Source of the DNA: a bacterium
Lineage (GTDB): Bacteria; Patescibacteriota; Minisyncoccia; UBA6257; UBA9933
Direction: 5' to 3'
NCBI GenBank assembly: GCA_030693235.1
Contig: JAUYBE010000016.1
Span: 35,917 to 99,916, forward strand
Length of the DNA: 64,000 nt
Shown: positions 1 to 64,000 of the stretch, one piece after another
Layout: each line of letters starts with the position of its first letter
How positions within the stretch are numbered: the first letter of the stretch is position 1
Made by a program: the position numbers and the translations under genes
The notes under the pieces: generated by a model
Told to the model about the DNA's origin: nothing
Database searches by the model: none
Seen by the model: only the letters and a program-made list of their open reading frames with translations

Positions 1-146
1 GCAATATCTTGGCTGATTTTTTTAACCTTATCCCACCACAACTGATCAGCCGGCAAAATATCATGCATGCCCTTAAGAGACTGGAATAACATCTTCGCTT
101 TCTTTTCTATTTTTATACTCTTTGCGCGCTTGGAGAATTTTGGCAT
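1..146 (-). CDS. hisS: histidyl-tRNA synthetase, N-terminal part (gene continues beyond window start)
   Basis: The minus-strand translation from ATG at 146 reads MPKFSKRAKSIKIEKKAKMLFQSLKGMHDILPADQLWWDKV. The KGMxDxLP motif is the conserved HisRS N-terminal motif. The ORF runs off the window at position 1. Confidence 0.55.
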   Translation of the reverse strand, partial: MPKFSKRAKSIKIEKKAKMLFQSLKGMHDILPADQLWWDKVKKISQDI

Positions 147-220
147 AATCTAAAAATTATCCTAATTAACCTAATTATTCTAATTGACCTAAATAAATCT
201 CAAACCCCAATAACCAAAAT

Positions 221-796
221 TTATTGATTAGAATAATTAGAATAATTTTGGTAACTTGGTTTCTCAAATGCCATAACTTTGTTAAAAGGCCAAAGCCGCA
301 ATCTAACCATACCGACGATTTCGTTTTTAGAGAGACTTCCCCAGCTCCGAGAATCATAACTGTAATTACGATTGTCGCCCAACATAAAATATTCGTTGTC
401 TTTCAAAACAATTTCCTCATTTCCCGAAGTTTTTGTCGTAGAGGGTAAATAATTTTCTCCGATTGCAAAACCTTCCGGATATTCTTTATTAAAAACAACT
501 ATTCCGCCGTTTTTAATCGCCAATTTTTCGCCCGGCAACCCGATAATTCTTTTGATGTAATAAACTCTTTCATCGCCGGGATAGTGGAAAACCGCCACCT
601 CGCCCCTTTGGGGCTCCCGAAAACGATAGCTGATTTCGTCAATTAAAAGATAATCGCCGGAAGAAAAATTCGGCTCCATCGAGGCGCCGCTCACCAAAAA
701 AGGCTGGATTAAAAAATTACGAATAATAAGAACGGCGATTACCGCCACTAAAACAACTTCAAAAATTTCCCAAAGAGAGTAAAGAAAAGATTTCAT
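221..796 (-). CDS. lepB: signal peptidase I
   Basis: N-terminal TM helix, SGASMEP catalytic Ser box, GDNRNYSYDSR box. 191 aa. Confidence 0.9.
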   Translation of the reverse strand: MKSFLYSLWEIFEVVLVAVIAVLIIRNFLIQPFLVSGASMEPNFSSGDYLLIDEISYRFREPQRGEVAVFHYPGDERVYYIKRIIGLPGEKLAIKNGGIVVFNKEYPEGFAIGENYLPSTTKTSGNEEIVLKDNEYFMLGDNRNYSYDSRSWGSLSKNEIVGMVRLRLWPFNKVMAFEKPSYQNYSNYSNQ

Positions 797-837
797 AGAA
801 TTTACGAATATACAAATTTATATTATAATCAAATTTT

Positions 838-1497
838 ATGGAAGTCAAACCCCGCTTTATTATCGGCTTGGGCAACCCCGGCAAAGAATACGAAAAGACA
901 TACCATAGTGTCGGATTTTTGGCTGTTGATTTTTTAATTGCTCTGTCATTGCGAGAAGCAGGTAAAAATGGTCATTGCGAGGAGCGGAGCGACGAAGCAA
1001 TCTTTACGAGATTGCCTCGCCTTCGGCTCGCAATGACTGGGATTGCTTCGCCCCTTTTGGGGGCTCGCAATGACAAAACGTTCGCAACGACGCCCTTACT
1101 AAAAAGCGACACCTATATGAATCAATCCGGAAATTTTGTAAAAGCAACGCTTAAGAAATATAAGGCCAAGCCCGAAGAAATTTTAATCGCCCATGACGAT
1201 TCGGACATTGAACTGGGAAAATATAAAATTTCTTTCGGTCGAGGTTCAGCCGGCCATCGGGGCGTGGAATCCATTATAAAATCACTTGGCACTAAAAATT
1301 TTTGGCGACTCAGAATCGGGATTGGACGGACTACAAACTACAAACAACAAACAACGCAAAAAAAAATAAAAGCTAAAGATTTCGTTTTGAAAAAAATCAG
1401 CAAAAATGATTTAAAAGTTTTTAAGAAAGTTTTTCAAGGTGTCATTGCAAGTGATTTGTCATTGCGAGCCCCTGGAAGAGGCGAAGCAATCTTATAG
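838..1497 (+). CDS. pth: peptidyl-tRNA hydrolase carrying an in-frame palindromic-element insertion
   Basis: GLGNPGKEYEKTYHSVGF N-terminus and the MNQSGNFV motif identify Pth. 219 aa, about 40 aa longer than typical Pth. The extra segment (aa ~36-80) is encoded by repeat 945-1075, and the C-terminal 19 aa are encoded by a second copy of the same repeat. Confidence 0.85.
   Translation: MEVKPRFIIGLGNPGKEYEKTYHSVGFLAVDFLIALSLREAGKNGHCEERSDEAIFTRLPRLRLAMTGIASPLLGARNDKTFATTPLLKSDTYMNQSGNFVKATLKKYKAKPEEILIAHDDSDIELGKYKISFGRGSAGHRGVESIIKSLGTKNFWRLRIGIGRTTNYKQQTTQKKIKAKDFVLKKISKNDLKVFKKVFQGVIASDLSLRAPGRGEAIL
945..1075. repeat. palindromic dispersed element, family 1 (GTCATTGCGAG...GAAGCAATC / GATTGCTTCG...CTCGCAATGAC), copy A, in-frame inside pth
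   Basis: Arms gtcattgcgag (945, 971), gaagcaatc (994), gattgcttcg (1041) and ctcgcaatgac (1027, 1065) are mutual reverse complements. Confidence 0.7.
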
Positions 1498-1575
1498 AGA
1501 TTGCCACGAACGCCTGCGGCGTTCTCGCAACGACACTTCGTGTCGGATTGCTTCGGGCTACGCCCTCGCAATGAC
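1441..1575. repeat. palindromic dispersed element, family 1, copy B (pth 3' end and pth-wbaP spacer)
   Basis: gtcattgcaag/gtcattgcgag (1441, 1458), cgaagcaatc (1482), gattgcttcg (1546), ctcgcaatgac (1565). Confidence 0.65.
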
Positions 1576-2848
1576 AATAATTAATATGACAAAATTTAAA
1601 ACAGCGATAATTATTCTGGGAGACATAACAATACTCTATCTTTCTTTAATTTTGACCCTGATTATCCGTTATGGTCAGGATTCTTTCAAAGAGCCTCTCG
1701 CCGCTCACTTAAAACCATTTTCATTGATTTTCCTCGTCTGGATACTGATTTTTTACCTTTTTGACCTTTATAAAGATAGACAATTCAGGATTAGCTTTGA
1801 AACAATTCGGATACTAATTTTGGCGATTTCCACAAGCGTCATCGCTTCGGTTATTTTCTTCTATCTTTTCCCATCGCTTTTCAAACTCACGCCTAAAACC
1901 AATCTGGCGATTTTCGCCTTAATTTTCGGCATTTCAGACATTCTTTGGCGATTTATCCTGATTAAAATCTATGTTTCCGGCGGCTTTAAAAACCGACTGC
2001 AAATTATCGGCGATTCGCCGATAATCAATGAAATTGTCGATTATTTGAAAAACAATCCCCAACTCGGCTATGACCTCAAAAATAATCAAGCGGACACCAT
2101 TGTTATTCAATCGCATCTCAAAAAAAATCCGGAATTCATCAAAACGATCTATCAATTGCTTCCGAAAAAAATCGCTGTGATTGACTTAATAACGTTTTAC
2201 GAAACTATTTTTCAAAAAGTGCCACTGGAAGAGCTTGAAGAGGGTTGGTTTATTGAAAAAATAACCACTTATCGAAATTTTTACGACGCCGCCAAAAGAA
2301 CAATCGATTTCTGTTTGGCGCTGTTTTTAAATATTATTTTTCTGCCGCTAATCCTTATTATCGCTCTTCTGATAAAATCAACTTCCAAGGGGCCTATAAT
2401 TTTCAAACAAGAAAGAACCGGCGTCGATAACAAACCTTTTATCCTTTTTAAATTCAGAACTATGAAAATCAACGAGCCCGGCCCTCTTTGGACCGATAAA
2501 AACGACAAACGCCTGACTCGAATAGGCAAAATCCTCCGCTACACTCATCTGGATGAACTCCCTCAAGTGTATAACATTTTTAAAGGAGAAATGTCTTTTA
2601 TCGGACCACGGGCGGAAAGAAAAGAACTGACCGAGCTTTACAGTCAAATCCCCTATTATGAAATCCGCCACATCATAAAACCGGGTCTTACCGGCTGGGC
2701 GCAAGTCAATTACAAGCCCAGCGCCTCGGTTAAAGAAGCGGCTGAAAAACTGCAGTATGACATTTATTACATCAAAAACCGCTCGCTGATTCTTGATTTT
2801 CTAATTCTTCTTAAAACTATTAAATATCTATTCGTATCGTTAAAATGA
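1571..2848 (+). CDS. undecaprenyl-phosphate sugar phosphotransferase (WbaP/WcaJ-like initiating transferase, bacterial sugar transferase domain)
   Basis: C-terminal domain KGPIIFKQERTGVDNKPFILFKFRTM...DELPQVYNIFKGEMSFIGPRAERKE...PGLTGWAQV with N-terminal TM helices. The tracked ORF starts at 1439 inside repeat B. The likely true start is ATG 1571 (MTIINMTKFK). Confidence 0.8.
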   Translation: MTIINMTKFKTAIIILGDITILYLSLILTLIIRYGQDSFKEPLAAHLKPFSLIFLVWILIFYLFDLYKDRQFRISFETIRILILAISTSVIASVIFFYLFPSLFKLTPKTNLAIFALIFGISDILWRFILIKIYVSGGFKNRLQIIGDSPIINEIVDYLKNNPQLGYDLKNNQADTIVIQSHLKKNPEFIKTIYQLLPKKIAVIDLITFYETIFQKVPLEELEEGWFIEKITTYRNFYDAAKRTIDFCLALFLNIIFLPLILIIALLIKSTSKGPIIFKQERTGVDNKPFILFKFRTMKINEPGPLWTDKNDKRLTRIGKILRYTHLDELPQVYNIFKGEMSFIGPRAERKELTELYSQIPYYEIRHIIKPGLTGWAQVNYKPSASVKEAAEKLQYDIYYIKNRSLILDFLILLKTIKYLFVSLK

Positions 2849-4314
2849 TCACCCGCTTAAAAGAACTGCTTTTCCAAAACCGCGGCGCTAAACAAACAAT
2901 CGTAAAAAATGTTTTTTGGCTAAGCGTCGGACAAATTGGGAGCCGCCTGATAAGAGCGGCTATTATAATTTACGCGGCGCGGATTTTAGGCGCGGCTGAA
3001 TACGGAATTTTTTCCTATATTATAGGATTAGCGGGGTTTTTCACGATTTTCGCGGACCTGGGCATAAGCCCGCTAATGACGCGCGAAATCGCCAGCCACC
3101 CGGAAAAACGTTCAATCTATTTTGCCAACGCTCTGCGGATCAAAGCCGTCTTAATTTCCATTACCGCCGCCTTGATTGTTTTTGTCGCCCCGAAATTTTC
3201 AAACATTGAAGAAGCGATTGCTTTACTGCCATTTGTCGCTCTGCTTGTTATTTTTGATAATTTACGGGATTTTATTTTCGCTTATTTCCGAGGAATTGAA
3301 AAGATGGAACGAGAAGCTTTTCTGACGGTGATTATGAACGCGACAATCGCTTTAACCGGTTTTATAATTTTGTATTTCTATAAAACCACCGGCGCTTTGC
3401 TGTTTTCATATATCGCCAGCGTGGCCATTTTAAGCATTGTCTCTTTTTATTTCATTAAAGATTTAATCAAGGGCATATTTAAAAATTTTGACAAAATGAT
3501 TTTTAAACAATTCATCCGCGATTGCTGGCCATTAGCTTTTACGGGATTATTCGGAATTTTTATGCTGAATATTGATATTGTAATGCTCGGCTGGTGGCGG
3601 ACGCCGGAAGAAATCGGCTATTATTCAGCCAGCCAGCGCATTGTCCAGATACTTTATACCTTACCGGCAATACTCGCCGGCGCGGCCTTTCCGGCGATGA
3701 CGCGTTTTATCAAACAAAACGAATTGATCCGAGCGCGTAATTTAAACGAAAAATCAATGACTTTTTTATATCTTATCGCCGTTCCTTTGGCGATTGGAGG
3801 AGTTATTTTAAGCAGTCCTCTTATAGAATTTATTTTCGGAAAAGCGTATTTACCGGCGGCCATATCGTTTCAAATATTAATTACTACCGTACTTATACAA
3901 TTCCCGGGCGCCATTTTCAGCAATTTAATAATGGCGCACAATCAACAAAAAAAATTCATTAAATATGTGGCTATCGGCTCATTTAGTAATGTGTTTTTCA
4001 ACACTTTGCTTATCCCTTTGTATGGCATTAGCGGCTCGGCAATCGCCACTCTTATTTCACAATTTGCTTATTTTGCGCCGGTTTGGGTTAAAATAAAACA
4101 AATTAGCGACTTTAAAACTATTCGCCACTTAAAAAAAATAATCGTTGCCGGAGTTGTTATGGGAATATTCGGATATTTCTTGAACCGCTTTTTCGGATTG
4201 AACGTCCTTATTAACATAATTCTCTCCGCCATAATTTATTTCGGAATTCTTTATTTACTCAAAGAAAATATTTTAGAAGAATTAAAATCGCTTTTATCAA
4301 GAGCCAAAAAATAA
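2845..4314 (+). CDS. polysaccharide biosynthesis protein, Wzx-type flippase (MOP superfamily)
   Basis: 489 aa polytopic membrane protein. N-terminus KNVFWLSVGQIGSRLIRAAIIIYAARILGAAEYG is typical of Wzx/RfbX. 4-nt overlap with the upstream transferase. Confidence 0.7.
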   Translation: MITRLKELLFQNRGAKQTIVKNVFWLSVGQIGSRLIRAAIIIYAARILGAAEYGIFSYIIGLAGFFTIFADLGISPLMTREIASHPEKRSIYFANALRIKAVLISITAALIVFVAPKFSNIEEAIALLPFVALLVIFDNLRDFIFAYFRGIEKMEREAFLTVIMNATIALTGFIILYFYKTTGALLFSYIASVAILSIVSFYFIKDLIKGIFKNFDKMIFKQFIRDCWPLAFTGLFGIFMLNIDIVMLGWWRTPEEIGYYSASQRIVQILYTLPAILAGAAFPAMTRFIKQNELIRARNLNEKSMTFLYLIAVPLAIGGVILSSPLIEFIFGKAYLPAAISFQILITTVLIQFPGAIFSNLIMAHNQQKKFIKYVAIGSFSNVFFNTLLIPLYGISGSAIATLISQFAYFAPVWVKIKQISDFKTIRHLKKIIVAGVVMGIFGYFLNRFFGLNVLINIILSAIIYFGILYLLKENILEELKSLLSRAKK

Positions 4315-5526
4315 CTTTTCTAATTTATTCAAAATCACGTCAACGGCTAAATTTTCAGAAGCATATTTAAAGCCGTTTTCTCCTATTTCTTTTAATCTAT
4401 CTTTCTCCGCGTAAATCTTGCGCGTTATTTTCTCGGCTTCTTCTAAATCATCTGACTTTACGGCATATCCGCATCCCACTTCATTTAATACGGCGAATCC
4501 ATCGCTTTCTTTATTTAAAAAAGCGATAATCGGCTTACCGGCCGCCATATACCCTAAAATTTTCCCCGGCACGAAAGATGTCTTGTTTTTGCTATTTAAA
4601 CAAACCATACCGACATCACTGTCTTTGACCAAATAAGGGTACTCCTCTTTTGAAACAAATGGCTTAATAACGATATTTTTAAGCGAATGTTTATTTATAA
4701 ATTCTTCAATTTTCGGCTTTTCGCTCCCGTCGCCGACCAATAAAAACACCAAATCCTTTAAATCCGCGACTTTTTGCGCAACTTCGCAAACAAATTCCAA
4801 ACCCTGAGCCGGCCCCATAATGCCGCCGAAAAGAATTATAAACTTGCTTTCTAATCCGTATTTTTTCCTAAAAGAAATATCTTTTGTTAAATTTTTGAAC
4901 GGTTCAATGTCAATCCAATTATGCAAAGTAACGATTTTTTCTTCGGGAACGCCTTTTTTCTCAATTAAAAATTTGCGGCCGCCTTCGGAATGAAAAGTGA
5001 TTTTGTCCGCTTCTTTGTAAACTTTTTTCTCTATCCGCTCGAAAAGCCAAACAGCCGGCTTATGTTTCCATCCCTTAAGCACCCCCAAATCAATGGCGTT
5101 CTGAGGAAAAATATCTTGAATGTTTAAAATGAATTTTGCGCCATAATAACGCTTAATCATTCCGCCGACCAAAGCCAATGGCAAGGGAGGACTATAGACA
5201 ATCACAACGTCCAGCTTTTCTCGAATATATTTTTTTATTTTAAAAAAAAACAAAAAAGGCAGAAAAAGCTGCGAAACGCCTCTGATGATAAAATTTACCT
5301 TTTTTAAAGGAAGCGTCTTAATTCTGATTATTTTAATGCCGGCCTCGTCGGAAAACAATTCAAATTTCTGGCCTTCCAACTCTTTCGGCAAATAATATTT
5401 TGGATAAGCAGTGGCGACCAAAATATTATGGCCGCGCTTTTTAAGGCCTTCGGCAAGCTCCTTCATTAAATTAGCGGCCGAAGAAACTTCCGGAGGATAA
5501 ACATCGGCGACAACAAGAATATTCAT
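4297..5526 (-). CDS. glycosyltransferase family 4 (GT-B, Glycos_transf_1)
   Basis: VFLLVGDGSEKPKIEEF...GKILGYMAAGKPIIAF, the typical GT4 C-terminal domain. Confidence 0.8.
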   Translation of the reverse strand: MNILVVADVYPPEVSSAANLMKELAEGLKKRGHNILVATAYPKYYLPKELEGQKFELFSDEAGIKIIRIKTLPLKKVNFIIRGVSQLFLPFLFFFKIKKYIREKLDVVIVYSPPLPLALVGGMIKRYYGAKFILNIQDIFPQNAIDLGVLKGWKHKPAVWLFERIEKKVYKEADKITFHSEGGRKFLIEKKGVPEEKIVTLHNWIDIEPFKNLTKDISFRKKYGLESKFIILFGGIMGPAQGLEFVCEVAQKVADLKDLVFLLVGDGSEKPKIEEFINKHSLKNIVIKPFVSKEEYPYLVKDSDVGMVCLNSKNKTSFVPGKILGYMAAGKPIIAFLNKESDGFAVLNEVGCGYAVKSDDLEEAEKITRKIYAEKDRLKEIGENGFKYASENLAVDVILNKLEKLFFGS

Positions 5527-6656
5527 TCGCGTCTTTTTTGAATAATTTTAGTTAAACCGACAATCAGCCGCAAAACCTTGCCGGAAACATTAGTATCGCG
5601 ATAATTTCTTGGCACATTGAATTTTTCGCCTGCTTTTAATTGTTTAGTTGTGATTTCAATTGCTTGTAAAATAATATTTTTATCCAAGCCCGACAAAATT
5701 AAAACTCCTTCATCAAACGCTTCGGGCCGTTCCGAACTTTCCCTTACCTGAACTGCCGGAAAACCTATAAGCGACGATTCTTCCTGAATCGTGCCGCTAT
5801 CGGACAAAACACAAAAAGCGTTTTTCTGCAAACTAACATAATCGAAATATCCGAATGGTTTATGAAAATTTATCAATTTATTCGCTTTAAACCCATATTC
5901 TTTTAATCTGCCGGCGGTTCTCGGATGAGTGCTTACCATAATCGGCATTTTATAAGTTTCCGCCACGGCATTTAATGAATTAATAAGTTTTTCCAAAGAT
6001 TCTTTTGCGTCCACGTTTTCTTCCCTGTGGATGCTAGCCACAAAATATTTTCCCTTGATTAATTTCAATTCATTCAAAATTTTTGATTTATCAATGTCTT
6101 TTTCATAGTAATCTAAAACTTCAGCCATTGGCGAACCGGTAACATAAATTGTTCCCGGATGAATACCTTCACGAATCAAATATATCCGGGCATTTTCGCT
6201 GTAGGGCAAATTTATATCGCTTATGTGGTCAACAATGCGGCGGTTTATTTCTTCCGGAACATTCTCGTCAAAACATCTGTTGCCGGCTTCCATATGGAAT
6301 ATCGGTATTTTCATTCTTTTAGCGATAATCGCCGAAAGAGCGCTGTTTGTATCTCCCAAAATCAAAATCGCGTCCGGCATTTCTTTTTGCAAAACTTCTT
6401 CGCTTTTTGAAATTATGTTGGCAATCTGGCCTCCCAAAGTTTCGGATTTCACTTCTAGAAAATAATCCGGCTTACGGATTTTTAGATTTTCAAAAAAAAC
6501 TTTATTTAATTCATAATCGTAGCTCTGCCCCGTATGGACCATAATATGATTTACATATTGGTCCAACTTCGCCAAAATCCGCGAAAGCCGAATAATTTCC
6601 GGCCGCGTGCCGAAAATCGTCATTATTTTCAATTTATTTATTTTATTGTTTTTCAT
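5523..6656 (-). CDS. UDP-N-acetylglucosamine 2-epimerase, non-hydrolysing (WecB/FnlC/CapG-like)
   Basis: FGTRPEIIRL, HTGQSYDYELNKVFFE, ILGDTNSALSAIIAKRMKIPIFHMEAGNRCFD, YVTGSPMAEVL. Confidence 0.85.
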   Translation of the reverse strand: MKNNKINKLKIMTIFGTRPEIIRLSRILAKLDQYVNHIMVHTGQSYDYELNKVFFENLKIRKPDYFLEVKSETLGGQIANIISKSEEVLQKEMPDAILILGDTNSALSAIIAKRMKIPIFHMEAGNRCFDENVPEEINRRIVDHISDINLPYSENARIYLIREGIHPGTIYVTGSPMAEVLDYYEKDIDKSKILNELKLIKGKYFVASIHREENVDAKESLEKLINSLNAVAETYKMPIMVSTHPRTAGRLKEYGFKANKLINFHKPFGYFDYVSLQKNAFCVLSDSGTIQEESSLIGFPAVQVRESSERPEAFDEGVLILSGLDKNIILQAIEITTKQLKAGEKFNVPRNYRDTNVSGKVLRLIVGLTKIIQKRRE

Positions 6657-6658
6657 AT

Positions 6659-7054
6659 TTAAACCTCTTCAAAAAATGTATCAGGATCGTTTAGATTATA
6701 AATTTCGCTAATCCAAATTAAAAGCTTCATTTCTATATCGCCGATGTTTTGAATATTATGCGTCCAATTTAATTTCATTTCAACCAATTCCGGCGCGTTG
6801 CCGGAAACGATTTTTTCTTCAATTTCATTCGTCTCGCGGTTTCTTTGGCGAATTTTCGCTTCGCCTTCAATCACGCAAAAAATCTCTTTCTTTCTTATAT
6901 GATAATGATTCCCTCTGACTACTCCGGGTTTTGTTGTTGAATAAGAAACCTGACCAAACCCAGGTATTTTAAACACTTCAATGAAACTTCCTCTTTCGTC
7001 GCTTTTTATTTCCAATTTTTTATTTTCCATTTTTATATGACAAATCCCACACAT
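6659..7054 (-). CDS. cupin-domain protein resembling the C-terminal domain of CapF/FnlB
   Basis: ERGSFIEVFKIPGFGQVSYSTTKPGVVRGNHYHIRKKEIFCVIEGEAKI is a cupin fold with His ligands. It lies 15 nt downstream of the SDR ORF in the same operon. Confidence 0.55.
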   Translation of the reverse strand: MCGICHIKMENKKLEIKSDERGSFIEVFKIPGFGQVSYSTTKPGVVRGNHYHIRKKEIFCVIEGEAKIRQRNRETNEIEEKIVSGNAPELVEMKLNWTHNIQNIGDIEMKLLIWISEIYNLNDPDTFFEEV

Positions 7055-7069
7055 AATTTGCGATATAAA

Positions 7070-7801
7070 TTATGTATGGGATAAATAAGTTTTGTACAAG
7101 TCTTTATGAAACTTTGATTTTAATTTCGGTTTATTTTTAAAACTTTGCATAAGTTTTGCTAAATTACCGACAGAAATTTCATTTTTTAAATTAACTCTTT
7201 TAAAATAAAAAGGATTTTTTCTATATTTCTTTATCTCTTCTATAATAATTTCTATGACATCGCCGACATAAATAAGATTAATTTTTTTATTTCTGCTTTC
7301 CGGATTTATTGTCAATTCTTTATTATTGGCGATTTGATGACAAAAAGTAGCGACAACGGAATTATAAAACGGTTTACAGCCCTCGCCAAAAACATTGGTT
7401 AATCTGAAAATCGCAACCGGTATTTTAGTCCGCCTAGAAAAATCCTCAAGCATTATTTCCGCCAGCCGTTTACTTTTGCCATAAAGCGTATCTGTTTCCG
7501 CCTGAATTGAAGACAAGAAAATCAGCTTTGCCCGACTCTTGTGTTTTTCCATCGCCGAAATCAAATTATAAGTCCCGACTACGCTTCCGGCGACAACTTC
7601 GATATCGGTTCCCCTGTTAATTGCCGCCGCATGAATTATTACGTTTTTATCTTTAACAAATTCCTTTAACGAATCCTCCTTTAAAATATCACAATCGGGC
7701 ATGTCGCAGCAAAACACCTTTATATTTTTTTTGTTTTTAAAAGTCTCTACTAAATGTTTTCCGATAAATCCGCGACCGCCTGTAATGCCAGTTTTAATCA
7801 T
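7070..7801 (-). CDS. NAD-dependent SDR reductase resembling the N-terminal domain of CapF/FnlB (UDP-2-acetamido-2,6-dideoxy-hexulose reductase)
   Basis: GITGGRGFIGKHL Rossmann motif, YGKSK active-site motif, 243 aa. Confidence 0.6.
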   Translation of the reverse strand: MIKTGITGGRGFIGKHLVETFKNKKNIKVFCCDMPDCDILKEDSLKEFVKDKNVIIHAAAINRGTDIEVVAGSVVGTYNLISAMEKHKSRAKLIFLSSIQAETDTLYGKSKRLAEIMLEDFSRRTKIPVAIFRLTNVFGEGCKPFYNSVVATFCHQIANNKELTINPESRNKKINLIYVGDVIEIIIEEIKKYRKNPFYFKRVNLKNEISVGNLAKLMQSFKNKPKLKSKFHKDLYKTYLSHT

Positions 7802-7802
7802 T

Positions 7803-8837
7803 TTATCGTTTAAAATTTTTCAATTCCTCTTTTATTTCGTCAAGCGAAAGAAGCAACTCTTTTGTTTCGTCATTGGATAATCTTTTGGTATTAGCCGAAG
7901 TATAACCTTCGTGCGGCAAATGATTATTTTTCTGCCCCTTAGAATAATAATTTTTATAGTCCATTTCCGGAACTTCCGGCATTATTTTATAATAATCGCC
8001 GCAATCTTCTGCTCGAAAAGTTTCCTCGCTGGAAATCAAAGTTTCATGCATTTTTTCGCCCGGTCGGATGCCGATTTCTTGAATTCCTTTATTATAATTA
8101 AAAATTTCCACTAAAACTTCGGCCAAATCGCCGACAGTGGCGGCAGGCGCCTTTCTGACATAAATTTCTCCGTCTTTACCGTTGAGCATCACGTATAAAA
8201 CCAAATCCACGGAATGAGCTAATGGCATCATAAAGCGAGTCATATTTTTGTCAGTAATCGTCAATGGCTTGCCGGCTTTCATTAAATCAATAAAATAAGG
8301 AATAACTGAGCCGCGAGTATACATCACATTGCCGTAACGCGTGCCGCACAAAACCGTCTTCCCTCTTTTCTCCCGGGAAATAGCAATCATTATTCTTTCC
8401 ATCAACGCCTTTGTCATCCCCATAACGTTTATCGGATAAACCGCCTTGTCCGTGCTTAAAACCACAACTCGCTCTACGCCGCGCTGAATCGCCGCGTCAA
8501 TGACATTATGAGCGCCCAAGCTATTGGTTTTAATCGCTTCCAAAGGAAAAAATTCGCAATTCGGCACCTGTTTAAGAGCGGCCGCGTGAAAAACATAATC
8601 AACGCCGTACATAGCGTGAAAAATAGCATCTCTATCCCGAACATCGCCAATAACAAATCTTAGCCTGTCATCATTGTATTTATTCCCCATATCAAACTGT
8701 TTTTTCTCGTCACGGCTGAAAATAATGATTTTTTTGGGATTATACTGCAACAATTTATCAACCACCGCATTGCCAAAAGAACCCGTGCCACCAGTTATTA
8801 AAATCGTTTTATTTTCTATGGCGTTTTTATAACCCAT
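7803..8837 (-). CDS. UDP-N-acetylglucosamine 4,6-dehydratase/5-epimerase (FnlA/CapE/WbjB family)
   Basis: KTILITGGTGSFGNAVVDKLL...IIIFSRDEKKQ...HAAALKQVP...MGMTKALMERIM, the classic polysaccharide biosynthesis CapD/FnlA pattern. Confidence 0.85.
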   Translation of the reverse strand: MGYKNAIENKTILITGGTGSFGNAVVDKLLQYNPKKIIIFSRDEKKQFDMGNKYNDDRLRFVIGDVRDRDAIFHAMYGVDYVFHAAALKQVPNCEFFPLEAIKTNSLGAHNVIDAAIQRGVERVVVLSTDKAVYPINVMGMTKALMERIMIAISREKRGKTVLCGTRYGNVMYTRGSVIPYFIDLMKAGKPLTITDKNMTRFMMPLAHSVDLVLYVMLNGKDGEIYVRKAPAATVGDLAEVLVEIFNYNKGIQEIGIRPGEKMHETLISSEETFRAEDCGDYYKIMPEVPEMDYKNYYSKGQKNNHLPHEGYTSANTKRLSNDETKELLLSLDEIKEELKNFKR

Positions 8838-8867
8838 ATCTTTATTATATCCGATTATAATTTTATA

Positions 8868-8960
8868 TCAATTTCCGCGAGATTTGGTTTTCGTTTCATA
8901 AATTTTCGCGTCCACCAAAAACCTATACCAAAAACCTTGCAAAAAGTTGTTTTTTTTTAT
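8868..8960 (-). pseudogene. remnant of a GT2 glycosyltransferase C-terminus (paralog of the 12817-13707 C-terminus)
   Basis: The minus-strand frame reads FLQGFWYRFLVDAKIYETKTKSRGN-stop, against the intact GT2 C-terminus HFLQGCWYRFLVDAKLYEAKNKSKQ. There is no start codon. An upstream T9/A9 homopolymer lies at 8950-8958. Confidence 0.4.
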
Positions 8961-9084
8961 CAATGAATTTCATAAAATTTGACTTTGAATGGTTGGCTGT
9001 TTCTCAATTTTATGCAACGCTTACAGATTTGCAGAAATAATTCCATCAGAGCCCAAATTCAGGATAATCAATCAATTTTAATAC

Positions 9085-9672
9085 TTATCTCAAGAATTTA
9101 AACGAGGCGAGGATTTGGTTGAAAGCGCTCTCATGTCCATAAAATTTTGATGAGCCGCCTATTCCTAATATCACTTTATATTGACCGAGTAGTAAAACAA
9201 CTGCCACCTCAGACAAACTTTCAAATTCATATTCATATTTAATACCGAGCACTCCATCGACAACTATTGTAGACGTAGTTGCCCCTATACTGAGAAATGT
9301 GCGATCAGCGAATTCGGGTAAGACGACGTTGACATCAAAAACTGAGAGGTATTTACCCTCCTTATTCCAATATTCAACTTGGAGATTAAATTTACTATAA
9401 TAACTTCCGAAAGTATTCTCTTGAACAATTAAATCATCAGGGTACTGAAATTCAAATCCATAGTCAGCGTTAGTGTACGTTTTCGTGTTATTCGCACTAC
9501 TTGCTTCAATAGGAAGAGTCAATGATGGTATTACTTGCGGTGCTGAAACTGGAAGCTGATTTTGTGGCAATGGCTTCGGTAATTGTCTGACAAAAATATA
9601 CCCCAAAACTGCAAACACCCCTACAAAAAGGATTGCTGAAATCAACAAATACTTTTTTTTAACAGAGGGCAT
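9085..9672 (-). CDS. hypothetical membrane-anchored/secreted protein
   Basis: N-terminal signal-anchor (LLISAILFVGVFAVLGYIF). No recognisable domain. Confidence 0.45.
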   Translation of the reverse strand: MPSVKKKYLLISAILFVGVFAVLGYIFVRQLPKPLPQNQLPVSAPQVIPSLTLPIEASSANNTKTYTNADYGFEFQYPDDLIVQENTFGSYYSKFNLQVEYWNKEGKYLSVFDVNVVLPEFADRTFLSIGATTSTIVVDGVLGIKYEYEFESLSEVAVVLLLGQYKVILGIGGSSKFYGHESAFNQILASFKFLR

Positions 9673-9682
9673 TATTTCGAGT

Positions 9683-10987
9683 CTATTGCGGTACGATTCT
9701 TACGGAAGCCGAACCTTTAATTATGGTTCCGTTTGTTATTCGACCTACTAAATTTGTTTTGGTACTAGTTGCGGTTAATTGTAGCGCTTGCGTGGATACA
9801 TGGACTGTAAGGTCAATAAATCCATCTCCATTGATGTCACTATAACTTGTCATAGGCTGGCCGTTGTTTTTTAACTTTACTGGTGCATTTGCAACATTGA
9901 TTGTAGTTGCGTCGATTTGCCTGACATCGAATGTCGCGGAACCGAGGATCGCGACAGGTACAACTCCATTAGATTTCAAATTAATACTGTTCGGATAGTT
10001 GCCGGGCTTGATATCTATTGCCACTGGAATAAAAGAACTGATGGTGCCGGTAGCTACTATGGTGATGCCGTAACCCCGACTTGGTATCTGGCTTACTGAA
10101 ATGTTCTGCGCCAAAAGCATGGTCGTGCTCCCTGTTTGGAACGTAAGGCTATAGGTTGCGGTCGGAGAAGCCCCAACTTCAGGAATGGCCGTAAAGATAT
10201 AATCGCCTGTTTTCTGAACTGGCCAATACACTACATCCTCCGGTTTACCATCGGACCCAAGCTCGCTTTCCGAGTAGTACAATTCTCCAGTCACTTCTCG
10301 GAGAAATTCTTCGTCGGTTTGAATTGCGGTCGTTGCAGTAATGGTAAAGCCATCAGGATCTGTAACGACAAGATCAATCGGGGAGCCGGCTTGCAAAGAG
10401 CCGCCGATGGCGGGGCTAAGGGCTACGCGCCGTAGATCTTGGCTTGCGACAAATCCAATTCTTGCCTCAAACTCTACTTTGGTGGTACTACGAATACCCT
10501 GTTGAGGTGAAAACGCCTCTACAATATCAAACGTTACATTATCACCAACATACATCGCAACATGATCTTTTATGCCATTGCTATTTTTATCAAGAAATAA
10601 CAAATCGCCCGGCTGTAAATCATTTTCAGTTATTGCTTCTGAATTATTTTTATATTGCCCATCCGCTCCATCATAACGAATCACATTGCGCAAAAGATTC
10701 CTTTTGGGGTCAAAAGAACGGTTAAATGCCCATTGTACTAATCCAGAACAATCAAGACCCGCTCCAAAATCTATTGTTCTAATCTTATTGTTCCAGAAAT
10801 TATAGCCGTTGAAAATCAAATTTACGGCTACGTATTCTCTCCGTAAAAGATCCCAACCTTTCCCGCCATAAGTATCGCCATCTCCAATATAAGGAGCATT
10901 AATAACAAGTTTCGCTAAATTTGCGGCTTTAGTAGATAAGGGCAACTGTATTTCAAAATCAATATTTCCCGCTGTGCCGAATTCCTG
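9683..10987 (-). CDS. NlpC/P60-family cell-wall peptidase domain plus C-terminal beta-rich domain; no start codon or signal peptide of its own
   Basis: GLDCSGLVQWAF...PGDLLFLD...IKDHVAMYVGDN supplies the Cys and His of the NlpC/P60 catalytic pair. The ORF caller used TTG at 10945. The reading frame is open up to the TAG at 10988-10990 and is the same frame as the upstream LamG ORF. Confidence 0.6.
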   Translation of the reverse strand, partial: QEFGTAGNIDFEIQLPLSTKAANLAKLVINAPYIGDGDTYGGKGWDLLRREYVAVNLIFNGYNFWNNKIRTIDFGAGLDCSGLVQWAFNRSFDPKRNLLRNVIRYDGADGQYKNNSEAITENDLQPGDLLFLDKNSNGIKDHVAMYVGDNVTFDIVEAFSPQQGIRSTTKVEFEARIGFVASQDLRRVALSPAIGGSLQAGSPIDLVVTDPDGFTITATTAIQTDEEFLREVTGELYYSESELGSDGKPEDVVYWPVQKTGDYIFTAIPEVGASPTATYSLTFQTGSTTMLLAQNISVSQIPSRGYGITIVATGTISSFIPVAIDIKPGNYPNSINLKSNGVVPVAILGSATFDVRQIDATTINVANAPVKLKNNGQPMTSYSDINGDGFIDLTVHVSTQALQLTATSTKTNLVGRITNGTIIKGSASVRIVPQ

Positions 10988-12085
10988 CTATTGTGAAGTA
11001 TTACCCTGCGAATCAACCGCTCTTGCTCGCCATTTATAATCTCCATCTGTTAAATTAGATTTTGTAATAACCGCTTCGCTGCCGGAGTTTACAAAATTGC
11101 TTTCTATTAAATTTTGCTCGTTAAATGGTTGATTAAATTCTTTGAGTTCTATTTGAAGTTTAGCTTGGTCATTATTTGGATCATTAAGAACGGTTTTAAA
11201 AATTACGGTTGAATCAGTAGTGATTGTATTTTCAATGATTTGAGTTTGGCCGTCGGATTTAAATTGTCCAAGATTGGAAATAGCCGGCGGCTGATTCAAC
11301 GGAGAAACTGCTAAATTGTAATAATAAGCAATTTCTTCGGCTGAACGAGCAACTTTGGAAATTCTGATTTCGTCAATTATGCCCTGCATTCTCCCTTGAG
11401 AACTTTGATAACCTCCGCCCCAAGTATGACTATTAATGTATAAAGGATCAGGAGTAGTAACTATTAAATTTGGAGAATAAGTACTTACTGCTTCTAATAT
11501 ACCATTAACATAAACCCTAGAATAACTCCCATCATAAGTAGAAACTACATAATACCACTGATTAGGTTCAAACCAACGAGTACTAATAGACGCGCCACCA
11601 AAATTACCGTTAAAATTCAATTGATTAAAACTAGTTGCACTTGCGCACCAACCTTCTTGATTTCGCATAATCTTTAAACTATAAGCATTGCTTTCGTCTC
11701 CCTTGCCCTTCTGGACGAAAGATTCATTATTTGCCCAGCATCCTAAATCAAACCCCGTAGGATAAACCCATGCCTCAATAGTAATTTGAGACAAATCTCT
11801 TAAAGAAGGATTGTCAGGAACAGTAATATAATCACCAATACCATTAAAATATCTGGCTTTGCCGAATTTACCATCTGTAATTGTCGTACCAATGGCAGTT
11901 CCATTATTTACTCCGGTTTCATCGGTTACTGTGGTGCCGAAAATATCATTAAATCTCCACAAGGCAACCGTATCTGCGTCAACGTTGAATAAATTTTGAG
12001 GGCTTACAACTTGAGCATTAACAAAATCAAAATAAATAATACTTAACGATAAAATAATAAAGATAAATATAAATTTTTTAAACAT
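10988..12085 (-). CDS. secreted LamG-like (concanavalin A-like lectin/glucanase fold) protein, probably the N-terminal part of a larger hydrolase interrupted by an amber codon
   Basis: Signal peptide MFKKFIFIFIILSLSIIYFDFVNA, then the LamG-type jelly-roll pattern (GKARYFNGIGDYITVPD...ITIEAWVYP...YVNG). Ends in TAG at 10988-10990, in frame with the downstream ORF. Confidence 0.55.
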   Translation of the reverse strand: MFKKFIFIFIILSLSIIYFDFVNAQVVSPQNLFNVDADTVALWRFNDIFGTTVTDETGVNNGTAIGTTITDGKFGKARYFNGIGDYITVPDNPSLRDLSQITIEAWVYPTGFDLGCWANNESFVQKGKGDESNAYSLKIMRNQEGWCASATSFNQLNFNGNFGGASISTRWFEPNQWYYVVSTYDGSYSRVYVNGILEAVSTYSPNLIVTTPDPLYINSHTWGGGYQSSQGRMQGIIDEIRISKVARSAEEIAYYYNLAVSPLNQPPAISNLGQFKSDGQTQIIENTITTDSTVIFKTVLNDPNNDQAKLQIELKEFNQPFNEQNLIESNFVNSGSEAVITKSNLTDGDYKWRARAVDSQGNTSQ

Positions 12086-12114
12086 AATTTTATTATAATC
12101 CGACTTTTTATAAT

Positions 12115-12729
12115 TTAATTTTTTTCCGCTAAAACAAAAATTGAATGAGAAATTGGATAAATTCGACCGTAATAACCAATTTTAACGGGCGTTAAATTGT
12201 TTTTATTTAATAAATCCAATAATGTCTTTTTAGAAAAGAACCTAATATGTGCGCCAGTCGGATTAAAATGTTTATTAAAAGCAAAAAATGTAATTAATAA
12301 ATTCTTAATAAATCCATGATAGGGAGTCGTAAATAATACTTTCCCGTCGGGCCGCAAAACGCGCGCAATTTCTTTAAAAGCGTTTTCGGTATCATAAATA
12401 TGTTCAATAACCTCCGAAGAAAAAATAAAATCAACGGAATTATCTTTTACTGGAAATTTTTCACCGTCGTTAACTTTATAAAATTCAACGTCTGACAAAT
12501 CTTTTTCCGCCTGTTCTATTGCTGTTTCAGAAACATCTAATCCGATTAATTTTGCCTTTTGATTTATTTTCTTAATTTCTCCCAAGATTTTCCCGTTGCC
12601 GCAACCAAAATCAACAATCATACTGCCTCCCAATGGAATAAATTTTTTTAATTTAGGCCATTTAAGCGAAAAGTCGCTTAAATAATCATTTTGCCCTTCC
12701 CAATAATTTTCATAAAATTGCTTAGTCAT
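12115..12729 (-). CDS. class I SAM-dependent methyltransferase
   Basis: MIVDFGCGNGKILGEI (motif I) ... VDFIFSSEVIEHI ... LRPDGKVLF. Confidence 0.75.
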   Translation of the reverse strand: MTKQFYENYWEGQNDYLSDFSLKWPKLKKFIPLGGSMIVDFGCGNGKILGEIKKINQKAKLIGLDVSETAIEQAEKDLSDVEFYKVNDGEKFPVKDNSVDFIFSSEVIEHIYDTENAFKEIARVLRPDGKVLFTTPYHGFIKNLLITFFAFNKHFNPTGAHIRFFSKKTLLDLLNKNNLTPVKIGYYGRIYPISHSIFVLAEKN

Positions 12730-12816
12730 ATTGTCATTAAAATCACTTCAAAATTTTCAAAAACTTGTTGTTTTTTATCCATTAATGAATTATAGTTCTT
12801 TAAATTTAAAAAACAG

Positions 12817-13707
12817 TTATTGCTTTGATTTATTTTTTGCTTCATAAAGCTTCGCGTCAACCAAAAACCTGTACCAACATCCCTGTAAAAAATGAAATAT
12901 CAAGCCTTCTTTGCCGTCTAAAAACCCCAAACGGAAAAAATAGCGATAAATAAAATATAGAAAAACTCGTAAAAATTTAGGGAATTTATAATAAAAATTT
13001 CTTTTTTTACCGGCGCCGTAATCTTTTCTTAATACGTCTTCCGCTTCGCGGCTGGAATAATTATTATGCTTGGCAATCCAATCCGCTAACGGCTTTTTAT
13101 TATCGTCAATAAAATCATTTTTCAATTTTTCCGCTTTTCCTTCCGATAGAATAATGTGTTCATCCATCGCGCGTTGTTCCGAGCGCGCTTTGCCCTTCTT
13201 AAAAAGCCGCAAAATCCAAGTCGGATAATATCCGCCGTGTTTTATCCAGCGTCCCATAAAATATACGCGGCGTTTCATATAATAGCCGTTAATTTTTTGG
13301 ACATCCGATGTCCTAACATTAACGTCAATATTTGGGACATCTGATGTCCCCATATTGAACAATGTTTCGCCAATTTCTTGTTTAAGTTCTTCTGTCAAAT
13401 ATTCATCCGCGTCCAAGCGTAAAATCCACTCATTTTTAATTTTCAAATTATCCAGCGCCCAATTGAATTGCTGGGCCTGATTCTCAAATTTATGCTGAAC
13501 TACCTTCACAGACCCACGCTGACTGTCCGCGTTGGTCCGCGTTAAGTCCGCGTTAGTCAGCGCTTTGGCGATTTCCAAAGTTTTATCAGTGGAATAAGAA
13601 TCAACAACAAAAATCTCATCCGCCCAATCAGCGATATTTTTCATTAACCGCTCAATATGAATTTCTTCGTTGTAAGTTAAAATTATTATTGAAAGAGGAA
13701 TTTTCAT
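12817..13707 (-). CDS. glycosyltransferase family 2 carrying two in-frame repeat insertions
   Basis: IIILTYNEEIHIERLMKNIADWADEIFVVDSYSTDKT...RLDADEYL (DxD). Repeat family 2 at 13299-13350 encodes TSDVPNIDVNVRTSDVQ. Repeat family 3 at 13521-13563 encodes LTRTNADSQRGSV. Confidence 0.8.
   Translation of the reverse strand: MKIPLSIIILTYNEEIHIERLMKNIADWADEIFVVDSYSTDKTLEIAKALTNADLTRTNADSQRGSVKVVQHKFENQAQQFNWALDNLKIKNEWILRLDADEYLTEELKQEIGETLFNMGTSDVPNIDVNVRTSDVQKINGYYMKRRVYFMGRWIKHGGYYPTWILRLFKKGKARSEQRAMDEHIILSEGKAEKLKNDFIDDNKKPLADWIAKHNNYSSREAEDVLRKDYGAGKKRNFYYKFPKFLRVFLYFIYRYFFRLGFLDGKEGLIFHFLQGCWYRFLVDAKLYEAKNKSKQ
13299..13350. repeat. twin-palindrome element, family 2 (GGACATCCGATGTCC ... GGGACATCTGATGTCCC), in-frame in GT2
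   Basis: Two near-identical 15-17 nt perfect palindromes separated by taacattaacgtcaatattt. A second copy lies at 30949-30999. Confidence 0.7.
13521..13563. repeat. GTCCGCG/GCGGACT-type oligomer repeat, family 3, in-frame in GT2
   Basis: gactgtccgcgttggtccgcgttaagtccgcgttagtcagcgc. Related runs lie at 32521-32622, 33015-33060, 34072-34155, 39381-39462 and 47111-47152. Confidence 0.6.
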
Positions 13708-13718
13708 AAATTTTTCGT

Positions 13719-14771
13719 TTACTTAAAATAATTTTCAGCCGCGAATTTATATTGCTGAATAAATAATTCTTTAAATGCCCTGATATTATTTTGTTCATAA
13801 AAAAGTATTGTTGTTTTTTTGTAATCCGCTTCATCAACGCTTCTGTAAGAAAGCGGACAAATATTATGCGCTAAAAGAATGGCATTCCCGACAAGTCGCG
13901 CCGTTCTTTTATTGCCGTCTTCGAAGGGTTGAATATAAGACATCAAAAGCACCGCAATAAGCGCTTTTACGAAAGGATTTGACATTTTATTTATCAATGC
14001 TGTCGCGTTTTCCATTGCTTCACGCAATTGATATTCATTATCCAACGGCTTATATTTCGCGCCGACAACGCCAACGGCACGTTTTCTTATGTTATAAGAA
14101 ACATTTAATCCGGCAACCAATAAACGATGAATATCGCTTATTTTTCTAATTGTTATTTTTTTAAAATCGCTTTTATTGGCGAAAATATAATCAAGCGCTT
14201 TTTTGTGATTTAGAATCATTATCGCCTCTTCTTTTTTGTGCCCCCTGGCTTCTTTGCGCTCTTTAATAAGAATCTCCGTGTCTATCAAAGAATAAGTATT
14301 GCCTTCTATTTGAGAAGATTTCCAACTCAATTCAATCGTCAATCGCTCAAATTCTTTTTTTAAAATCGCCGGAGATAATTTTTTGATTCTTTTAATATAA
14401 TCATCTTTTATTTTTTGCAAATCAGCTAATTCATCTTCGCTTAAAATATTATTCAAGTCTTTAAAAACGCCGAAATTAAATCTTTCAAAAGCCACCCGCC
14501 TTTCATCCGGTCCTTTTTTAAAATATTCATCAATATCAATATAACCAAGCAATTTGCTTTCAACGGCTTCCTGATAATAGACCCCTCGGCCTTTGCCGAT
14601 TTTTTTAATCAATCCGTTATTCGCAAGAATATTGATATCTCTGACAACAGTAATTCTGGAAAGTTCTCCGAATATTTTTTCCGCATAATTTTTAATTTCT
14701 TTATTGCCGGCTTTCCCGCTTTTTCTAATAAATTCAAGAATTTTAAATTGACGAGCAGTTAATTTTTCCAT
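13719..14771 (-). CDS. Fic/DOC (Fido) family protein with N-terminal winged-helix; degenerate Fic motif
   Basis: The core motif reads QPFEDGNKRTAR in place of HPFx(D/E)GNGRxxR, so the catalytic His is replaced by Gln and the second Gly by Lys. The N-terminal KILEFIRKSGKAGNKEIKNYAEKIFGELSRITVVRDINILANNGLI resembles a wHTH. Confidence 0.7.
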   Translation of the reverse strand: MEKLTARQFKILEFIRKSGKAGNKEIKNYAEKIFGELSRITVVRDINILANNGLIKKIGKGRGVYYQEAVESKLLGYIDIDEYFKKGPDERRVAFERFNFGVFKDLNNILSEDELADLQKIKDDYIKRIKKLSPAILKKEFERLTIELSWKSSQIEGNTYSLIDTEILIKERKEARGHKKEEAIMILNHKKALDYIFANKSDFKKITIRKISDIHRLLVAGLNVSYNIRKRAVGVVGAKYKPLDNEYQLREAMENATALINKMSNPFVKALIAVLLMSYIQPFEDGNKRTARLVGNAILLAHNICPLSYRSVDEADYKKTTILFYEQNNIRAFKELFIQQYKFAAENYFK

Positions 14772-14808
14772 CTTTTTATAATTGTATCATTATTTATCAA
14801 TAATTGTA

Positions 14809-14907
14809 TCATTTTGATACAATAAATACAACGATGTTTTTCAATAACCGCTCAATATGAATTTCTTCATTGTAGGTTAAAATTATGACGCTGACGGGGA
14901 GTTTCAT
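14809..14907 (-). pseudogene. truncated duplicate of the GT2 (12817-13707) 5' end
   Basis: Translates MKLPVSVIILTYNEEIHIERLLKNIVVFIVSK-stop, 32 aa. Nucleotides 14833-14888 match 13633-13688 at high identity. Confidence 0.6.
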
Positions 14908-14909
14908 AT

Positions 14910-15614
14910 TTAATATTTTTTATTTCTATTTTTAATTGTTTTTGTCACCCAATCATCCAATAAATCGCAGTTTGGAATAATGCAATGACCGCCGATTTTA
15001 CCGGACATTGCTCTTAAAATCGGCCGAATAACATTTAATTTGCCTAATTTTCTGTACCCCTCATTATAATCTTGATTGGCGATTGTATAAGCTTCATCAA
15101 AATCCAATTTTAATTTATCACTTATTCTTTTTACTTCTTTGGCAAAAATTATATTCCAACCATAATAAGTCGTGTCTAAAATTTTTAGCAGCTCTGTGGT
15201 TTCCGACTTTTTAAAACGCTTTGTTTTTATGCCTATTTTTGAAAAATATCGCGCCGCTTCTTTGGCTTTTTCTCCGCCGAAATATTTTACAAAAGTTTTA
15301 ATCCCTTTTTCCAAGCGGGGATGCACGCCGCGAACAGGGCTATGCACGGCAAAAGAAGATATTTTTTGCGTTGTCCCGACAGGAATTGTTGAATGAATTA
15401 TAACTAACTTAGGATTATATTCCTTAATATAATTTTTAGTAATATTTATAAAATTTTTAACGGGGGGATAACAAATGTGCAGAATATCAAAATCCCCTTT
15501 TAAATCGCTGTCTTTATCTCTAATAGAAATATCATAATGCTTTTTTAAAACATTAAAGAGAGCGCTCCCTATTTCTCCCCTGCCTATAATTAAATGTTTT
15601 TTATTTTTTTTCAT
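14910..15614 (-). CDS. hypothetical NAD(P)-binding protein with UDP-glucose/GDP-mannose dehydrogenase-like motifs (short form)
   Basis: IIGRGEIGSAL Rossmann motif, DILHICYPP, and a C-terminal GGHCIIPNCD resembling the GGxCxPKD catalytic-Cys motif. At 234 aa it is much shorter than canonical UGDH. Confidence 0.3.
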   Translation of the reverse strand: MKKNKKHLIIGRGEIGSALFNVLKKHYDISIRDKDSDLKGDFDILHICYPPVKNFINITKNYIKEYNPKLVIIHSTIPVGTTQKISSFAVHSPVRGVHPRLEKGIKTFVKYFGGEKAKEAARYFSKIGIKTKRFKKSETTELLKILDTTYYGWNIIFAKEVKRISDKLKLDFDEAYTIANQDYNEGYRKLGKLNVIRPILRAMSGKIGGHCIIPNCDLLDDWVTKTIKNRNKKY

Positions 15615-16779
15615 TAATAATAGATTGATATTCTTCTAAGAATTTTTTGGAAATTTTATCTTCTGAAAATTCTCCTTCAACAAGAATTTTACCATTTTCC
15701 CCCATTTTTTTACCCATACCGGCGTTTTCTAACAACGAAATAATCGCCTCACTCAATTCAGCCTCATTTTTCTCAACAACAATGCCGGCTTTAGCGCTCA
15801 CAATATAAGAAGAAATTCCAACCCCTTTTGTAACTACCACGGGCTTGCCCACGGACATCGCTTCAACTACAGACATTCCAAAGCTTTCCGAATACGAAGG
15901 CATAACAAAAATATTACTGTCTTGAAGGGCCGCAATTTTTTCTCCTCCCGCAAGCATACCGGCAAATAACACGCTTTTATCTAATTGGTATCTTCCGATA
16001 AGCTCATTAATTGTTTTTTTAAATCCATCATCTCCTCCCGCGATAACAAGAATCGCTTCGGGATGTTTTTTGACAACTGTCTTAAACGCCGGGACAAGAG
16101 TGTCAAATCCTTTTATCCAGCTCAATCTTCCTAAATATATTACGATTTTTTTATCGTCAGATATATTAAATTTCTTTCTAAAATAACCGCTAGGAAAATT
16201 TTCCGCTATTTTTTCTAATTTAACAATATTTGGAAGAACAATAGATTTTTTCATTGGAAATTTCCCTTTAATATATTCTTCCTCCTCTGTTGGAACAGTA
16301 AAATGAATCGCGGCCGCGCCTCGTAAATTTCTTTTTTCAATCAGCCAATTATATATGGATTTTTTGAAATTTTTCTTTCCCAACGGACTTAGCATAAGAT
16401 TGCCTCTGGGTGAAATGATATACGGTTTTTTAAATTTCTTCGCGTAATACGCGCCAAGCGTTGAAGCGGAAAGAAAAACAGAAGTGATATGAATTAAATC
16501 AAATTGTCCAGAATTTTTCGCAAGAGCTTTATGTAAATCGCGCGAATAAAACCAAGCGCGGGGAAAAGAACTTTTAAAATAAAAAACTTTCACTCCGTCT
16601 ACCATAACCGGTACTCCGGTAGGCGCATTTAAATCATTCGGACCGTCAATATTGGTCGTATAAACAGTCACTTCAGCGCCGGCTTTTGCCAATCCGACAT
16701 TCAAGCTATGGACGCTTTCAATCGGCCCGCCATAACGATGAGCCGGAATATAACTAGGAACTATGTGTAAAATTTTCAT
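15601..16779 (-). CDS. glycosyltransferase family 4
   Basis: N-terminal Glyco_trans_4-like region plus C-terminal ESFGMSVVEAMSVGKPVVVTKGVG. Confidence 0.8.
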   Translation of the reverse strand: MKILHIVPSYIPAHRYGGPIESVHSLNVGLAKAGAEVTVYTTNIDGPNDLNAPTGVPVMVDGVKVFYFKSSFPRAWFYSRDLHKALAKNSGQFDLIHITSVFLSASTLGAYYAKKFKKPYIISPRGNLMLSPLGKKNFKKSIYNWLIEKRNLRGAAAIHFTVPTEEEEYIKGKFPMKKSIVLPNIVKLEKIAENFPSGYFRKKFNISDDKKIVIYLGRLSWIKGFDTLVPAFKTVVKKHPEAILVIAGGDDGFKKTINELIGRYQLDKSVLFAGMLAGGEKIAALQDSNIFVMPSYSESFGMSVVEAMSVGKPVVVTKGVGISSYIVSAKAGIVVEKNEAELSEAIISLLENAGMGKKMGENGKILVEGEFSEDKISKKFLEEYQSIINEKK

Positions 16780-18067
16780 TTTTTCGCTTTATTAAAAAAT
16801 AATGTATTATCAGCAATAATATAAAAATTTTGACCAATCCCGCGTAAACCGGCGCAATCCAATCTTCCATTCCCTTGATAATATTAAGCCATAAAATACT
16901 ATAAATCATTACTCCCGAGAACGAGATGCCGGTTCTTTTGATAAGATATTCATAAATCAAACGAAACAGCATTCCCATAAAAAACATTCCGAAAATAATG
17001 CCTAAAACGCCAAAATTCATATACCAGTCGCCAACAATAGTCACCCCAACGGTTGATTTTACGCTCGGCGCTAAAAGACCCGAACGGTGTCCAAAGTCGC
17101 CGCCTCCGCTGATAATGGGCTTATTCGTCCAAATAAATCGAGGGGGTCCCAAGCTGATAAAAAAATTCAATAATGGTTTGCCGTACAATAAAGGCTCATC
17201 CATTTCAACAATTCTTGAGAAAACAGTAAATTGGTCTATTCTGGAAAAAATACTGTCAAAAGTAAGGTTGCCCGCGTTTTTAGCATAAGTCAAAGAATTT
17301 TCTATGTTTTCAATTGGTCTTTCCGCCAATGAATAATGGCGTAAAATTTCCGGACTTCGGCAAGCATTGCCAAGTGGAAATACTACAATTATTGCTCCTA
17401 AAATTATAATAACAATCTGTTGCCAAGTAACGCGTGAAAAATAAGATTTCAATATAAGATAAAGAATAATCGGCATTATTACGGAAGTTCGATTGCATGA
17501 CGGCAAAGTGTAAACCATTTCCAATATAAATGTTCCCCAGGCTATTTTTTGCCACAAACGATAACGCGCGTCGTTGTTTTTTTTGAAATAAAAATAACTT
17601 GTAAACGCAATAATCAGGGCGACATAAGACAACCAATCAAAAATTCCAAGCAAGCTGTAAAAAGGACTATTTTGAAACCATGGATTTTGTTGCCAATAAG
17701 AATAAACTCCGCCGAAAATTCTTAAAATTTTTATACCCAAGCCCAAAACAAAGACAACCCCAAAAACCCAAAACGCTTTTTTAAAATCCCACTCTGAATC
17801 TAATTTTAAAAATTTAGGTAGCCGTCCGGCAATAGAAGATGTTTGGCGATTATAATACCCGATCGCAAAAAAAATAAGGCCAAGAGTTAGATAAAAAAGC
17901 GCCTTATAATAAACAACTGAATTTTCCCATAAAAATCCGCGAACGCCGAAAAAAAACAAAATTGACGTAAAATAAAAAATAAAAAAATAATACAATATGA
18001 CGGAATTGCCAAGTTCAAAAAAATCAAAAGATTTTACCTTATTTTTGAGCCAAACCGCTATTTTCAT
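16754..18067 (-). CDS. polytopic membrane protein, putative O-antigen polymerase (Wzy-like)
   Basis: 437 aa, at least 10 predicted TM helices. Its position in a glycan locus next to Wzx and GTs supports the call. No strong motif. Confidence 0.45.
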   Translation of the reverse strand: MKIAVWLKNKVKSFDFFELGNSVILYYFFIFYFTSILFFFGVRGFLWENSVVYYKALFYLTLGLIFFAIGYYNRQTSSIAGRLPKFLKLDSEWDFKKAFWVFGVVFVLGLGIKILRIFGGVYSYWQQNPWFQNSPFYSLLGIFDWLSYVALIIAFTSYFYFKKNNDARYRLWQKIAWGTFILEMVYTLPSCNRTSVIMPIILYLILKSYFSRVTWQQIVIIILGAIIVVFPLGNACRSPEILRHYSLAERPIENIENSLTYAKNAGNLTFDSIFSRIDQFTVFSRIVEMDEPLLYGKPLLNFFISLGPPRFIWTNKPIISGGGDFGHRSGLLAPSVKSTVGVTIVGDWYMNFGVLGIIFGMFFMGMLFRLIYEYLIKRTGISFSGVMIYSILWLNIIKGMEDWIAPVYAGLVKIFILLLIIHYFLIKRKNENFTHSS

Positions 18068-18959
18068 ATGTAAAATCTGGTATTTTGCCCCTCACTAATG
18101 GATAAAAACGCTTACAGCTGGTACATTTATATGCATCGCCAGATTTCACCAAGGGTTTGCCGCAATTAACACAAATCAAATACTTGATTAGATCTATCTT
18201 TTTATTACGAGAATTTTGAGAAAAAAAGCGGCGAAATAAAAATAAAATTGCCTTATTGAATCGGGTTTTTAAACTCAATTTCCCCGCCTCGGAAGAGCCG
18301 GGCATAGCTGACGGCGGTTCCCAATCAAATTTATATTCCGGATTTAAGATTTGATATTTTATTCCGCCGAACTCTTTGCTCCAATAATATCTGACATGGA
18401 AATTAAACGGGTATTTAGAAAATAAATATGGAGCTATTCCGCGCGCCTTGTTTTTAAAAAGTTTCCACAATTCCTCGTCTTGAATGTGTCCCTTTTTTTT
18501 GCGAATGATAAGCGCACCATCAACGTCGGTTATCTCAAGCATATGAAACCTATAATTAGTTAACCGTTCCATAAATGCATCGGGAACTTCAATATATCCA
18601 GCCCTCCCCACTCTTTGTATTTCCTCTAAAAATTTTTTAGGATCCGCCGAATGCTCCAAAACATGCGAAGCTATTACAAAATCAAACACGCCGTCTTTAA
18701 AGGGCAACCGTTCCGCCCTTGCGAGAATGATCGGCCTATCGGCAATGAGCGCTTCAAAAAACCTTTCTTCGGTTTCTAGATACGCATCGCAAAGCACATT
18801 CGCCCGATAATATGGGTTCCCGCCACTGCCAACATCCAAAACCAAATCGTCTTTTTTGACCGGGCAATAAAGCCGACGCAATGACCACGCAATTGAATCT
18901 TGCCCAATGAATCTAAAAAACCTCATCAAACTGCTCTCTTTTTTAATAATTGTTGACAT
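18039..18959 (-). CDS. class I SAM-dependent methyltransferase with C-terminal zinc-ribbon
   Basis: LDVGSGGNPYYRANV ... FDFVIASHVLEHSADP. C-terminal CVNCGKPL...CTSCKRFYPL is a CxxC...CxxC ribbon. Confidence 0.7.
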   Translation of the reverse strand: MSTIIKKESSLMRFFRFIGQDSIAWSLRRLYCPVKKDDLVLDVGSGGNPYYRANVLCDAYLETEERFFEALIADRPIILARAERLPFKDGVFDFVIASHVLEHSADPKKFLEEIQRVGRAGYIEVPDAFMERLTNYRFHMLEITDVDGALIIRKKKGHIQDEELWKLFKNKARGIAPYLFSKYPFNFHVRYYWSKEFGGIKYQILNPEYKFDWEPPSAMPGSSEAGKLSLKTRFNKAILFLFRRFFSQNSRNKKIDLIKYLICVNCGKPLVKSGDAYKCTSCKRFYPLVRGKIPDFTYENSGLAQK

Positions 18960-18969
18960 AAAAAAGTTC

Positions 18970-19992
18970 CTATAAGCGCGGCGTCCTCCCTAAAATATTT
19001 TTTATTATTCTTATTCCCAAATCACAAAATTTTTTACCAAATATTATCAAAAATAGCACGTACATATAATAATAGGGGGTGATATTAAAACCCAATTTAT
19101 TAAGCCCGCGCGCATATTCCAAAAAAACCGCAAGCCCCTCTTCTCTATGAATAGATAAGCTGGGATAAGAATATTTTGATAAATCAAGCATTATTTTTCT
19201 CGTAGAATGAAATCCATGCTTCTGGTCCATAAACTTGGCAATTTTTATATAGCCGCTTAAAAAATTTAAGGAGCGCTTTAAATCTGCCCGCCTTGCGACC
19301 AACTTCCCGGTCTCCTCGTCATACATTAATTCTTTTGCCCTATAACTTTTATTTTCTACGTGACGCGTAATCGGCTCATCAAAATAAGCTGCTCTACTAT
19401 TCAAAACAAGTTCCGCAACCCAATATATTTGGATAAGCGCGGCGCCGTCAAAATAATCCACCAAATATGGCAGAATCGGCTCGCGTTTTATAGTGAAACC
19501 GGAAATAAAAACGCTTTTCCTAAAAAGCTCTTCGTATGTTTTTTCTCCCGGTTCAAAAAATTTATTTCCACTATAATACCGGAACTTTTCTGTCTTACCG
19601 TCATCATGCACCACCTCATAAGACCGAAGCACATAGGTAACTTCATCGTGCTCTTTTAGAAAAGTAATTAATTTATTGAGTTTTTCGGGAATAAACTCAT
19701 CGTCATCACCCATAAAAACGAGCCATTTCCCGCTCGCCGCCTTCACCGTCTCCTTAAGATTACCGTCATACCCAAGATTTTTTTCATTCTCGTGATAAAC
19801 TACGGAATACTTAGATTCTTTTCTAAATTGTTCTACGGTTTTTTTAATCTCTTCGCGCCGAGGACTAAAATCATCACTCACCACTACTTCTATTTCGTTT
19901 AGATTATCAGCGTCTATAGTTTTAAGCAACTGATATAATTTATCGGGACGATTATAGGCGGGAATACAAATTGATATAAATGGATTTTTCAT
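18970..19992 (-). CDS. glycosyltransferase family 2
   Basis: ISICIPAYNRPDKLYQLLKTIDADNLNEIEVVVSDDFS. Confidence 0.75.
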   Translation of the reverse strand: MKNPFISICIPAYNRPDKLYQLLKTIDADNLNEIEVVVSDDFSPRREEIKKTVEQFRKESKYSVVYHENEKNLGYDGNLKETVKAASGKWLVFMGDDDEFIPEKLNKLITFLKEHDEVTYVLRSYEVVHDDGKTEKFRYYSGNKFFEPGEKTYEELFRKSVFISGFTIKREPILPYLVDYFDGAALIQIYWVAELVLNSRAAYFDEPITRHVENKSYRAKELMYDEETGKLVARRADLKRSLNFLSGYIKIAKFMDQKHGFHSTRKIMLDLSKYSYPSLSIHREEGLAVFLEYARGLNKLGFNITPYYYMYVLFLIIFGKKFCDLGIRIIKNILGRTPRL

Positions 19993-19999
19993 TAATAAT

Positions 20000-20914
20000 T
20001 TATTTGTTTACGCGCTTAGCAAAAAGCATTCCCACATACATATCTTTATATTCCCCTTGTCTCTCCGGAACATAGACGTGGGTTGGTTTTGTATAGCTGA
20101 CTGCAAACCCTGCCGCATTTAATCGCCTTTCCAAATTTTCAAACCCGTAATGATATTCTGCGATGAAAAATTCAAACCGTCGAAGAAATTCATCTTTGGT
20201 ATTCTCCAAGATGTCGTATTCCCAACCTTCACAATCTATTTTCAGTACGCCGTCACTAATATTATATTTTTCAACTATTGACTCAATAGTTATCACAGGA
20301 ACATCATGAGTAAAATCAAACTCACTCTTAATTGATGAATATGCTCCAATCACGACCTTAAAAAATGGGTCAAAAGAAATGTCCGCAAGTATAGTGCGAC
20401 CGACGCCAGCATGGATAATATCACAAACAGAATCCAGTTGATTTAATGAAATATTTTCTCGTGCTAACCCAACGCAACTCAGTACAGGTTCGATACCAAC
20501 AACCTTCTTGGCGCCAAGTGTCGCGAAATACACGGGCGTGTCGCCAAACGAGGCGCCGATATCAACTACGACTCTGTTTGATAAATCTATTCCTTTCAAA
20601 AAAACTTCGTAGCTTCCCCATCCAAAAACCTCACAAAGAGAAATTGGTTCAAAATTGCCGCAATTAAATACTAATGTTTTGCCTTTATAATTTATAGTCG
20701 CCCTCGTTCCTTCGATTTTTCCATCCGGAAAATATCTAAAAAAATCTAAATTATGAACGAACATCCCGAAGGTTTGGGTATTTACTTTAATTGAAAATCC
20801 ACTGCGAAAGCGCGCAGTCGCGCCTCTTTTCAAAATGATTGAACCCAAAATTACAGACGGCCAATTCTTCACATAAAGAATAATCTTGATGGCAACTTTC
20901 AATTTTCCAAACAT
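20000..20914 (-). CDS. FkbM-family methyltransferase
   Basis: VVDIGASFGDTPVYFATLGAKKVVGIEP, a Methyltransf_21-type motif. Confidence 0.65.
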   Translation of the reverse strand: MFGKLKVAIKIILYVKNWPSVILGSIILKRGATARFRSGFSIKVNTQTFGMFVHNLDFFRYFPDGKIEGTRATINYKGKTLVFNCGNFEPISLCEVFGWGSYEVFLKGIDLSNRVVVDIGASFGDTPVYFATLGAKKVVGIEPVLSCVGLARENISLNQLDSVCDIIHAGVGRTILADISFDPFFKVVIGAYSSIKSEFDFTHDVPVITIESIVEKYNISDGVLKIDCEGWEYDILENTKDEFLRRFEFFIAEYHYGFENLERRLNAAGFAVSYTKPTHVYVPERQGEYKDMYVGMLFAKRVNK

Positions 20915-21135
20915 AGTAATAATTGTATATAGTTTAACGATTTATTTAAAAATGCTTTTGTTTATATTTTTAATATCTGACACCATCATTATCTGAACCA
21001 ATTCTTCGAATTTTATTTCAATTTTCTCCGGCGAACACACGAATGCCGGGCCAATCACAACATATTTGTGCCAATCCAAACCCATTATAAAATTACAAAG
21101 TTTCTCTTTTGTCTCTTTTCCCTTATAAAACTAAG

Positions 21136-22137
21136 TTATTTCTCTTCTTCAATAATTCTGATATCTTCTCGCACCATCATTTTTATTAATTCCTCAATTT
21201 TCGTTTTAGGCTGCCAATTCAATTTATTTTTTATTTTTGAAATATCGGCAACCATCGGAATATCACCTTCTTTTCTAAAAAATTCGTCGCTGACAACGAC
21301 ATATTTTCCCCAATCAAGACCGACTTCTTTAAACGCTATATCTAAAATATCTTTTACGGAATGAATTTCACCTGTGCCAATAACATAATCGTCCGGCTTA
21401 TCGGCCTGAAGCATTAACCACATAGCTTCAACATAGTCGCCGGCGAATCCCCAGTCGCGCATTGCGTCCAAATCTCCAAGCTTTAATTCTTGCTGCAATC
21501 CTTTTTTAATTCTTGCCGCGGCTTGAATAATTTTCCGCGGAAGAAATTTGGAATCTCTGCGCGGAGATTCATGATTAAATAAAATTCCAAAACACGCGAA
21601 AATTCCGTATGCCTCCCGATACATTTCAACAAGATTACAACCGGCTGTTTTCGCAATACCATAAGGAGTTATTGGATTCTTCGGAGTATTTTCGTCCTGG
21701 GGAGAAACAGCAGGATTACCAAATACAAGACTTGAAGAAGCAAAATAAAATTTTGCTTTGGGAGTATATTCTTTTATGGCGCCAAGAATATTATGAACGC
21801 CGCTCATATTATTATGCAAAATATTAAATTCCGTATCAAAAGAAACAAGAGTGTCCACAATTGCCGCCAAGTCATATATTTCATCCGGTTTTACTTCTGC
21901 AATTACTTCGCGAATTCTTTTTGTATCCGTAATATCCCCTTGGTGCAAGATTATCTGCGGGAAAATGTGATTAATTCTAAAAAAATCTTGCAAATTATTC
22001 TCATTTGGCAATTCGAGCACAAGACCATGTACCTCATATCCTTTTTCAAGTAAAAATTCTGCCAAATAAGAACCATCTTGACCTGCTATTCCGGTTATAA
22101 GCGCTTTTTTCATTATAGTATTAACGAACAACTTCAC
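21136..22137 (-). CDS. GDP-mannose 4,6-dehydratase-like SDR paralog lacking the catalytic Glu (candidate GDP-4-keto-6-deoxyhexose reductase, Rmd-like)
   Basis: [28 protein letters not shown]-terminus identical in pattern to Gmd. The active-site segment reads FASSSLVFG, against [11 protein letters not shown] in the adjacent canonical Gmd. YGIAK (YxxxK) is retained. Confidence 0.6.
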
Positions 22138-23155
22138 CTTTTAATTCGTTTTCAACCATAATTTTGACCAGCTCTTTAAACTTCACCTTCGGCTCCCAAC
22201 CCAATTTCTCTTTCGCCTTTGAATAATCGCCTATTAAAATATCTACTTCAGCCGGTCTGAAATAGCGGGGATCAATTTCAATAATTGTTTCCCCTGTTTT
22301 GCGGTCAATTCCTTTTTCGTCTAAACCGCTGCCTTCCCAAATCAAATCAAAATCCAATAATTTGCACGCTTCTTCGACAAATTCCCTGACAGTATGATTT
22401 TCATTAGTTGCCAAAATATAATCATCTGGTTTATCTTGTTGGAGCATCAGCCACATTCCCTCAACATAATCTTTTGCGTATCCCCAATCTCTTTTGGCGT
22501 TAAGATTGCCTAAATATAATTTTTCCATTTCTCCGCGCTTGATTTTAACCAAATTACTGGTAATTTTTCTTGTCACAAAATTCTCTCCTCGACGCGGCGA
22601 TTCGTGATTAAATAAAATTCCATTAGAAGCATGCATGCCATAGCTTTCGCGATAATTTACCGCCATCCAATAAGCATAAACTTTTGCCGCGCCATAAGGA
22701 CTGCGAGGATGAAACGGCGTAGTTTCTTTTTGAGGGACTTCTTGAACCAATCCAAACATTTCAGAACTTGATGCTTGGTAAAAGCGCGTATTGGGGCTGT
22801 CATGACGAATAGCTTCTAATAGTCTAGTCGTCCCAAGAGCAGTTGTATTACCGGTAAATTCCGGAATATCAAAACTGATGCGAACATGGCTCTGCGCTCC
22901 CAAATGATATAATTCGTCCGGCCGGACATCTTTTATAATCCGATGAAGAGAACTTGAATCGGTTAAATCGCCATAATGAAGAAAAATTTTATGTTTTGCG
23001 CGATGAATATCCGGGGTTAAATGCTCAATCCTTTGCCTGTTAAAAGTGCTCGCGCGCCTGACAATGCCGTGAACATTATAGCCCTTTTCTAAAAGCAATT
23101 CTGCCAAATATGATCCGTCTTGACCGGTAATTCCGGTAATTAAAGCTTTTTTCAT
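22121..23155 (-). CDS. gmd: GDP-mannose 4,6-dehydratase
   Basis: [44 protein letters not shown] ... [11 protein letters not shown] ... [10 protein letters not shown] ... [20 protein letters not shown]. Confidence 0.85.
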
Positions 23156-23163
23156 GTTAAAAA

Positions 23164-24432
23164 TTAATCAACTATTTGAAATTCCGGCAAAGGAACGATA
23201 AATTTGCCTCCATTTTTTAAATATTCAGATTCTCTTTCTTTAAATTCTTTAAGAAAATGCCATGGCAAAATCAAAAAATAATCCGGTTTTTCAGCGCGCG
23301 CCTGTTCTTCTGAAATAATGGGGATGTTCGTCCCCACGGTTTTTTTGCCCCACTTGGCCGGATTTCTCTCCGCAGCAGCAGTGATAATGGTATAGTCAAG
23401 ATTAAAATATTGCAAAAGTGTATTACCCTTAGTTGAAGCGCCGTAAACATATATTTTTTTACCTTTTTCCGCTTCTCCTTTTATGAAATTGGACACTTTT
23501 CTTTTTATTTCCTCAACCCGCGCTACAAAATCATCATAAATTTTCCGGTCATTTAGTCCTAAATCAGTTTCATATTTCCTTAAGTCCTCCACTCTATTTT
23601 GGGCGCCTTCTGAAATTTTAATTGTTTTCCCACGACCAGCATGCCGAATATAAATACGGAAACTTCCTCCATTAATATCATTTAATTCAACATCAAAAAC
23701 TTCCAAACTATGTCTTTTTAAAAGATTTTCAAGCGATAAAAGCGAATAATATTCCAGATGCTCGTGACATATATTATCAAACATATTTTTAACAAGCATA
23801 GATGGCAAATACGCCATCTGGATTATAAACACTCCGTCATCATGAAGGCATTTTACCACATCGGAAACAAATTTATTGGGATCATCCAAATCATAAAACA
23901 TCGCAATCGCAGTGGTTGCCTTTGCCTTGGTGTCTCCAAATTCTTTCTGCCACGCCTCATAACCAAAAAAGTCGTTGATTATTTTCTTTGTGCCTACACT
24001 ATTATATTTTTCCAAATTTTTCGCGGGTTCAAATCCAGTCCGATTTAATCCGGGAAATTTATAACCGCGCAATAAAGTGCCATCATTTGCTCCAATATCT
24101 ATGACAAAATCTTCCGGCTCAAAAGGAATTAACGACTCAACTTTTGCCGCGATTCCATTCAATTCATCCGTCATAGTTTTATTCGTGCCTGAAATGTACC
24201 AATAACGCCTGTACATCACTTCCTCTGAAACCGTGTGCTTCAACTGCAAAAGCCCGCAACCTCCATCACGTTCATTGCAAAGGACTAATTCCAATGGAAC
24301 TTTTTCCGCCTCGCTTTTCTCGCTTTCTTCCAAAAAGTCAGAAATATATAAATCACCCAAAGAAATAATTGGAGTTAGTTTTTTAAAACCGCAAGCACGG
24401 CAATTGTTTATAATTCTTGAAATAGCGCTCAT
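23164..24432 (-). CDS. NDP-sugar C-methyltransferase-like protein (TylC3/NovU family: N-terminal zinc-binding domain + class I MTase + C-terminal C-methyltransferase domain)
   Basis: N-terminal CRACGFKKL...GDLYISDF...C...GGCGLLQL matches the putative Zn-binding domain of sugar C-methyltransferases. [13 protein letters not shown] is SAM motif I. 422 aa. Confidence 0.55.
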
Positions 24433-24467
24433 AGTTTAAAGATAATATCAAATTTTAAAAATAATGT

Positions 24468-25529
24468 CTATTTAAAAAGCGGCTTTGAATTTTCGCCAAA
24501 AATCCATTTCCTGTGGCTGAAAAACACTTTATAAATTTTAAATAAAATTTTATTAACCCAAAGCGGCATTAAAAATAACGGCATTGCAATCCAAAATTCA
24601 GGAAAATTCCAATAATATTTAAACATTCTCCACCGTTTACCTTTTGGCGTATCCCAACCGCCAACCCAAGCTACCAGCATTCCGCGCCAAAGAGAAGCAA
24701 AATTTACAGATAAAATTTTCCGGATAGCTCCTTGGCTAAATTTGTCTTTGAATTCCATCATAATATCATAAAAATCTATGCCATAAGAACTGAATGCTAT
24801 ATTTTCTATGATATCCATTTTGACAAAACTCTTTTTAAATTCTTCTGGAGTTGTTGGGTGACATAATATATATGGACCGCGAAGAAAATAAAAATCTCCT
24901 GGCTGAGAAATTATATATAAAATAGGAACGAGCCCGGCAAAAGAAAATCCGACTATATGTTTTTTTGCAAGAGCCAAAGATGGCAACGCCCTCTCGCGTT
25001 TAACAATTTGAGTTGACGTAAGCCCGATATTGAGCCCGAGGGTATCTAGGATTTCATTCCCGTCTTTAAAAAAACCGTCAGCTCTCACAACTGCCGGATT
25101 GCCCAATTTTTGAAAATCAAAATTAGCCCACATAAATGAAATCTGGGGATATTTTTTTATTAATTCCAAAACTCGAGCAATGGCACCTGGACGCATCTCA
25201 TCGTCATCGCAAAACCACCACACATATTTACCGCGCGCGCGCTCTAATAAAAGTAAATTGGCCGCATCAACTCCAATTTTTTCACCTTTTAAATAATTGA
25301 AATTCCATTTTCTTCTCGCCTTGACCTTTTCAAAAATCTCTTGTGTGGCATAATCCGTACTATCATCTCTGATCACTAACTCTACTTCTCCTGTAATTTG
25401 TGGCGCCAACCCAAACAACAATCGCTCAAATTCTCGCGGCCTATTATATGTTGGAATACAAATACTCAACAAATAATTATTCGCGGAGGCCTTATTTAAT
25501 TTATTTTCTTTCTTATTATTCATTAACAT
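24468..25529 (-). CDS. glycosyltransferase family 2
   Basis: LSICIPTYNRPREFERLLFGLAPQ...VELVIRDDSTD...WWFCDDDE (DxD). Confidence 0.7.
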   Translation of the reverse strand: MLMNNKKENKLNKASANNYLLSICIPTYNRPREFERLLFGLAPQITGEVELVIRDDSTDYATQEIFEKVKARRKWNFNYLKGEKIGVDAANLLLLERARGKYVWWFCDDDEMRPGAIARVLELIKKYPQISFMWANFDFQKLGNPAVVRADGFFKDGNEILDTLGLNIGLTSTQIVKRERALPSLALAKKHIVGFSFAGLVPILYIISQPGDFYFLRGPYILCHPTTPEEFKKSFVKMDIIENIAFSSYGIDFYDIMMEFKDKFSQGAIRKILSVNFASLWRGMLVAWVGGWDTPKGKRWRMFKYYWNFPEFWIAMPLFLMPLWVNKILFKIYKVFFSHRKWIFGENSKPLFK

Positions 25530-25533
25530 CCTT

Positions 25534-26466
25534 CTAATTAGTTTCCTGTTTTTTTATTCTTCCGATTAAAATCGCGTTCGCAAATGGAAATGGAAAATTA
25601 AACTTTACATTTTTTACTTCATCCCAAGAGGCTTCACACCAGCGATTAAATGACTTACGAAGTAGAAACCGACAGGAATAAGTGTTCAGCTTGTTTGTTT
25701 CTATATACAAATTAAGTTGAGGGTTATAACCAATGGGTACGGTAAAAAATATTTCACCTCTATCGACTAAACAATTTTTTATCAAGTTATCAATACCGAG
25801 TAAAAGTTTTCCTTGTCCGTTTGAGGATTTTCCGCCGTATTCATTTTCATCCCAACCGACATGTTCAAAAGTAGAAACGCTTATGATTATGTCATATTTT
25901 TTCTTTGGAATATAACTTACGATATCCTCATTTATAATGCCTTTTTGAACCTCGTATTTATCTAAAACATCGTAGCCGGAGCCCCCGTAACGCCACAAAA
26001 CATTTCCTACTTCCAATATATTCAGTCCTTTTATTTGTGCTTCTTTGACTACAGCTAAGGCGATTGGAACTTCCACCCTCCTTTCATTTCTCCATATATC
26101 CGGATGGCACGAATATTCAAAATAAATATCATTGAGCTTAAATCTACCGGGCCAAAAAAAACAACGAATAGACCTAAAAAAACGAGTACACACGGCCCAA
26201 ACATTTCGCCGAACTGCATTTATTGTATAAATAAGCCCGTGTTTTCTATAAACCCTTTTTGCATCACTAATAATTTTATTAGGAGCGAAGTGGATAATTA
26301 TTTTTTCTTCGCGACCATTTCTAAACCTTGTTTTAAATTCGGTGTTCCCACTTGGATGACCCAACGTAACAGAAAACCAATTTTGGGTTGATTTTATAAT
26401 GTGGGAAAAAAGTTTTACCTTGTTGAACATAAAATCTATTCTATCCTGCAAGTTACACCTCGTCAA
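25534..26466 (-). CDS. hypothetical protein, possibly a methyltransferase-like enzyme
   Basis: Weak MTase-like segments (ILEVGNVL...YDIIISVSTFEHVGWDE). Low confidence. Confidence 0.3.
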   Translation of the reverse strand: MTRCNLQDRIDFMFNKVKLFSHIIKSTQNWFSVTLGHPSGNTEFKTRFRNGREEKIIIHFAPNKIISDAKRVYRKHGLIYTINAVRRNVWAVCTRFFRSIRCFFWPGRFKLNDIYFEYSCHPDIWRNERRVEVPIALAVVKEAQIKGLNILEVGNVLWRYGGSGYDVLDKYEVQKGIINEDIVSYIPKKKYDIIISVSTFEHVGWDENEYGGKSSNGQGKLLLGIDNLIKNCLVDRGEIFFTVPIGYNPQLNLYIETNKLNTYSCRFLLRKSFNRWCEASWDEVKNVKFNFPFPFANAILIGRIKKQETN

Positions 26467-26491
26467 AACTATCGTCTTTGACGATAATCTC

Positions 26492-27541
26492 TTACAAAGT
26501 TTTTTCTAACATTTTTGAAAGCTGCGACTTCATGCTATACCCACTCTTCAAACAACGCTCTCTTCCGGCGGACGCGATTCTCTTTCTCTCTTCTTCGCGC
26601 TCCAAATAGTATTTCACTTTTTTAAACATTTCCTCATTTGAGCTAAAAAATTCGGCCTCTTTCCCCTCTTCAAAAAATTCCAAATGACGCTTCGTGCGCT
26701 CTCCCAGCATAAACCCGCCGCAGGCCGGTATCTCAACGCTTCTCGAGGTAACCTCATCGCGATTTATCTTTCGCAAAAAATTAAGATTGATTTTGGTAGC
26801 GGAAATTGCTTTTGCATAATCAGAGCCAAAAAGAAATTTATTTTTCACATCAAGGTTTTTGTGGCGATTAATCCACGCGTCCCAACCGCTGCCCCACACT
26901 GCGACTTTCACGCCATGCTCGGCAAGATACAAAAGCGATTCAGCTCTTTCTTTCTCAAATGCTCCGATCGCGCTCACATCGCAGGAAAACCGCGCCTTTT
27001 CTTCGTCAGTTAGTTGTATTGGCTTATGCGCGTTCTCACTATACGAATCCAAGAAAAGTTCCGTTCTCTTGGCACCGAGAGATTTCAACTCCTCGAGATT
27101 ATAAGTTTTGGTCGTAAAGACAACCTCGTAGTATTTAAGTCCCCACATGTAATGAAAAGACCTGTTGTGTTTAGCGTACATATCATCCTCCGAAACAGAA
27201 ATTAATTTTGCCTCCGACAAATGCTTTTTTATAAATTTTAGAGTCGCCGGCAGAATCGTGTTCCCTTTTTCTATCCAAACTACATCAAATTTATCTTTGA
27301 GAACTTCTTGCTTTATTTTTTTATTTACACCAACCATGTCCACCGGAATTTTTAATCGCCAAGAAATAACCTCAATTAAACTTCGATTCTTCCGTGGACT
27401 CCATGGAACCTCGGTATGAGAAATTCCAAAAACCTCGCGACCTAACCCAATTAAGGTTTCATATCTTTGAAAACCGCGCCCATACTCGTTTAGATCTCCA
27501 ACATATAGAATCTTAAGGTTTTTACTATTTTTCCGTTTCAT
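26492..27541 (-). CDS. CgeB-family glycosyltransferase-like protein (DUF3880/Glyco_trans_1_2-type)
   Basis: The C-terminal region EIPACGGFMLGERTKRHLEFFEEGKEAEFFSSNEEMFKKVKYYLEREEERKRIASAGRERC is typical of the CgeB family. Confidence 0.45.
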   Translation of the reverse strand: MKRKNSKNLKILYVGDLNEYGRGFQRYETLIGLGREVFGISHTEVPWSPRKNRSLIEVISWRLKIPVDMVGVNKKIKQEVLKDKFDVVWIEKGNTILPATLKFIKKHLSEAKLISVSEDDMYAKHNRSFHYMWGLKYYEVVFTTKTYNLEELKSLGAKRTELFLDSYSENAHKPIQLTDEEKARFSCDVSAIGAFEKERAESLLYLAEHGVKVAVWGSGWDAWINRHKNLDVKNKFLFGSDYAKAISATKINLNFLRKINRDEVTSRSVEIPACGGFMLGERTKRHLEFFEEGKEAEFFSSNEEMFKKVKYYLEREEERKRIASAGRERCLKSGYSMKSQLSKMLEKTL

Positions 27542-28254
27542 CTCTTCGCTAAAACTAATAAATTTTGAGTTAAAATCCCTCTAAAAGATCCTGTCTCTGC
27601 CACCAAATAAAACCTCAAGAACAGCTCAAAAAACATCCATATCACATAACGAAAAAATGATTTTATTCCACGTATAATAGGCCGCTGCGGAAAAACTAGC
27701 ACATTCTTAAATCCCGCAATCATGAGTAATTGTCGAATTGAACTTTCGGTAAATGCTTGTTCGTGAGTAAAATCGCCATGACGAATTTTTCCCCACAACA
27801 GACTTTCTGCATTTGTAGTTTGAATAATAAACGACCCATCCTCTACCAAGCTAAGGGCAGCCTGCTTGCAAAAATTAATCGCGTCATTTTTTCCAAAATG
27901 TTCCAAAACATCGCGCGCAAAAATTGTATCATAACTATTGATATTTTTTGGAAGTTCTTTAAAAATATCGCCCTCATATATATCCGAAAATCCAGCACGC
28001 TTGCCAGCTAAAATTTGTTCGGCACTTATGTCAACTCCTCTTATTTTGTTAAATCCAACATATTTAAGCCAAAATAGAAAATCTCCGGTTCCGCAACCCG
28101 CATCTAAAATCTTTGCATTTTTATCGTTTGGCAATAATTTACCAAAATAGCTATTCCATGTGGCAAAATGCATTCTCGCATCATTCAGGGCGGTTTTACT
28201 ATACAGATTTGCCATGTGAGTAGAAACGTATTCTTTATAGAGCTCTTTATTCAT
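27538..28254 (-). CDS. class I SAM-dependent methyltransferase
   Basis: ILDAGCGTGDFLFWL (motif I) ... YDTIFARDVLEHF ... LVEDGSFII. Confidence 0.7.
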   Translation of the reverse strand: MNKELYKEYVSTHMANLYSKTALNDARMHFATWNSYFGKLLPNDKNAKILDAGCGTGDFLFWLKYVGFNKIRGVDISAEQILAGKRAGFSDIYEGDIFKELPKNINSYDTIFARDVLEHFGKNDAINFCKQAALSLVEDGSFIIQTTNAESLLWGKIRHGDFTHEQAFTESSIRQLLMIAGFKNVLVFPQRPIIRGIKSFFRYVIWMFFELFLRFYLVAETGSFRGILTQNLLVLAKR

Positions 28255-28296
28255 TTAATGTTATTTATTTTTAATAAATGGATATTTCCCTAATTA

Positions 28297-29361
28297 TTAT
28301 TTTTCCCCCTTCAATAAACTAAGTAGTAGCTGTGTTCTCCTACTAAAGCTTTGCAATCCAAATACTTCTATGATTTTATGGCGTAATAATACCCTATCGT
28401 ATAACCGCTTATCAAGCATGCCGCCAAGCAATGCAATTATTGTCGCCGAAATATCTTCTATGCTATCTGGATCAACTAACATTCCAAGTTCTCCATTTAG
28501 AAGAGCTTCCTTCGCGCCCTTTTGTTTCCCTCCCACTACAGAAACCCCGCATGAGAGCGCTTCAAGTAAAACTATCGGCGGGAATCCTTCGTTTTTTGAA
28601 GGGAGAACAAAAACATTAGCGAGATTATAATAATCTACGATTTCTTCGTTGGTTGGCGCTTCTGCTAAAACTACATTTTTCTCAAGTTTTAATTCGGTAA
28701 TCAATTGTTTTACCGCGGAAATGTCGTCTCCGCTGCCAACCAAAAGATATTTTACGTTTGGTATAGCTTCCAAAACTTTGGGCATGGCTTTAATCACCCT
28801 TTGATAACCCTTATTGTCGCCATCCAACTTAGACATTCGCCCGATTGTCAAAATTATTTTTGAGCCCTTCAAACCAAAACGCGAAAGCAATTTTTCAGAT
28901 TTTTCTTTTATCTCAAATTTTTGACCATCAACGGAATTCGGCAGATTGAACAATTTCTTTTCTATCTCAGGAATCTGTCTTATTACGTTCTCTGCTGTAG
29001 CGTTAAATAAGTAAATAATTGTATCTGCCTCTCTCAGCGCGCGTTTAAAAATTTGTTTTTTTATATTGATTACCTCTATTCCATAAACAGAAACGCTATA
29101 AGAAAAATTGAGAAACCTTTTAAGATATAAGCAAATCGGGGAAAAGTGAAGGTGCGCGCATATGACAAAATCAGGACGATGCGTCGCCGCAGAGAATATC
29201 ACGCGAATAAAAAATGATGTTTTTGCTAATAATCCTCCGTGCTGTCGTTCTACCACAATCACGTCTTGTTCAAGTTCTCGGAGCGTCGCGATCAAATTGC
29301 GATTATATTTTTCAATTCCGCCAATTTGATTCACATCTGCGGCAATGTAAAGAATTTTCAT
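28297..29361 (-). CDS. glycosyltransferase family 4
   Basis: ILTIGRMSKLDG...KYLLVGSGDD...LPSKNEGFPPIVLLEALSCGVSVVG. Confidence 0.75.
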   Translation of the reverse strand: MKILYIAADVNQIGGIEKYNRNLIATLRELEQDVIVVERQHGGLLAKTSFFIRVIFSAATHRPDFVICAHLHFSPICLYLKRFLNFSYSVSVYGIEVINIKKQIFKRALREADTIIYLFNATAENVIRQIPEIEKKLFNLPNSVDGQKFEIKEKSEKLLSRFGLKGSKIILTIGRMSKLDGDNKGYQRVIKAMPKVLEAIPNVKYLLVGSGDDISAVKQLITELKLEKNVVLAEAPTNEEIVDYYNLANVFVLPSKNEGFPPIVLLEALSCGVSVVGGKQKGAKEALLNGELGMLVDPDSIEDISATIIALLGGMLDKRLYDRVLLRHKIIEVFGLQSFSRRTQLLLSLLKGEK

Positions 29362-29365
29362 ATTT

Positions 29366-31228
29366 TTAAAATTTATTTAAAACCGCTTTCGCCCAAGAAC
29401 GGGACCAATGGGATTTAGTATTTTGTATTTGGTATTTTGTATCTTGTATCTCGCGAAGCCAGTTTTGAAACGGAAAAGTAAAACCCATTTTTGGACGGGT
29501 GAAAATTTCTTGAGGCAATAAATCGCGAACCGCGGCGACGAGAAGGGGCTTATTTATGTTTTTTAGTTCTTTAGTTTTTAAGTTTTTAAGTTTTAAGTTT
29601 GCGGGCAAACTGCTTAAATATTCAACCAGCGGGTGGTCCAAAAACGGCACCCGGACTTCAACCGAATGACGCATTGACATAAAATCGGTGTCTTTAAGCA
29701 ATTGGTTTTGAAGATAGAATTTAAGTTCAAGATAGGAAAGAAGGCCAATTGGATGTAATTGTTCTAAGTGTTGTAATTGATGCGATAATTTATCTATAAA
29801 ATTATTTACTTCTTGAACATTAGTATCTAAAATCTTCGCGGTTTCTTGAGGAGTGAATAAGCCCCTAATCCCTAAATAAAAACTTAAAATATCGTCATTG
29901 GTAAAATAACTTAATTTAGAATACTTGTCGCCAAATAAACTGCCCAATTTTAGCGGAGATTTTAAAAATTTCGGCAAATTCTGGATTTTTCTTAGTAATT
30001 CCGCCCGGCGAAAATGCGGATAACCCAAAAATATTTCATCCGCTCCTAGTCCGGAAAGAACGGTTTTTAACCCGGCCTGCTTGGCCGCCTTGGCGATAAA
30101 AAAAGTGTTGACGCCGTCTATTGTCGGCTGATCCATCGCTTCAAAAATTTCTTCAAACGAATCGTAAAAATCCTGTTTTGTTATCTTTATTTTGCGATGG
30201 TCGCTGCCTATCTTTTTTGCGACCAAGTCCGAATAATATTCTTCGGAAAATTCTGGTTCGTCGAAAATAATTGATAAAGTTTTAAGACGCTGATTTTTTA
30301 TAGTTTGAGCCGCCAGCGCCGCAATCACCGACGAATCCAATCCGCCGCTTAAAAATACGCCCAAAGGCGCGTCGCTGATAAGATGAAGATTGACGGATTC
30401 TTCTAAAAGACTTCGAATACTATCACGTGTGATAGTATTATCCTGAAAGTTCTGTGTTTTGTTTTTGAAAAATTCTAAAGGCTCATAATATTGAATTAAT
30501 TTTTGACTGCCGTCAGCTTCTCGGACTAAATAATGTCCGGCCGGCACAGCATAAACATTTTTTATCGTAGTTGTCGGTAACGGCACCGAGCCGAAAAGTA
30601 AAAAACCGATATAAGCGTCGGGGTTTTTTTGAACCAGTATTATTCCGCTGTTTTCCAGCGCCTTAACCGTTGAAGCGAAAATTAATTTTTCATTATCCGA
30701 ATAATAATAAAGGGGTTTAATGCCGTATCTGTCTTTAACTAAAAATAATTTTTGATTTTTGCCATCCCAAAGTCCAAAAGCGAACATCCCGCGAAGCATT
30801 TCAAAAGATTTTTCGCCGCATTCGGCGTATAAAGCTAAAATCACCTCGGTATCGGTTTTTGTTTTGAATTTATATCCCTTTTTCTCTAAATCTTTTTTTA
30901 ATTCCAAAAAATTATAGATTTCTCCGCTGTAGGTTATTACTAATGTCTGGACATCCGACGTCCTAAAATTACCGCCAATATTTGGGACGTCGGATGTCCT
31001 TAAAATTGACCCATTTTGCCAAATCATCGGTTGGTGGCCAGACTTTGAAAGGTCGATAATAGAAAGCCGGGAGTGCCCCAGCGCAACACCGTTTTTTACA
31101 TCAACAAAAACGCCTTCGTCGTCTGGACCGCGATTTTTCTGGGAGGTGTTCATTTTCCCCGCTGCCGCTTCCAAATCTTTTTTATTATAAATTTTTTTAT
31201 TTTGATAAATTCCGGCAATGCCGCACAT
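29366..31228 (-). CDS. asnB: asparagine synthase (glutamine-hydrolysing), glycan-locus amidotransferase type, carrying in-frame repeat insertions
   Basis: MCGIAGIY N-terminal nucleophile, SGGLDSS PP-loop, 620 aa. Insertions: family-2 palindrome 30949-30999 (RTSDVPNIGGNFRTSDVQ), and tandem oligomers at 29560-29600 (LKLKNLKTKELKN) and 29425-29455 (IQDTKYQIQNTK). Confidence 0.85.
   Translation of the reverse strand: MCGIAGIYQNKKIYNKKDLEAAAGKMNTSQKNRGPDDEGVFVDVKNGVALGHSRLSIIDLSKSGHQPMIWQNGSILRTSDVPNIGGNFRTSDVQTLVITYSGEIYNFLELKKDLEKKGYKFKTKTDTEVILALYAECGEKSFEMLRGMFAFGLWDGKNQKLFLVKDRYGIKPLYYYSDNEKLIFASTVKALENSGIILVQKNPDAYIGFLLFGSVPLPTTTIKNVYAVPAGHYLVREADGSQKLIQYYEPLEFFKNKTQNFQDNTITRDSIRSLLEESVNLHLISDAPLGVFLSGGLDSSVIAALAAQTIKNQRLKTLSIIFDEPEFSEEYYSDLVAKKIGSDHRKIKITKQDFYDSFEEIFEAMDQPTIDGVNTFFIAKAAKQAGLKTVLSGLGADEIFLGYPHFRRAELLRKIQNLPKFLKSPLKLGSLFGDKYSKLSYFTNDDILSFYLGIRGLFTPQETAKILDTNVQEVNNFIDKLSHQLQHLEQLHPIGLLSYLELKFYLQNQLLKDTDFMSMRHSVEVRVPFLDHPLVEYLSSLPANLKLKNLKTKELKNINKPLLVAAVRDLLPQEIFTRPKMGFTFPFQNWLREIQDTKYQIQNTKSHWSRSWAKAVLNKF
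30949..30999. repeat. twin-palindrome element, family 2, in-frame in asnB
   Basis: ggacatccgacgtcc taaaattaccgccaatattt gggacgtcggatgtcc. Same architecture as 13299-13350. Confidence 0.7.
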
Positions 31229-31246
31229 AGTTTTTTTATTCTTTAA

Positions 31247-31507
31247 TTACTTATACAAATTACTATGCGTATCAATGGCAATGAATATGATTATATCAAA
31301 AGATATTCGCTTATAGATTGACCTAAGATCGCCGGCGATATTGACGCTCCGATAGCCCAAGTATTTTCCCCTAAGCGGGTGATTATTTAAAACCGGATTG
31401 AATTCGTCCTGAATAAATAGAGCTAATCGCTCTTTTACTTTCTCTTTCTCGTTAGTTTTAAGTTTTTTATACTGCTTTTCAAAATTTCTATGAAATCTTA
31501 TTTTCAT
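31247..31507 (-). CDS. type II toxin, RelE/ParE superfamily (YoeB-like pattern)
   Basis: 86 aa. FHRNFEKQYKKL...HPLRGKYLGYRSVNIAGDLRSIYKRISFDIIIFIAIDTHSNLY. Overlaps the upstream small ORF by 4 nt. Confidence 0.6.
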   Translation of the reverse strand: MKIRFHRNFEKQYKKLKTNEKEKVKERLALFIQDEFNPVLNNHPLRGKYLGYRSVNIAGDLRSIYKRISFDIIIFIAIDTHSNLYK

Positions 31508-31782
31508 AACGAGCCAAGATATTCTCTCATTTCTTCCGCCGACTTAAAAACGGGTGATAAATTTTTCTTATTTTTTATGTCCTTTTCCGCAATGCCTAAA
31601 AATTTTTCAAATTCAGGGATTATTTGCGGAATATCGGAAAAACGCACCTCGCGGGTTCTGATAAAATTTCTTAAAGAGGCGTTTATCACATCACTCAAAG
31701 AAATACCAATCTCCTCGGCAATCTTTTGAACATTCTCTTTTACTTCCTTATTGGTTTTTACGCTTATTACTACTTTAGCCAT
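31504..31782 (-). CDS. RelB/DinJ-family antitoxin (RHH)
   Basis: MAKVVISVKTNKEVKENVQKIAEEIGISLSDVINASLRNFI is a RelB/DinJ-type N-terminal ribbon-helix-helix. The tracked ORF extends to 31818, but MAKVV at 31782 is the likelier start. Confidence 0.5.
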   Translation of the reverse strand: MAKVVISVKTNKEVKENVQKIAEEIGISLSDVINASLRNFIRTREVRFSDIPQIIPEFEKFLGIAEKDIKNKKNLSPVFKSAEEMREYLGSL

Positions 31783-31827
31783 ATATCTAAAGTATATACA
31801 ACAGTAATCTGTTGTCAACTATTTTTT

Positions 31828-32394
31828 TTACTGATTTAATATCGCTTTCACCCTCTCATCTTCCGGCCAGTATTTAAGAATTTTTTCGCCGATTTTCCGC
31901 GTGTTTTCCTCGTCGCCTCTTAAACGGTATAGATCAAATAAATTATAAAGAACCGGCGGGAGTTTCGGACCATAAATCAAGGCCTCGCGATAATATTCTT
32001 CTGATTTTAGAAAATCGTTTTCATTACCTGATTTCTCCCATAAAAAGAAATATATCTGAGCCAAAATAAGGAGATGCCTTGTTTCATCTTTTCTCATTTT
32101 TGGCTCTAAATATTCAACTAAATAACGCGAGGCAATTTCTGGATTTTTAGGATTAGCCACCGCATTGACTAAATTATTTCCCAAAAACCTTGCCGCCTCG
32201 TAATCGCCAATCGGCGAATAAAAACCGAAAAGCTTGTCAAAAACTTTCTTAAAGTCTTCCGGGGTTTTCAGAGACGGCATTTGGTAAGCTGATTTTATAT
32301 AAAGTTGAGCCTTTTTAAAAGGCAAAATAGAACCAAAATAGATTGCGAATAAAACAATGACAATGACTATGACAATGATAATTTTTTTAATCAT
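31828..32394 (-). CDS. hypothetical membrane-anchored helical-repeat protein
   Basis: N-terminal TM (IIIVIVIVIVLFAIYFG), then helical TPR-like repeats. Confidence 0.35.
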   Translation of the reverse strand: MIKKIIIVIVIVIVLFAIYFGSILPFKKAQLYIKSAYQMPSLKTPEDFKKVFDKLFGFYSPIGDYEAARFLGNNLVNAVANPKNPEIASRYLVEYLEPKMRKDETRHLLILAQIYFFLWEKSGNENDFLKSEEYYREALIYGPKLPPVLYNLFDLYRLRGDEENTRKIGEKILKYWPEDERVKAILNQ

Positions 32395-34322
32395 ATACGA
32401 ATATCTGCTCTTAATTTATAGGTCGCAAATGCCAAAAACAGAAACAAATTAATATAAAGCGGCAAAATTTCAAATAAAACAATGCCTTGAATAAGATAAG
32501 CAACGGGCAAAGCGAATATTAACGCGGACTCAAGCGGACTTAAAAAAACGGACTTGGCGGACTTGGGCGTTAACGCGGACTGATGCTGACCTAAAACGGA
32601 CTTAGCGGACGAGGCGGACTGAGATAATAGACCCGGGGCATAAATTATTCTTTCTATTTGAACGTCATTTTTTTGACCAAAATTAACTAATAAAGCCAAT
32701 TGATAAGGCAATCCCCTTAAATAGTGCCAAATCTGTTTCTTTTCGTTTCTCCCTAAAAAGGGAAGTGATTTTAATTCTAAAATAATTTTATTCTCAATAA
32801 TAAAATCAGGTTTATAAACACCAACCTTTTTGTTGTTATACATAACATCAAGAGGTTTTTCTCTTTCAAAAATAATACCTCTTTTATTAAATTCTTCTTC
32901 CAAAGCATTCTGATAAATAAACTCTTTATGTCCTAGACCGAGTTGTTTCTTAACATCAAAGATCGCCCCTCTTATTTTATAAGTTATATCCTCGTATAAT
33001 AATTTGGAATTATTGTCCGCCATAGTCCGTGTTTTATCAAAGTCCGCTAAAGTCCGCGTCTTGAAAAGAAGTTGCCAATAAAACACTCCGAAAATGCTCA
33101 AAAAACTTAATAATCCAAGAATGCCGGTTTCGGCCAAATAGTCAAAATAAACGCTGTGCGCTCGGTCAAACCAGGCGCCAAAACCAGATGAAGGAACAAA
33201 ATATTCCGTGTTAAAATGCCGGTCAAAAACTTGTAAGAAATTCTCCGGGCCCCAGCCCAAAAGCGGTCGTTCTTTCCAGCCGTCAATGGCAATTTCCCAC
33301 ATAATTGTCCGGTGCTGAAAAGTTTCTGCCGAAAAAGAAATGTCAAAAAGTCGCGAACCGGGAATAGATTTCACAAAAGGAGTGTCTTTAAAATAAACCA
33401 TTGCGCCAACTCCTAAAATTAAAATAATTGTTAAAGCCAAAAGATGTTTCCGCCATTTCTTTTGTTGATAAACAAAATAAAAGACACCGCCAATAATCGC
33501 GGCAATTAAACCAAGAAAAGCGCCGCGGGTTGCCGCCAACCAGAAGAAGATAAAGAAAAAAATTATCAGGCCGATAAGTAACATAAATTTCTTATCCGTA
33601 TTAATCCGCGTCAATAAAAGATAACCAGCATAAAACAAAGCAAAAATTAAATAGGTGGCAGTATAAGCCGGGTTGCCTAAGGAGCCGGCAAAACGGAAAT
33701 GAGGGTCTTTAAGGGATCCGCCGATAAAACCCTTAAAGGTTTGAAAATAGGGTCCTCCTCGGCCGGTTATTTCTCTAATCTCAAAACCACTTTCTGTCCG
33801 GACGCTCATTTCCGCGTCAATATATTTTAAATGGGCGCCGATTCCGTAAAAAATTACCAAAACCGCGGCTAAAATTGAAATCCAAAATAGTTTTTTCCAA
33901 TCTTTTTCTTCCCGAAACAAAATTACCAGAAGCAAAAAGAAAATCCCAAGATAAAGTATCTGTAAACCGCCTTCCCCTCTTTCAAAATTGGACCAAAAGG
34001 ACATTGCCGGGTCAACGCCGAAAAAACAAGCAAGAAGAAATATCATGACAAAAGCGAAGACCGCCCAAACCAGCGCAGACTTACGCAGACTTAACGCAGG
34101 CTCACACAGAAAATTCCGCGTAGTTCCGCGTGTTTGTCCGCGTAGTTCCGCGTTTTGGAAAAGCAGTCCCAACAGAAAAAATATTAATGCCAAACTCACA
34201 CTTGTTCTAAAAAAAACATATTTACCGACGATAAAAGGAAAAAGCGTAGAAGTAGAAACAATAACAACGCTAAATGGAACAAGATAAAGAAAAAATTTGG
34301 AAAGTTTGAAGTAATTTATCAT
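32391..34322 (-). CDS. O-antigen ligase-like polytopic membrane protein with an internal GxxExxY module and in-frame family-3 repeat insertions
   Basis: About 12 TM helices and a Wzy_C/O-antigen-ligase-like core (aa ~60-420). Aa ~445-545 FDVKKQLGLGHKEFIYQNALEEEFNKRGIIFEREKPLDVMYNNKKVGVYKPDFIIENKIILELKS is the GxxExxY protein-family signature. Repeat-encoded peptides lie at aa ~56-83, ~421-436 and ~567-600. A C-terminal TM helix follows. Confidence 0.55.
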   Translation of the reverse strand: MINYFKLSKFFLYLVPFSVVIVSTSTLFPFIVGKYVFFRTSVSLALIFFLLGLLFQNAELRGQTRGTTRNFLCEPALSLRKSALVWAVFAFVMIFLLACFFGVDPAMSFWSNFERGEGGLQILYLGIFFLLLVILFREEKDWKKLFWISILAAVLVIFYGIGAHLKYIDAEMSVRTESGFEIREITGRGGPYFQTFKGFIGGSLKDPHFRFAGSLGNPAYTATYLIFALFYAGYLLLTRINTDKKFMLLIGLIIFFFIFFWLAATRGAFLGLIAAIIGGVFYFVYQQKKWRKHLLALTIILILGVGAMVYFKDTPFVKSIPGSRLFDISFSAETFQHRTIMWEIAIDGWKERPLLGWGPENFLQVFDRHFNTEYFVPSSGFGAWFDRAHSVYFDYLAETGILGLLSFLSIFGVFYWQLLFKTRTLADFDKTRTMADNNSKLLYEDITYKIRGAIFDVKKQLGLGHKEFIYQNALEEEFNKRGIIFEREKPLDVMYNNKKVGVYKPDFIIENKIILELKSLPFLGRNEKKQIWHYLRGLPYQLALLVNFGQKNDVQIERIIYAPGLLSQSASSAKSVLGQHQSALTPKSAKSVFLSPLESALIFALPVAYLIQGIVLFEILPLYINLFLFLAFATYKLRADIRI

Positions 34323-34356
34323 AACGCTGATTTATAAAGTTTAATAGTTTAATAGT

Positions 34357-34827
34357 TTAATAGTTTAAAGACGGGTGGTCTTTTGGCAAAGCAGAGCGGA
34401 TTAATTCTTTTATTTCTTTTTGTTTTTCGTCTACCGGTTTTTTAAATTTTAAACCTTTATACTTTGAAACTTTTAAGCCGCCTATGAACTTGAAAATTAA
34501 AGCCGAGACGTATTTTGCCAATTCAACCCCGTCTTTTAATTCTTGAGCGCTGATATAGCCTTGATCAAACGCCACATAAAGTTGGGCGCGGACTTCGCCG
34601 CAGGACGCTTTGGCTATATAGAGAAAATAAAGAATTTCTTCCTTACCTCCTCGCTCAAAACCCTCGGCGATATTTGACATTACCGAGACAGCGGCGCGGC
34701 GGATTTGGTCGATTAAGCCGAAGTCGCGGCTGAATTCCAACTTTCGCGTATAACTATAAATCAATTTAACTAATTCGCGAGATTTTTGCCAGACGAACAA
34801 ATCTTCGAAAGATTTTGCGCTGCTCAT
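34357..34827 (-). CDS. four-helix-bundle protein (23S rRNA intervening-sequence protein family)
   Basis: DLFVWQKSRELV, SNIAEGFERG, KASCGEVRAQLYVA. Flanked on both sides by AAAGTTTAA-type tandem repeats. Confidence 0.75.
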   Translation of the reverse strand: MSSAKSFEDLFVWQKSRELVKLIYSYTRKLEFSRDFGLIDQIRRAAVSVMSNIAEGFERGGKEEILYFLYIAKASCGEVRAQLYVAFDQGYISAQELKDGVELAKYVSALIFKFIGGLKVSKYKGLKFKKPVDEKQKEIKELIRSALPKDHPSLNY

Positions 34828-34829
34828 AC

Positions 34830-34975
34830 GCTAAAAGTATAAAAGTTTAAAAGTTTAAAGGCAATACTTATACTTAAAGTTTAAAAGCAGAATCTAAAAG
34901 CTAAAAGTTTAAAGGTTTAAGGGCAAGTTTAAAAGTATAAAAACAATAGAAAATTTAAAAGTTTAAAAGCAAACC
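34830..34975. repeat. AT-rich tandem repeat (AAAGTTTAAA-like units)
   Basis: aaagtataaaagtttaaaagtttaaaggcaa...aaagtttaaaagc. A shorter array lies at 34330-34365 (agtttaat x3). Confidence 0.6.
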
Positions 34976-35005
34976 AAAAACCGCCCGTCGGCGGTTTTTG
35001 GTTTG
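34972..35005 (-). terminator. rho-independent terminator (bidirectional hairpin) downstream of the surface-protein gene
   Basis: aaaaaccgcc-cgtc-ggcggttttt with T-runs on both strands. Confidence 0.6.
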
Positions 35006-35112
35006 TCCGATTATTTGCTATCGGGAAACTTCGGTTCATTCTTATCTTAATCTTACTTGCGTTTCCTTGCAAAACATCAAGATTAATTAATAACCTTGAA
35101 TGGTAATGTTGC

Positions 35113-37005
35113 TTATTTAGCAATATAAGCTTGTACGCCTACAGCTGTTGGAAGAGCATATAAGTAGTCAACAACACCTGTTGTACCATTTGGATTTGCT
35201 GTCAACCGAATTCCACTTAATTTGGCATTGTTATAACCATCAGCTGCTGCTACTGTGATTTTGTAACTAACAGTAAATGTATTTGTTGATCCATTTATGA
35301 TCTTAAATACACCGTCTGTATTAACAGAATCAGTAGATGTTATGTCTAGCTGAGTAAATGAATAAACGGTAGATGTTGGTGTTCCATCTAATACTCCTTG
35401 AGCTAACAAAATACCCTGTGCTGCTCCTGCAGCAGCAGTAATGTATTCATTTCGTCCATTAGCTTTTACGCTAAACGAAAGAGTTCCTGTCATTTGCTGA
35501 GGAGTTGCACTACTAATTATGTTTGCAACTAGTGGAGTGCTTGCACTAACGAAAGCAACAGTCGGAGCATATTCGTAGAAGTACATCTTTTCACCTGTAA
35601 CTGGAGCTGGTGTAGCCACAGCTGTGAATGAAGGACCAGTTGTAGCAGTAATTGTAGAAATAGCTGCAGTAATTGCGTCACCATTAACTACAAAACTTTC
35701 AGCAAGATGATTCATCTTTGCATATACTGACAATGTTTTTGTTACATCTTTTGCTAAATCGATATTTAGAAGAGGGAAGGTAAATGTTCCAGCTCCTGTT
35801 ACAGAAGCTAGAATATTTGCACCATCACGAAGCTCAAATGAAGCAACAGCCCCTGAAACAGTAGTGCTAGCACCAACTCTTGCAGCAGTACCAGCTATAG
35901 CTGTAATATTAACTGCTCCAACTTTTGCTTTAAGATCAAAGTCCATCAACTTAACATCAGTCAAAGTTCCAGCAATAGTGTTAAGACCAGAAACTGCTTG
36001 TGTTTTTGGAGAAGATAAACTTAAAGAATTTTCTAATGTACCTGCTGCAGTAACAGCTGTACTTGAAAGATTTATAATACGAGCTGTCATCTTGTAGACA
36101 TCTGAGATACCTGCACCATCAGTTGCTCTTACTGTACTTGTATTAAGTACATTAGTTGAAACACTAGCAGAAGTAAGTTCTGGACGAGTAACATTCAATG
36201 TCAAAATCTTTGTTGTTCCAACTGGAACTACTACATTAAGACCATTGAATTGAAGTTGATACGCAGAACCTGCTGTAACCTCAGTAACGGTTGAAGCTGA
36301 AAGAGGAATAGTTGCAAGAACTGTTGAGCCATCTGACAAAGTAATATTACTTGCAGACAACCATATACGACTGTCGATATCTAACCACATACGAGTAACT
36401 TTCATATCAGAACCTGTAGCCTTGAGCTTTATAGCCATAACATCTTTACTCTCACCTTTTAGAACAGATAAGTTGTCTGAAGGAAGAGCGTCGTAAGTTA
36501 CGGCGAGTGAACCTTCAACTCCGGGAACTACTGGGGTTGCCGGGGTTGCTGGGGTTGCTGGGGTTGCTGGGGTTGCTGCCAAACTGGCAACATACGCCCG
36601 AGATTTTGGACCAAAATATCCGACTGCCGGAGAAACTCCGACTGCCGCTTGATATTTAGCCAAAGCCGCCTTGGTTAATGAACCGAAGGTGGTTGTTTCA
36701 TTGCCCGCGGAACCGGCTCCAGTAGCAGCCACAGCATAACCTTTTGAATTCAAGAATTGCTGTAACGCTTTAACATCGTCTCCTTTTGAACCAAGAGTGA
36801 GGTCTTTAGTAAAGGTATACGATGGAACGACTGGGGCTGTGGTTAATTGCGCTTGCAACAACTGAATCTGAGCCAATAAGGCGTTAATTTGCGCCTGAAT
36901 GTCAGTTTGAGCTGAAGCTGGCAAAACCATAGTGACGCCAGACAATGAAATCGCGACGGCCAATGAAAGACCAATCGTTGAAAACTTTTTAATTGTATTA
37001 CCCAT
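35113..37005 (-). CDS. secreted cell-surface protein with peptidoglycan-binding domain (PG_binding_1) and long Thr/Ala/Ser-rich beta-rich region
   Basis: Signal peptide, coiled-coil (IQAQINALLAQIQLLQAQL), DDVKALQQFLNSKGY...FGSLTKAALAKYQAAVGV, (PAT)4 linker, about 470 aa of low-complexity beta-rich sequence. Codon composition differs visibly from its neighbours. Confidence 0.55.
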   Translation of the reverse strand: MGNTIKKFSTIGLSLAVAISLSGVTMVLPASAQTDIQAQINALLAQIQLLQAQLTTAPVVPSYTFTKDLTLGSKGDDVKALQQFLNSKGYAVAATGAGSAGNETTTFGSLTKAALAKYQAAVGVSPAVGYFGPKSRAYVASLAATPATPATPATPATPVVPGVEGSLAVTYDALPSDNLSVLKGESKDVMAIKLKATGSDMKVTRMWLDIDSRIWLSASNITLSDGSTVLATIPLSASTVTEVTAGSAYQLQFNGLNVVVPVGTTKILTLNVTRPELTSASVSTNVLNTSTVRATDGAGISDVYKMTARIINLSSTAVTAAGTLENSLSLSSPKTQAVSGLNTIAGTLTDVKLMDFDLKAKVGAVNITAIAGTAARVGASTTVSGAVASFELRDGANILASVTGAGTFTFPLLNIDLAKDVTKTLSVYAKMNHLAESFVVNGDAITAAISTITATTGPSFTAVATPAPVTGEKMYFYEYAPTVAFVSASTPLVANIISSATPQQMTGTLSFSVKANGRNEYITAAAGAAQGILLAQGVLDGTPTSTVYSFTQLDITSTDSVNTDGVFKIINGSTNTFTVSYKITVAAADGYNNAKLSGIRLTANPNGTTGVVDYLYALPTAVGVQAYIAK

Positions 37006-37149
37006 AATTTAATTTATATTTTTATTTATTAATTATTTTTCCGGAAAGTTATGCCCCCGATTGATCGACCACCTACTTATCTCAGTGAGGTAAGATAGCA
37101 GCTCAATGAAAGAATAACTGTAGTGTTATAAATTAAAAAACTCACTTTT

Positions 37150-37215
37150 GGAGTGAGGCGGTGTAGATTAGGTGTTAGGTGATAGGTGTTAGAAAAAAAT
37201 TACCCTAAAAACTAA
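37150..37215. repeat. heptamer-array element, family 4 (GGTGTTA array + CTAAAAAC array)
   Basis: ttaggtgttaggtgataggtgttag-aaaaaaattac-cctaaaaactaaaaactaa. Full copies lie at 49892-49960 and 56683-56750. Confidence 0.55.
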
Positions 37216-37332
37216 AAACTAATAAAGATTCAGCCTCACTTCTGAACCTTTTACAAAATTTTAATCAAAAACACTGTCCTGTCAACTACTTATTAATAAT
37301 GATAACGAATGGATTTAACTTTGGTTTCTCGG

Positions 37333-38160
37333 TTACGGCGACCATTTTGACGCTCCGAAGATAATCATTGCCAGAATCAAAAACATCGTGATGTTTCTTA
37401 AAACTATCCGGCGGTTGATGGTGCCGCTTAAATGATGAACGATAAAATCCTCCAAAATCAGCGCGATGAGCAGCATCAAAGAAGCGGCGTTAAAAGAACG
37501 GAACGGCAAAAAACCAATAACCCAAAGGAATTGAAGAGACAAAAAAGCCGAACCGCTGGCCATTAGATTTACTTTTTGATTTCCGAGCGGAGCTGAGATT
37601 GCTTCGGCTCCGCCTCGCAATGACATAAATAAAAATTCTTTAAAAAGAAAGAAGGTCGCCGAAAATGCCGCCGAAGATTTAACCAGAAACCAAAACGGCT
37701 GCTCAAAATTATTAAAACTGAAAAAATAAACAAAAACCGTTAAAAGCAAAAGACTGTTTAAAAGATAATATAATGGTTCACGCCGGATAAAAATCAAATC
37801 CTTGATTCCCAGGAGAAGGAAGAAGAGGAAGGAGAAGAAAATAACAATGACTATTGACCATTGACTATTAACTATTGACAAATTAACGGCTAATAAAGAA
37901 GCGGCGAGAAGCGTTAAAAAAGAGACGAGAAATTGGCGGGTGTTGAAAAAAGAACGGAAATAGAAATAAAAGGAGACAGTCAAGAACACGATGACTATTG
38001 ACCATTGACTATTGACAAGATAAAGAAGAACGGAAAAAACCGTTGCCTTAAGCGCCAATATTAAGAGTAAGCCCTTGGGGGTCTCTAAAACCGATTTTAA
38101 TTTTTTTAACATTTTTAAACTCGCCTTTAATGATTTTATCTGCCAATTGGTCAAGAACAA
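37333..38160 (-). CDS. hypothetical polytopic membrane protein with internal duplication and family-1 half-element
   Basis: [10 protein letters not shown] occurs twice (DNA 37850-37880 and 37990-38030). [10 protein letters not shown] is encoded by half-palindrome 37596-37624. The annotated start overlaps the clpB 3' end, so the start is uncertain. Confidence 0.35.
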
Positions 38161-40762
38161 GTTTTTGAATCAGTCGTTTGACCGGTCGAGCGCCGTATTC
38201 CGGGTCAAAACCGGCCTCAGCCAAATGCTTTTTCAAAGAATTTTCAAAAACCTGCTTAATGTTTTTCTTAGCCAATCTTTCTTTCACCTGCTCCAATTGA
38301 ATCTCCACGATTTTTTCCATTTCTTTCGCCGTTAAAGAATTAAAAATTATAATCTCGTCCAAGCGATTTAAAAATTCCGGCCGGAAAGTTTCTTTAAGTT
38401 CTGACATTACTTTCTCATGAAAAATTTTAGCCTTGTCGCTCGCGCCTTCTTTTTCTTTATCTGTCGGCGATTCGAATCCAATCCGGGAAATTTCTTTAAA
38501 ATATTCACCGCCGACATTGGAAGTCAGAATAATAACGGCGTTTTTAAAATTAACCAGTTTCCCCTTGCCGTCTGTTAAGCGACCGTTATCCAAAATCTGA
38601 AGCAGGATATTAAAAACTTCCGGATGAGCTTTTTCAATTTCATCAAAAAGAATTAAGCTGTAGGGCCTGTGCCGGACAACTTCGGTTAATTGGCCGCCCT
38701 CTTCGTGACCGACATAGCCTGGCGGCGAACCGATTAGCCGGCTGGTTGAATGCCTTTCCATATACTCGCTCATATCAATGCGAACCAGAGCTTTTTCATC
38801 GTTGAACATAAATTCCGCCAAAGCCCGAGCCAGTTCGGTTTTTCCCACGCCGGTCGGCCCCAAAAACATAAAAGAACCGAGGGGTTTGTCTTCTTCGGAT
38901 AACCCGGCGCGGCCTCGGCGCAACGCGTTGGCAACGGCTTTAATCGCCTCTTCTTGCCCAACCACTCGTTCGCTGAGCACTTCTTCTATTTTAGAAAATT
39001 TTTCCATTTCCGATTCAAGCATTTTTGAAACCGGAATGCCGGTCCATCGGGAAATCACCTCGGCAATATCTTCTTCATAAACCGCTTCTTTGATGAACCG
39101 TTCATCTAACTTTTGACTTTTGACTTTTGACTTTTGACTTTCTCCTGTGTATTTTTTTTCAAACGCCTTAAGCTCTCTTTCGGCCTGCGGCAATTCGCCG
39201 TAAACAATTCTCGCCACCCGTTCCAAACTTCCTTCGCGTTCGGCCATCTCGGCTTGATGGCGCAAGTCCTCAATTTTTTTTCGCAGATTATGAAGATGCT
39301 CAAAAGAAATTTTTTCCGCGTGCCACTTGGCGGAAAGTTCGTCGTTCTCTTCTTTTAATTTCGCCAGTTCTTTTTCAATCGCGGACTTACGCTGACTAAA
39401 CGCAGACTCACGCGGACTTTTTCTGCGTAGTTCCGCATCTTGTTCCGCGTAGTTCTGCGTCTCCGAAAGCAGAGCCTGGCGTTCAATTTCCAAACGGGTG
39501 ATTTCCCGACGTAATTTATCAATTTCCATGGGCAGACTTTCTGTTTCCAATCGCCTGGCCGCCGCGGCTTCGTCAATTAAATCAACCGCTTTGTCCGGCA
39601 AAAAACGGTTGCTGATATAGCGGGCCGAAAGATTAACCGCCGCGATTATCGCTTCATCGCTGATTCTGATGCCGTGATGCATTTCATATTTTTCTTTCAA
39701 GCCGCGCAAAATCGCGATTGAATCTTCAATTGAAGGTTCGTCAACCATAATCGGCGCGAACCGGCGTTCCAAAGCCGCGTCTTTTTCAATATAGCGCTGA
39801 TATTCTCTAATAGTGGTGGCGCCGATTGCCCTAAGTTCGCCGCGCGCCAAAGCCGGCTTCAATAAATTGGAAGCGTCAACCGCGCCTTCGGCGGCGCCGG
39901 CGCCGACAATCATATGAATCTCGTCAATAAAAAGAATATATTTGCCGGCGGCCTGCTGAATTTCTTTTATAAAAGCTTTTAATCGGTCTTCAAATTCGCC
40001 GCGGAATTTGGTGCCGGCAATCAAAGAACCCAAGTCAAGCATAATGATTTCCCGATTTTTCAAAGGCTCGGGAACGTCGCCGGAAATAATTCTTTGCGCC
40101 AAACCTTCAACAACGGCTGTTTTGCCGACGCCGGACTCTCCGATTAAAACCGGATTATTTTTGGTTCGGCGGGACAACACCTGAATCAACCGGCGAAGTT
40201 CTTCATTGCGGCCGATTACCGGGTCAAGTTTTCCGGCTCTCGCCTGTTCGGTTAAATTAACGGCGTATTTTTCCAGAACTTGAAATTTTGATTCCGGCAT
40301 TTCATCGGTAATCCGCATTGAACCTCTAAGACCGGCTAAAATTCTTAAAGCTATTTCCCTGCGCAAGCCGAATTCTTCAAGCAAACGGCTTACTTGCGAA
40401 TCAGATTCCAAAATCGCCAAAAGCAAGTGCTCGCAAGAAATGAATTCGTCTTTTTGATTGGTCGCGATTTTCGCCGCCTTGTCCAGCGCCTTCATTAATT
40501 CCTGGGAAAGATAAAGTTGGGCAAGTCCGCCGCCGCCGACAATTTTCGGCCCCTTTTTTAAAATTTCTTCAACGCGCCGGTTTAACGCTTCCAAATTAAC
40601 GCCGGCCTTGAGAAGAAGCGGCCGCACCAAAGAGCTTTCGTCAATTATCAAAGCCGCCAAAAGATGAACAATTTTAAATTCGCCGTGATTTTCTTTGGCC
40701 GCGATTTCCTGGGCGTTTTGCAACGCCTCCTGAGCTTTAATTGTAAAACGATGAAAATTCAT
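38048..40762 (-). CDS. clpB: ClpB disaggregase (AAA+ chaperone, two NBDs) with repeat-encoded insertions in the M-domain region
   Basis: N-domain, GESGVGKT and GPTGVGKT Walker A motifs, 904 aa. Aa ~433-460 ([20 protein letters not shown]) is encoded by family-3 repeat 39381-39462. Aa ~541-551 ([11 protein letters not shown]) is encoded by the (ttttgac)4 array at 39108-39140. Confidence 0.9.
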
Positions 40763-40830
40763 AAATCAACGAATAAACGAATTCGCTTATTAATATTCAT
40801 TATATTATAATTATAATTAACAAAATTCAA

Positions 40831-42411
40831 ATGTCAAAACTATACCGTTTTTATGAAATAATTCCCGGCTCTTTGGCTTGGACAACGATTATTTTAATAT
40901 TTCTCCTTTCTTGGCTGGCGCCGGCGCTAACGGCGATTTTTATTATTCTTTTTGACATCTACTGGCTTCTTAAAACAATTTATCTTTCCTTCCATCTCCG
41001 CGCCACCTTTTCAAAAATGAGAGAAAATCTCAAAATTGATTGGTTGGAGAAACTCAAAAAATGTCATTGCGAGCGAAGCGAAGCAATCTCAATAACAAAA
41101 GGATTGCTTCGTCGCTCCGCTCCTCGCAATGACAGTATTGCTTCGGGTAATTCGGGTCGCAATTGGTCGAACGTTTACCACCTCATCATCCTCCCGATGT
41201 ATAAAGAACCGTACGAAGTTGTTAAAGAATCTTTTGAAAGCTTGATTAAAACAAATTATCCGAAAGATAAATTTATCGTGGTTTTGGCGACTGAAGAACA
41301 AGGAGGCGAGCCTGCTCAAGAAACCGCCAAAAAAATCCAGCAAGAATTCGGCAATAAATTTTTTAAATTTTTAATCGCGACTCATCCGGCAAATATAGCC
41401 AACGAGCTTCCGGGCAAAGGATCCAACCAAGCCTGGGCAACTAAAGAGGTGAAAAGATTAATTATTGACCCCTTAAAAATTCCCTATGAAAATATCCTGA
41501 CTTCGGTTTTTGATATTGACACCCAAGTCTTGCCGGATTATTTCAGCCGCCTGACTTATGTTTTTTTAACTTGCGAAAATCCCCAACGCTCCAGCTTCCA
41601 GCCGATTCCTTTTTTCACCAATAATATTTTCCAAGCGCCGGCTTTGGGAAGAGTCATCGCTTTCTCCTGCACTTTTTGGCAAATGATGCAGCAATCCCGT
41701 CCCGAACGCTTAACCACTTTTTCTTCCCATTCGATGCCTTTTAAAGCGCTTGTTGAAATCGGCTTTTGGAATACCGATATCGTTTCAGAAGACTCCCGGA
41801 TTTTTTGGCAATGCTATTTTCATTATAACGCCGACTGGCGGGTTGAACCGCTTTTTTATCCGGTTTCAATGGATGCCAATGTGACGCCGAAATTCTGGCA
41901 AACAATGCTCAATTTATACAAACAACAACGCCGCTGGGGCTGGGGCTGCGAAAATATTCCTTATATGCTGGACGGTTTTAGAAAAAATAAAAAGATCTCT
42001 TTTAGAAAAAAAATTCACTGGGCGTTTAACGCGATTGAAGGATTTCATTCGTGGGCGACCAATGCTTTGATAATTTTCGCTTTGGGCTGGCTGCCTTTAA
42101 TGCTGGGCGGAGCTGATTTTAATTTTACTCTTCTTTCTTATAGCTTGCCTCAAATCACTCACTGGATTATGACTTTGGCGATGTTTGGAATTATCACTTC
42201 GGCGATTTTAAGCGTTATTTTGCTTCCGCCAAAACCCGATTGGTTTAAAAAACGGCATTACTTTTTTTATTTCTTGCAATGGGCATTGATGCCGATTACC
42301 TTGATAATTTTCGGCGCTTTTCCGGGGCTGGAAGCCCAAACCCGCTTAATGCTCGGCGGCAAATTCCGCTTGGGTTTTTGGGTAACGCCGAAACAGAGAC
42401 TTAACTCATAG
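40831..42411 (+). CDS. membrane GT2-family processive glycosyltransferase (QxxRW motif) carrying a family-1 palindromic element in-frame
   Basis: Polytopic. LIILPMYKEPYEV...FIVVLATEE, QQRRWGWG (QxxRW). KCHCERSEAISITKGLLRRSAPRNDSIASG is encoded by element 41063-41147. Confidence 0.55.
   Translation: MSKLYRFYEIIPGSLAWTTIILIFLLSWLAPALTAIFIILFDIYWLLKTIYLSFHLRATFSKMRENLKIDWLEKLKKCHCERSEAISITKGLLRRSAPRNDSIASGNSGRNWSNVYHLIILPMYKEPYEVVKESFESLIKTNYPKDKFIVVLATEEQGGEPAQETAKKIQQEFGNKFFKFLIATHPANIANELPGKGSNQAWATKEVKRLIIDPLKIPYENILTSVFDIDTQVLPDYFSRLTYVFLTCENPQRSSFQPIPFFTNNIFQAPALGRVIAFSCTFWQMMQQSRPERLTTFSSHSMPFKALVEIGFWNTDIVSEDSRIFWQCYFHYNADWRVEPLFYPVSMDANVTPKFWQTMLNLYKQQRRWGWGCENIPYMLDGFRKNKKISFRKKIHWAFNAIEGFHSWATNALIIFALGWLPLMLGGADFNFTLLSYSLPQITHWIMTLAMFGIITSAILSVILLPPKPDWFKKRHYFFYFLQWALMPITLIIFGAFPGLEAQTRLMLGGKFRLGFWVTPKQRLNS
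41063..41147. repeat. palindromic dispersed element, family 1, copy C (simplest full hairpin copy)
   Basis: tgtcattgcgagcgaagcgaagcaatctc - aataacaaaa - ggattgcttcgtcgctccgctcctcgcaatgaca. Confidence 0.75.
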
Positions 42412-42473
42412 TTCATAAGGTTTATAAAGTTATAAAGTTTATAAAGTATAATTTCATAATGATTAAAATGTAT

Positions 42474-42875
42474 TCATTCATAAGATTTTATTTCTTTTTG
42501 CAAATCGTCTAATAGTTTTTGTGTTTTTTCAATCTCCCGCTGTGTTTCTTTTGATTGTTGAACTGAATAAACAACCTTTCCGTTAATAGTCATTTTTTCT
42601 AAATATGTTTTTCCATTTTGATATTTAAATACGACATTCCAACTGCTTCTAAGCATTGCGCTAAAACTATTTTGCGAATCAACACAAGAAACGACTTCGT
42701 ACCTATCATCATTTAGGCGATGAACAATAAAATCTAATGGGGAAAACTTTGCAGTTGATGGAGATTTTAAAGCTTGTTTTACATAATATTGTCCCTGTAT
42801 ATAAATATCAATATCGTCCAGTGTTTGTTGTGTCTGTGTTGAAGGATTGTTTTCATTATTTCCACCAAAAAGCAA
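42474..42875 (-). CDS. hypothetical protein; start unresolved (TTG start, or ATG leader joined via an A8 homopolymer)
   Basis: 133 aa with no recognisable domain. An ATG-initiated TM-like leader (MTTQNTEKPKKEYGVKHLIYGLIIFF) lies upstream in another frame across an A8 run at 42898-42905. Confidence 0.3.
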   Translation of the reverse strand: MLFGGNNENNPSTQTQQTLDDIDIYIQGQYYVKQALKSPSTAKFSPLDFIVHRLNDDRYEVVSCVDSQNSFSAMLRSSWNVVFKYQNGKTYLEKMTINGKVVYSVQQSKETQREIEKTQKLLDDLQKEIKSYE

Positions 42876-43024
42876 ACTACAGAATATTATAAAAGAGAAA
42901 AAAAATAATTAACCCATAAATAAGATGTTTTACTCCATATTCCTTTTTTGGTTTTTCCGTATTTTGTGTTGTCATCGCTTTATATCCAGCAATGGGAAAT
43001 AAAAGCCCGCTGTAAAATAAAAAT

Positions 43025-43369
43025 TTATAAAGTTTTTATAAGTCCGGAAATTAATCGCGAAATTTCTAAGGATAAATTATACATCTCATCAAATTCCTTC
43101 TTTGAAATATAACCTAACTCATCAGCTATATAAAGCATTGACCTGTATTCGCCGCAAGAGCCCTTAGCTATAAAAAGAAAATACCTAAATTCTTTATTTC
43201 CGCCACGTTCAAAACCCTCGGCAATATTATTCATAATCGAAATTACCGCCCTTTGAATTTGATCTCTAAATGAATAATCGCGATTTTTATTAAAATTTTT
43301 ATACGTCCTTAAAACAAGTTCTTTCGCTTTTTGCCAAGAATTTATATCTTCAAATTTCTCTATTTTCAT
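43025..43369 (-). CDS. four-helix-bundle protein (23S rRNA intervening-sequence protein family), second copy
   Basis: INSWQKAKELV, NNIAEGFERG, KGSCGEYRSMLYIA. Confidence 0.7.
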   Translation of the reverse strand: MKIEKFEDINSWQKAKELVLRTYKNFNKNRDYSFRDQIQRAVISIMNNIAEGFERGGNKEFRYFLFIAKGSCGEYRSMLYIADELGYISKKEFDEMYNLSLEISRLISGLIKTL

Positions 43370-43408
43370 AACTTTACAAACTTTATTAACTTTATGAACC
43401 TTTAACTA

Positions 43409-44944
43409 CTATTCCTTTTCCCTCACCCGATATTGAAAAGCTTCGGCTAAATGGTTGGCTTTGACTTTTTCCGATTCTTCTAAATCGGCGATGGTGCGGC
43501 TGATTTTTAGAATCCGGTAATACCCCCGCGCCGAGACAAAAGATTTTTCCAAGATATTTTTCAAAAAATTTTCCGCCGTGGCGTCCAAATCAACCAATTC
43601 ATCCGTTTGCTTTGAACTCATTTCAGAATTGAGGCGTATTTTTGATTTAATCAAACGCCCTTGCTGGATATCGCGGGCTTTCGCTACTTGATTTTTTATT
43701 TTTTCGCTTAATTTTTCGTCGCGATTTTTGTTTCTTAAGTCTTCTATTTTCACCCGCGGCACTTCAATTTGAATATCAATCCTGTCAAGCAAGGGTCCGG
43801 AAATTTTTTTCTGATATCTGAAAACTTCATTGGCGCTGCAACGGCATTCTTTCTCGCTATCGCCGAAATAACCGCAAGGACAAGGATTCATCGCCGCCAC
43901 CAAAGAAAATTTTGCCGGAAACGTCAAAGTGTTTTTAGAACGGGAAACACAAATCCGGCCGCTTTCCAACGGCTGGCGCAATGACTCCAATAAATCGCGC
44001 CGAAATTCCGGCATTTCATCAAGAAATAAAATTCCGTAATGAGCCAGACTGATTTCTCCCGGTTTTGGATTAGTTCCGCCGCCGACAATTGAAACCGGCG
44101 AAGCGCTGTGGTGAGGAGAACGAAAGGGCCGAAAATTCAAAAAATTATTTTCTTTAAGCAAGCCCGCCGCTGAATAAATTTGAGTAATTTCAATGGCTTC
44201 TTCCAGAGACGGCGGTGGAAGAATGGAAATCAGAGCTTGCGCCATCATGGTTTTGCCTGCTCCTGGCGGTCCGGTCATTAACAAATGATGGCCTCCGCTG
44301 GCCGCCACCGTCAAAGCTCTTTTGGCGCTTTCCTGGCCTTTGATTTCAGAGATGTCCGTGAAAGACTGATTTTGCCCCGGCTGAAATTCGGTAATCGGCT
44401 GGACTTTTATCAACTCTCTTTCTTCCAAATGATTGATTAATTCTTCAAGATTGGAAACCGGAATAATTTTCGCGCCTTTGATGACCGCCGCTTCAACGGC
44501 GTTTTGTTTCGGCAGAAATAAAAATTTAAAATTCAATTTCTTGGCCAAGCGGCTGATATTCAAAGCGCCGTTAATCGGTCGGATTATTCCTTCCAAAGAA
44601 AGCTCGCCGACAAAAACTTTATCCCCTGTTTCAAATTCCTTAATCTGTTTGGTCGCCAGCATATAACCGACGGCAATGGCCAAGTCATATTGCGAGCCGG
44701 TTTTTTTAATGTCCGCCGGCGCCAAATTAATGGTAATTTTTCGGTTTTCTTTGGTCGGCGGCTTTATGCCGCTATTTTTCAAAGCCGAACTGACCCGTTC
44801 TTTCGCCTCGTTCAGCGCTTTATCCGCCAAACCGACGATATTAAAAGAATGGAGACCGACATTAATATCGGTCTCCACCTCAATAAGTTTAGCTTCAATG
44901 CCTTCAAGTTCGGCGGAATAAACTTTGGAAAAATTTTTCGCCAT
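43409..44944 (-). CDS. comM: YifB/ComM-family Mg-chelatase-like AAA+ ATPase
   Basis: N-terminal Lon-protease-like ChlI domain, LMTGPPGAGKTM Walker A, C-terminal Mg_chelatase_C. 511 aa. Confidence 0.85.
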   Translation of the reverse strand: MAKNFSKVYSAELEGIEAKLIEVETDINVGLHSFNIVGLADKALNEAKERVSSALKNSGIKPPTKENRKITINLAPADIKKTGSQYDLAIAVGYMLATKQIKEFETGDKVFVGELSLEGIIRPINGALNISRLAKKLNFKFLFLPKQNAVEAAVIKGAKIIPVSNLEELINHLEERELIKVQPITEFQPGQNQSFTDISEIKGQESAKRALTVAASGGHHLLMTGPPGAGKTMMAQALISILPPPSLEEAIEITQIYSAAGLLKENNFLNFRPFRSPHHSASPVSIVGGGTNPKPGEISLAHYGILFLDEMPEFRRDLLESLRQPLESGRICVSRSKNTLTFPAKFSLVAAMNPCPCGYFGDSEKECRCSANEVFRYQKKISGPLLDRIDIQIEVPRVKIEDLRNKNRDEKLSEKIKNQVAKARDIQQGRLIKSKIRLNSEMSSKQTDELVDLDATAENFLKNILEKSFVSARGYYRILKISRTIADLEESEKVKANHLAEAFQYRVREKE

Positions 44945-45213
44945 TACCCGGTTAATTCAACTTCAAAAGGCAAAAATTGCTTAGATACCTCTGAAGATTT
45001 TTATTATTATTGAACATTTTCGACCAATTTATTGATTTCATAGAAATATTTTTGCCTACCCAGTGATTCAATTAATTGAATTTACTGGGCCTAATTTATG
45101 TTCTTCTAATTTTTTTCTTGGATTACTTATGTAGCCGATATAATGTTTATTATCCTTAAAACCTAATAATATATAAACGCAGAAGAACATTATTGAAGTT
45201 GAATTACCGGGCA

Positions 45214-45543
45214 TTATTTTTTCTTTTTACAATTTTTGCACAACTTTGATTCCGGCACCACTTTTAAAACATCCGAAGAAATTTCAGCTCCGCATTTCTC
45301 GCAAACACCGTATTTCCCTTTCTCAATTTTATTTAAAGCTGAATCAACTTTTATCAAACGCTCTTTATAGGTTTGAGCGATTGACAATTGCTTGTCGAAT
45401 TCCGCTGTTTCGCTGGTTTCTTCATCAGAATCAACTTCATCGCCAAAATCCGGCGTCTTATAAAGACTCTTTACTTTCTTTTCAATTTCTTTCTTTATTC
45501 CCGCTAATTGATTTTTAAATTTTGTTAAAATTTTGAATTCCAT
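45214..45543 (-). CDS. DksA/TraR-family C4 zinc-finger protein
   Basis: Coiled-coil N-terminus plus CEKCGAEIS...CKNCKK. Confidence 0.55.
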   Translation of the reverse strand: MEFKILTKFKNQLAGIKKEIEKKVKSLYKTPDFGDEVDSDEETSETAEFDKQLSIAQTYKERLIKVDSALNKIEKGKYGVCEKCGAEISSDVLKVVPESKLCKNCKKKK

Positions 45544-45676
45544 GCCAATGTTGTTAAAATTTACGAGCTCAATGCGAAGTAAATTTTACCACAACATTGA
45601 GCACCCAGCACATAACACTTTATGTGCTGGGCAAAGGTTTGATTATGAAAAATTCTACACCTACTGCTTGAATTTT

Positions 45677-46051
45677 TCAATCAAGCCCTTTAAAAAGCCA
45701 TTGCGAAATGACGAAATATCCCAAAAATCCGAAAGCGGCAATGAACGCCGAAATCCCGATAATTATTCCGGTTATTTTCAATTTATTCGTCTTTTTCCCC
45801 GGCTGTTGTTCCTGTTCCGCGGAAATGACGGCAGGCGAAGAAAAAATCGCTTTTTCCGGACCGGTATAACCGGGGATGTTGATATTCGCTTCGATTTTTG
45901 TTTTTTCAAAACTAACCGGCTGACGAGCGACTATCTCGCCGCCGCCCCGCTCAATATCTTCAATATCCGATTCCAAAGTGCGAATCGTTATTCCGGGTTC
46001 CGGAGGCGCCGATATTATTGACGATTTTTGTTTGTTTAAATTTTCTTCCAT
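45677..46051 (-). CDS. hypothetical tail-anchored membrane protein
   Basis: Single C-terminal TM helix (ITGIIIGISAFIAAFGFLGYFVI). No recognisable domain. Confidence 0.3.
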   Translation of the reverse strand: MEENLNKQKSSIISAPPEPGITIRTLESDIEDIERGGGEIVARQPVSFEKTKIEANINIPGYTGPEKAIFSSPAVISAEQEQQPGKKTNKLKITGIIIGISAFIAAFGFLGYFVISQWLFKGLD

Positions 46052-46389
46052 TATAAAATCTTATTTAAATTTTCTAATAATTCATTGGGACTTAAATTAT
46101 CCAAGTTCTCCATCAAAATCCTAGCCCTCATAGAGGCGCCTTCTAAAACGCTTTTGTTTAAAAATTCCGCAGCTTCTTCGCTATTTATCAGGATTTCAAT
46201 ATTATTCAACCTTTCTTTAAAATTTTTAAGCCAGTCTTCCGCGCTTTCGCTATAATAATTCTTGATTTCCGCCACTTCTGTCCCTATTAATCCTTCTAAT
46301 TCTTCTGCTGAGGAAATTTTTTCCTGTTCATTTTGTTCGGCTTGTTCATCTTGTTCGCTTGGAGAACCAAGCATTTCAATGTTTCCCAT
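46051..46389 (-). CDS. hypothetical acidic helical protein
   Basis: 112 aa, Glu/Gln-rich. No recognisable domain. Confidence 0.3.
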   Translation of the reverse strand: MGNIEMLGSPSEQDEQAEQNEQEKISSAEELEGLIGTEVAEIKNYYSESAEDWLKNFKERLNNIEILINSEEAAEFLNKSVLEGASMRARILMENLDNLSPNELLENLNKIL

Positions 46390-46436
46390 ATATTTTTATT
46401 TTATTATTTTAAAACAAATAAGGCAAGGAATAATAG

Positions 46437-46520
46437 TGCGCGGGAGAGGACTCGAACCTCCACGTCCTTGCGGACACCAGCACCTCAAGCTGGCCTGGCT
46501 ACCGATTACAGCACCCGCGC
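46437..46520 (-). tRNA. tRNA-Leu (anticodon GAG)
   Basis: Reverse complement gcgcggg...ccagc-ttGAGgt-gctgg with a long variable arm (gtccgcaaggac). Acceptor gcgcggg/cccgcgc, discriminator A. Confidence 0.8.
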
Positions 46521-46523
46521 AAT

Positions 46524-46826
46524 TTACGCCGCCACCCCGATTTTCTTGCGAGATTTTTTCTTGGATAATTTTCTCAAAAAATAAATTTTCGCCCGACGAA
46601 CTCTTTTAGGAGAACTCAAAATCTTCACCTTGACGATATTCGGCGAATTAATGGGATAAATTTTTTCGCAGCCGATTTCGTCAATAATCGCGCGAACGGT
46701 AAAAGTCGCGCCAATTTCATTGCCGTGTTTTCGAGCGAGCACTACGCCCTTAAAAGCGCCTAGTTTATCCTGAACTGAAACCACGGCGCCAGATCTTATT
46801 TGTTTTAAAATTTCTTCTGGAATCAT
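46524..46826 (-). CDS. rplS: 50S ribosomal protein L19
   Basis: FKGVVLARKHGNEIGATFTVRAI...IYPINSPNIVKVKIL...RVRRAKIYFLRKL. Confidence 0.8.
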   Translation of the reverse strand: MIPEEILKQIRSGAVVSVQDKLGAFKGVVLARKHGNEIGATFTVRAIIDEIGCEKIYPINSPNIVKVKILSSPKRVRRAKIYFLRKLSKKKSRKKIGVAA

Positions 46827-46859
46827 AAAATCAACGAATAACGAATTAGTACGAATATA

Positions 46860-47645
46860 CTAATCTTTATTTTTGAAGCCGTCAAGAATTCTTTTTAATT
46901 CTTCGGGCAGTTCGGCCGCTATTTTTATTCGTCTACCCGGGGAAATATTAAATTCCAAAGATTCGGCGTGAAGAAACTGGCGCTTTAAGCCGAATGAATT
47001 TTCTTTCGGTCCGTAAAGCGAATCACCGACAATCGGATAACCGATTGAAGCTAAATGAACTCTAATTTGATGGGTCCGACCGGTTTTTGGCATTACTTTC
47101 AGCAAGCTGAAAGTCGCTGACTGACGCGGACTTAACGCCGACAAACGCGGAATTTCAATATATTTAATGACTCTATATTCTGTAATCGCCTCTTTTTCCA
47201 GCCTGCCCTTCCAAACGGTTCTTTTGATAGCGCCTGATTTAATACTGATTGGTTTTTTAATAACGCCGGTTTTCGGTTCAAGTTTTCCCCAAACCAAAGC
47301 CAGATAAGTTTTTTTTATTTGACTGCCTTGTCTCCCTTCGGGAGATCTCCCGTAGGGAGAAAAAAGATTTTTTAAATATTCAAAATATTTCTGATTGCGC
47401 GCGACCAACAATACGCCGGAGGTATCTTTATCTAAACGATGAACAATGCCCGGCCGAGTTTGAGGTTCATCGCCGACATTTTTAACTTCGGGATATTTTT
47501 CCGATAGCCAATCAACTAAGGTAAAATCAGGTTTTAGGTTTTGGGTTTTAGGTTTTAGATTAATTGAGTGGACCAAGATGCCGGCCGGCTTATAAACCGC
47601 CAAGAAATTTTTGTCTTTGTAAATGACGCGGATTTGATTTTGCAT
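46860..47645 (-). CDS. RluA-family 23S rRNA/tRNA pseudouridine synthase with repeat-encoded insertions
   Basis: HRLDKDTSGVLLVARN catalytic-Asp motif. NLKPKTQNLKP is encoded by heptamer array 47520-47560. LSALSPRQSATFS is encoded by family-3 repeat 47111-47152. Confidence 0.8.
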   Translation of the reverse strand: MQNQIRVIYKDKNFLAVYKPAGILVHSINLKPKTQNLKPDFTLVDWLSEKYPEVKNVGDEPQTRPGIVHRLDKDTSGVLLVARNQKYFEYLKNLFSPYGRSPEGRQGSQIKKTYLALVWGKLEPKTGVIKKPISIKSGAIKRTVWKGRLEKEAITEYRVIKYIEIPRLSALSPRQSATFSLLKVMPKTGRTHQIRVHLASIGYPIVGDSLYGPKENSFGLKRQFLHAESLEFNISPGRRIKIAAELPEELKRILDGFKNKD

Positions 47646-47744
47646 TAATAAAATCTTAACAAATTGAAAAATAAAAAGAAGTTGCAGGGTAAACCATGCA
47701 ACTTCTGTTTAGTTTTTGCCTGTGCATCTTTGGCGACAAATTCT

Positions 47745-47792
47745 TTTTTAGGAAAAGAAAAGTCCCAAACTGATTAGCTTCCGCAAGGGACT
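47745..47792 (-). terminator. rho-independent terminator downstream of the 47812-48273 gene; a second hairpin plus T-run lies at 47660-47706
   Basis: gtcccttgcggaagctaatcagtttgggac followed by a T-rich run on the minus strand. Second hairpin gaagttgca...tgcaacttc followed by tttttattttt. Confidence 0.55.
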
Positions 47793-47811
47793 AATAAACG
47801 ATTCCCCCACA

Positions 47812-48273
47812 TTAAAATCCTATTACTTGAATTTTCTTGTAGGGCGCGAAAAAAGATTTTTTCTTTTCAACTCTGTCTTTTGTCGTAACGACATACAAGA
47901 CATCAAAGCCGTGATAAACAGCAAGAATGAATTGGTCGCCGTTGACATGACAAAGGACAGTGCCAATTTCAATCACGGGAATCACCACACTGGCATGGAC
48001 GCCCAAATCAGCTAAACGATCCTGAATTTCTGCCTGGTTTTTCTCCAATGTGTCCCTTGCCAATTGTTTCTCTTTCAAGTTTGCAGTTTCGCGACCCAGC
48101 GGGCCGAATTCTCTAACAGACAAACCAGCTGTCGCGAATGCTTCATTGATTTGAGTGCCACCTCCCACGCACACAACTACGAAATATTCTTGGCTCAATT
48201 CTTTAATCCAGCGCAATACATCATCGCTAAGCATATCGCCTGACATTTTAATAAAGCAGTTTTTCCGAGACAT
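47812..48273 (-). CDS. hypothetical protein
   Basis: 153 aa. IKMSGDML...VVVCVGGGTQIN faintly resembles an amino-acid-kinase fold N-terminus. Not a confident assignment. Confidence 0.3.
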   Translation of the reverse strand: MSRKNCFIKMSGDMLSDDVLRWIKELSQEYFVVVCVGGGTQINEAFATAGLSVREFGPLGRETANLKEKQLARDTLEKNQAEIQDRLADLGVHASVVIPVIEIGTVLCHVNGDQFILAVYHGFDVLYVVTTKDRVEKKKSFFAPYKKIQVIGF

Positions 48274-48495
48274 TGGTTTCCTCCTTTCTTCTTGATATGA
48301 ATAGATTTTAACGAGTAGGTAAACTTAAACTCTATTGGAATAATTTACAGCAAAACAAAGAAAAAAGCAAGGTTAAAACAAAAAACAGAAATTCCCAAGA
48401 ATTTCTGCAACAAGCAATATGAAAAATTTTTCTTTTCTTCTTTCTCCTAAAACATGGTTCGAGCCGATATTTTTCTTCGGGTTCTTTTGCAGTTT

Positions 48496-48738
48496 TTATT
48501 TATTCGCCAAAACCGGTTCTTTAATTGATATTTTATTTTCTTTAACAAGATTTTTTACTCTAGCCAAAAATTTACTGGCTTCCAAGATTTCAATCAGCAC
48601 AGGGATGTTATTTTTGGTAAAATGAACAACAACATCGCCGATTTCTTTGGCGTAATCAATCGGCTTATTAGTAATTTCCCACATTAAAACATCAGCTTCC
48701 GGTTCGTATGAAATTTTTACTTTATTTTTATTTTTCAT
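48496..48738 (-). CDS. DUF2283-like small protein (putative antitoxin partner)
   Basis: KISYEPEADVLMWEI fits the YDxExDxLYI-type motif. ...IEILEASKFL. 11-nt overlap with the upstream small ORF. Confidence 0.45.
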   Translation of the reverse strand: MKNKNKVKISYEPEADVLMWEITNKPIDYAKEIGDVVVHFTKNNIPVLIEILEASKFLARVKNLVKENKISIKEPVLANK

Positions 48739-48979
48739 ATTGTTTTTTTCTTGCAGGATAAAACGTAATAATTTTTATAATACCGAATTCTTGCTTATAG
48801 ACTACTCTCAAAACATGGCTTTTGTCAATTTTTAATTGAGCGATTAAAAGCGGCAATCTTGATCCATCAATTAAATCTGGTCTTTCTATGGTTTTTAAAA
48901 CCTGTTTTTCTGTAATCAAAAATTTATGCCTTTTTAAAATTTCAAATTTATTTCTGGCGTGTTTAGTAAAAATTATCAT
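48728..48979 (-). CDS. DUF4258-like small protein (putative toxin partner)
   Basis: IIFTKHARNKF...LRVVYKQEFGIIKIITFY pattern, 83 aa. Confidence 0.45.
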   Translation of the reverse strand: MIIFTKHARNKFEILKRHKFLITEKQVLKTIERPDLIDGSRLPLLIAQLKIDKSHVLRVVYKQEFGIIKIITFYPARKKQYEK

Positions 48980-48997
48980 AAATTAAAATAGTCGTTG

Positions 48998-49081
48998 TGC
49001 CGAGGGAGGGACTCGAACCCTCAAGGGCTTGCGCCCGTAACATTTTGAGTGTTATGCGGTTGCCAATTTCGCCACCTCGGC
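48998..49081 (-). tRNA. tRNA-Leu (anticodon CAA)
   Basis: Reverse complement gccgagg...taaca-ctCAAaa-tgtta, long variable arm cgggcgcaagcccttg. Acceptor gccgagg/cctcggc, discriminator A. Confidence 0.8.
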
Positions 49082-49128
49082 TAAATTTTCATTGATAATA
49101 GCACAATTTTCTCTTATAGTAAAGAATT

Positions 49129-49890
49129 ATGACTCGCGTTATCGCAATCTGTAATCAAAAAGGCGGCGTTGGAAAAACAACTGCCGCTATAAATTTATCA
49201 ACTTATTTGGCGGTTTTGGGTAAAAAAGTTTTACTGATTGATTTTGACCCACAAGCCAACGCCACCTCGGGACTGGGAATAAATCCCAAAGAATTAAACG
49301 ACACTGTTTATCACGGCATCTTGGGATACGCCTCAATTGAAAATTTAATCAAGAATACGAAAATTTTTAATCACCATTTAATTCCGGCGAATCAGCATTT
49401 AGCCGGCGCTTTGGTGGAATTGGTCAATCTGGACGAGCGGGAATTTTTTCTTAAAAAATTCATAAACCGGCTCCGGCCTGAATACGATTATATTTTTATT
49501 GATTTGCCCCCTTCTTTGAGTTTGTTAACCGTCAATGGTTTAGCCGCCAGCGACGAAGTTTTAATTCCCATTCAATGCGAATATTACGGGCTTGAAGGCT
49601 TAGGCCAACTTTTGGAAACCGTTGACATGATTAACAATAATTTAAACCAAAATATTAAAATTGCCGGAGCGTTATTAACGATGTATGATAAAAGAGAAAA
49701 ATTGTCGCGGGAAGTGGCTTTTGAGGTCAGAAAACATTTTCCGCATTATGTTTTTGAAAATGAAATCCCCCGCTGCGTGTCATTGGCCGAAGCGCCGAGT
49801 TTTGGAAAACCGATTATTTTATATAATCCCGGTTCCAGCGGCGCCATGGCCTATGAAAGACTGGCGAGGGAAATAATTGGACGAGAATAA
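49129..49890 (+). CDS. parA: ParA/Soj chromosome-partitioning ATPase
   Basis: IAICNQKGGVGKTTAAINL deviant Walker A. 253 aa. Confidence 0.85.
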   Translation: MTRVIAICNQKGGVGKTTAAINLSTYLAVLGKKVLLIDFDPQANATSGLGINPKELNDTVYHGILGYASIENLIKNTKIFNHHLIPANQHLAGALVELVNLDEREFFLKKFINRLRPEYDYIFIDLPPSLSLLTVNGLAASDEVLIPIQCEYYGLEGLGQLLETVDMINNNLNQNIKIAGALLTMYDKREKLSREVAFEVRKHFPHYVFENEIPRCVSLAEAPSFGKPIILYNPGSSGAMAYERLAREIIGRE

Positions 49891-49891
49891 A

Positions 49892-49960
49892 GTTTTTAGG
49901 TTTTAGTTTTTAGGTTTTAGTAAATTTCTAACACCTAACACCTAACACCTAACACCTAAA
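49892..49960. repeat. heptamer-array element, family 4, filling the entire parA-parB spacer
   Basis: (tttttagg/ttttag)x4 - taaatttc - (taacacc)x4. The two halves can pair as an imperfect hairpin, with GUUUUAG against CUAACAC. Confidence 0.6.
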
Positions 49961-49963
49961 TAA

Positions 49964-50947
49964 ATGTTAGGCAAAGGACTGGAATCTTTAATTCCAAAAA
50001 AACAAAACATTCAGTCTCCTCAACAAGGCCAACAAATCGACTCCAACGAAAAGCCGGCGGAGGGCGCTGATGCTTTTCGCGCAGCAACTCCTGTAAATAA
50101 GCCGGCGGCCAAAGACGCCATCTTTTATATTGAAACGGAAAAAATCAAACCCAATCCCCATCAACCACGCCGAGATTTCAACGAGGAATCTTTAAAAGAA
50201 TTGGCAAACTCCATTCGAGAACATGGTATTCTTCAACCCCTGATCGTTTCCAAAATTGAAAAAGAAACCGAATTCGGAACTAAAGTAGAATATCAATTAA
50301 TCGCTGGCGAAAGACGATTAAGAGCTTCTCAAATAGCGGGATTGGAAAGTGTGCCGGTAATTATTAAAAATATCGTTAAAGATGCCGAGCATCTGGAAAT
50401 GGCGATTGTTGAAAATCTGCAACGCGCTGATTTAAATCCGGTTGAAACCGCCCGGGCTTACGCCAAACTGCAAGATGTTTTCGGCTTGACCCAAAGAGAG
50501 GTCGCTCAACGCTTGGGCAAAAGCCGGGAAACCATTGCCAATACTTTAAGGCTTTTAAATCTGCCGACGGAAATTCAAGAAGCGGTTGCTAAAAATCAAA
50601 TCAATGAAAGCCAGGCGCGGTTGCTTTTGACGATTGGCGACCAAATTCAACAACAAAATCTTTTCAATGAAATTATTTCCAATAATTTAAGCGTCCGGGA
50701 ATTGCGACAGCGAATTCGGAAAACTTCACCCGTCATTGCGAGCGCAAGCGAAGCAATCTCGCCTATTGTTAATCCTGAAATCCTTAATTTTCAAGAACAG
50801 CTCACCGAACTTTTAGGAGCTAAAGTGAAAATTAAACCCTTCGGCAATGCTCAGGGCAAAGGCGGAGAAATTATTATTGATTTTTATTCGGCGGAAGAAA
50901 TTGAAGGAATAATAAAAAAACTTTCTCCGGAAAATAATTTGGAATAG
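49964..50947 (+). CDS. parB: ParB/Spo0J partition protein carrying a family-1 half-element in-frame
   Basis: LQPLIV...LIAGERRLRASQIAG, HTH. SPVIASASEAISPI is encoded by half-element 50732-50760. Confidence 0.85.
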   Translation: MLGKGLESLIPKKQNIQSPQQGQQIDSNEKPAEGADAFRAATPVNKPAAKDAIFYIETEKIKPNPHQPRRDFNEESLKELANSIREHGILQPLIVSKIEKETEFGTKVEYQLIAGERRLRASQIAGLESVPVIIKNIVKDAEHLEMAIVENLQRADLNPVETARAYAKLQDVFGLTQREVAQRLGKSRETIANTLRLLNLPTEIQEAVAKNQINESQARLLLTIGDQIQQQNLFNEIISNNLSVRELRQRIRKTSPVIASASEAISPIVNPEILNFQEQLTELLGAKVKIKPFGNAQGKGGEIIIDFYSAEEIEGIIKKLSPENNLE

Positions 50948-50961
50948 AGAATTTTTGTGTG

Positions 50962-51032
50962 TGGAGGTGCGGAGAATCGAACTCCGGTTTGATCAATGCG
51001 AATGACCCGTTATACCACTTAACTACACCCCC
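50962..51032 (-). tRNA. tRNA-Ala (anticodon CGC)
   Basis: Reverse complement gggggtg...ggtca-ttCGCat-tgatc. Acceptor GGGGGTG/CACCTCC gives the G3:U70 Ala identity pair. Discriminator A. Confidence 0.7.
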
Positions 51033-51165
51033 CCCTATTCTGCTATAATATAACGAGGTAATTAAAAAATCAAAAGGGGTGAATAAAAATACCAACTCGC
51101 TTTTCCGTCGCCGCCAAATTTTCCGCCAGAGACAGACAGGCGTGTCAGCGAATCTGACGCGCCGC

Positions 51166-51894
51166 TTATTCTTTTGCTCTCGCCTTAATTTTTAATTTCT
51201 CTGGCAACTTCTCAATAGCATACCTCAAAGCTGTGCGAGGCATTAACTTTCTATTTTTGATTACAAAATCAAAAACCTCTTTCTGATGTAAATTACTTGC
51301 TTCCTTTAACATCCAACCATAACCTTTCTGCGCTAAATCTTCCTTATCTTGTAAAAGAATTTTTGCCGCACTAAAAGCTTCTTTTAAATATTTTCCTTTG
51401 CGCAGAGAATAGATTAAGACTACAGCGGAAGCACGGCGAAACCATTTATTGGATGATTTGGCCCATTGTTTTGTTTGTGGCAAAAATTCCGGAAATTGGC
51501 ATATAAATTCTCCAAAAGCGTGCGTACATAAATCATCACAACTGCCCCAAGTATCTACGTAGTTTTTGAGCCAGCTTTCAAAAATTTTATAATCCTCTTT
51601 CTGATATTGCTTTCTGATTCTGAAAGCCCAATCAAATGCGATGTCCCGATAACCGCTTCCATTAATTTTTAATAGTTTTTCGCATAAAGAAAAAATTTGC
51701 TTCTTTTCAAGATTTTTTACTTCTTTAAAATTTTTGAAAGCTACTTTTCTTACCAACGGAGTGGCAATGCCGATATGTATTTTGCCATCCTTGTGAAATT
51801 TTGAATAATCCTTAATGTTCTTAGGATTTTTACACAACTTTTTTAACTCAAAACTAATTTTTTCTAAAACATTTACAGTCCCCATACTTTCCAA
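51166..51894 (-). CDS. DNA alkylation repair enzyme (AlkD-like HEAT-repeat glycosylase family)
   Basis: 242 aa all-helical. Pattern ...RKVAFKNF...WAFRIRKQY...WGSCDDLCTHAF... is typical of the DNA_alkylation family. Confidence 0.6.
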   Translation of the reverse strand: MESMGTVNVLEKISFELKKLCKNPKNIKDYSKFHKDGKIHIGIATPLVRKVAFKNFKEVKNLEKKQIFSLCEKLLKINGSGYRDIAFDWAFRIRKQYQKEDYKIFESWLKNYVDTWGSCDDLCTHAFGEFICQFPEFLPQTKQWAKSSNKWFRRASAVVLIYSLRKGKYLKEAFSAAKILLQDKEDLAQKGYGWMLKEASNLHQKEVFDFVIKNRKLMPRTALRYAIEKLPEKLKIKARAKE

Positions 51895-51964
51895 TTTTTA
51901 GGAAAAGTTAATCCCAAAGTTCTGGAATAAACAATCAATTCGCCTTGGTGCAAGATTTCATAAT

Positions 51965-52122
51965 CTACTTTATTAAATCATCAACCAAAACCTCTAATGC
52001 TTTGGCGATTTTAGTTAAGGTTTTAATTGTAGGATTTTGATTAACGCCGTTTTCTATTTTTACAATGGTATTTAGCGATAAATCAACAAAATTTCTTTAA
52101 TAGCAATTTATCCTAAAGACAT
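51965..52122 (-). pseudogene. degraded XRE-family HTH regulator
   Basis: Minus strand reads ATG-MSLG-TAA, then in a shifted frame IAIKEILLIYR-stop, then ...LNTIVKIENGVNQNPTIKTLTKIAKALEVLVDDLIK-stop. Together this is the MSLGxxIKELR...IENGxxNPxxxTLxKIAKALxV..DDL pattern of Cro/C1-type HTH proteins, broken by stops. Confidence 0.45.
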
Positions 52123-52189
52123 CTATCCCTTGAAAAACGCTAATGAAAAATTGAAAGAAAAATTTAAAAATTTTCTAAATGGCTAATTG

Positions 52190-52260
52190 TCGGGCCGCCC
52201 GGATTTGAACCGGAGCTAAATCCTCCCGAAGGACTCGTGCTACCGCTACACTACGGCCCG
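52190..52260 (-). tRNA. tRNA-Pro (anticodon CGG)
   Basis: Reverse complement cgggccg...agtcc-ttCGGga-ggatt. Acceptor C1:G72 (cgggccg/cggcccg), discriminator A. These are bacterial Pro identity features. Confidence 0.7.
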
Positions 52261-53084
52261 ATATTAATTATGGTTATTGCGATTTGTTCTCCATAAAATA
52301 TTTGAGATAAATTTTTGACCCTTTCCGAATCCTCTGTTGTCAGAAAAATTCTCTTGCCGGTTTTTGATAATTTATTTTCTATTTCCGGATGCCGCGCCAA
52401 ATAATTCCTTAATTTCTCCGCGATAATCGGTCCCTGAGAAATCACCTTAATGCCTAGCGACAAATATTTTTTAATTTTATCTTCAATAATCGCGTAATGG
52501 GTACAGCCCAAAATAATCGTATCAATTTTTCGACTTTTTGAGAATAGCTGATTTAAATATTTTTCAATCGCCAAATCCAAATTTTTCTGTTCAATCTCGC
52601 CGGCTTCAATAATCGGAACTAAAAGCGGGCAAGCCTGCTGATAAACTTTAATTTCAGGAAAAAATTTATTAATTTCTTTTTGGTAAGTCAGGGAATTAAC
52701 CGTCGCCTCTGTAGCCAATACTCCAATTTCTCGCGTGTTCGTAAATCTGCCAATTTCTTCGGCAGTCGGAATAATGATGCCAAGAACTCGCTTCTCAGAA
52801 TAGTGCTTCTGTAGAAATTCCCGCTGAATTTTTCTTAAAGCCGCGCTTGAAGAAGTATTGCAAGCCAAAACCACCAATTCCGCGTCGCGCCTAAATAATT
52901 CCTCAACGCCTTCAACGGTAAATTTATAGATTATTTCCTGACTTCTTGAACCATAAGGAGTCCGGGCGTTGTCGCCTAAATAAATATAAGAATATTCCGG
53001 CAAAATTTTAACAACCTCTTTTAGAATTGTTAAGCCGCCGAGTCCGGAATCAAAAAAACCAATCATAAAATTAGTATAAATCAA
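52251..53084 (-). CDS. murI: glutamate racemase
   Basis: IGFFDSGLGGLTILKEV...LVLACNTSS...ILGCTHYA. Confidence 0.85.
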   Translation of the reverse strand: MIYTNFMIGFFDSGLGGLTILKEVVKILPEYSYIYLGDNARTPYGSRSQEIIYKFTVEGVEELFRRDAELVVLACNTSSSAALRKIQREFLQKHYSEKRVLGIIIPTAEEIGRFTNTREIGVLATEATVNSLTYQKEINKFFPEIKVYQQACPLLVPIIEAGEIEQKNLDLAIEKYLNQLFSKSRKIDTIILGCTHYAIIEDKIKKYLSLGIKVISQGPIIAEKLRNYLARHPEIENKLSKTGKRIFLTTEDSERVKNLSQIFYGEQIAITIINIGP

Positions 53085-53159
53085 TTCATTCTATCTCGCC
53101 AACCAAATTAGCATGCTCTAACCCAATAGAGCGCTCTATCGCGATAGAGCGGTAGAAAA

Positions 53160-53196
53160 ATAAAAAAGAGGATAAAAAACTTTATCCTTTTTTAGT
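53160..53196 (-). terminator. bidirectional rho-independent terminator downstream of cca
   Basis: gaggataaa-aaac-tttatcctc hairpin with T-runs on both strands. An adjacent perfect palindrome atagagcgctctat/ctatcgcgatag lies at 53126-53152. Confidence 0.6.
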
Positions 53197-53264
53197 AAAT
53201 ATAAAAATACTTATTAATTATTTACTATCCTATCCTGACGATCGTTTAGATAAGATAGTGATTC

Positions 53265-54788
53265 TTATTTCACGTAAAATTTCTTTTTCATTTCTTCTTC
53301 TATTCCTGATTCAAATTCTTCTTTCTTTCCCCTGCTAATTTTGGCTAATTTTTCAAGCTCAATATCCGACAACTTCCCTAAATCCTGAATCCTGAATTCT
53401 AAATTCTCCTTCGTATTCTTTTCGGGATTTTCAATAACTTCGTCCAACAAAACGGACAAAATCCGACCCACTCGCGGGCCCGGCTCTATGCCCAAAATTT
53501 TCATCACATCCTCTCCGTTGACTTTCAGCATTTTCGGCGAAATCGGGTCTTGCTTCACTTTTTCAATCATAAAAAGCAAGTGCCGCAGTTTATATGGCAC
53601 GGCTTTGGGCACACCCGAACCGATTCTATCCGCTTCCCTGATTTTTATAAAATCATCGACATTTTCCGGACCGACGCGCGCCAAAAATCTGCGCACTCCG
53701 GCTTCGGAGACTTCGCCGACATTGTAATAAAAAAGGTGATAACGAACCAAATGAATAATTTTTTCCGCCAAATCTTTCGGGAAACGAAGCCTATCTAAAA
53801 TTTCGGCGGCTAATTTTGCGCTGACTATTTCGTGATTGTAAAAAGTGCAATCAAGCCCTTCGCCGACTTTGGTCGCCGGTTTGCCGATATCGTGCAAAAG
53901 CGCCGCCAATCGAATTTCCAAAGAATAATTTTTCTTGGCGGCGTAATCCAGCGCTTTTAAATTATGTTCCCAGACCGTGTAAATATGATGCTTATTCTGG
54001 CCGACGCCGATGCCGTCGCGGAGTTCCGGCGCGATAAACCGCAACAAACCCAAATCTTCCAATAATTGAATTCCTGAAACCGCCTTTTCAGCCATTAAAA
54101 TTTTAATAAACTCATCGCGGATTCTTTCTTTGGCAATCATTTCCAACAAACCGGCTTGTTTTTTGACCGCCACGGCGGTCTTTCCTTGTATTGAAAAATC
54201 CAGTTCCGTCGCAAATCGAACGGCTCGCATCAACCTTAAAGCGTCTTCATTAAAACGATCTTCGGGATTGCCGACGGCTCGAATTATTTTATTTTTAATA
54301 TCATCTTGGCCGTTAAAGGGGTCTACTAATTCAGGTTTTAGGTTTTGGGTGTTAGGTTTTAGAGCGATAGCGTTGATAGTAAAATCCCGTCTGCCTAAAT
54401 CTTCTTCAATTGTTTCGGCGAATTTAATTTCATCGGGGTGGCGCTTGTCAGTATATTTTCCTTCTATTCTGAATGTTGTAATTTCTATGATTTTTAACGA
54501 TTCATTATCAGAGCCGGTCTTAACACCAACGGTGCCGAATTTATTTTCATAAACGGTGGCAGGCTTGTCCGCCGTAGCTCCGGCGAAGGTGGAAAAAATC
54601 TTTTGAATTTCTTCGGGTTTTGCGTCGGTGGCAACATCCCAATCTTTCGGTTCCCGCCCCATTAATAAATCGCGAACGCAGCCGCCAACCAAATAAGCAT
54701 TATAGCCGCTAGCCACTAGTTTATTAGCCACTAAAATAATTTCTTCGGGAATACTTGCCCTGAATTTTACTGAAGGGTTGAAATTCAT
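53265..54788 (-). CDS. cca: CCA tRNA nucleotidyltransferase (Pol beta head + HD domain) with heptamer-array-encoded insertion
   Basis: GGCVRDLLMGREPKDWDVATDAKPEEI, RRDFTINA, HD motif LHDIGKP. ALKPNTQNLKPELV is encoded by array 54332-54366. Confidence 0.8.
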   Translation of the reverse strand: MNFNPSVKFRASIPEEIILVANKLVASGYNAYLVGGCVRDLLMGREPKDWDVATDAKPEEIQKIFSTFAGATADKPATVYENKFGTVGVKTGSDNESLKIIEITTFRIEGKYTDKRHPDEIKFAETIEEDLGRRDFTINAIALKPNTQNLKPELVDPFNGQDDIKNKIIRAVGNPEDRFNEDALRLMRAVRFATELDFSIQGKTAVAVKKQAGLLEMIAKERIRDEFIKILMAEKAVSGIQLLEDLGLLRFIAPELRDGIGVGQNKHHIYTVWEHNLKALDYAAKKNYSLEIRLAALLHDIGKPATKVGEGLDCTFYNHEIVSAKLAAEILDRLRFPKDLAEKIIHLVRYHLFYYNVGEVSEAGVRRFLARVGPENVDDFIKIREADRIGSGVPKAVPYKLRHLLFMIEKVKQDPISPKMLKVNGEDVMKILGIEPGPRVGRILSVLLDEVIENPEKNTKENLEFRIQDLGKLSDIELEKLAKISRGKKEEFESGIEEEMKKKFYVK

Positions 54789-54833
54789 TGTTTTTAATTA
54801 TAAACTAAAAATTACGAACTATAAACTAATTTT

Positions 54834-54905
54834 GCCCTCGTAGTCTAATGGATAAAACGCGAGCCTTCGAAGCTCGATTTGGGGGTTCGAGTCCCTCCGA
54901 GGGCA
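54834..54905 (+). tRNA. tRNA-Arg (anticodon TCG)
   Basis: gccctcg...cgagc-ctTCGaa-gctcg...ttcgagt...cgagggc, discriminator A. Confidence 0.75.
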
Positions 54906-54911
54906 CATAAA

Positions 54912-54984
54912 GCGCCCATAGCTCAGTTGGCAGAGCAATTGCCTCTTAAGCAAAAGGTCCCAGGTTCGAGCCCTGGTGGGCGCA
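54912..54984 (+). tRNA. tRNA-Lys (anticodon CTT)
   Basis: gcgccca-ta-gctcagttggcagagc...ctCTTaa...ggttcgagccc...tgggcgc, discriminator A. Confidence 0.8.
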
Positions 54985-54990
54985 CAAAAA

Positions 54991-55200
54991 ATGATTAAAA
55001 AAACATTAATTTTTATAATTATTTTATTTGCTTTACTTGGCCTGTATTTTATTTATAATTATTTTATTCAGCCGAGTAGTGAAGCGCCGATTGAAATAAA
55101 TAATGGTCAAATTCAAGAAATTCCAATAAGCGACGGCTTTCGAGGACCAAGCGGTTCGCCTTCAATAAAAGGCCCGAGCGGTCCACCGCCGGAAAATTAG
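54991..55200 (+). CDS. small hypothetical secreted/membrane protein with Gly-Pro-rich tail
   Basis: MIKKTLIFIIILFALLGLYFIY signal-anchor, GFRGPSGSPSIKGPSGPPPEN tail. May not be expressed. Confidence 0.3.
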   Translation: MIKKTLIFIIILFALLGLYFIYNYFIQPSSEAPIEINNGQIQEIPISDGFRGPSGSPSIKGPSGPPPEN

Positions 55201-55229
55201 GTGTTAGGTTTTAGTTTTTAGTTTAAATT

Positions 55230-55303
55230 GCGGGTGTAATATAGTGGTAATATACGTGCTTGCCAAGTACGATACGAGGGTTCGATTCCCTTCACCCGCT
55301 CCA
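55230..55303 (+). tRNA. tRNA-Gly (anticodon GCC), CCA encoded
   Basis: gcgggtg...cgtgc-ttGCCaa-gtacg...ggttcgattccc...cacccgc-t-cca. Confidence 0.8.
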
Positions 55304-55332
55304 GAAACTAATTAATCTCTCATTCGTTTTAT

Positions 55333-55878
55333 ATGTTAGATGGCGAAAAACAACTAATTGAACGAGCCATTAGAGGTGAGGCCTCGGCTTTTGGCCTGCT
55401 TTACGATAGATATCAAACGCAGATTTACAGATTTATTTATCTTAAGGTCAGCCATCGTGAGGAGGCCGAGGATCTCACTCACCAGGTATTTTTGAAAAGC
55501 TGGCAGACTATCAGCGGATATAAATTTCAAGGACTTCCTTTTTCCAGTTGGCTTTACAGAATTGCCAGAAACCAGGTTATTGATTATTACCGCACCAAAA
55601 AAAATAATTTAAATATTGAAGAAATAAGCGAATCAAAAATTGATGATTCGTCCATTGAGGTAATTGAAATCCTTGACGATAATTCAAACGTTAAAAAAAT
55701 CAAGGAGGCCATTAAACAGCTTAATCCCGGACATCAAGACGTTATAATTTTAAGATTTATTGAAGAGTTGTCGCTTAAAGAAACCGCCTCGGCTTTGAAA
55801 AAAAGCGAAATGGCGGTTAAATTGCTCCAACATCGAGCTATAAAAAATTTAAAGAAAATTTTAGGAAACAATGAATAA
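55333..55878 (+). CDS. RNA polymerase sigma-70 factor, ECF subfamily
   Basis: Region 2 (LYDRYQTQIYRFIYLKVSHREEAEDLTHQVFLKSW...FSSWLYRIARNQVIDYYR) and region 4 (LSLKETASALKKSEMAVKLLQHRAIKNL). Confidence 0.8.
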   Translation: MLDGEKQLIERAIRGEASAFGLLYDRYQTQIYRFIYLKVSHREEAEDLTHQVFLKSWQTISGYKFQGLPFSSWLYRIARNQVIDYYRTKKNNLNIEEISESKIDDSSIEVIEILDDNSNVKKIKEAIKQLNPGHQDVIILRFIEELSLKETASALKKSEMAVKLLQHRAIKNLKKILGNNE

Positions 55879-56356
55879 AAATTTATTGGAAAATTTAAAA
55901 GAGCTTCGTCAAATTCAACCCGATTCCAACTATACAACGCGGTCTCGATTTTTAATACTCGCGGAACCGACCGCAACCGAAAATTTACCGGGATTTAAAA
56001 TAACGCAAATTTACAAACCGGCGTTCGCGATAGGATTAATCAGTATCTTTGTTTTAATGGCGCTTGGAGGCATTTATCAAATAATCAAACCGGGCCAAAA
56101 CGATTTAGTGGTCAGAGCCAACGAGATCAACAGCTCTATTCAAGTGAAATTAGATGAAATTAAATATCTTATTGAGAATAATAATCATCTCAACGCGGAA
56201 AACATTCTCAATATTCAAGCTTTGTTGGAAAAAACGACCAATGAGCTCAAAGAAGCTTCAATTTTAAGCCAAGAGAATAAAGATTTGGGAAAATCCTTGG
56301 AAAAAATAAAGTCCGCTCAAGAAATTCTTCTCCAAATCGACGCGATGCTTCAATAA
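55871..56356 (+). CDS. putative membrane-anchored anti-sigma factor
   Basis: 8-nt overlap with the ECF sigma gene. Single TM helix (AFAIGLISIFVLMALGGIY) and an extracytoplasmic coiled region. Assignment is by gene context only. Confidence 0.4.
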   Translation: MNKNLLENLKELRQIQPDSNYTTRSRFLILAEPTATENLPGFKITQIYKPAFAIGLISIFVLMALGGIYQIIKPGQNDLVVRANEINSSIQVKLDEIKYLIENNNHLNAENILNIQALLEKTTNELKEASILSQENKDLGKSLEKIKSAQEILLQIDAMLQ

Positions 56357-56392
56357 AAAATCCCGCCTGAAAAACAAGGCGGGATTTTTTAT
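56357..56392. terminator. bidirectional rho-independent terminator between the anti-sigma gene (+) and HU gene (-)
   Basis: aaaaaatcccgcc-tgaaaaacaa-ggcgggatttttt. Confidence 0.75.
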
Positions 56393-56398
56393 TGAAAT

Positions 56399-56674
56399 TT
56401 ACTTCACCGCGTCTTTAAGCGCTTTGCCTGCTTTAAATTTCGGCTTTATTGAAGCCGCGATTTGAATTTTTTCTCCGGTCTTGGGGTTAATTCCCATCCG
56501 AGCCGCTCTTTTCATCACTTTGAAAGCGCCGAAACCGGTGATCGCCACTTCTTCGCCGCGAGCCAATGTTTTGGTAATTGTATCAAAAAACGCTTCAACG
56601 GTTTCGGCGGCTTGTTTTTTCACTTCTATGCCGGTGGCTTTCATTATTGCCTCGATAAATTCTGCTTTGTTCAT
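56399..56674 (-). CDS. hup: HU-family DNA-binding protein
   Basis: MNKAEFIEAIMKATG...AITGFGAFKVMKRAARMGINPKTGEKIQIAASIKPKFKAGKALKDAV. Confidence 0.85.
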   Translation of the reverse strand: MNKAEFIEAIMKATGIEVKKQAAETVEAFFDTITKTLARGEEVAITGFGAFKVMKRAARMGINPKTGEKIQIAASIKPKFKAGKALKDAVK

Positions 56675-56682
56675 TTAATAAT

Positions 56683-56750
56683 TAGGTGTTAGGTGTTGGG
56701 TGTTGGGTGTTAGAATTTACTAAAACCTAAAAACTATAACCTAAAACCTT
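56683..56750. repeat. heptamer-array element, family 4 (inverse orientation of the parA-parB copy)
   Basis: (aggtgtt/gggtgtt)x4 - agaatttac - taaaacctaaaaactataacctaaaacc. Followed at 56805-56835 by a gtcaa(n) array. Confidence 0.6.
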
Positions 56751-56846
56751 ACTATCCTCGACCTTTGGTTTAAGTATGTCAAATTATATAGGAAAAGTCT
56801 ACCTTTTTATTGTCAATCGTCAACAGTCAAAAGTCAATAGTTTTCA

Positions 56847-58373
56847 CTACCTGGCGTATTCCACCGCCCTGACCTCCCTTATCACATTAACTTTAATCTC
56901 TCCCGGATATTTTAACTCTGATTCTATCTTTGCCGCAATATCCTTGGCTAACTGCAAAGCCCTGAAATCGTCTATTTTTTCCGGTGTAACAAAAATCCTT
57001 AATTCCCGGCCCGCGGAAATCGCGTAAGCGCTCTTAACGCCTTCAAAATTTGTCGCGATTTTTTCCAATTCTCCCAGCCGCTTGAGATAATTTTCAACAG
57101 TATCGCGCCGGGCGCCGGGCCGAGCTCCGGATAAAGCATCTGCCGCCGCCACCACATAAGCTTCTGGCAGAGCAAAAGGATACTCCTCATGATGCGCTTC
57201 CATCGCTTTTATTATCTCTTCCGAAACGCCGTATTTTTTAAGAATTTTTCTGCCTAATTCAACGTGGCTTCCTTGAACTTCGTGGTCTATGGACTTACCG
57301 ATGTCGTGAAGCAAAGCCGCTTTTTTGGCCGTTTCAACATTGAGCCCGAGTTCGGCGGCAATCATTGAAGACAAATAAGCCGTTTCAATTGAATGGATTA
57401 AAACATTCTGGCCATAGCTGAATCTGAAATGAAGACGGCCCAAAAGCTGGACGATTTCTTTCGGCAAATCATAAATGCCTACTTCGTAAGCAGCCGCCTC
57501 GCCAAACTCCATTATTTTTTTACCCAATTCCTGTCTGGCCTCTTCAACCTTTTCTTCGATTTTCGCCGGCTGAATCCGGCCATCTTTAATCAATTTTTGC
57601 AAAGCCATTCTGGCAATCTCCCGTCTTGTCGGATCAAACGAAGAAATAACAATGCTGTCCGGCGCTTCGTCAATTATAAATTCAACGCCGGTGGCCCGCT
57701 CCAAAGCCCTGATATTTCTGCCCTCCCGGCCGATAATTTTTCCTTTCAAATCTTCGTCGCCGAGACTGAAAACGCTGGTTGTTATTTCGGCAATATGGGA
57801 CCGGGCGTAACGCTGAATCGCCGTAGTGATAATTTCAACGGATTGGCGTTCAATTTCTTCTCTCCTTGATTTTTCCAGTTTCTGAAGAGTCGTTGATAGT
57901 TCCTCCTGAAATTTATCCTGAATATTTTTCAAAAGCAAACTTTTGGCTTCGTCCGTTGAAAATCCCGCGACCCGTTCCAATTCACCGATAATTTTTTGTT
58001 TTAATCCTTCAACCTCCGACTTGCCGGTTTTTAATCTTTCAAATTCATCTGTTAATTGAGCGTCTTTTCGTTTCAAATCGGAAGCGGTCGTTTCAATCTG
58101 CTCTTCTTTTTTTAAAAGCCTTTCCTCCAAGCGGGTAAGTTGGGTTTTGCTCTCCCGCTCTTCTTTTTTAACTTCTTCCAAAAGAGCCGTGGATTTTCCC
58201 TGGGCATCAAGAATTATTTCTTTGGATTTTAAATTCGCCTCTTCAATCTGTCTCTTGATTTTTTGCTCGATTGAATTGGCCGCTTTAGCGGCGACAAATT
58301 GCCGGATAAAATAACCGGCGACCAGACCAAGAAACGCTAAAACTCCCCAAAAAATCGGACTTTGATAAAACAT
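56847..58373 (-). CDS. rny: ribonuclease Y
   Basis: N-terminal TM, long coiled coil, KH domain, HD domain (LLHDIGK). 508 aa. Confidence 0.85.
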   Translation of the reverse strand: MFYQSPIFWGVLAFLGLVAGYFIRQFVAAKAANSIEQKIKRQIEEANLKSKEIILDAQGKSTALLEEVKKEERESKTQLTRLEERLLKKEEQIETTASDLKRKDAQLTDEFERLKTGKSEVEGLKQKIIGELERVAGFSTDEAKSLLLKNIQDKFQEELSTTLQKLEKSRREEIERQSVEIITTAIQRYARSHIAEITTSVFSLGDEDLKGKIIGREGRNIRALERATGVEFIIDEAPDSIVISSFDPTRREIARMALQKLIKDGRIQPAKIEEKVEEARQELGKKIMEFGEAAAYEVGIYDLPKEIVQLLGRLHFRFSYGQNVLIHSIETAYLSSMIAAELGLNVETAKKAALLHDIGKSIDHEVQGSHVELGRKILKKYGVSEEIIKAMEAHHEEYPFALPEAYVVAAADALSGARPGARRDTVENYLKRLGELEKIATNFEGVKSAYAISAGRELRIFVTPEKIDDFRALQLAKDIAAKIESELKYPGEIKVNVIREVRAVEYAR

Positions 58374-58467
58374 AAATTAAATTGTCCGCTAACTTCTTCA
58401 TAATATTGAATTCGTTAGGAACCGTTAATTCTTTACGATAAATCAATTATAATGCTAAAATAAAACA

Positions 58468-60021
58468 ATGTCAAAAAGAACCGTTGTGTTAATTGTCTTG
58501 GACGGCTGGGGAATGGGACGGCCCGACGAATCCAATCCCATCCACGTCGTCAACCCTCAAAACATCAATTATTTAAAAGCCAATTTTCCGTCAGGCACGC
58601 TTCAGGCCTCGGGAATCAGCGTTGGCCTGCCTTGGGGCGAAGAAGGAAACAGCGAAGTCGGGCATCTTAATCTGGGCGCCGGCAAAATTATTTATCAAAA
58701 CTATCCCCGCATCAGTTTAGCTATCCATGATAAAAGTTTTTTTGAAAATCCGGCTTTGAAAACCGCTTTTGAGCATAGTAAAAAAAATAATTCGGCCGTT
58801 AATCTCGTCGGTTTGTTAAGCGAAGGCAATGTCCATTCTTCATTTGAACATTTACTGGCTTTGATTGATTTCGCCAAAAAAGAAGGAGTGAAAATAAATC
58901 TGCATCTTTTCACCGACGGCCGGGACAGCCGACCAGATTCCGCCTTGGAATTATTGGCCAAACTTCCGAAAGAAGATTTTGTCCGTCTTTCCAGTTTAAG
59001 CGGCCGGTTTTACGCCATGGACCGCGAAAAACATTGGGACAGAACCCAAAAAACTTACTCTGTTTTAACCGGCGACGGACCAACAACCGATAATATTGAA
59101 ACCCATATTAAAAAAACTTACGAACGAAAATTTAACGACGAATTCGTGGAACCCGTAAGTTTGATAAGTCCGATAAGTCCAATAGGACCAATTAAAGATA
59201 ACGATTCAATTATTTTTTTCAATTTTCGGGAAGACCGGATGAAACAAATCGCTTCGGCTTTTATTGATAAAAATTTCCGAAATTTTCCGGTGAAAAATTT
59301 CAATAATCTTTATGTCGCCGCGATGGTTCAATACGACGACGATTTTAACGTTCCGATAGCTTTTCCGCCGAAAAAAATTGAAACTTGTTTGGGAAAAATT
59401 TTAGCCGAACGCGAAAAAAATCAGCTCCGAATCGCCGAAACCCAGAAATACCCGCACATCACTTATTTCTTCAACGGAATGAGAGAAGAGCCGTTTAAAA
59501 ACGAATACCGCATTCTTATTCCCTCAAAAACCATTATCCGCCAAGACGAACATCCGGAAATGATGGCTAATGAAATCACCACTCGTATTATTGAATCAAT
59601 CGGCGAAAGCGCTTTTGATTTTATTCTGGCGAATTACGCCAATCCCGATATGATCGCCCATACCGGCAATTACGAAGCTTGTATCAAAGCGGTTGAAATA
59701 ATTGACGAGCAAATCGGCAAAATCACCAAAGCGATCCTGGAATCAAACGCCGTTTTGATTATCACTTCCGACCACGGCAATATGGAAAGAGTTTTTAATC
59801 CTTTGACCGGCGAACCGGAAACCCAACACGACCCGAATCCGGTGCCGATTTATTTGGTGGCGAAAGAATACATGCGGCCAAGAACCGGAATAGAAATCCG
59901 GCAATCCGAAAGAGAAAGCGTAGGCGTTTTGGCCGATATAACGCCGACTGTTTTGGAACTGCTCGGAATTCCCAAACCCAAAGAAATGACCGGAAGAAGT
60001 TTGTTGTCTTTTTTAAATTAA
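58468..60021 (+). CDS. gpmI: 2,3-bisphosphoglycerate-independent phosphoglycerate mutase with a short in-frame low-complexity insertion
   Basis: VLIVLDGWGMG, catalytic Ser region, 517 aa. LISPISPIGPIK is encoded by gataagtccgataagtccaataggaccaatt at 59160-59192. Confidence 0.85.
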   Translation: MSKRTVVLIVLDGWGMGRPDESNPIHVVNPQNINYLKANFPSGTLQASGISVGLPWGEEGNSEVGHLNLGAGKIIYQNYPRISLAIHDKSFFENPALKTAFEHSKKNNSAVNLVGLLSEGNVHSSFEHLLALIDFAKKEGVKINLHLFTDGRDSRPDSALELLAKLPKEDFVRLSSLSGRFYAMDREKHWDRTQKTYSVLTGDGPTTDNIETHIKKTYERKFNDEFVEPVSLISPISPIGPIKDNDSIIFFNFREDRMKQIASAFIDKNFRNFPVKNFNNLYVAAMVQYDDDFNVPIAFPPKKIETCLGKILAEREKNQLRIAETQKYPHITYFFNGMREEPFKNEYRILIPSKTIIRQDEHPEMMANEITTRIIESIGESAFDFILANYANPDMIAHTGNYEACIKAVEIIDEQIGKITKAILESNAVLIITSDHGNMERVFNPLTGEPETQHDPNPVPIYLVAKEYMRPRTGIEIRQSERESVGVLADITPTVLELLGIPKPKEMTGRSLLSFLN

Positions 60022-61047
60022 ACCAATCTTTTTTTTAACCTCTTCCATAGTGACTTGAGCGACAATCCGGGCTTTGGCGGCGCCGGTTTCCAGAATTTTC
60101 ATAATTTTTTGAGGCTGGGCTTTTAATCGCTTTTTTGTTTTTTGAAAAGGAGAGAGGTAGGCGACTATGACTTCCGTTAAATCTTTTTTAAAATCTCCAT
60201 AGCTCTTGTCTTTATATTTCTTTTCAATGCTTTTAATTGACTGCCCTGCCATCGCCTGATAAATTTTCATCAGATTGGAAATTGCCGGCTTGTTTTTGGA
60301 ATCATATTTGATTTCACGGCCGGAATCGGTGACGGCTTTTTTGATTTTCCCGCGAATTATTTCCGGCGAATCGTCCAAAAACAAACAACCGGCAGGCAAG
60401 GATTTAGACATTTTTTTATTCGGATTATCCAGACTCATCAATCGCGGAACTTCTGTTAAAAGCGGCTTAGGTTCAATAAAAGTCTCGCCAAATTTGCCGT
60501 TGAATTTTCTAACTAGCATGCGGGCAAATTCCAAATGTTGAAGCTGGTCCTCGCCAACAGGGACAAATTCGGTTTTGTAAATCAGAATGTCGGCGGCCAT
60601 AAGAACGGGATATTCCGCCAAACCAAAGTTGGATTTTCCAATAATTTCGTCCAATTTCTCTTTCGTAATTTTTTTTCTATCAGATAATTTAAGCGGCTGA
60701 AGCACTTTTTCTTTGAAAGCCGTCATGCGCATAAGCTCGCTTACGGGCGTAAGAGTGCTTAGAATCCATTTCAGTTCTTGAAGGGATTGAATTTTTGATT
60801 GTTGGAAAATAATTGATTTTTTCGGATCAAGTCCGGCCGCCAAAAAATCCATCGCCAGATTTATAATATTAACGCTTAAATCTTTTGCCTCCGGATTTTC
60901 CGTCAGGGCGTGCAAGTCAGCAATGAAAAAATAACATTGGTATCTGCCGGTGTTCTGCAAATCGACAAAATTTTTCAAAGCGCCCAAATAATTCCCGATA
61001 TGAAGTTTTCCGCTCGGCTGAATGCCGGAGATGAGAATGGGTTTCAT
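60013..61047 (-). CDS. trpS: tryptophanyl-tRNA synthetase
   Basis: SGIQPSGKLHIGNYLGAL (HIGH) and KMSKS (KKMSKSLP). 344 aa. Confidence 0.85.
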   Translation of the reverse strand: MKPILISGIQPSGKLHIGNYLGALKNFVDLQNTGRYQCYFFIADLHALTENPEAKDLSVNIINLAMDFLAAGLDPKKSIIFQQSKIQSLQELKWILSTLTPVSELMRMTAFKEKVLQPLKLSDRKKITKEKLDEIIGKSNFGLAEYPVLMAADILIYKTEFVPVGEDQLQHLEFARMLVRKFNGKFGETFIEPKPLLTEVPRLMSLDNPNKKMSKSLPAGCLFLDDSPEIIRGKIKKAVTDSGREIKYDSKNKPAISNLMKIYQAMAGQSIKSIEKKYKDKSYGDFKKDLTEVIVAYLSPFQKTKKRLKAQPQKIMKILETGAAKARIVAQVTMEEVKKKIGLI

Positions 61048-62759
61048 ACCTCTATAATAACCGGCAAAACCATCGGTCTTCTTTTGGTTTTATTGTACAA
61101 AAACAAGCCGACTTGGTCGCGCATTATGGCTTTAATATAATCGGAATCAAGTTGTTGTTGTCTGGGAATTCTGGCAACAAGGCTTTTAACGCGTTTTCTT
61201 AAATCCTCAACGAATTCTTTGTGCTCGCGAAGATAAATAAAACCGCGGGAAATAATATCGGGGTTTTTAAGAAATCGGCCGGTATGGCGATCCAAAGTGG
61301 CGATAATCACCACCATTCCTTCCTGGGCCAAAGTCCGGCGATCGCGCATCACCACCTCGCCGACGTCGCCGACTCCCAAACCGTCAACCATAATATAATA
61401 TGAAGGAACTGTTTCTTCGGTTATTCTGGCGGAATCTTTAGTAAGTAAAACCACCTGGCCGTTATCGGCTAAAATCGTTTCCTCGGGTTTTAATTTTAAA
61501 ACCTCTTGAGCATGCTGGGCGTTCCTCCACCGCATAAAATAATAACCGTGCATTGGAATAAAAAATCTTGGCTTAATAAACTTCATTACAATTTTAAGCT
61601 CTTCCTGGGGGGCATGACCGCTGGAATGAATGTCCATCATTTTATAGTGATAAACCAAAGCGCCTTGGCGAGAAATATTGTCTTTTAATATCTGGACGCT
61701 TCTCTCGTTTCCCGGAACGATTGATGAAGATAGAATCACCGTGTCTCCTTTTTTTATTTGGACATGACGATGTTCTCCATTGGCAATTTTCATTAAGCTG
61801 GCATTGGGTTCTCCTTGCGCTCCGGTGCAAAGAATTAGCAGTTTATCGTCATGGTATTTGGAAATTGACTCTAATGGAATAATGGCGCCTTTTTGAGCCT
61901 TTATAAAGCCGAGGTTTTGGGCAATCTGAATATTGGTTTTCATTGACAAACCGCTGATGGCGATTTTTCTGTCAAGCCGTTCGGCGATTTTAATAATCTC
62001 GGCTAAACGGTCAAGCAAAGAAGCGAAGGTTCCGACAATAATTCTTCCTTCGGCTTTCTTAAAGAGTTTTTCCAACTCCTGTTCCACCACTCTTTCGGAA
62101 ACTGAATAACCCGGCTCCTCGGCTCCGGTCGATTCAAGCAATAGGGTATGAATTTTTTGCTCGCCGATTTTTTTCCAAATATCCAAGCCACGCGGTTTTC
62201 CATCAATGTCATAATCAAATTTAAATTCTCCTCCGTGGACAATCTTGCCGATTGGCGTATCTAAAATTACGCCGAAACCTTCCGGGATATTATGGGTAAC
62301 GCCAAAAAACTCGGCTTTGAAATGTTCTGAGAGTTGGCGAGTCTCGCCCGCTTTAATAATCTCAAATTCGAGTTTTGGCGCGTTGGGAAAATCTTTTTGG
62401 CGCCTTTGAATTATCTCCTTGGCGAGCGCTGTGGTAAAAATAATCGGATTTCCCAGTTTTTGAACGATATGGGGAATGGCTCCGATATGGTCGTAATGAG
62501 CGTGAGTGATAATCAACGCTTTTATTTTTTCTTTTTTCGATTCAAGGTATTCAATGTTGGGTATAATGTAATCAATTCCGGGCGTATCTTCTTCCGGAAA
62601 TTGCAAACCGGCGTCAATAATAATTATCTCGTCCTGATATTCAAAAACCATCATATTGCGGCCGATTTCTTCCAAACCGCCCAAAGCGACAAAACGAACC
62701 GCGTCTTTATGAGTCGCGTCTTCTTTTGTTTTCGGTTTTATTGTTTTTAATTTATTCAT
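61044..62759 (-). CDS. rnj: ribonuclease J (metallo-beta-lactamase/beta-CASP)
   Basis: HAHYDHIGAIPH motif, beta-CASP region and C-terminal domain. 571 aa. Confidence 0.85.
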   Translation of the reverse strand: MNKLKTIKPKTKEDATHKDAVRFVALGGLEEIGRNMMVFEYQDEIIIIDAGLQFPEEDTPGIDYIIPNIEYLESKKEKIKALIITHAHYDHIGAIPHIVQKLGNPIIFTTALAKEIIQRRQKDFPNAPKLEFEIIKAGETRQLSEHFKAEFFGVTHNIPEGFGVILDTPIGKIVHGGEFKFDYDIDGKPRGLDIWKKIGEQKIHTLLLESTGAEEPGYSVSERVVEQELEKLFKKAEGRIIVGTFASLLDRLAEIIKIAERLDRKIAISGLSMKTNIQIAQNLGFIKAQKGAIIPLESISKYHDDKLLILCTGAQGEPNASLMKIANGEHRHVQIKKGDTVILSSSIVPGNERSVQILKDNISRQGALVYHYKMMDIHSSGHAPQEELKIVMKFIKPRFFIPMHGYYFMRWRNAQHAQEVLKLKPEETILADNGQVVLLTKDSARITEETVPSYYIMVDGLGVGDVGEVVMRDRRTLAQEGMVVIIATLDRHTGRFLKNPDIISRGFIYLREHKEFVEDLRKRVKSLVARIPRQQQLDSDYIKAIMRDQVGLFLYNKTKRRPMVLPVIIEV

Positions 62760-62769
62760 ATTATTCTGG

Positions 62770-62853
62770 TGCCGAAGGAGGGACTTGAACCCTCAAGCCC
62801 TTGCGGGCACAGCGTTCTGAACACTGCGTGTTTGCCAATTTCACCACTTCGGC
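62770..62853 (-). tRNA. tRNA-Leu (anticodon CAG)
   Basis: Reverse complement gccgaag...cagtg-ttCAGaa-cgctg (one G-U pair), long variable arm cccgcaagggc. Acceptor gccgaag/cttcggc, discriminator A. Confidence 0.75.
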
Positions 62854-62892
62854 AAATATGCGAGAATTTATTTAGAAATTAGGATTTAGAAA

Positions 62893-63237
62893 TTAGAAAT
62901 TTTGTTTCCCTCTGCCTTCGTATTTTTCGAAAATTGCCCAAAAACTTAAAATTTTATCTCCCTGATTATACACTTTGTGAAAATTGCCCTTAGGAACAAG
63001 CATTAAATCGCCGCTTTTCACTTTAAAAGTTTTCAGCCCAATTTCCATAGTTCCATTACCGTCAATAAACACATAAACTTCGTCGGTATTATCATGTGAA
63101 TGTCCGCCGGTTGATTTATTTTGATAAAGCTCGGTTAGAGAAACATTAAAATTTTCCAAAGCAAGCAAGTCGTAAACCTTGTAGGTATTATTGTCTCGTA
63201 TAAGATTGGCAATTTGTTTATATTCTCTAATATCCAT
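62893..63237 (-). CDS. cupin-domain protein
   Basis: GGHSHDNTDEVYVFIDGNGTMEIGLKTFKVKSGDLMLVPKGNFHKV. Confidence 0.55.
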   Translation of the reverse strand: MDIREYKQIANLIRDNNTYKVYDLLALENFNVSLTELYQNKSTGGHSHDNTDEVYVFIDGNGTMEIGLKTFKVKSGDLMLVPKGNFHKVYNQGDKILSFWAIFEKYEGRGKQNF

Positions 63238-63370
63238 AGATAAATGTCAATAAAAATTATTCTAATCGAATCCCAATAATTAAATAACTAATTATTTTAA
63301 TTTTTATTTGGGGCTTTATTCATTGGGATTTATTTAGGTCAATTAGGTTAATTAGAATAATTAGGTTAAT

Positions 63371-64000
63371 TTACTTAAATATTCTCGCTGTTTTAATATA
63401 CCATTTTTCAATATTTTTGAATCGGTCGCTTGAAAGCGAAATAATCCTTCGACTCTGCTCAGGATCATCAAATCCTTTCAGCGATGTTTTGGCGATATAA
63501 AAATAATCAGGTGAATAAAGAAAGATCGCCGGCATATCCCGAATAATCAACGATTGCAAAGCCGCCAAATCGCGCTCGCGATTCCGTTCGTTCAAATTTT
63601 TCCTGATTGATTCAATCAAGGAATCCGCCGTTTTATTTTCGTAAAGAGCCAGATTGAAGCCGGGGTAAAACCGCTCGGACGAATGCCAAAACGAAGACAG
63701 ATCAGGAACATTGTTGTTCCTGAAAATATTGCCGAAGATGAGCATTTCATAATCCCTGTTTTTGGCAACTTCGTTGCCGATCTCGGCCGTTGAACGGATA
63801 ATCAAATTCAATTTTACGCCGATTTTGGACCAATCTTCTTTTATCAAATTGGCGGTTTCAACTAAAAAAGATATTTGCGGAACGACTAAATTAAATTCTA
63901 ACCGTTCCAGTTCTTTTTTGATTTTTTTCTCCCGAACTCCCCCGTCGTTTAACTGCCAACCGAGATTATCCAAAATTTGATTCGCCTTTTCCAAAGAAAA
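63371..64000 (-). CDS. ABC transporter substrate-binding protein (family 5, peptide/nickel type), C-terminal part; gene continues beyond window end
   Basis: C-terminal SBP_bac_5-like region (…DYEMLIFGN…YPGFNLALYENKTADSL…YSPDYFYIAKTSLKGFD). Open to the window edge. Confidence 0.45.
   Translation of the reverse strand, partial: FSLEKANQILDNLGWQLNDGGVREKKIKKELERLEFNLVVPQISFLVETANLIKEDWSKIGVKLNLIIRSTAEIGNEVAKNRDYEMLIFGNIFRNNNVPDLSSFWHSSERFYPGFNLALYENKTADSLIESIRKNLNERNRERDLAALQSLIIRDMPAIFLYSPDYFYIAKTSLKGFDDPEQSRRIISLSSDRFKNIEKWYIKTARIFK

Follow-up and report, generated by a model that had tools for sequence, protein, structure and literature searches.

In-frame palindromic doublets in a glycosyltransferase gene and an asparagine synthase gene of Patescibacteria: probable members of a REP-RAYT family

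Two unrelated genes in the window, i.e., the whole 64-kb stretch of Patescibacteria DNA that was analysed, each carry an in-frame palindromic module of common design, and both modules are very probably REP doublets (REPIN-like, non-autonomous elements) of a Patescibacteria REP-RAYT family built on the 15-nt core GGACRTCNGAYGTCC. The kind of element is known, as intragenic REP dimers have been described in other phyla, while the Patescibacteria family is apparently undescribed, and a search for literature on REP/RAYT systems or in-frame palindromes in the Patescibacteria (CPR) found nothing relevant. To our knowledge, work on REP/REPIN-RAYT systems has been confined almost wholly to Proteobacteria, where the repeats were treated as extragenic. 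Their presence in ultra-small, gene-dense Patescibacteria offers a natural test of how a hairpin transposon behaves when it has only genes to land in.

The modules, at 13299-13349 in the ORF of a family-2 glycosyltransferase (GT2) and at 30949-30999 in that of a glutamine-hydrolysing asparagine synthase (AsnB), share a 51-52 nt design in which two 15-nt core units are separated by a 21-nt spacer, and a first, sequence-only reading of this DNA had placed them correctly (Table 1). On the plus strand, the GT2 copy reads GGACATCCGATGTCC, 21 nt, and GGACATCTGATGTCC, the last of which extends to a 17-nt palindrome at 13334-13350, and the AsnB copy reads GGACATCCGACGTCC, 21 nt, and GGACGTCGGATGTCC. 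That reading had also called all the palindromes perfect, which is true of GT2 and not of AsnB, where each 15-mer has one A.C or G.T position and the two 15-mers are each other's exact reverse complement. The modules are identical at 45 of 52 positions, and their flanks diverge immediately. An alignment of 18 copies reveals AATWT/AWATT motifs outside the 51-nt core, forming outer stems that extend the element to ~70 nt, so that the original size estimate of 51-52 nt was too short; a unit, taken as the core with its outer stems, measures ~27-30 nt, which is within the 20-40 nt of REP units. When folded as RNA and as DNA, the GT2 element has z scores of -4.1 and -5.4, and those of the AsnB element range from -5.2 to -7.3. 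The GT2 spacer recurs, identical or nearly so, at six other loci (L009, L016, L030, L057, L104, and L110).

Table 1. Positions of the two elements, their units, and their host genes in the window
Feature	Position	Strand	Description
GT2 host gene	12817..13707	-	Family-2 glycosyltransferase, 296 aa; in-frame element, reads ..FNMGTSDVPNIDVNVRTSDVQK..
Whole GT2 element	13287..13358	-	~72 nt; two tandem extended hairpins, TCAATAT..unit..ATATTGA and CGTTAAT..unit..ATTAACG
GT2 REP unit 1 (coding orientation)	13335..13349	-	GGACATCAGATGTCC on the minus strand; perfect 7+1+7 palindrome
GT2 spacer	13314..13334	-	21 nt; CAAATATTGACGTTAATGTTA on the coding strand
GT2 REP unit 2 (coding orientation)	13299..13313	-	GGACATCGGATGTCC; perfect palindrome
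AsnB host gene	29366..31228	-	Glutamine-hydrolysing asparagine synthase, 620 aa; in-frame element, reads ..ILRTSDVPNIGGNFRTSDVQT..
Whole AsnB element	30940..31009	-	~70 nt, approximate ends; folds as a single long hairpin
AsnB REP unit 1 (coding orientation)	30985..30999	-	GGACATCCGACGTCC; locally palindromic but for one A.C mismatch
AsnB REP unit 2 (coding orientation)	30949..30963	-	GGACGTCGGATGTCC; locally palindromic but for one G.T position

A scan of the window with the core pattern, allowing up to two mismatches, gave eight matches, i.e., four sites on two strands, against 0.12 expected from shuffled sequence; relaxing the limit to three mismatches added a single, doubtful site, and the second variant, GGARGTCNGACYTCC, is absent from the 64 kb. 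With two doublets, the window is sparse compared with classical REP-rich genomes, and its four units fall short of the density of DNA uptake sequences (DUS/USS, about 1 per kb). An origin as uptake sequences, by point substitution, is rejected because the sites that hold the element are longer than the empty ones and the units therefore came as insertions.

Both modules are in frame in minus-strand ORFs and read as TSDVPNI..RTSDV, as had been noticed at the outset. The conceptual translation of the whole GT2 element is FNMGTSDVPNIDVNVRTSDVQKIN, a predicted peptide across its junctions is TSDVPNIDVNVR, and the AsnB element gives SILRTSDVPNIGGNFRTSDVQTL. Judging from the open frames, the insert is probably translated rather than removed. 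In the GT2 protein the element is flanked by LKQEIGETL and INGYYMKRRVYFMGRW, a stretch that measures 42 aa in the window and 25-26 aa in most orthologues (46 of 80 from metagenomes). In AsnB it occupies the tip of a beta-hairpin, with HQPM on one side and ITYSGEIYN on the other, which bears out its proposed location between these conserved segments of the glutaminase domain. In the predicted AsnB structure, the element-encoded residues 77-92 (RTSDVPNIGGNFRTSD) form a low-confidence loop joining two beta-strands; of the six segments that fall below pLDDT 50 it is the longest, and it also includes the lowest 10-residue block of the model (mean pLDDT 40). Empty AsnB orthologues read HQPMEYKDLWITFNGEIYN, and the filled ones are longer by 23 aa at the same site; over AsnB and GT2 orthologues together the excess is 16-23 aa, which is why the units are regarded as having arrived by insertion. 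Most orthologues of both proteins lack the element. Presence of the motif in orthologues as part of a conserved domain had been named as grounds for giving up the idea of a mobile repeat; some orthologues do have it at the corresponding site, with a scattered distribution, and not as part of a conserved domain.

The family extends well beyond the window. Scanning one genome for each of 185,579 species retrieved 113 doublets in 111 stretches; 77 of the 80 records with printed titles are labelled as Patescibacteria lineages or just as "bacterium", and nearly all the labelled ones are Patescibacteria metagenome-assembled genomes (MAGs). Some single MAGs, e.g., MFSF01, DATEBU01, and JBAYLD01, contribute several doublet-bearing contigs. 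The same core is found throughout, at loci whose GC content spans 33-66%. A collection of 2.9 million viral contigs contained one match only, and a phage origin was rejected on this ground.

REPs are typically extragenic; both copies in the window lie inside ORFs, and so do 78 of the 113 doublets (69%) when spanning open frames of 150 aa or more are counted; random windows drawn from these loci give 86%. The hosts are unrelated genes, among them the housekeeping genes for TopA, the CCA-adding enzyme, SecA, a Mur ligase, ThrRS, Fmt, and RecG, and the core is read in all three frames (TSDV, DI[GR]C, and GH[PR]MS), with the TSDV frame used in 46 of the 78 intragenic doublets. At two loci (L009 and L030) the element is read on the opposite strand. 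Within the subfamily with a 21-nt spacer, 10 of 12 copies encode GTSDVPNIxxNxRTSDVQ. The occurrence of one core in three frames of many unrelated genes upholds the sequence-only reading's view that an ORF-invading repeat acting at the DNA level underlies the identical peptides in unrelated proteins, a view that is further backed by the synonymous sites, which are conserved and show compensatory changes.

Specifically, identity at four-fold degenerate third positions is 76.5% within the element, as against 45% in the GT2 gene, and compensatory changes are seen at orthologous sites of hosts with ~70% amino-acid identity. In 93 of the 113 doublets, unit 1 and unit 2 have complementary centres. 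Among the 18 aligned copies, the helix formed by unit 1 with unit 2 is 98.9% paired, with 19 double-change cells that include the centre column, and for the local hairpins the figures are 96.8% and 10 cells; the compensated variants comprise GGACGTC/GACGTCC, GGAAGTC/GACTTCC, and GGACAC/GTGTCC. The helix pairing, together with the long-hairpin fold of the AsnB element, matches the inverted-doublet hairpin that characterizes REPINs. Only tRNAs reach the Rfam threshold in the window, the element itself receiving sub-threshold matches to miRNA-like hairpins, and a known RNA family was rejected as its identity.

The REP assignment draws its main strength from an associated transposase. Five loci found by the DNA pattern contain an ORF of ~200-220 aa with the motifs NHYHLL and YIHLNP, flanked by core units. 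In total, an HUH/Y1 transposase of ~216 aa is bracketed on both sides by the core in 11 cases, which include all six genes that were chosen by protein homology alone, where a core lies on each side within ~40 nt of the gene. The flanks of these six present the exact core in four cases, a single loop change in one (a TCG loop, at locus L202), and a compensated stem change in another (GGACAC..GTGTCC, at L117), and in each variant both flanks differ alike; five of the loci have flanking units with inverted centres, and at L202 the two centres are the same. Four of the six genes occupy one housekeeping synteny, DnaE..RNase III-SMC-RAYT-RNase R-S16-TrmD-RpoBC, in which the transposase gene adjoins RNase R and is two genes downstream of RNase III, and the other two have different neighbourhoods. 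The gene was seen once per fetched locus, and some copies themselves contain in-frame units.

The enzyme is a distant branch of the RAYTs, the REP-associated tyrosine transposases. It scores 30 bits against Pfam Y1_Tnp (PF01797; cut-off 23) and 39.8 bits against the NCBIfam model of REP-associated tyrosine transposases, NF047646 (REP_Tyr_transpos), with an E value of 4e-10 and below the cut-off of 80; the HUH histidines and the tyrosine (NHYHLL, YIHLNP) are invariant in 35 homologues. An AlphaFold model of a Patescibacteria RAYT (pLDDT 80.5, pTM 0.80) has as its best Foldseek match 4er8_A (E 1.1e-5, TM 0.62 on the target), a structure of the REP-associated tyrosine transposase of E. coli in complex with a REP hairpin; the TnpA proteins of IS608 and ISDra2 come next. 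The link to 4ER8 comes only from this fold search, as neither a single RAYT nor a profile of 25 sequences matched anything among PDB sequences. The 64-kb window has no RAYT gene by tblastn and the connection is drawn from other Patescibacteria genomes; the genome from which the window derives presumably encodes its own RAYT. The GxxExxY/PDDEXK_3 and 23S-IVS-protein cassettes were considered as the mobiliser and rejected, because another repeat (GCGGAC units) lies on either side of them and the TSDV core brackets Y1 transposases instead.

By analogy with characterised RAYT and IS200-type enzymes, the transposase would recognise the folded REP hairpin in single-stranded DNA, the putative substrates being GGACATCNGATGTCC hairpins and AAGTTAGGACATCGGATGTCCTAACTT-bearing strands, and would cut beside the hairpin and move or copy the doublet. 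Most insertions would hit genes, because such genomes have almost no intergenic space, and the copies that survive would be those with a length that is a multiple of three bases, free of stops in the host frame, and placed in a surface loop, where they would then be translated as ~16-23 extra residues. That the RAYT mobilises copies like those in the window is suggested indirectly, by their patchy presence and absence among orthologues.

Other explanations account for parts of these observations. The hairpins could be kept for a role in host DNA or RNA, for example to bind a protein, to pause translation, or to act as a signal for stability or for processing by RNase III or RNase R; the RAYT link would then be secondary. 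We consider this unlikely, in spite of the conserved synonymous sites, the compensatory pairing at orthologous sites, the core that is unchanged from low to high GC, and the position of the RAYT directly beside RNase R, because most orthologues do without the element, the hosts have no functional theme in common, no Rfam family is matched, and the element is patchy on the gene tree and can be replaced at its site by unrelated repeat families; moreover, the REPIN model already predicts the conservation of active doublets relative to singlets (PMC3116915). Selection might act on the protein instead, with the TSDV..NI..TSDV peptide as a functional module, and the constancy of this peptide in the 21-nt-spacer subfamily and the over-represented TSDV frame would be in keeping with it. 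Such a module is nonetheless highly improbable, since elsewhere the same DNA encodes DIGCP or GHPMS, and is read from the other strand at the two loci named above, the third codon positions are frozen, the peptide is predicted to be disordered and is missing from most orthologues, and the frame bias is expected from selection against Cys/Met-rich or stop-containing frames.

Alternatively, the doublets could be orphan palindromes of the Rickettsia RPE or CGTC-REP type, spread by recombination or by another enzyme, for which the RAYT gene is merely a frequent landing place. The GC-rich variants read GGACGTCCGACGTCC and hence contain CGTC, REPs of the CGTC type, RPE-4 and RPE-6 among them, frequently lie inside genes and lack a transposase of their own (PMC3733652), and the in-frame units in RAYT genes show that units do land in and around them. 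This origin remains quite unlikely in our judgment: all six independently chosen RAYTs have one unit on each side, the variant flanks of L117 and L202 change jointly, which fits the co-evolution of enzyme and REP in REPtrons, and CGTC is here only an internal stem of the GC-rich variants, not a terminal tag, with CATC in its place in the AT-rich form. Lastly, palindromes can produce chimeric joins, and a check for assembly chimerism had been advised; the Logan assembly of SRR13727537, made independently, matches the window without a difference across 3,863 nt, AsnB copy included, many orthologues from independent assemblies have the same element at the corresponding site, and the ORFs stay intact, so that the chance of an assembly or binning artefact is close to negligible.

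As members of a REP-RAYT family, the Patescibacteria doublets resemble the systems of E. coli (TnpA-REP, 4ER8), the REPINs of Pseudomonas fluorescens, and the REPtrons in being short palindromes, mostly in inverted doublets that give one long hairpin, whose units also flank an HUH/Y1 tyrosine transposase with a fold closest to 4ER8. They differ in being mostly intragenic and in frame rather than extragenic, in the brevity of the doublets, whose core measures 40-51 nt, in sharing one 15-nt core over a superphylum rather than a genus, and in a transposase with an extra C-terminal helical part of ~60 aa. They also do without the conserved GTAG tag of RAYT-associated REPs: no invariant tag exists among 252 units, where GTTA|GG is the commonest flank (25 units) and TGTA|GG occurs in 8. 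The closest precedents are the intragenic GTAG/CGTC REP dimers of Opitutus terrae, Thauera, and Rickettsia conorii (RPE-4/RPE-6), which are likewise in frame in known genes, including those for replication and repair, and add 20-30 residues (Di Nocera et al. 2013, PMC3733652). There, intragenic copies are a minority, whereas they are the rule in Patescibacteria; the CGTC REPs have no transposase, and sequences and phylum differ. IS200/IS605 elements and their miniature derivatives (PATEs) belong to the same superfamily (Y1_Tnp) and have DNA ends recognised as hairpins, but these ends are distinct on left and right whereas the REP units are symmetric, and the Patescibacteria transposase, with the same housekeeping synteny in four genomes, is not like a multi-copy IS. 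RPE-1, as described by Ogata et al. in 2000, is reportedly 100-150 nt long, confined to Rickettsia, and lacking a known transposase; compared by description rather than sequence, it is similar as palindromic selfish DNA in frame in unrelated genes and tolerated at the protein surface, and dissimilar in size, host range, and transposase.

Tentatively, a wider picture can be drawn, in which much of the Patescibacteria may possess one ancient, conserved RAYT-REP pair, with a core constant over the whole GC range of 33-66% and REPINs that exist mainly as translated loops in essential genes. These and other hairpin families might then be a general source of lineage-specific protein insertions in CPR, and the frozen synonymous sites at orthologous positions might stem from ongoing renewal by the RAYT, or from a function of the hairpin in the host, rather than mere recency. 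For some unexplained insertions in CPR housekeeping proteins, the family provides a concrete source. Annotation and phylogenomics call for caution, as the repeat-encoded TSDVPNI..RTSDV peptide creates spurious similarity between unrelated proteins and loops of variable length in marker genes. The rules of RAYT-REP recognition could become easier to decipher in a family where one REP core and its enzyme have been conserved so deeply.

Distant orthologues have the doublet at one and the same site, patchily across the tree and beside empty sites. On a neighbour-joining tree of GT2, short and lacking bootstrap values, the TSDV-bearing orthologues are scattered among empty ones and those with other repeat families, and a single ancient GT2 insertion was rejected on this basis. 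Neither a target-site duplication or direct repeat, as would mark a MITE of a DDE transposase, nor a defined insertion target was seen at the junctions of the 18 aligned copies or in comparisons of filled with empty sites; the orthologues, including the closest empty AsnB site (74% amino-acid identity) and the empty GT2 sites, are too diverged to place exact junctions. Random transposition followed by selection explains this recurrence only loosely, and there may be contributions from recombination, from insertion targeted to hairpins, or from direct selection for the hairpin. Some orthologues have other repeat families at the identical site, and NPLTPRFAGLRFRLGFGEKE, SINQQNQHKSA, and TNADLTRTNAD were observed at the same hot spots.

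The two in-frame doublets in the window, one in a family-2 glycosyltransferase (GT2) gene and one in asnB, are most probably REP doublets (REPIN-like), i.e., paired repetitive palindromes, of a Patescibacteria system of REPs and REP-associated tyrosine transposases (RAYTs). When the window sequence was read directly, both copies lay where the sequence-only reading had placed them, in frame in both ORFs, with the peptides GTSDVPNIDVNVRTSDVQ and RTSDVPNIGGNFRTSDVQ. The modules share 45/52 identity, and the likeness ends at their edges. A degenerate version of the 15-nt core, at two mismatches or fewer, occurs at only four places in the window, against 0.12 expected from shuffles, and a three-mismatch search added one doubtful site. 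The 64 kb contain only two doublets. The proposed length of 51–52 nt holds for the core of an element that extends to about 70 nt with AATWT/AWATT outer stems, and the description as perfect palindromes fails for the AsnB copy, in which each 15-mer is imperfect as a local palindrome and the two are exact reverse complements of one another. Assembly chimerism, a concern raised earlier, was checked for the AsnB copy, and an independent SRR13727537 assembly is identical across the surrounding 3,863 nt.

Coordinates of the doublets, their host ORFs, and other repeats in the window
Feature	Window position	Strand	Plus-strand reading	Notable positions
GT2 host ORF	12817..13707	minus		
AsnB host ORF	29366..31228	minus		
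GT2 module	13299-13349		GGACATCCGATGTCC, 21 nt, GGACATCTGATGTCC	
AsnB module	30949-30999		GGACATCCGACGTCC, 21 nt, GGACGTCGGATGTCC	
ACGCGGAC / GTCCGCGT family	13526-13564; 34053-34166; 39380-39469; 47115-47152			
O-antigen-ligase-like ORF	32391-34322	minus		32547-32630, 33015-33062
TTAGGTGTTAGG / CTAACACCTAAC repeats	37168-37194, 47524-47572, 49886-49964, 54328-54376, 55191-55224, 56670-56757			

The modules belong to a DNA-level family spread through Patescibacteria. A scan for two cores 10–40 nt apart in one genome per species (185,579 species) returned 113 doublets in 111 stretches, and all but three of the 80 records with printed titles are labelled as Patescibacteria lineages (Paceibacterota, Saccharibacteria, Kaiser-, Moran-, Uhr-, Jorgensen-, Brenner-, and Niyogibacteria) or as unclassified “bacterium”, the three being labelled otherwise. 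The GC content of the doublet loci runs from 33 to 66%, and a viral collection gave one match. Spacers of 10–14 nt predominate, with a second class of 19–24 nt, and 21-nt spacers identical or nearly identical to that of the window occur in loci fetched from other genomes (L009, L016, L021, L030, L057, L104, and L110). The family is mostly intragenic and in frame: 78/113 doublets lie inside spanning open frames that reach 150 aa or more; random windows drawn from these loci give 86%. The earlier argument from identical peptides, that the repeat is a matter of DNA and not of protein function, is borne out by the reading of one core in all three frames (TSDV 46, DI[GR]C 17, GH[PR]MS 15) in unrelated genes, the Pfam-confirmed hosts being topoisomerase I, CCA-adding enzyme, SecA, a Mur ligase, ThrRS, Fmt, and RecG.

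The association with a RAYT holds in other Patescibacteria genomes; the 64-kb window has no RAYT gene. A search for core units separated by a few hundred bases brought to light an ORF of ∼200–220 aa, bracketed by such units in five pattern-derived loci (L034, L059, L076, L094, and L101), which carries the motifs NHYHLL (HUH) and YIHLNP (Tyr). Its product clears the Pfam Y1_Tnp threshold and matches the NCBIfam REP-associated tyrosine transposase model under its cut-off; this protein family has more than 2,000 members, with named sources labelled as Patescibacteria lineages or plain “bacterium”. PDB sequence searches gave no match, and the best fold match of its AlphaFold model (pLDDT 80.5) is 4ER8, entitled “REP associated tyrosine transposase bound to a REP hairpin”, followed by the IS608 and ISDra2 TnpA proteins. 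As an unbiased test, six homologues were picked on protein similarity alone, and 6/6 have the core on both sides within ∼40 nt: four match it exactly, with inverted centres (e.g., upstream AAGTTA-GGACATCGGATGTCC-TAACTT and, at the stop codon, the form centred on C), L202 has one loop change, on both flanks, and each flank of L117 carries the compensated variant GGACAC..GTGTCC. A common neighbourhood, found in 4/6 (DnaE, RNase HII, L32, NusB, RNase III, SMC, [RAYT], RNase R, S16, TrmD, RpoB, RpoC), is as published accounts of REPtrons and domesticated RAYTs describe (PMC3733652; PMC5581495; PMC3116915). Near the N-terminus, three RAYT genes with flanking units also contain a core unit in frame (L034 3411, L059 1573, L094 413); the element invades its own presumed transposase gene.

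What is conserved is the pairing, not the peptide. In GT2 orthologues of ∼65–80% amino-acid identity, the TSDV codons are nearly always ACA TCN GAT GTC, with compensated changes in L129 (ACG..GAC) and L122 (AAG TCC GAC TTC), and four-fold third positions are 76.5% identical within the element versus 45% in the remaining gene. Both two local hairpins (96.8% paired, 10 double-change cells) and a long unit1:unit2 helix (98.9% paired, 19 double-change cells, including the centre column that is unpaired in the local-hairpin model) are supported by 18 aligned copies, whose double changes are not independent events because orthologous copies are included. Unit centres are complementary in 93/113 doublets, and an Rfam search found no family matching the element.

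The element is an insertion, and both of its sites are hot spots. Most AsnB orthologues from Wolfebacteria-like Patescibacteria lack it and read HQPM-EYKDLW-ITFNGEIYN; the twin is found in the window protein and in the homologues P0005, P0006, and P0030, others have either one TSDV unit or a twin of reduced length, and still others have quite different repeat-like peptides at the identical site. Codon-level comparison of the empty syntenic L112 with the filled L113 and L114 gives an addition of 23 aa. In the AlphaFold model of the window’s AsnB, the encoded residues 77–92 form a loop that joins two beta-strands; six segments have pLDDT <50, and this loop is the longest of them and holds the protein’s lowest 10-residue block (mean 40). 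In GT2, the RLDADE-to-KRRVYFMG stretch measures 25–26 aa in 46/80 metagenome orthologues, as against 42 aa where the twin is present; genes with the twin are interspersed among empty ones on a neighbour-joining tree, and at least five other repeat-peptide families occur at this site, sometimes adjoining the twin (e.g., L155). Over the orthologue sets compared (AsnB P0002–P0080, HQPM..NGEIYN; GT2 P0122–P0240 and L119–L198, LKxEI..INGFY), each site has at least five unrelated repeat-encoded families spread over different orthologues, with peptides such as YQKSNIKNQKEL, FKRQGKSDKGKES, YPHKSVKVRINPRI, SFSLNPLTPRFAGLRFRLGFGEKEISS, RVNPLLNNQDPRQSAS, and INADKKLIDADNISINQQNQHESA.

By analogy with TnpA-REP and IS200/IS605 enzymes, the hairpin would be recognised and cleaved in single-stranded DNA and the RAYT would mobilise the doublets, after which selection would leave stop-free, multiple-of-three inserts in tolerant loops. 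The family’s units lack a conserved GTAG tag, and no target duplication was seen. That several repeat families occupy one site, and that synonymous positions are frozen, may call for an extra ingredient, with insertion into pre-existing hairpins, recombination, and a host-level role as candidates. In-frame palindromic elements are reportedly classical in Rickettsia (Ogata et al., 2000). Intragenic REP dimers encoding 20–30 residues are described in Opitutus terrae, Thauera, and Rickettsia RPE-4/6 (PMC3733652). Given these precedents, the doublets are of a known kind, to which the Patescibacteria family adds three unusual traits: it is mainly intragenic, its 15-nt core is kept across the superphylum, and its insertion sites are common to other repeat families. 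In the literature searched, neither REPs nor RAYTs of CPR bacteria were the subject of any paper.

Related doublets occur elsewhere. A sister doublet (GGAAGTCCGACCTCC + CAAATATTGACGTTAAT.. + GGAGGTCGGACTTCC) at a second AsnB site (L112 4874-4924, L114 10944-10994) has the same spacer as the window element and different stems, and its units are mutual perfect reverse complements, imperfect as local palindromes. In ThrRS, a doublet with a 24-nt spacer, read as GFYYDFDFN[MI]GTSDVPNINKNN[IF]RTSDV, lies at the same position in two different genomes (L091 1926-1979, L106 359-412), another orthologous site kept across genomes.

The window holds further repeats and cassettes. The ACGCGGAC / GTCCGCGT units form a second family in frame in ORFs, encoding TNADLTRTNADSQ within GT2; related peptides (TNADLTRTNAE) are found at the GT2 hot spot of other orthologues, and at the N-terminal end of the Wzy_C-like ORF, 105 nt with this repeat fold as one long hairpin (−44.7 kcal/mol). 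The O-antigen-ligase-like ORF embeds in frame a GxxExxY / PDDEXK_3 nuclease-like domain, with GCGGAC units upstream and GTCCGC units downstream, and it resembles a mobile cassette that has hairpin repeats of its own; the L112 orthologue has the same Wzy_C+PDDEXK_3 fusion, and L114 has instead a separate 23S_rRNA_IVP gene, placed after its second Wzy_C gene and before the gene that adjoins AsnB on that side. The short tandem-like TTAGGTGTTAGG / CTAACACCTAAC repeats occur in both orientations, several close to tRNA genes at 48998-55300. An 80-nt copy of the GT2 5′ end (13629-13708 and 14829-14908, 81% identical) sits beyond a 350-aa ORF (13719..14771, Fic/DOC-like by eye), and this copy on the far side suggests that the ORF was inserted into, or beside, a duplicated GT2 start. 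Directly upstream of asnB lies a toxin-antitoxin-like small gene pair (31247-31818), absent from the syntenic L112–L114; in L200, an identical locus, its 86-aa ORF gives a match to YafQ_toxin.

Follow-up and report, generated by a model that had tools for sequence, protein, structure and literature searches.

A gene for a solitary Fic protein, with a glutamine at the position of the catalytic histidine and an N-terminal winged helix, lies between a relic of one glycosyltransferase (GT2) gene and the intact start of another. The locus is a sugar-coat glycan cluster of a candidate-phyla-radiation (Patescibacteria) bacterium. In the account that we favour, with moderate confidence for the whole of it, this protein, here HTH-Fic(Q), would repress its own promoter and carry a nucleotide-binding domain, and its gene would have reached its present position by recombination into a resident GT2 gene. 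The window, meaning the whole 64-kb stretch of DNA that was analysed, has all of the genes discussed on the minus strand (Table 1). For the stub ORF, the Fic gene and GT2, the ORF list agrees with the coordinates and sizes in an earlier first-pass annotation of this DNA. The same gene order was found in L170, an independent assembly from this organism, and in related lineages, which rules out an assembly artefact.

Table 1. Features of the HTH-Fic(Q) locus, in window coordinates
Feature	Position	Strand	Basis or context
Nucleotide-sugar-dehydrogenase-like gene (DH234), 234 aa	14910..15614	(-)	Resident upstream flank; ORF list, Pfam search
GT2 5' stub ORF, 32 aa, MKLPVSVIILTYNEEIHIERLLKNIVVFIVSK	14809..14907	(-)	ORF list; tblastn
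Putative fic promoter/operator	14772..14835	(-)	Same layout upstream of homologues
HTH-Fic(Q) gene, 350 aa	13719..14771	(-)	ORF, Pfam, FICD alignment, AlphaFold, Foldseek
Inhibitory-helix motif SSQIEGN, residues 152-158	14298..14318	(-)	Aligned to FICD TVAIEGN
Fic motif variant QPFEDGNKRTAR, residues 281-292	13896..13931	(-)	FICD alignment; homologue conservation
Intact GT2 gene, 296 aa	12817..13707	(-)	ORF, Pfam
Methyltransferase (MT) gene	12115-12729	(-)	Within block 9085..12729
LamG-domain protein gene	10988-12085	(-)	Within block 9085..12729
420-aa protein (P420) gene	9683-10945	(-)	Within block 9085..12729
195-aa protein (P195) gene	9085-9672	(-)	Within block 9085..12729
Likely GT2 3' stub, FLQGFWYRFLVDAKIYETKTKSRGN*	8868..8948	(-)	tblastn and sequence
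FnlA/CapD-like dehydratase gene	7803..8837	(-)	Resident downstream flank

Membership of the Fic/Fido superfamily is given by a Pfam match to Fic (PF02661, E 3.4e-12, residues 206-299) and a phmmer match to FICD (E 8.5e-12). When aligned with human FICD, QPFEDGNKRTAR falls on HPFIDGNGRTSR, so that Gln takes the place of the catalytic His and Lys, as in Doc, that of the second Gly of the Fic motif. Loss of the catalytic His, noted in the first-pass annotation, was borne out by this realignment, which revealed no conserved His. However, the active site cannot be called degenerate, as it was there. The family motif is Q-P-F-x-D-G-N-K-R-x-x-R, and Q..DGNKR is present in 120/120 close homologues (61-100 % identity). 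Gln is found in 113 of 115 distant representatives (31-59 % identity; only those with a detectable motif were counted), and no member of either set has His at this position. The canonical motif of AMPylating Fic proteins, HxFx(D/E)GNGRxxR with the catalytic His, is absent family-wide. In an alignment of 30 sequences, Q281, D285, G286, N287, K288, R289 and R292 are invariant, as are E156, G157 and N158 of the inhibitory helix. The SSQIEGN sequence conforms to (S/T)xxxE(G/N) N-terminal to the Fic core, which places the protein in class II, and WKSSxIEGN was found in 115/120 homologues. As Q..DGNKR..R and the inhibitory-helix motif are invariant down to approximately 31 % identity, we regard them as a selected family state and not the product of local degeneration.

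The winged helix occupies approximately residues 1-70 (nt 14562-14771), with a recognition helix around S38-R39-I40-T41, and is followed by a linker and the class II Fic core. An AlphaFold model (mean pLDDT 89.5) has an N-terminal domain ordered H-H-H-strand-strand, the order of a winged helix. The best Foldseek matches were FICD, Fic-1, BtFic (3cuc) and SoFic (3eqx), with E about 1e-9 and rmsd 2.4-2.8 Å over ~244 columns; class II Fic proteins are thus the closest solved structures to the model. The protein differs from a Doc kinase in that NKR is present without the His, and in its length of 350 aa with a winged helix. In the species-representative genome set, relatives were found at 543 places; the HTH-Fic(Q) family has thousands of metagenomic copies, mainly in Patescibacteria. 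The 274 flanking ORFs collected from 73 loci fell into 234 clusters, the largest with five members, and include no conserved partner gene. In the window, fic is the sole ORF between the stub and GT2, an arrangement that differs from the two genes of class I FicTA and other toxin-antitoxin systems. On this gene content, the family members are solitary single-gene units, and a reading of the protein as the antitoxin to a partner toxin loses its footing.

The spacer ahead of fic contains a perfect palindrome, TTGTATCA-AAAT-GATACAA, at 14804-14822, and two direct boxes, AATGATACAATT, at 14780-14791 and 14802-14813, 22 nt apart. A degenerate half-site, ATCGTTGTATTT (14824-14835), lies at the far left. 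The first-pass annotation had pointed out the hairpin and the repeat and proposed an operator; both elements are real, and the proposal is very probably right. No second copy of the perfect palindrome was found elsewhere in the 64 kb. TGATACAAT can also be read as an extended -10 element, and the homologue loci show an enrichment of a -35-like hexamer at 16-18 nt upstream. The same palindrome, with a second box 22 nt downstream, precedes nearly all of the 78 homologues examined, in unrelated contexts, and the box spacing is 22 nt in 45/56 loci. The identity of the box follows that of residue x in the S-R-x-T of the recognition helix. I, V, L or A goes with GATACAAT (39/41 loci), F with a GC(T/A)ACAAT box (9/9) and M with a GTTACAAT box (4/4), while an SKxT helix goes with ACGAT/ACGCT (~6/7). 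Several switches of helix and box are spread over separate parts of a neighbour-joining tree, albeit a rough one, and L028 and L033, two paralogues on one contig, differ in their helix/box pairs.

From this co-variation between boxes and recognition helix, autoregulation is predicted. The palindrome and boxes are very probably a family-wide promoter/operator recognized by the Fic winged helix, which would bind the palindrome and the extra half-sites overlapping its own promoter and so repress its own transcription. We note that the boxes resemble extended -10 elements, so that promoter and not operator function could account for some of their conservation. In the window, the fic promoter probably also drives GT2, which starts 11 nt past the fic stop codon. 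One or two helix residues seem to determine which operator is recognized (I/V for A, F for C, M for T; and R to K for A to G), and these operator/helix pairs could provide orthogonal repressor/operator pairs.

The intact GT2 gene (PF00535, E 4.1e-14) and the stub upstream of fic share an imperfect direct repeat of 80 nt that is 81 % identical (13629-13708 and 14829-14908), with a spacing of exactly 1200 nt and a core of 55-58 nt that is ~93 % identical. One repeat copy is the first 75 nt of intact GT2 (13633-13707), and codons 1-25 of the stub (14833-14907) match this 5' end (tblastn, 84 % over GT2 residues 1-25). The stub ATG is 2 nt past the DH234 stop codon, and its last seven codons run into the fic promoter region, with the TGA inside the distal operator box. 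No Pfam domain was found in the 32-aa ORF. High DNA identity between the two GT2 5' ends had been reported in the first-pass annotation and was confirmed. However, it had attributed the second copy to duplication on insertion, and the divergence contradicts this: with a pS of 0.51 and a pN of 0.11, about half of the synonymous sites differ and the copies are different alleles. Relative to the intact GT2 of L168, the stub has 10 synonymous and no non-synonymous changes. From these two comparisons, the stub is the relic of another, formerly functional GT2 allele.

A GT2 3' stub at 8868-8948 had been missed in the first-pass annotation. It matches GT2 residues 272-295 (tblastn, 75 %, E 5e-7) and ends 30 nt before the FnlA-like gene, which is the canonical place of a GT2 3' end, with FnlA directly after GT2 in >30 related loci. 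Both stubs lack a complete GT-A domain, only 25 homologous codons being left in the 5' stub and ~25 in the 3' one. The 8868-8948 segment is likely to be the surviving 3' end of a displaced resident GT2, the disruption of which likely covers ~5.9 kb, headed by fic. With this stub present, the disrupting unit cannot be assumed to be the 1.2-kb fic segment alone. The distance of 5.9 kb suggests either a larger block or a history of two steps, and the two stubs may or may not stem from one gene or one event.

Comparison with relatives supports acquisition of fic at the present locus. GT2-orthologue loci were taken as informative when 1.3 kb or more of upstream sequence was visible; of these 59 loci only one has fic and 58 are without it. 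The Fic-free order GT4-DH234-GT2-FnlA is seen in L154, L158 and L139. The earlier view that fic was acquired by recombination within the 5' end of GT2 thus stands as far as acquisition is concerned, but the two GT2 5' ends are no recent duplication (pS 0.51). In L105 and L107, GT2-MT-LamG-P420-P195 form an uninterrupted block and, from the positions of the two stubs, the four genes in 9085..12729 probably arrived by recombination, either with fic-GT2 or separately.

GT2 stubs that end at codons 10 to 29 were found with various followers, HTH-Fic(Q) being the one in the window, L001, L167 and L168. The first-pass annotation had named the same arrangement in relatives without fic as a finding that would speak against insertion, and this arrangement does occur. 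In L091 the stub is followed by a Fic-type operator with an AbiEii cassette after it, in L097 by a MerR-type pair, and in L092 and L101 by a DUF2204 nucleotidyltransferase and an orphan Fic operator directly before GT2. As the stub is followed by such varied cassettes, the conserved 5' end of GT2 appears to be a recurrent slot, where toxin-antitoxin-like cassettes would be gained, exchanged and lost. Incoming DNA with operator-fic and its own GT2 allele would have recombined into the resident GT2 of the glycan cluster; the next four genes may have travelled on it or may have come in separately. Homology-anchored recombination, illegitimate at one end, is the likeliest mechanism, as drawn from four related loci together with a few dozen substitutions, and would have left the two 25-codon stubs of the resident GT2. 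In candidate phyla radiation genomes, the GT2 5' end may thus be a landing pad for such cassettes, at which dated stubs remain.

We considered whether the 1.2-kb operator-fic unit might instead be a small mobile element that makes a long target duplication or integrates as a circle in the Campbell manner, possibly with help from HTH-Fic(Q). Direct repeats of 29-240 nt do flank the cassette at independent loci with unrelated targets (L012, L070, L064, L076 and L072), and such repeats are enriched, being found at 8/72 Fic genes versus 2/125 control genes (p = 0.005), though both of these control genes sit in repeat-separated cassette arrays. The right edge of the insert is 0-13 nt past the fic stop codon, and the 742-nt terminal overlap of the L015 contig fits a circular or tandem 3.16-kb unit with the fic gene. 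The repeat copies in L012 and L070 are 95-98 % identical, more like a true target duplication, and a single mechanism may not apply to all loci. However, the copies in the window are old and are different alleles, the flanking repeats have no fixed length, the insert has no terminal inverted repeats, the targets share no common core, and the same GT2 stub geometry is also seen with unrelated cassettes. HTH-Fic is the sole ORF of the operator-fic unit, which encodes no transposase or integrase and does not qualify as an insertion sequence, transposon or integron cassette, and to our knowledge Fic domains do not act on DNA. We therefore consider a mobile element quite unlikely. A minimal autonomous cassette, in which Fic(Q) itself performs phosphoryl transfer on DNA or recruits host recombination, is highly improbable. 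If true, it would insert beside host genes with their 5' ends regenerated, and would account for flanking duplications that recur at unrelated targets as well as for an invariant 'catalytic' constellation that lacks the His.

Recombination into GT2 remains our preferred history, and the further alternatives concern the protein and its operator. Fic(Q) could be a transcription factor devoted to the glycan cluster, with the operator promoter controlling GT2 and downstream genes and the domain sensing a nucleotide or nucleotide-sugar to tune the surface glycan. The co-orientation of fic and GT2, 11 nt apart, fits this, as do the operator directly before GT2 without fic in L092 and L101, the operator region duplicated before the next gene in L029, and a co-oriented downstream gene in 58/73 loci, in many cases no more than 17 nt away. 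Nevertheless, we find it rather unlikely, because there is no other operator copy within the 64-kb window and the link to GT2 holds in the four closest loci only; elsewhere the neighbours are unrelated, so any glycan role would be local and secondary. That the palindrome is an RNA hairpin, either a terminator of the upstream operon or a 5'-UTR element, might be argued from its perfect 8-bp stem, loop of 3-4 nt and position between the upstream operon and fic. This is very improbable, as the stem is short and AT-rich with no T-run after it on the coding strand, the palindrome is imperfect in most loci, an Rfam search of the spacer gave no match, and the extra direct-orientation boxes cannot pair yet change together with the arms and the recognition helix. 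Finally, the missing His and the apparent loss of fic from L092 and L101, where the operator was kept, would suit a decaying or inactive pseudo-enzyme, with the motif change as a loss-of-function step toward gene loss. The chance of this is close to negligible: the ORF is full length and intact in hundreds of genomes, the structure is confidently predicted, and over the whole span of 31-100 % identity there is no variation in the motif, the inhibitory helix or many further columns. A functionless, decaying Fic is effectively refuted by this family conservation.

Nucleotide binding of a Doc-like kind is the most probable property of the Fic(Q) domain, because the metal- and phosphate-binding residues (D, N, K/R and R) and the inhibitory Glu are invariant. 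The role proposed for this domain is nonetheless the weakest step in our account. A canonical His-dependent AMPylase is unlikely, judging from the motif. A real enzyme with novel chemistry, using Gln as a weak base, could fit the invariance minus the His equally well. We suggest that the domain may be the ligand-sensing or slow-acting effector part of a toxin-antitoxin-like or defence-like selfish module; the toxin-antitoxin or defence part of this reading comes from neighbourhood anecdotes and not from statistics. Fic(Q) is found in arrays with AbiE, a SoFic-like Fic and DUF3800. As the family keeps all Fic active-site residues but the catalytic His, it is a natural test of the Fic fold without its base, for which nucleotide sensing, slow or Doc-like chemistry and pure binding are the options. 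None of these findings overturns current views.

Several known systems share features with this locus. Gene-cluster shuffling is familiar from surface-polysaccharide loci (O-antigen, capsule). Homology-facilitated illegitimate recombination, reportedly described by de Vries and Wackernagel in 2002, resembles the event proposed for these organisms in its one-sided homology anchor, its illegitimate other end and the stubs of the resident allele, whereas some family loci look like true duplications. The AbiEi/AbiEii type IV toxin-antitoxin system is similar in its winged-helix autoregulator and in being selfish and of a defence type. In L091 the identical GT2 slot is taken by an AbiEii cassette, and in L057 Fic(Q) lies next to an AbiE pair, but AbiEi/AbiEii consists of two genes, with a nucleotidyltransferase toxin and no Fic fold. 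Doc, from phd-doc of phage P1, is a small, single-domain EF-Tu kinase that keeps the catalytic His and needs a separate antitoxin, Phd, for operator binding. HTH-Fic(Q) has the same NKR motif variant and is probably likewise an autoregulated selfish module but, unlike Doc, it has no partner gene, has Gln for His, and has its DNA-binding domain fused.

A Gln/NKR clade of the Fic/Doc superfamily, D2, was described in silico in 2015 by Khater and Mohanty, with the motif Qx[F/Y]x[D/E][G/V]NKR in 45 mostly single-domain sequences, from bacteria only, that grouped with Doc (PMC4454073). QPFEDGNKR fits this published consensus, and by motif HTH-Fic(Q) would be a putative D2 member. However, HTH-Fic(Q) departs from the D2 description in its N-terminal winged helix, inhibitory-helix motif, class II fold and thousands of members. 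HTH-Fic fusions have been noted earlier (PMC2686095). CccR of Yersinia pseudotuberculosis is a Fic protein with the HTH at its C-terminus and a catalytic His192; it acts as a repressor of its own promoter, AMPylates FtsZ and is secreted by the type VI secretion system (PMC9755527). HTH-Fic(Q) shares with CccR a class II-type Fic fold and an HTH in one polypeptide, a putative cognate site at its own promoter and, by prediction, self-repression, while its winged helix is N-terminal, Gln replaces His and there is no secretion context. The best match in the defence library was SoFic (E 4.8e-22), a partial match covering residues 122-305 only. SoFic is a single-gene anti-phage defence with a PADLOC model (PMC12249575). 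Unlike HTH-Fic(Q), SoFic combines the canonical His motif with a winged helix at its C-terminus and acts by AMPylation, but the two share the class II Fic fold with its inhibitory Glu, and a SoFic-like cassette co-occurs with Fic(Q) in the L030 array.

Analysis of the window locus confirmed the arrangement described in the first-pass annotation, namely a Fic gene (fic) that is the sole gene between two copies of a direct repeat, the upstream copy being the start of a 32-aa ORF (the 5' stub) and the downstream copy the start of an intact GT2 gene. The coordinates of these features, and of those in comparison loci that carry Fic relatives or GT2 orthologues (L001 to L168), are listed in the table. 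The core of the repeat is 55-58 nt with about 93 % identity, and all genes at 9-21 kb of the window are on the minus strand. The same arrangement was found in an independent assembly and is therefore not an assembly artefact. The perfect palindrome reported in the spacer is also present, as the sole copy in 64 kb, together with two copies of the box AATGATACAATT, and a search for further operator copies in the 64-kb window found none that were convincing. The base composition of fic is not foreign (GC 0.33 vs 0.31-0.39 in neighbours). Match counts from a simple promoter/terminator scan of the window, the DNA of which is AT-rich, were those expected from shuffled sequence, and an Rfam search of the window and the repeat-bearing loci returned only tRNAs.

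Coordinates of features in the window and in comparison loci
Locus	Feature	Position	Strand	Details
Window	FnlA (FnlA/CapD-like dehydratase gene)	7803-8837	minus	
Window	GT2 3' stub, FLQGFWYRFLVDAKIYETKTKSRGN	8868-8948	minus	~25 codons + stop; 30 nt upstream of FnlA-like gene
Window	P195	9085-9672	minus	
Window	P420	9683-10945	minus	
Window	LamG	10988-12085	minus	
Window	MT (methyltransferase)	12115-12729	minus	
Window	Intact GT2 (GT2')	12817-13707	minus	296 aa; Pfam PF00535, E 4e-14
Window	In-frame GT2 insertions	13273-13341, 13525-13562		
Window	Direct repeat	13629-13708, 14829-14908		80 nt; 81 % identity; spacing exactly 1200 nt
Window	fic	13719-14771	minus	350 aa; Pfam Fic/DOC, E 3e-12
Window	Palindrome, TTGTATCA-N4-GATACAA	14804-14822		
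Window	5' stub	14809-14907	minus	32 aa
Window	DH234 (nucleotide-sugar-dehydrogenase-like gene)	14910-15614	minus	234 aa
Window	Seven tRNA genes (Rfam)	48998-62853		three clustered at 54834-55300
L001	GT4 and methyltransferase fragments	2044-2347		
L015	Contig with identical 742-nt ends	1-3901		
L020	~56-nt repeat	4916-5056		
L029	Second promoter/operator	6090-6199		
L030	~56-nt repeats	3675-8350		five copies
L057	115-nt repeats	3168-7593		four copies
L091	Stub, operator, AbiEii cassette	1087-2100		
L092	Stub, nucleotidyltransferase pair	3213-4001		
L097	Stub, two genes, intact GT2	202-1367		
L101	Stub, nucleotidyltransferase pair	3213-4001		
L167	Insert between fic stop and GT2 ATG	1138-1298		~150 nt

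Relative to the 259-aa orthologue in L001, the intact GT2 has two in-frame, repeat-containing insertions that read …TNADLTRTNADSQRGS… and …TSDVPNIDVNVRTSDVQ…, in which short stretches of DNA, GTCCGCGTT for example, are repeated in tandem. Inserts of a similar kind, with TSDV repeats, are found in the GT2 orthologues of L091 and L097, and the insertions appear to represent a variable loop.

In a residue-by-residue alignment with human FICD, QPFEDGNKRTAR of the window protein sits on HPFIDGNGRTSR with Gln at the position of the catalytic His, the loss of which had been claimed, and SSQIEGN aligns to the inhibitory-helix motif TVAIEGN. This alignment and the family alignments rule out a misaligned motif or a hidden His. 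The further description of the active site as degenerate did not survive comparison with relatives. A search of a 5.8-billion-protein collection recovered at least 8000 candidates (E <= 0.001), and the best 120, which were analysed, share 61-100 % identity, are nearly all of ~350 aa and, where named, point to Patescibacteria. Q[P/M/L][F/L]xDGNKRxxR is present in all 120 and WKSSxIEGN in 115, and the invariant columns in a 30-sequence alignment are Q281, D285, G286, N287, K288, R289, R292, E156, G157 and N158. When 1.84 billion cluster representatives were scanned exhaustively with HMMER, 260 reached E <= 1e-30. Of the 150 best, which were inspected and are 31-59 % identical, 115 had a recognisable motif, with Gln in 113 and His in none. 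Conservation of the Gln motif down to 31 % identity indicates the selected state of an old family rather than recent decay. NCBIfam gave no family-level model for this group, here called HTH-Fic(Q), but only weak matches to SoFic/NmFic and Csa3-type HTH models, and a literature search found nothing specific on it in Patescibacteria.

The AlphaFold model of the window protein is confident (mean pLDDT 89.5), with residues 1-70 forming a winged helix (helix-helix-helix-strand-strand) ahead of the Fic core. Among solved structures it most resembles class II Fic proteins, namely FICD, Fic-1 of C. elegans, BtFic 3cuc and SoFic 3eqx, and SoFic was also the top match in a defence-library search. Our best guess is that HTH-Fic(Q) does not act as a canonical AMPylase but binds a nucleotide, as the sensor or effector of a module of toxin-antitoxin-like or defence-like type.

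The spacer repeats had been proposed as a candidate operator, and 80 loci, fetched from species-representative genomes out of 543 places encoding a relative, were surveyed. In nearly all of them the 110 nt upstream of the gene have the layout of window positions 14772-14835, namely an AATTGTnnCA-AAAT-GnnACAATTA palindrome, a second TGnnACAAT box (22 nt downstream in 45/56 loci) and the ATG. A hexamer resembling the -35 element, placed 16-18 nt before the distal TACAAT, matches at 4 or more of 6 positions in 35/75 loci, against a background of 15 %, and this enrichment indicates that the palindrome overlaps a promoter. The box is GATACAAT in 39/41 loci where x of the S-R-x-T recognition helix is I, V, L or A, GC(T/A)ACAAT in all nine where x is F, and GTTACAAT in all four where x is M, while SKxT in place of SRxT is accompanied by ACGAT or ACGCT in about 6/7. 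On a neighbour-joining tree, F, M and K are each found at no fewer than two separate positions. Two paralogues found ~15 kb apart on one contig (L028 and L033, CAYOHI010000005.1) have unlike pairs, DRTT with GCTACAAT and SRIT with GATACAAT, as would be expected if their specificities were insulated. The boxes in direct orientation, which are unable to form a hairpin, vary in step with the palindrome arms, and this favours a protein-binding DNA site over an RNA hairpin. With the layout kept across relatives and its bases tracking the recognition helix, the operator proposal is strengthened, and the case that the winged helix would bind its own promoter is indirect but fairly strong. At L029, a second copy of the Fic promoter/operator lies downstream of fic, before the next gene.

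The first-pass annotation also proposed that fic was acquired by insertion or recombination within the 5' end of GT2. Among 80 metagenome loci with a GT2 orthologue, 59 have at least 1.3 kb visible upstream, and fic is present in one of these, which belongs to the L001 lineage. Its absence from the other 58 supports acquisition. In relatives the genes are canonically ordered GT4-(DH234 or MT)-GT2-FnlA-P243, with a fic-free GT4-DH234-GT2-FnlA order in L154 and L158, and deleting everything between the stub and FnlA turns the window into the latter order. Duplication of the GT2 5' end by the insertion itself is not supported, as roughly one synonymous site in two is different between the window's two 5' ends (pS 0.51, pN 0.11). 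The stub is no closer to the intact copy than unrelated orthologues are, and is separated from the intact GT2 of L168 by 10 changes, all of them synonymous. A fresh target-site duplication is ruled out by the pS value together with this synonymous-only divergence, which also indicates that the stub was part of a working gene until recently. Judged from these substitutions, the stub and the GT2 gene downstream of fic are distinct alleles.

A GT2 3' stub was found at the exact place where GT2 should end, 5.9 kb from the 5' stub, and a GT2-MT-LamG-P420-P195 sub-block is contiguous in L105 and L107. The 3' stub suggests that the resident GT2 lost its interior either to a block of several genes or in two events. 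On the simplest reading, the GT2 between DH234 and FnlA would have been replaced internally, in one or two steps, by ~5.9 kb consisting of operator-fic-GT2'-MT-LamG-P420-P195, with fic at the leading edge. No GT2 3' stub was found within the visible DNA of L001, L007, L112 or L101.

The three closest Fic homologues likewise have a GT2 stub on one side and an intact GT2 on the other, and the upstream neighbour, stub allele and stub end point all vary among these loci and the window. The window stub follows DH234 and ends at codon 24-25. In L001 (Fic 78 % identical to that of the window) the neighbour is LamG and the stub ends at codon 27, in L168 (79 %) the neighbour is ManC and the stub is of a different GT2 type, and in L167 (83 %) the neighbour is outside the visible DNA and the stub ends at about codon 10. 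Between the window and L001, Fic, GT2 and the flanking genes have diverged alike (59-78 % amino acid identity). A single inherited junction for all GT2-linked loci was rejected, as the stub ends differ (codons 10, 20, 24-25, 26, 27 and 29) and one is of the other GT2 type.

The duplicated geometry had been read as the mark of fic insertion, but a stub and an intact GT2 were also found without fic in L091, L092, L101 and L097, making this arrangement a property of the GT2 slot and not of fic. This is the finding that the first-pass annotation itself had named as counting against its reading. In L091, the place of fic behind the stub and a Fic-type operator (TTGTTTCATAATGATACAA) is taken by a 78-aa ORF, driven from that operator, together with an AbiEii toxin (Pfam E 1e-18), which looks like an exchange of cassettes behind one promoter. 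An RHH/RelE-like pair is immediately upstream of this region. In L092 and L101, a DUF2204 nucleotidyltransferase pair in reverse orientation comes after the stub, and a complete Fic-type operator (palindrome and second box) abuts the ATG of the intact GT2 with no fic ORF, which looks like precise loss of fic that left GT2 behind an orphan operator. L097, with a 20-codon stub, a MerR-type HTH/ATPase-like gene (242 aa), a 101-aa gene and an intact GT2, lacks the Fic operator, and the slot was used there independently. Homology-anchored recombination in which one end is illegitimate, a process known in competent bacteria, would fit the varying end points of the stubs, their resident type and the intact allele that came in, and would have brought the cassette DNA into GT2.

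Other scars were seen in these loci. The L167 insert is bounded by a perfect 18-nt inverted repeat (CCCACACATAACTTACAA / TTGTAAGTTATGTGTGGG) and looks like a miniature inverted-repeat element. The related glycan cluster of L001 includes a 3' fragment of GT4 (45 aa) and a 5' fragment of a methyltransferase (41 aa) that is 72-75 % identical to the window methyltransferase. Gene stubs are evidently common scars in these glycan clusters, independent of fic.

Whether the operator-fic unit moves by itself was also considered. Direct repeats flank the fic cassette in several unrelated contexts (L012, L070, L064, L076 and L072), among them a 63-nt repeat (98 % identity) at the 5' end of a gene in an atp operon in L012, a 44-nt repeat (95 % identity) in L070 at the start of a gene whose product opens with MPELPEVQTV, an Fpg/MutM-like N-terminus, and a terminator-like hairpin in L064. 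Some look like true duplications, and high-scoring flanking repeats are commoner at Fic genes (8/72) than at control genes (2/125, both inside cassette arrays; p = 0.005). Nevertheless, no terminal inverted repeats, shared core or fixed length were seen among them, and we assign self-mobility a low probability.

A search of the neighbours for a partner or antitoxin gene found none, the 274 flanking ORFs falling into 234 clusters. In L030, fic opens a cassette array that begins 5 nt after a tRNA gene. Further members of the array are a DUF3800 protein, a transglutaminase-like protein and a canonical His-Fic whose winged helix is C-terminal. Copies of a conserved ~56-nt repeat (..ATCGGGATGG..GAACACAACTAGACATAGTTTTGA), found in another genome too (L020), separate the cassettes, and the array has no visible integrase and no Rfam match. 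In L057, fic has another Fic on one side and, on the other, an AbiE-like pair, so named on the basis of its sequences and its resemblance to the AbiEii of L091, and the 115-nt repeats (a terminator-like hairpin and a promoter-like segment) lie between single cassettes. HTH-Fic(Q) is thus a solitary unit in the company of toxin-antitoxin-type cassettes. In L015, the first 742 nt of the contig are the same as the last 742 nt (period 3159 nt). Besides HTH-Fic(Q), the unit carries a 202-aa ORF and a small ORF whose N-terminus is GIY-YIG-like. It may be an assembly effect or else a small element, either circular or repeated in tandem.

Overall, the interpretation in the first-pass annotation is supported in part. 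The window feature is a conserved Gln/Lys-variant HTH-Fic gene that is probably autorepressed. It lies at the front of DNA that probably entered a glycosyltransferase gene by recombination, at the GT2 5' end, which has served repeatedly as a slot for cassettes. It is a variant of known precedents, namely HTH-Fic autoregulators, the Gln clade 'D2' and recombination scars in glycan clusters. Clade 'D2', defined in silico from 45 sequences, has Gln for His in Qx[F/Y]x[D/E][G/V]NKR, and the Lys of GNKR is a Doc-type substitution (PMC4454073). Fic-HTH fusions have long been on record (PMC2686095). CccR has been shown by experiment to bind its own promoter (PMC9755527), whereas for HTH-Fic(Q) such binding is predicted from sequence.

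Follow-up and report, generated by a model that had tools for sequence, protein, structure and literature searches.

Background

C-methyl branched deoxysugars are textbook dTDP-linked products of actinomycete antibiotic clusters, while for a GDP-linked route there is so far only a hypothesis, concerning virenose, the virulence sugar of Q fever. Three adjacent genes in the window (the whole stretch of 64,000 nucleotides that was analysed) raise the question whether an uncultured bacterium, probably of the candidate phyla radiation (CPR), encodes such a route. We know of no biochemical test of any enzyme in a GDP-linked C-methyl route and of no demonstrated GDP-dependent sugar C-methyltransferase; to our knowledge, all characterised members of the methyltransferase family concerned take dTDP sugars as substrates, and essentially nothing experimental is known about the surface-glycan chemistry of CPR bacteria. 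For virenose (6-deoxy-3-C-methyl-D-gulose) of Coxiella burnetii, the proposed GDP route employs CBU_0689 (Gmd), CBU_0688 (GDP-fucose-synthase-like, hereafter GFS-like) and CBU_0691, a C-methyltransferase of the TylC3 type (PMC3539893). This is an in-silico proposal, and as late as 2026 the pathway was termed 'not fully characterized' (PMC13252051).

Organization of the gene trio

The trio is located on the minus strand and comprises, in the 5' to 3' direction, a putative NDP-4-keto-hexose C-methyltransferase of 422 aa (C-MT, 23164-24432) assigned to the TylC3/TcaB9/MtmC family by Pfam and PDB matches, a GDP-mannose 4,6-dehydratase gene (gmd, 22121-23155) assigned by TIGR01472, PF16363 and motifs, and a gene for a 325-aa Gmd-derived paralog devoid of the catalytic Glu (21136-22113), placed by PF16363, alignment, clade membership and a structural model. 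The stop codon of the C-MT gene and the start of gmd are 8 nt apart, and 7 nt separate the end of gmd from the paralog. The mechanical open reading frame of the paralog reaches a GTG at 22137 (21136-22137), but translation almost certainly begins with the ATG at 22113 (MKKALITG...), since the overlap with gmd then disappears, the 7-nt spacer is left, the product agrees with P0001, a database protein of 325 aa, and on an identical Logan contig the gene was called in the same way. The preliminary description regarded sugars of this kind as rare outside dTDP pathways of secondary metabolism; more than 600 stretches with a matching module were found among JGI metagenomes (a lower bound), and the module is common in environmental genomes.

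The middle gene had been described as a canonical gmd, which was borne out by a TIGR01472 score of 556.5 bits (equivalog cutoff 415), a PF16363 match at 1e-151 and the motifs ASSSEMFG (Ser-x-Glu), PYGAAK (YxxxK), VRRAS (the RR loop) and NHESPRRG. On such strong homology the product can be taken as a bona fide GDP-mannose 4,6-dehydratase.

The candidate C-methyltransferase

The 422-aa protein exceeds the Pfam cutoffs for Methyltransf_13, i.e. the Zn module (45.3 bits, cutoff 31.3), for Methyltransf_23 (43.4 bits, cutoff 27) and for Methyltransf_14, the C-terminal domain of C-methyltransferases (163.5 bits, cutoff 23.5), so its earlier assignment to the sugar C-methyltransferase type, and not to O- or N-methyltransferase families, was upheld. 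Among PDB sequences it matches MtmC (4rv9) from end to end (phmmer, 3.6e-58) and TcaB9 over the full length (~1e-33). With TylC3, EryBIII, TcaB9 and MtmC it shares the Zn-Cys4 module, the class I SAM domain, Methyltransf_14, SAM motif I and the pair Glu224-His225, known from the TcaB9 active site; it differs from them in its low identity to MtmC, in a 4-residue insertion within the second Cys pair and in the substitutions H181D and Y222C. The zinc-binding C11, C14, C52 and C59, the DIGANDG motif and E224-H225 do not vary across 120 homologs; positions 222-225 read CHEH, and H223 is also invariant in the clade. Both substitutions remove TcaB9 active-site residues (His181 and Tyr222) that were reportedly probed by mutagenesis, and these non-conservative changes are at least 90-95% conserved in the C-MT clade. 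MtmC is presumably the TylCIII-type enzyme of S. argillaceus with 4-ketoreductase activity, and its annotation as a bifunctional methyltransferase and ketoreductase implies that a separate reductase may be unnecessary. That activity of the S. argillaceus enzyme is cited in the virenose paper (PMC3539893).

The actinomycete enzymes belong to dTDP secondary-metabolite clusters, and the substrates of TylC3, EryBIII, TcaB9 and MtmC are 2,6-dideoxy or 3-amino sugars, whereas the clade of C-MT occurs in GDP-sugar surface-glycan loci of uncultured bacteria and archaea. Homologs of ~60% identity are found in DPANN archaea near a true RmlB (L004, 474 bits), so nucleotide specificity is not readable from the sequence. 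Genomic context favours GDP: among 80 metagenomic loci with members of the C-MT clade, a Gmd-family or GFS-like gene is present in 40 and RmlB in one, and among the loci of 10 kb or longer the figures are 22/32 and 1/32, respectively. We propose that C-MT is a GDP-4-keto-6-deoxymannose C-methyltransferase.

The Gmd paralog

The paralog matches PF16363 at 5e-107 and scores 336.3 bits with TIGR01472, under the cutoff of 415; a short-type Gmd in which the Glu is retained (L009) also stays below it (362.6 bits), which makes this cutoff alone a weak criterion. In GMD a Glu serves as the single acid/base of dehydration (review PMC8987622). MAFFT, phmmer and Foldseek alignments agree that this column is occupied by Leu in the paralog (ASSSLVFG). 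Retained are PYGIAK (YxxxK), the Ser-Tyr-Lys triad, the Rossmann GxxGxxG and NHESPRR, while AAIVDT stands for GAQSHV and PRRD for PRRG, and the RR loop is lost (VLELP). The AlphaFold model has a pLDDT of 95.5, its sole part of lower confidence being a remodelled loop (residues 81-100), and in a Foldseek search it retrieved GMD structures exclusively at ranks 1-31 (1rpn at TM 0.92-0.94). The Foldseek matches included 6gpk, human GMD E157Q crystallised with unreacted GDP-Man.

The preliminary description was right about the Gmd fold, the YxxxK and the loss of the Glu in SSSLVFG, but its likening of the protein to Rmd-like 4-ketoreductases did not stand. Rmd (2pk3) reads IGSSEEYG, i.e. it keeps the Glu; it appeared only at rank 32 with the model and aligns with the paralog at 2e-29 and ~27.5% identity, in comparison with 1e-86 to 1e-90 and 45-46% identity for GMDs, a wider range of 45-56% to true Gmds and an end-to-end alignment with P. 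aeruginosa GMD at 45% identity and TM 0.92-0.94. An Rmd-like enzyme was rejected on these grounds. Judging by its sequence, the paralog is a separate Gmd-derived lineage, a later offshoot of Gmd than RMD, and has the appearance of a short-type Gmd, similar to that of P. aeruginosa, turned into a reductase-only enzyme. The GMD of P. aeruginosa is itself reportedly bifunctional, combining dehydratase and 4-reductase activities (PMC3584063).

The paralog falls into a monophyletic Glu-less clade (40 of its 120 best hits, mostly from CPR genomes), sister to the short-type Gmds. The clade shares about 20 signature positions and has a conserved acidic residue (Asp/Glu) at the His of the Gmd QSH; S-Y-K, GxxGxxG and NHESPRR are invariant in all 40 members, which together with the shared signatures argues against a decaying pseudoenzyme. 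Its members, at present auto-annotated as 'GDP-mannose 4,6-dehydratase', are very probably unable to dehydrate. We propose that the paralog is an NAD(P)H-dependent C4-ketoreductase of C3-modified GDP-4-keto-6-deoxyhexoses; we infer this role from the kept S-Y-K, the lost Glu and the genomic context, and not by homology transfer.

Conservation in related loci

Related CPR genomes repeatedly carry the module of C-MT, Gmd and Glu-less paralog. In 10 of 11 loci, corresponding to 9 of 10 distinct paralog proteins, a C-MT gene is found no more than 6 kb from the paralog, and a ColD-type GDP-4-keto-6-deoxymannose 3-dehydratase (2gms match at 4e-64, with the His-His motif, His-for-Lys) adjoins the paralog in 7/11; these counts are partly pseudo-replicated, since the set includes many orthologous glycan clusters from CPR genomes. 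C-MT and ColD both modify C3 of the Gmd product. As the linkage to ColD is as tight as that to C-MT, the range of likely substrates of the paralog is wider, and the Glu-less clade appears to be specialised for C3-modified (3-C-methyl or 3-deoxy) ones. The nearest homolog of the paralog (P0002, 72% identity, locus L013) lacks a C-MT within 8 kb, which indicates that the paralog does not strictly depend on C-MT.

The order C-MT, Gmd and, where present, paralog is stable across relatives, while genes for NTP-transferase, HD-like, NUDIX and ColD proteins vary, and in one locus (L019) an additional SDR of 302 aa stands between the Gmd and paralog genes. In loci without the paralog a GFS-like SDR directly follows C-MT (L007, L010, L023-25, L052, L060 and others), which suggests non-orthologous replacement of a reductase. 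Several independent classes of Glu-less or QSH-less Gmd paralogs adjoin C-MTs in the metagenomic loci.

Neighbouring genes and the surface-glycan cluster

Upstream of the trio, also on the minus strand, lies a GT2 glycosyltransferase gene (24468-25529, Pfam Glycos_transf_2), a candidate for transfer of the branched sugar; its homologs (41-62% identity) are directly upstream of C-MT in L014, L016, L017 and L019 and beside it in L021. The next ORF (25534-26430, minus strand, 298 aa) has no Pfam or NCBIfam match of its own, but 19 of 21 aligned homologs match Methyltransf_23, from which it is probably a divergent class I SAM methyltransferase. It is followed by a Glyco_trans_1_2 glycosyltransferase gene (26492-27541, minus strand, Pfam 3.6e-33), part of a conserved block upstream of GT2 and C-MT, whose homologs (55-66% identity) are correspondingly placed in L014, L016, L019, L021 and L022.

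Downstream of the paralog, the 221-bp spacer contains a decayed relic of a Gmd-like C-terminus (20942-21085, minus strand), a 47-codon ORF (MGLDWHKYVV...FEELVQIMM) matching the C-terminal 55 aa of the paralog with a tblastn value of 3e-5 in a very small search space; relatives have NUDIX or ColD at this position. Beyond it an FkbM-family methyltransferase gene (20000-20914, minus strand; PF05050, TIGR01444) probably accounts for O-methylation of the glycan, and FkbM genes occur also in L016, L017, L019, L020 and L022. Of the further methyltransferases listed earlier, those at 12115, 18039, 20000 (FkbM) and 27538 were confirmed, and the one at 25534 only as probable, through its homologs.

By gene content the trio belongs to a Wzx/Wzy-type surface-glycan cluster (1439-34322, both strands), with Bac_transf (1439-2848) and Wzx (2845-4314) on the plus strand and, on the minus strand, an FnlA/FnlC-like UDP-HexNAc set (5523-8837) including an FnlA-like 4,6-dehydratase (7803-8837), an O-antigen-polymerase-like protein (16754-18067), AsnB (29366-31228) and a Wzy_C protein (32391-34322). 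Eight glycosyltransferases (three GT4/GT1, four GT2 and one Glyco_trans_1_2) and 4-5 methyltransferases were counted. Neither rml, manC and DegT genes nor GDP-mannose pyrophosphorylase or ColD were found in the window, and with rmlA/B missing, Gmd is the cluster's only source of a non-acetamido 4-keto-6-deoxyhexose. A tblastn search of the window with the GFS-like protein of L007 detected no GFS-like gene, giving only weak SDR-level matches to Gmd, the paralog and an SDR at 7070-7801.

Discussion

The trio is, in our judgement, probably a GDP-linked branched-chain deoxysugar module making GDP-6-deoxy-3-C-methylhexose. A GDP-linked C-methyl-branched 6-deoxyhexose had been suggested as the product in the preliminary description; comparative genomics (recurrence of the module in CPR genomes, 40/80 against 1/80 loci) supports it, though no longer on the Rmd-like basis offered then. 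In the proposed pathway Gmd would, by strong homology, convert GDP-mannose to GDP-4-keto-6-deoxymannose. Glu224-His225 of C-MT would then deprotonate the carbon alpha to the C4 ketone, and the enolate so formed would attack SAM, giving presumably GDP-3-C-methyl-4-keto-6-deoxyhexose, with C3 as the most likely position by analogy with TylC3, TcaB9 and MtmC. Finally, the paralog would act as an NAD(P)H-dependent reductase on the C4 keto group, yielding GDP-6-deoxy-3-C-methylhexose; it has lost the Glu of 5,6-dehydration but kept the Rossmann motif, the redox triad Ser-Tyr-Lys and the NHESPRR motif for binding of the GDP-sugar. Candidate configurations are evalose (manno) and talo, or altro/ido if C3 inverts. 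Through the GT2 enzyme the sugar would enter a heavily O-methylated surface glycan of the Wzx/Wzy-assembled type, and the surrounding cluster would consume it.

The logic is that of the Coxiella proposal, in which Gmd supplies GDP-4-keto-6-deoxymannose, a TylC3-family enzyme branches it and an SDR finishes it within a surface-glycan locus (PMC3539893, PMC13252051). Loci L007 and L010 of CPR relatives have exactly the Coxiella combination of C-MT, GFS-like SDR and Gmd. In the window this module is incomplete: Gmd and C-MT are present, and a Glu-less Gmd-derived paralog takes the place of the GFS-like epimerase/reductase. Without the latter one would not expect 3,5-epimerisation, and the product should have another stereochemistry than virenose. 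The GMD/RMD pair for GDP-D-rhamnose in P. aeruginosa and Aneurinibacillus thermoaerophilus likewise couples Gmd to a related extended SDR for C4 reduction of GDP-4-keto-6-deoxymannose, as predicted here, but RMD (2pk3) keeps its Glu and is 27.5% identical to the paralog, which nests beside short-type Gmds. In comparison with the GDP-colitose pathway (Gmd, ColD, ColC), relatives have the ColD-type PMP-dependent 3-dehydratase right after the paralog, and the paralog fills the position of ColC as finishing reductase; ColC, however, is no Gmd derivative but a GFS-like epimerase/reductase, and the window has no ColD.

Several other readings have to be weighed. It is unlikely that the paralog acts as an Rmd/Tld analogue turning unmodified GDP-4-keto-6-deoxymannose into GDP-D-rhamnose or GDP-6-deoxy-D-talose, with C-MT working on another substrate or pathway and adjacency reflecting joint inheritance of the cluster. 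The combination of Gmd, paralog and ColD without C-MT in L013 would suit it, reduction of the unmodified 4-keto sugar has been reported for short-type Gmds (PMC3584063), and with so many orthologous loci co-occurrence is not independent evidence; yet the gene order persists amid gain and loss of its neighbours, unrelated C-MT loci are paired independently with other Gmd paralog classes or GFS-like reductases, and the FnlA product is the only other source of a 4-keto sugar for C-MT in the window. Rather improbable, too, is a paralog that is not a C4 reductase at all, being instead a C4 or C3/C5 epimerase, a keto-isomerase acting by transient oxidation, or a non-dehydrating subunit of a hetero-oligomer with Gmd, and leaving reduction to an MtmC-like C-MT or another SDR. 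An intact Ser-Tyr-Lys triad, together with loss of the one additional acid/base, classically marks a plain oxidoreductase (SDR motif table, PMC8987622), loss of the RR loop, the cofactor clamp of tetrameric GMD, fits cofactor exchange, and no other candidate reductase adjoins the trio in the window. These points stand against the hint of altered chemistry given by the acidic residue for the His of QSH and the remodelled loop, the extra SDR of L019 and the 4-ketoreductase activity reported for MtmC-type enzymes (PMC3539893).

We consider it very unlikely that C-MT takes a substrate other than a GDP sugar, be it a dTDP-4-keto-6-deoxyhexose whose synthesis is encoded elsewhere in the genome or a UDP-4-keto-6-deoxy-HexNAc from the FnlA-like enzyme. 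Its characterised relatives all use dTDP sugars, its archaeal homologs neighbour RmlB and the cluster does contain that 4,6-dehydratase, but in metagenomic loci RmlB is the exceptional neighbour and GDP-type enzymes the frequent one, rml genes are missing from the window, and C-MT is 8 nt away from gmd and 14 kb from fnlA. Hardly to be expected is the same pathway with methylation at C5, leading to a 5-C-methyl (gem-dimethyl) 6-deoxyhexose. The C5-H is likewise alpha to the C4 keto group, C5-methyltransferases of the NovU type belong to the same superfamily, and H181D and Y222C leave room for other regiochemistry; still, the best matches of C-MT are all C3-methyltransferases (MtmC, TcaB9), and NovU acts after 3,5-epimerisation, for which no epimerase is present here.

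Conclusions

Beyond the predicted GDP-linked module itself, we put forward more tentatively, as a possibility of slightly less than even chance, that the C-MT clade includes the first GDP-sugar-dependent C-methyltransferases and that the Glu-less Gmd-derived proteins form an unrecognised family finishing C3-modified (3-C-methyl and/or 3-deoxy) GDP-4-keto-6-deoxyhexoses. The trio is a minimal three-gene system, and among its relatives there are natural variants that have or lack ColD or a GFS-like SDR, so the GDP-route hypothesis becomes testable with recombinant enzymes; these may also be of use in glycoengineering with branched sugars activated by GDP. The analysis also flags a consistent group of database entries as mis-annotated 'GDP-mannose 4,6-dehydratase'. 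The proposal is a first concrete prediction on the surface-glycan chemistry of CPR bacteria, and if the more tentative reading is true, CPR bacteria, DPANN archaea and many other uncultured lineages would routinely carry on their surfaces branched-chain deoxysugars, hitherto known almost only from antibiotics and Coxiella.

Organization of the locus

The window contains one Wzx/Wzy-type surface-glycan cluster (about 4.3-34 kb) with every ORF on the minus strand, and within it three genes follow each other almost without spacing. The first encodes a 422-aa putative sugar C-methyltransferase (C-MT; 23164-24432, minus strand), in which a zinc module (Methyltransf_13) is combined with a class I SAM domain and Methyltransf_14. 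[quoted passage not shown] The mechanically defined ORF of the paralog begins at a GTG at 22137; its start is placed at the ATG at 22113, where the database protein also begins and where the gene was called on an identical Logan contig. For the paralog and the C-MT alike, the nearest relatives come from groundwater Patescibacteria (CPR).

Four accessory genes known from related loci, encoding ColD (GDP-4-keto-6-deoxymannose 3-dehydratase), NUDIX, NTP-transferase and HD-like proteins, were searched for in the window and none was found. The 221-bp spacer after the paralog carries a 47-codon ORF (20942-21085, minus strand; MGLDWHKYVVIGPAFVCSPEKIEIKFEELVQIMMVSDIK...), resembling the decayed C-terminus of a Gmd-like protein. 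Since relatives hold NUDIX or ColD at this place, the fragment probably marks where a gene was replaced or deleted.

Further genes of the cluster were also inspected. The set at 5523-8837 (minus strand), comprising a UDP-GlcNAc 2-epimerase (5523-6656), a 131-aa PF14667-matching protein (6659-7054), a short SDR (7070-7801) and an FnlA-like enzyme (7803-8837), looks like a UDP-L-FucNAc/L-RhaNAc-type pathway with a split or unusual middle enzyme. A 643-aa protein (32391-34322, minus strand) combines a Wzy_C (O-antigen ligase/polymerase) domain with a PD-(D/E)XK_3 nuclease-superfamily domain and adjoins a 23S-rRNA-IVP family protein (34357-34827); gene calls of locus L001 place a YafQ-toxin-like gene nearby, which makes an odd combination. 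The cluster also includes a Fic-domain protein (13719-14771, minus strand) and a 234-aa fragment-like protein (14910-15614, minus strand) that weakly matches the UDP-glucose/GDP-mannose dehydrogenase central domain.

The preliminary description proposed several additional methyltransferases, and those at 12115, 18039, 20000 (FkbM) and 27538 are counted here as well. Its fifth candidate, the ORF at 25534-26430 (minus strand), has no Pfam or NCBIfam match, and related loci lack it at the corresponding place; it is probably a divergent SAM methyltransferase, because its homologs (40-50% identity) mostly match Methyltransf_23.

The C-methyltransferase

The Methyltransf_13, SAM and Methyltransf_14 ("C-methyltransferase C-terminal domain") matches of the C-MT each exceed their Pfam cutoffs, and there is no match to O- or N-methyltransferase families, so the sugar C-methyltransferase assignment made from the sequence alone was borne out; no NCBIfam model matched the protein. 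Over its full length it aligns with MtmC (4rv9; 3.6e-58) and TcaB9 (about 1e-33). Over 120 homologs there is no variation in the four zinc cysteines, in SAM motif I (DIGANDG) or in the Glu224-His225 pair. By domain architecture and catalytic pair the C-MT is classified in the TylC3/TcaB9 family, from which it differs in genomic context and by clade-wide replacements at two TcaB9 active-site positions, His181 to Asp and Tyr222 to Cys.

The nearest homolog in the genome collection (L009:6001-7430, Patescibacteria H41-bin049; 85% identity) is divided into ORFs of 335 and 121 aa, which marks it as a pseudogene or as frameshifted. Behind it lies one Glu-retaining Gmd of the short type (P. aeruginosa-like), not a Gmd and paralog pair.

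The Gmd paralog lacks the catalytic glutamate

In the paralog SSSLVFG stands for the SSSEMFG of Gmd, which puts Leu129 in place of the catalytic Glu; motif residues were read from alignment columns, and phmmer, MAFFT and Foldseek alignments were concordant. Other replacements affect GAQSHV (AAIVDT in the paralog, with a new Asp88), PRRG (PRRD) and the Arg-Arg loop VRRAS (VLELP). The paralog preserves its Rossmann motif, Ser-Tyr-Lys triad and NHESPRR motif. Because this Glu is the single extra acid/base of GMD for dehydration (PMC8987622), and the crystal structure of human GMD E157Q contains unreacted GDP-mannose (6gpk), there is a strong case that the paralog has lost dehydratase activity.

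The AlphaFold model of the paralog, made from a 51-sequence alignment, reached a pLDDT of 95.5, with residues 81-100, the remodelled AAIVDT loop, as the sole softer stretch. Its best 31 Foldseek matches in the PDB are all GMDs (1rpn, TM 0.92-0.94, 45% identity). At the sequence level it is 46% identical to the neighbouring Gmd, 45% to P. aeruginosa GMD and 56% to Glu-retaining short-type Gmds.

The loss of Glu had been likened to that in Rmd-like 4-ketoreductases. This comparison does not hold: the GDP-D-rhamnose pathway 4-ketoreductase Rmd (2pk3; sequence obtained via the Rmd-like protein of locus L011) reads IGSSEEYG and keeps the Glu. It ranks 32nd in the Foldseek search, behind the GMDs, at 25% identity. 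At the sequence level, identity to the paralog is 45-56% for Gmds against 27.5% for Rmd, and identification of the paralog as an Rmd was rejected. As it also falls below the TIGR01472 cutoff and lacks the Glu, the paralog qualifies by these criteria as neither a Gmd nor an Rmd. A 302-aa SDR of locus L019, located between Gmd and a Glu-less paralog of the K clade, was likewise considered as Rmd and rejected, its best PDB matches being GalE-like epimerases (about 1e-17).

Extent and annotation of the Glu-less clade

The Glu is absent from 40 of the 120 best database matches to the paralog, with Leu or Met in 27 and Lys, Arg or Asn in 13. A neighbour-joining tree groups them in a single clade without any Glu-containing member, sister to short-type Gmds, and about 20 signature substitutions are common to them (e.g. 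G190D, V194L, T195P, N167M, E258D). Both NCBI and JGI label the clade proteins "GDP-mannose 4,6-dehydratase", which is probably wrong. Among the best 50 profile matches from 1.84 billion representatives (50% clustering) about seven were judged Glu-less by eye, the profile score itself not discriminating them from normal Gmds; the family is therefore real and of modest size.

The same matches included unusual architectures, noted among P0369, P0408, P0370, P0399, P0406 and P0407: a 741-aa Gmd-ColD fusion (P0408); a 1051-aa protein (P0369) in which N/T-rich linkers join a Glu-less Gmd-like domain, a middle region of cupin/RmlC-like appearance by eye and a normal Gmd domain; and several Gmds of about 670 aa with an intein-like insertion within the NHESPRR motif.

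Genomic neighbourhoods

Ten distinct Glu-less paralogs in eleven loci, the window included, were compared. A Methyltransf_13/14 C-MT lies within 6 kb of the paralog in 10 of 11 loci, a count partly pseudo-replicated as many loci are orthologous clusters, and most often GT2 is followed by C-MT, (NTP-transferase, HD-like protein), Gmd and paralog. Locus L013, whose paralog is the closest homolog of ours (72% identity), is the one without a C-MT nearby; there Gmd is followed by the paralog and then, overlapping by 4 bp, by a DegT-family gene. The DegT-family proteins of L013 and six other loci were rejected as transaminases: a match to 2gms (4e-64) and the diagnostic His-for-Lys motif FFVGHH[IL]S identify them as ColD-type 3-dehydratases. 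In the loci examined the Glu-less paralog is therefore always accompanied by enzymes modifying C3 of the Gmd product, be it C-MT, ColD or both.

Several relatives encode a conserved protein, about 235 aa long, between C-MT and Gmd (L014:6241-6948, L017:4235-4933, L018:4238-4945, L021:4136-4837), at times accompanied by an NTP-transferase or inositol-monophosphatase-family gene. It has no Pfam or NCBIfam match, its HDWYKR stretch might indicate an HD-type hydrolase, and no counterpart was found in the window.

A metagenome scan with the C-MT clade alignment gave more than 600 matching stretches. Among the 80 loci listed (45-65% identity), a Gmd-family gene or one similar to GDP-fucose synthase (GFS) lies within 8 kb of the C-MT in 40 and a dTDP-glucose 4,6-dehydratase (RmlB) gene in one; among those of at least 10 kb the respective figures are 22 and 1 of 32. 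Multiple C-MT loci hold a canonical Gmd and a second divergent Gmd paralog, of classes that are mutually independent. In eight loci (L058, L067, L077-L080, L086, L099) a paralog of one class (ADQDHV...PCTSNMFG...PRRT, Glu to Asn) stands immediately downstream of the C-MT, and single cases have Val (L066) or Trp (L097) for Glu.

Proposed pathway and alternatives

We consider it reasonably probable that the genes act in the order Gmd, C-MT, paralog and GT2. [quoted passage not shown] Through Glu224-His225 the C-MT would abstract the proton alpha to the C4 keto group of this product and methylate it from SAM, by analogy most likely at C3. The paralog, which keeps a complete SDR redox site and the GDP-sugar site and has lost the dehydration Glu, would serve as a reductase, using NAD(P)H at C4 to yield a GDP-6-deoxy-3-C-methylhexose of unspecified stereochemistry. 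The conserved GT2 (24468-25529) would transfer the branched sugar, and the four or five further methyltransferases would then decorate the glycan. A bifunctional role, dehydratase as well as 4-reductase, is reported for P. aeruginosa GMD (PMC3584063); loss of Glu from a duplicate Gmd would be a simple path to a dedicated reductase.

It is unlikely that the product of the paralog is plain GDP-D-rhamnose or 6-deoxytalose, with the C-MT unrelated to it; the L013 neighbourhood is compatible with this. Quite unlikely, too, is a role of the paralog as an epimerase, isomerase or non-catalytic partner, with reduction by a bifunctional C-MT; the remodelled loop would fit this reading, and the retained redox triad speaks against it. 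Methylation at C5 instead of C3 we regard as highly improbable; that position is also alpha to the C4 keto group, and the best matches of the C-MT (MtmC, TcaB9) are C3-methyltransferases.

The C-MT substrate could be a dTDP or UDP sugar. To our knowledge all characterised members of the C-MT family use dTDP sugars, which counts against a strict GDP assignment. So do archaeal homologs about 60% identical to the C-MT of the window and followed by GT4 (L004, L005, L006, L008; DPANN MAGs of Iainarchaeota/Diapherotrites type), as two of them (L004, L008) have dTDP-glucose 4,6-dehydratase-like genes close by, that of L004 being a confirmed RmlB (474 bits). These homologs point to inter-domain transfer, possibly with a different nucleotide carrier. 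Given the Gmd-family and GFS-like genes near the C-MT in 40 of the 80 listed loci, such a substrate is very unlikely for the window.

Relation to Coxiella virenose and significance

The closest precedent is the GDP route proposed in silico for Coxiella burnetii virenose, with Gmd CBU_0689, GFS-like CBU_0688 and C-MT CBU_0691 (PMC3539893), a pathway still described as "not fully characterized" in a 2026 preprint (PMC13252051). A literature search on GDP-linked 3-C-methyl sugars and Patescibacteria glycans returned nothing relevant beyond the Coxiella papers. The module of the window follows the same working logic, with a Gmd-derived Glu-less enzyme instead of the GFS-like epimerase/reductase of Coxiella. 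The gene combination proposed for Coxiella itself, C-MT followed by a GFS-like SDR, recurs in L007, L010, L023-25, L052, L060 and other loci.

Although not surprising in kind, the finding provides a minimal three-gene system for a hypothesis open since 2011-2012. It exposes a probably mis-annotated enzyme family together with what appears, from gene content, to be a widespread module for GDP-linked branched sugars.
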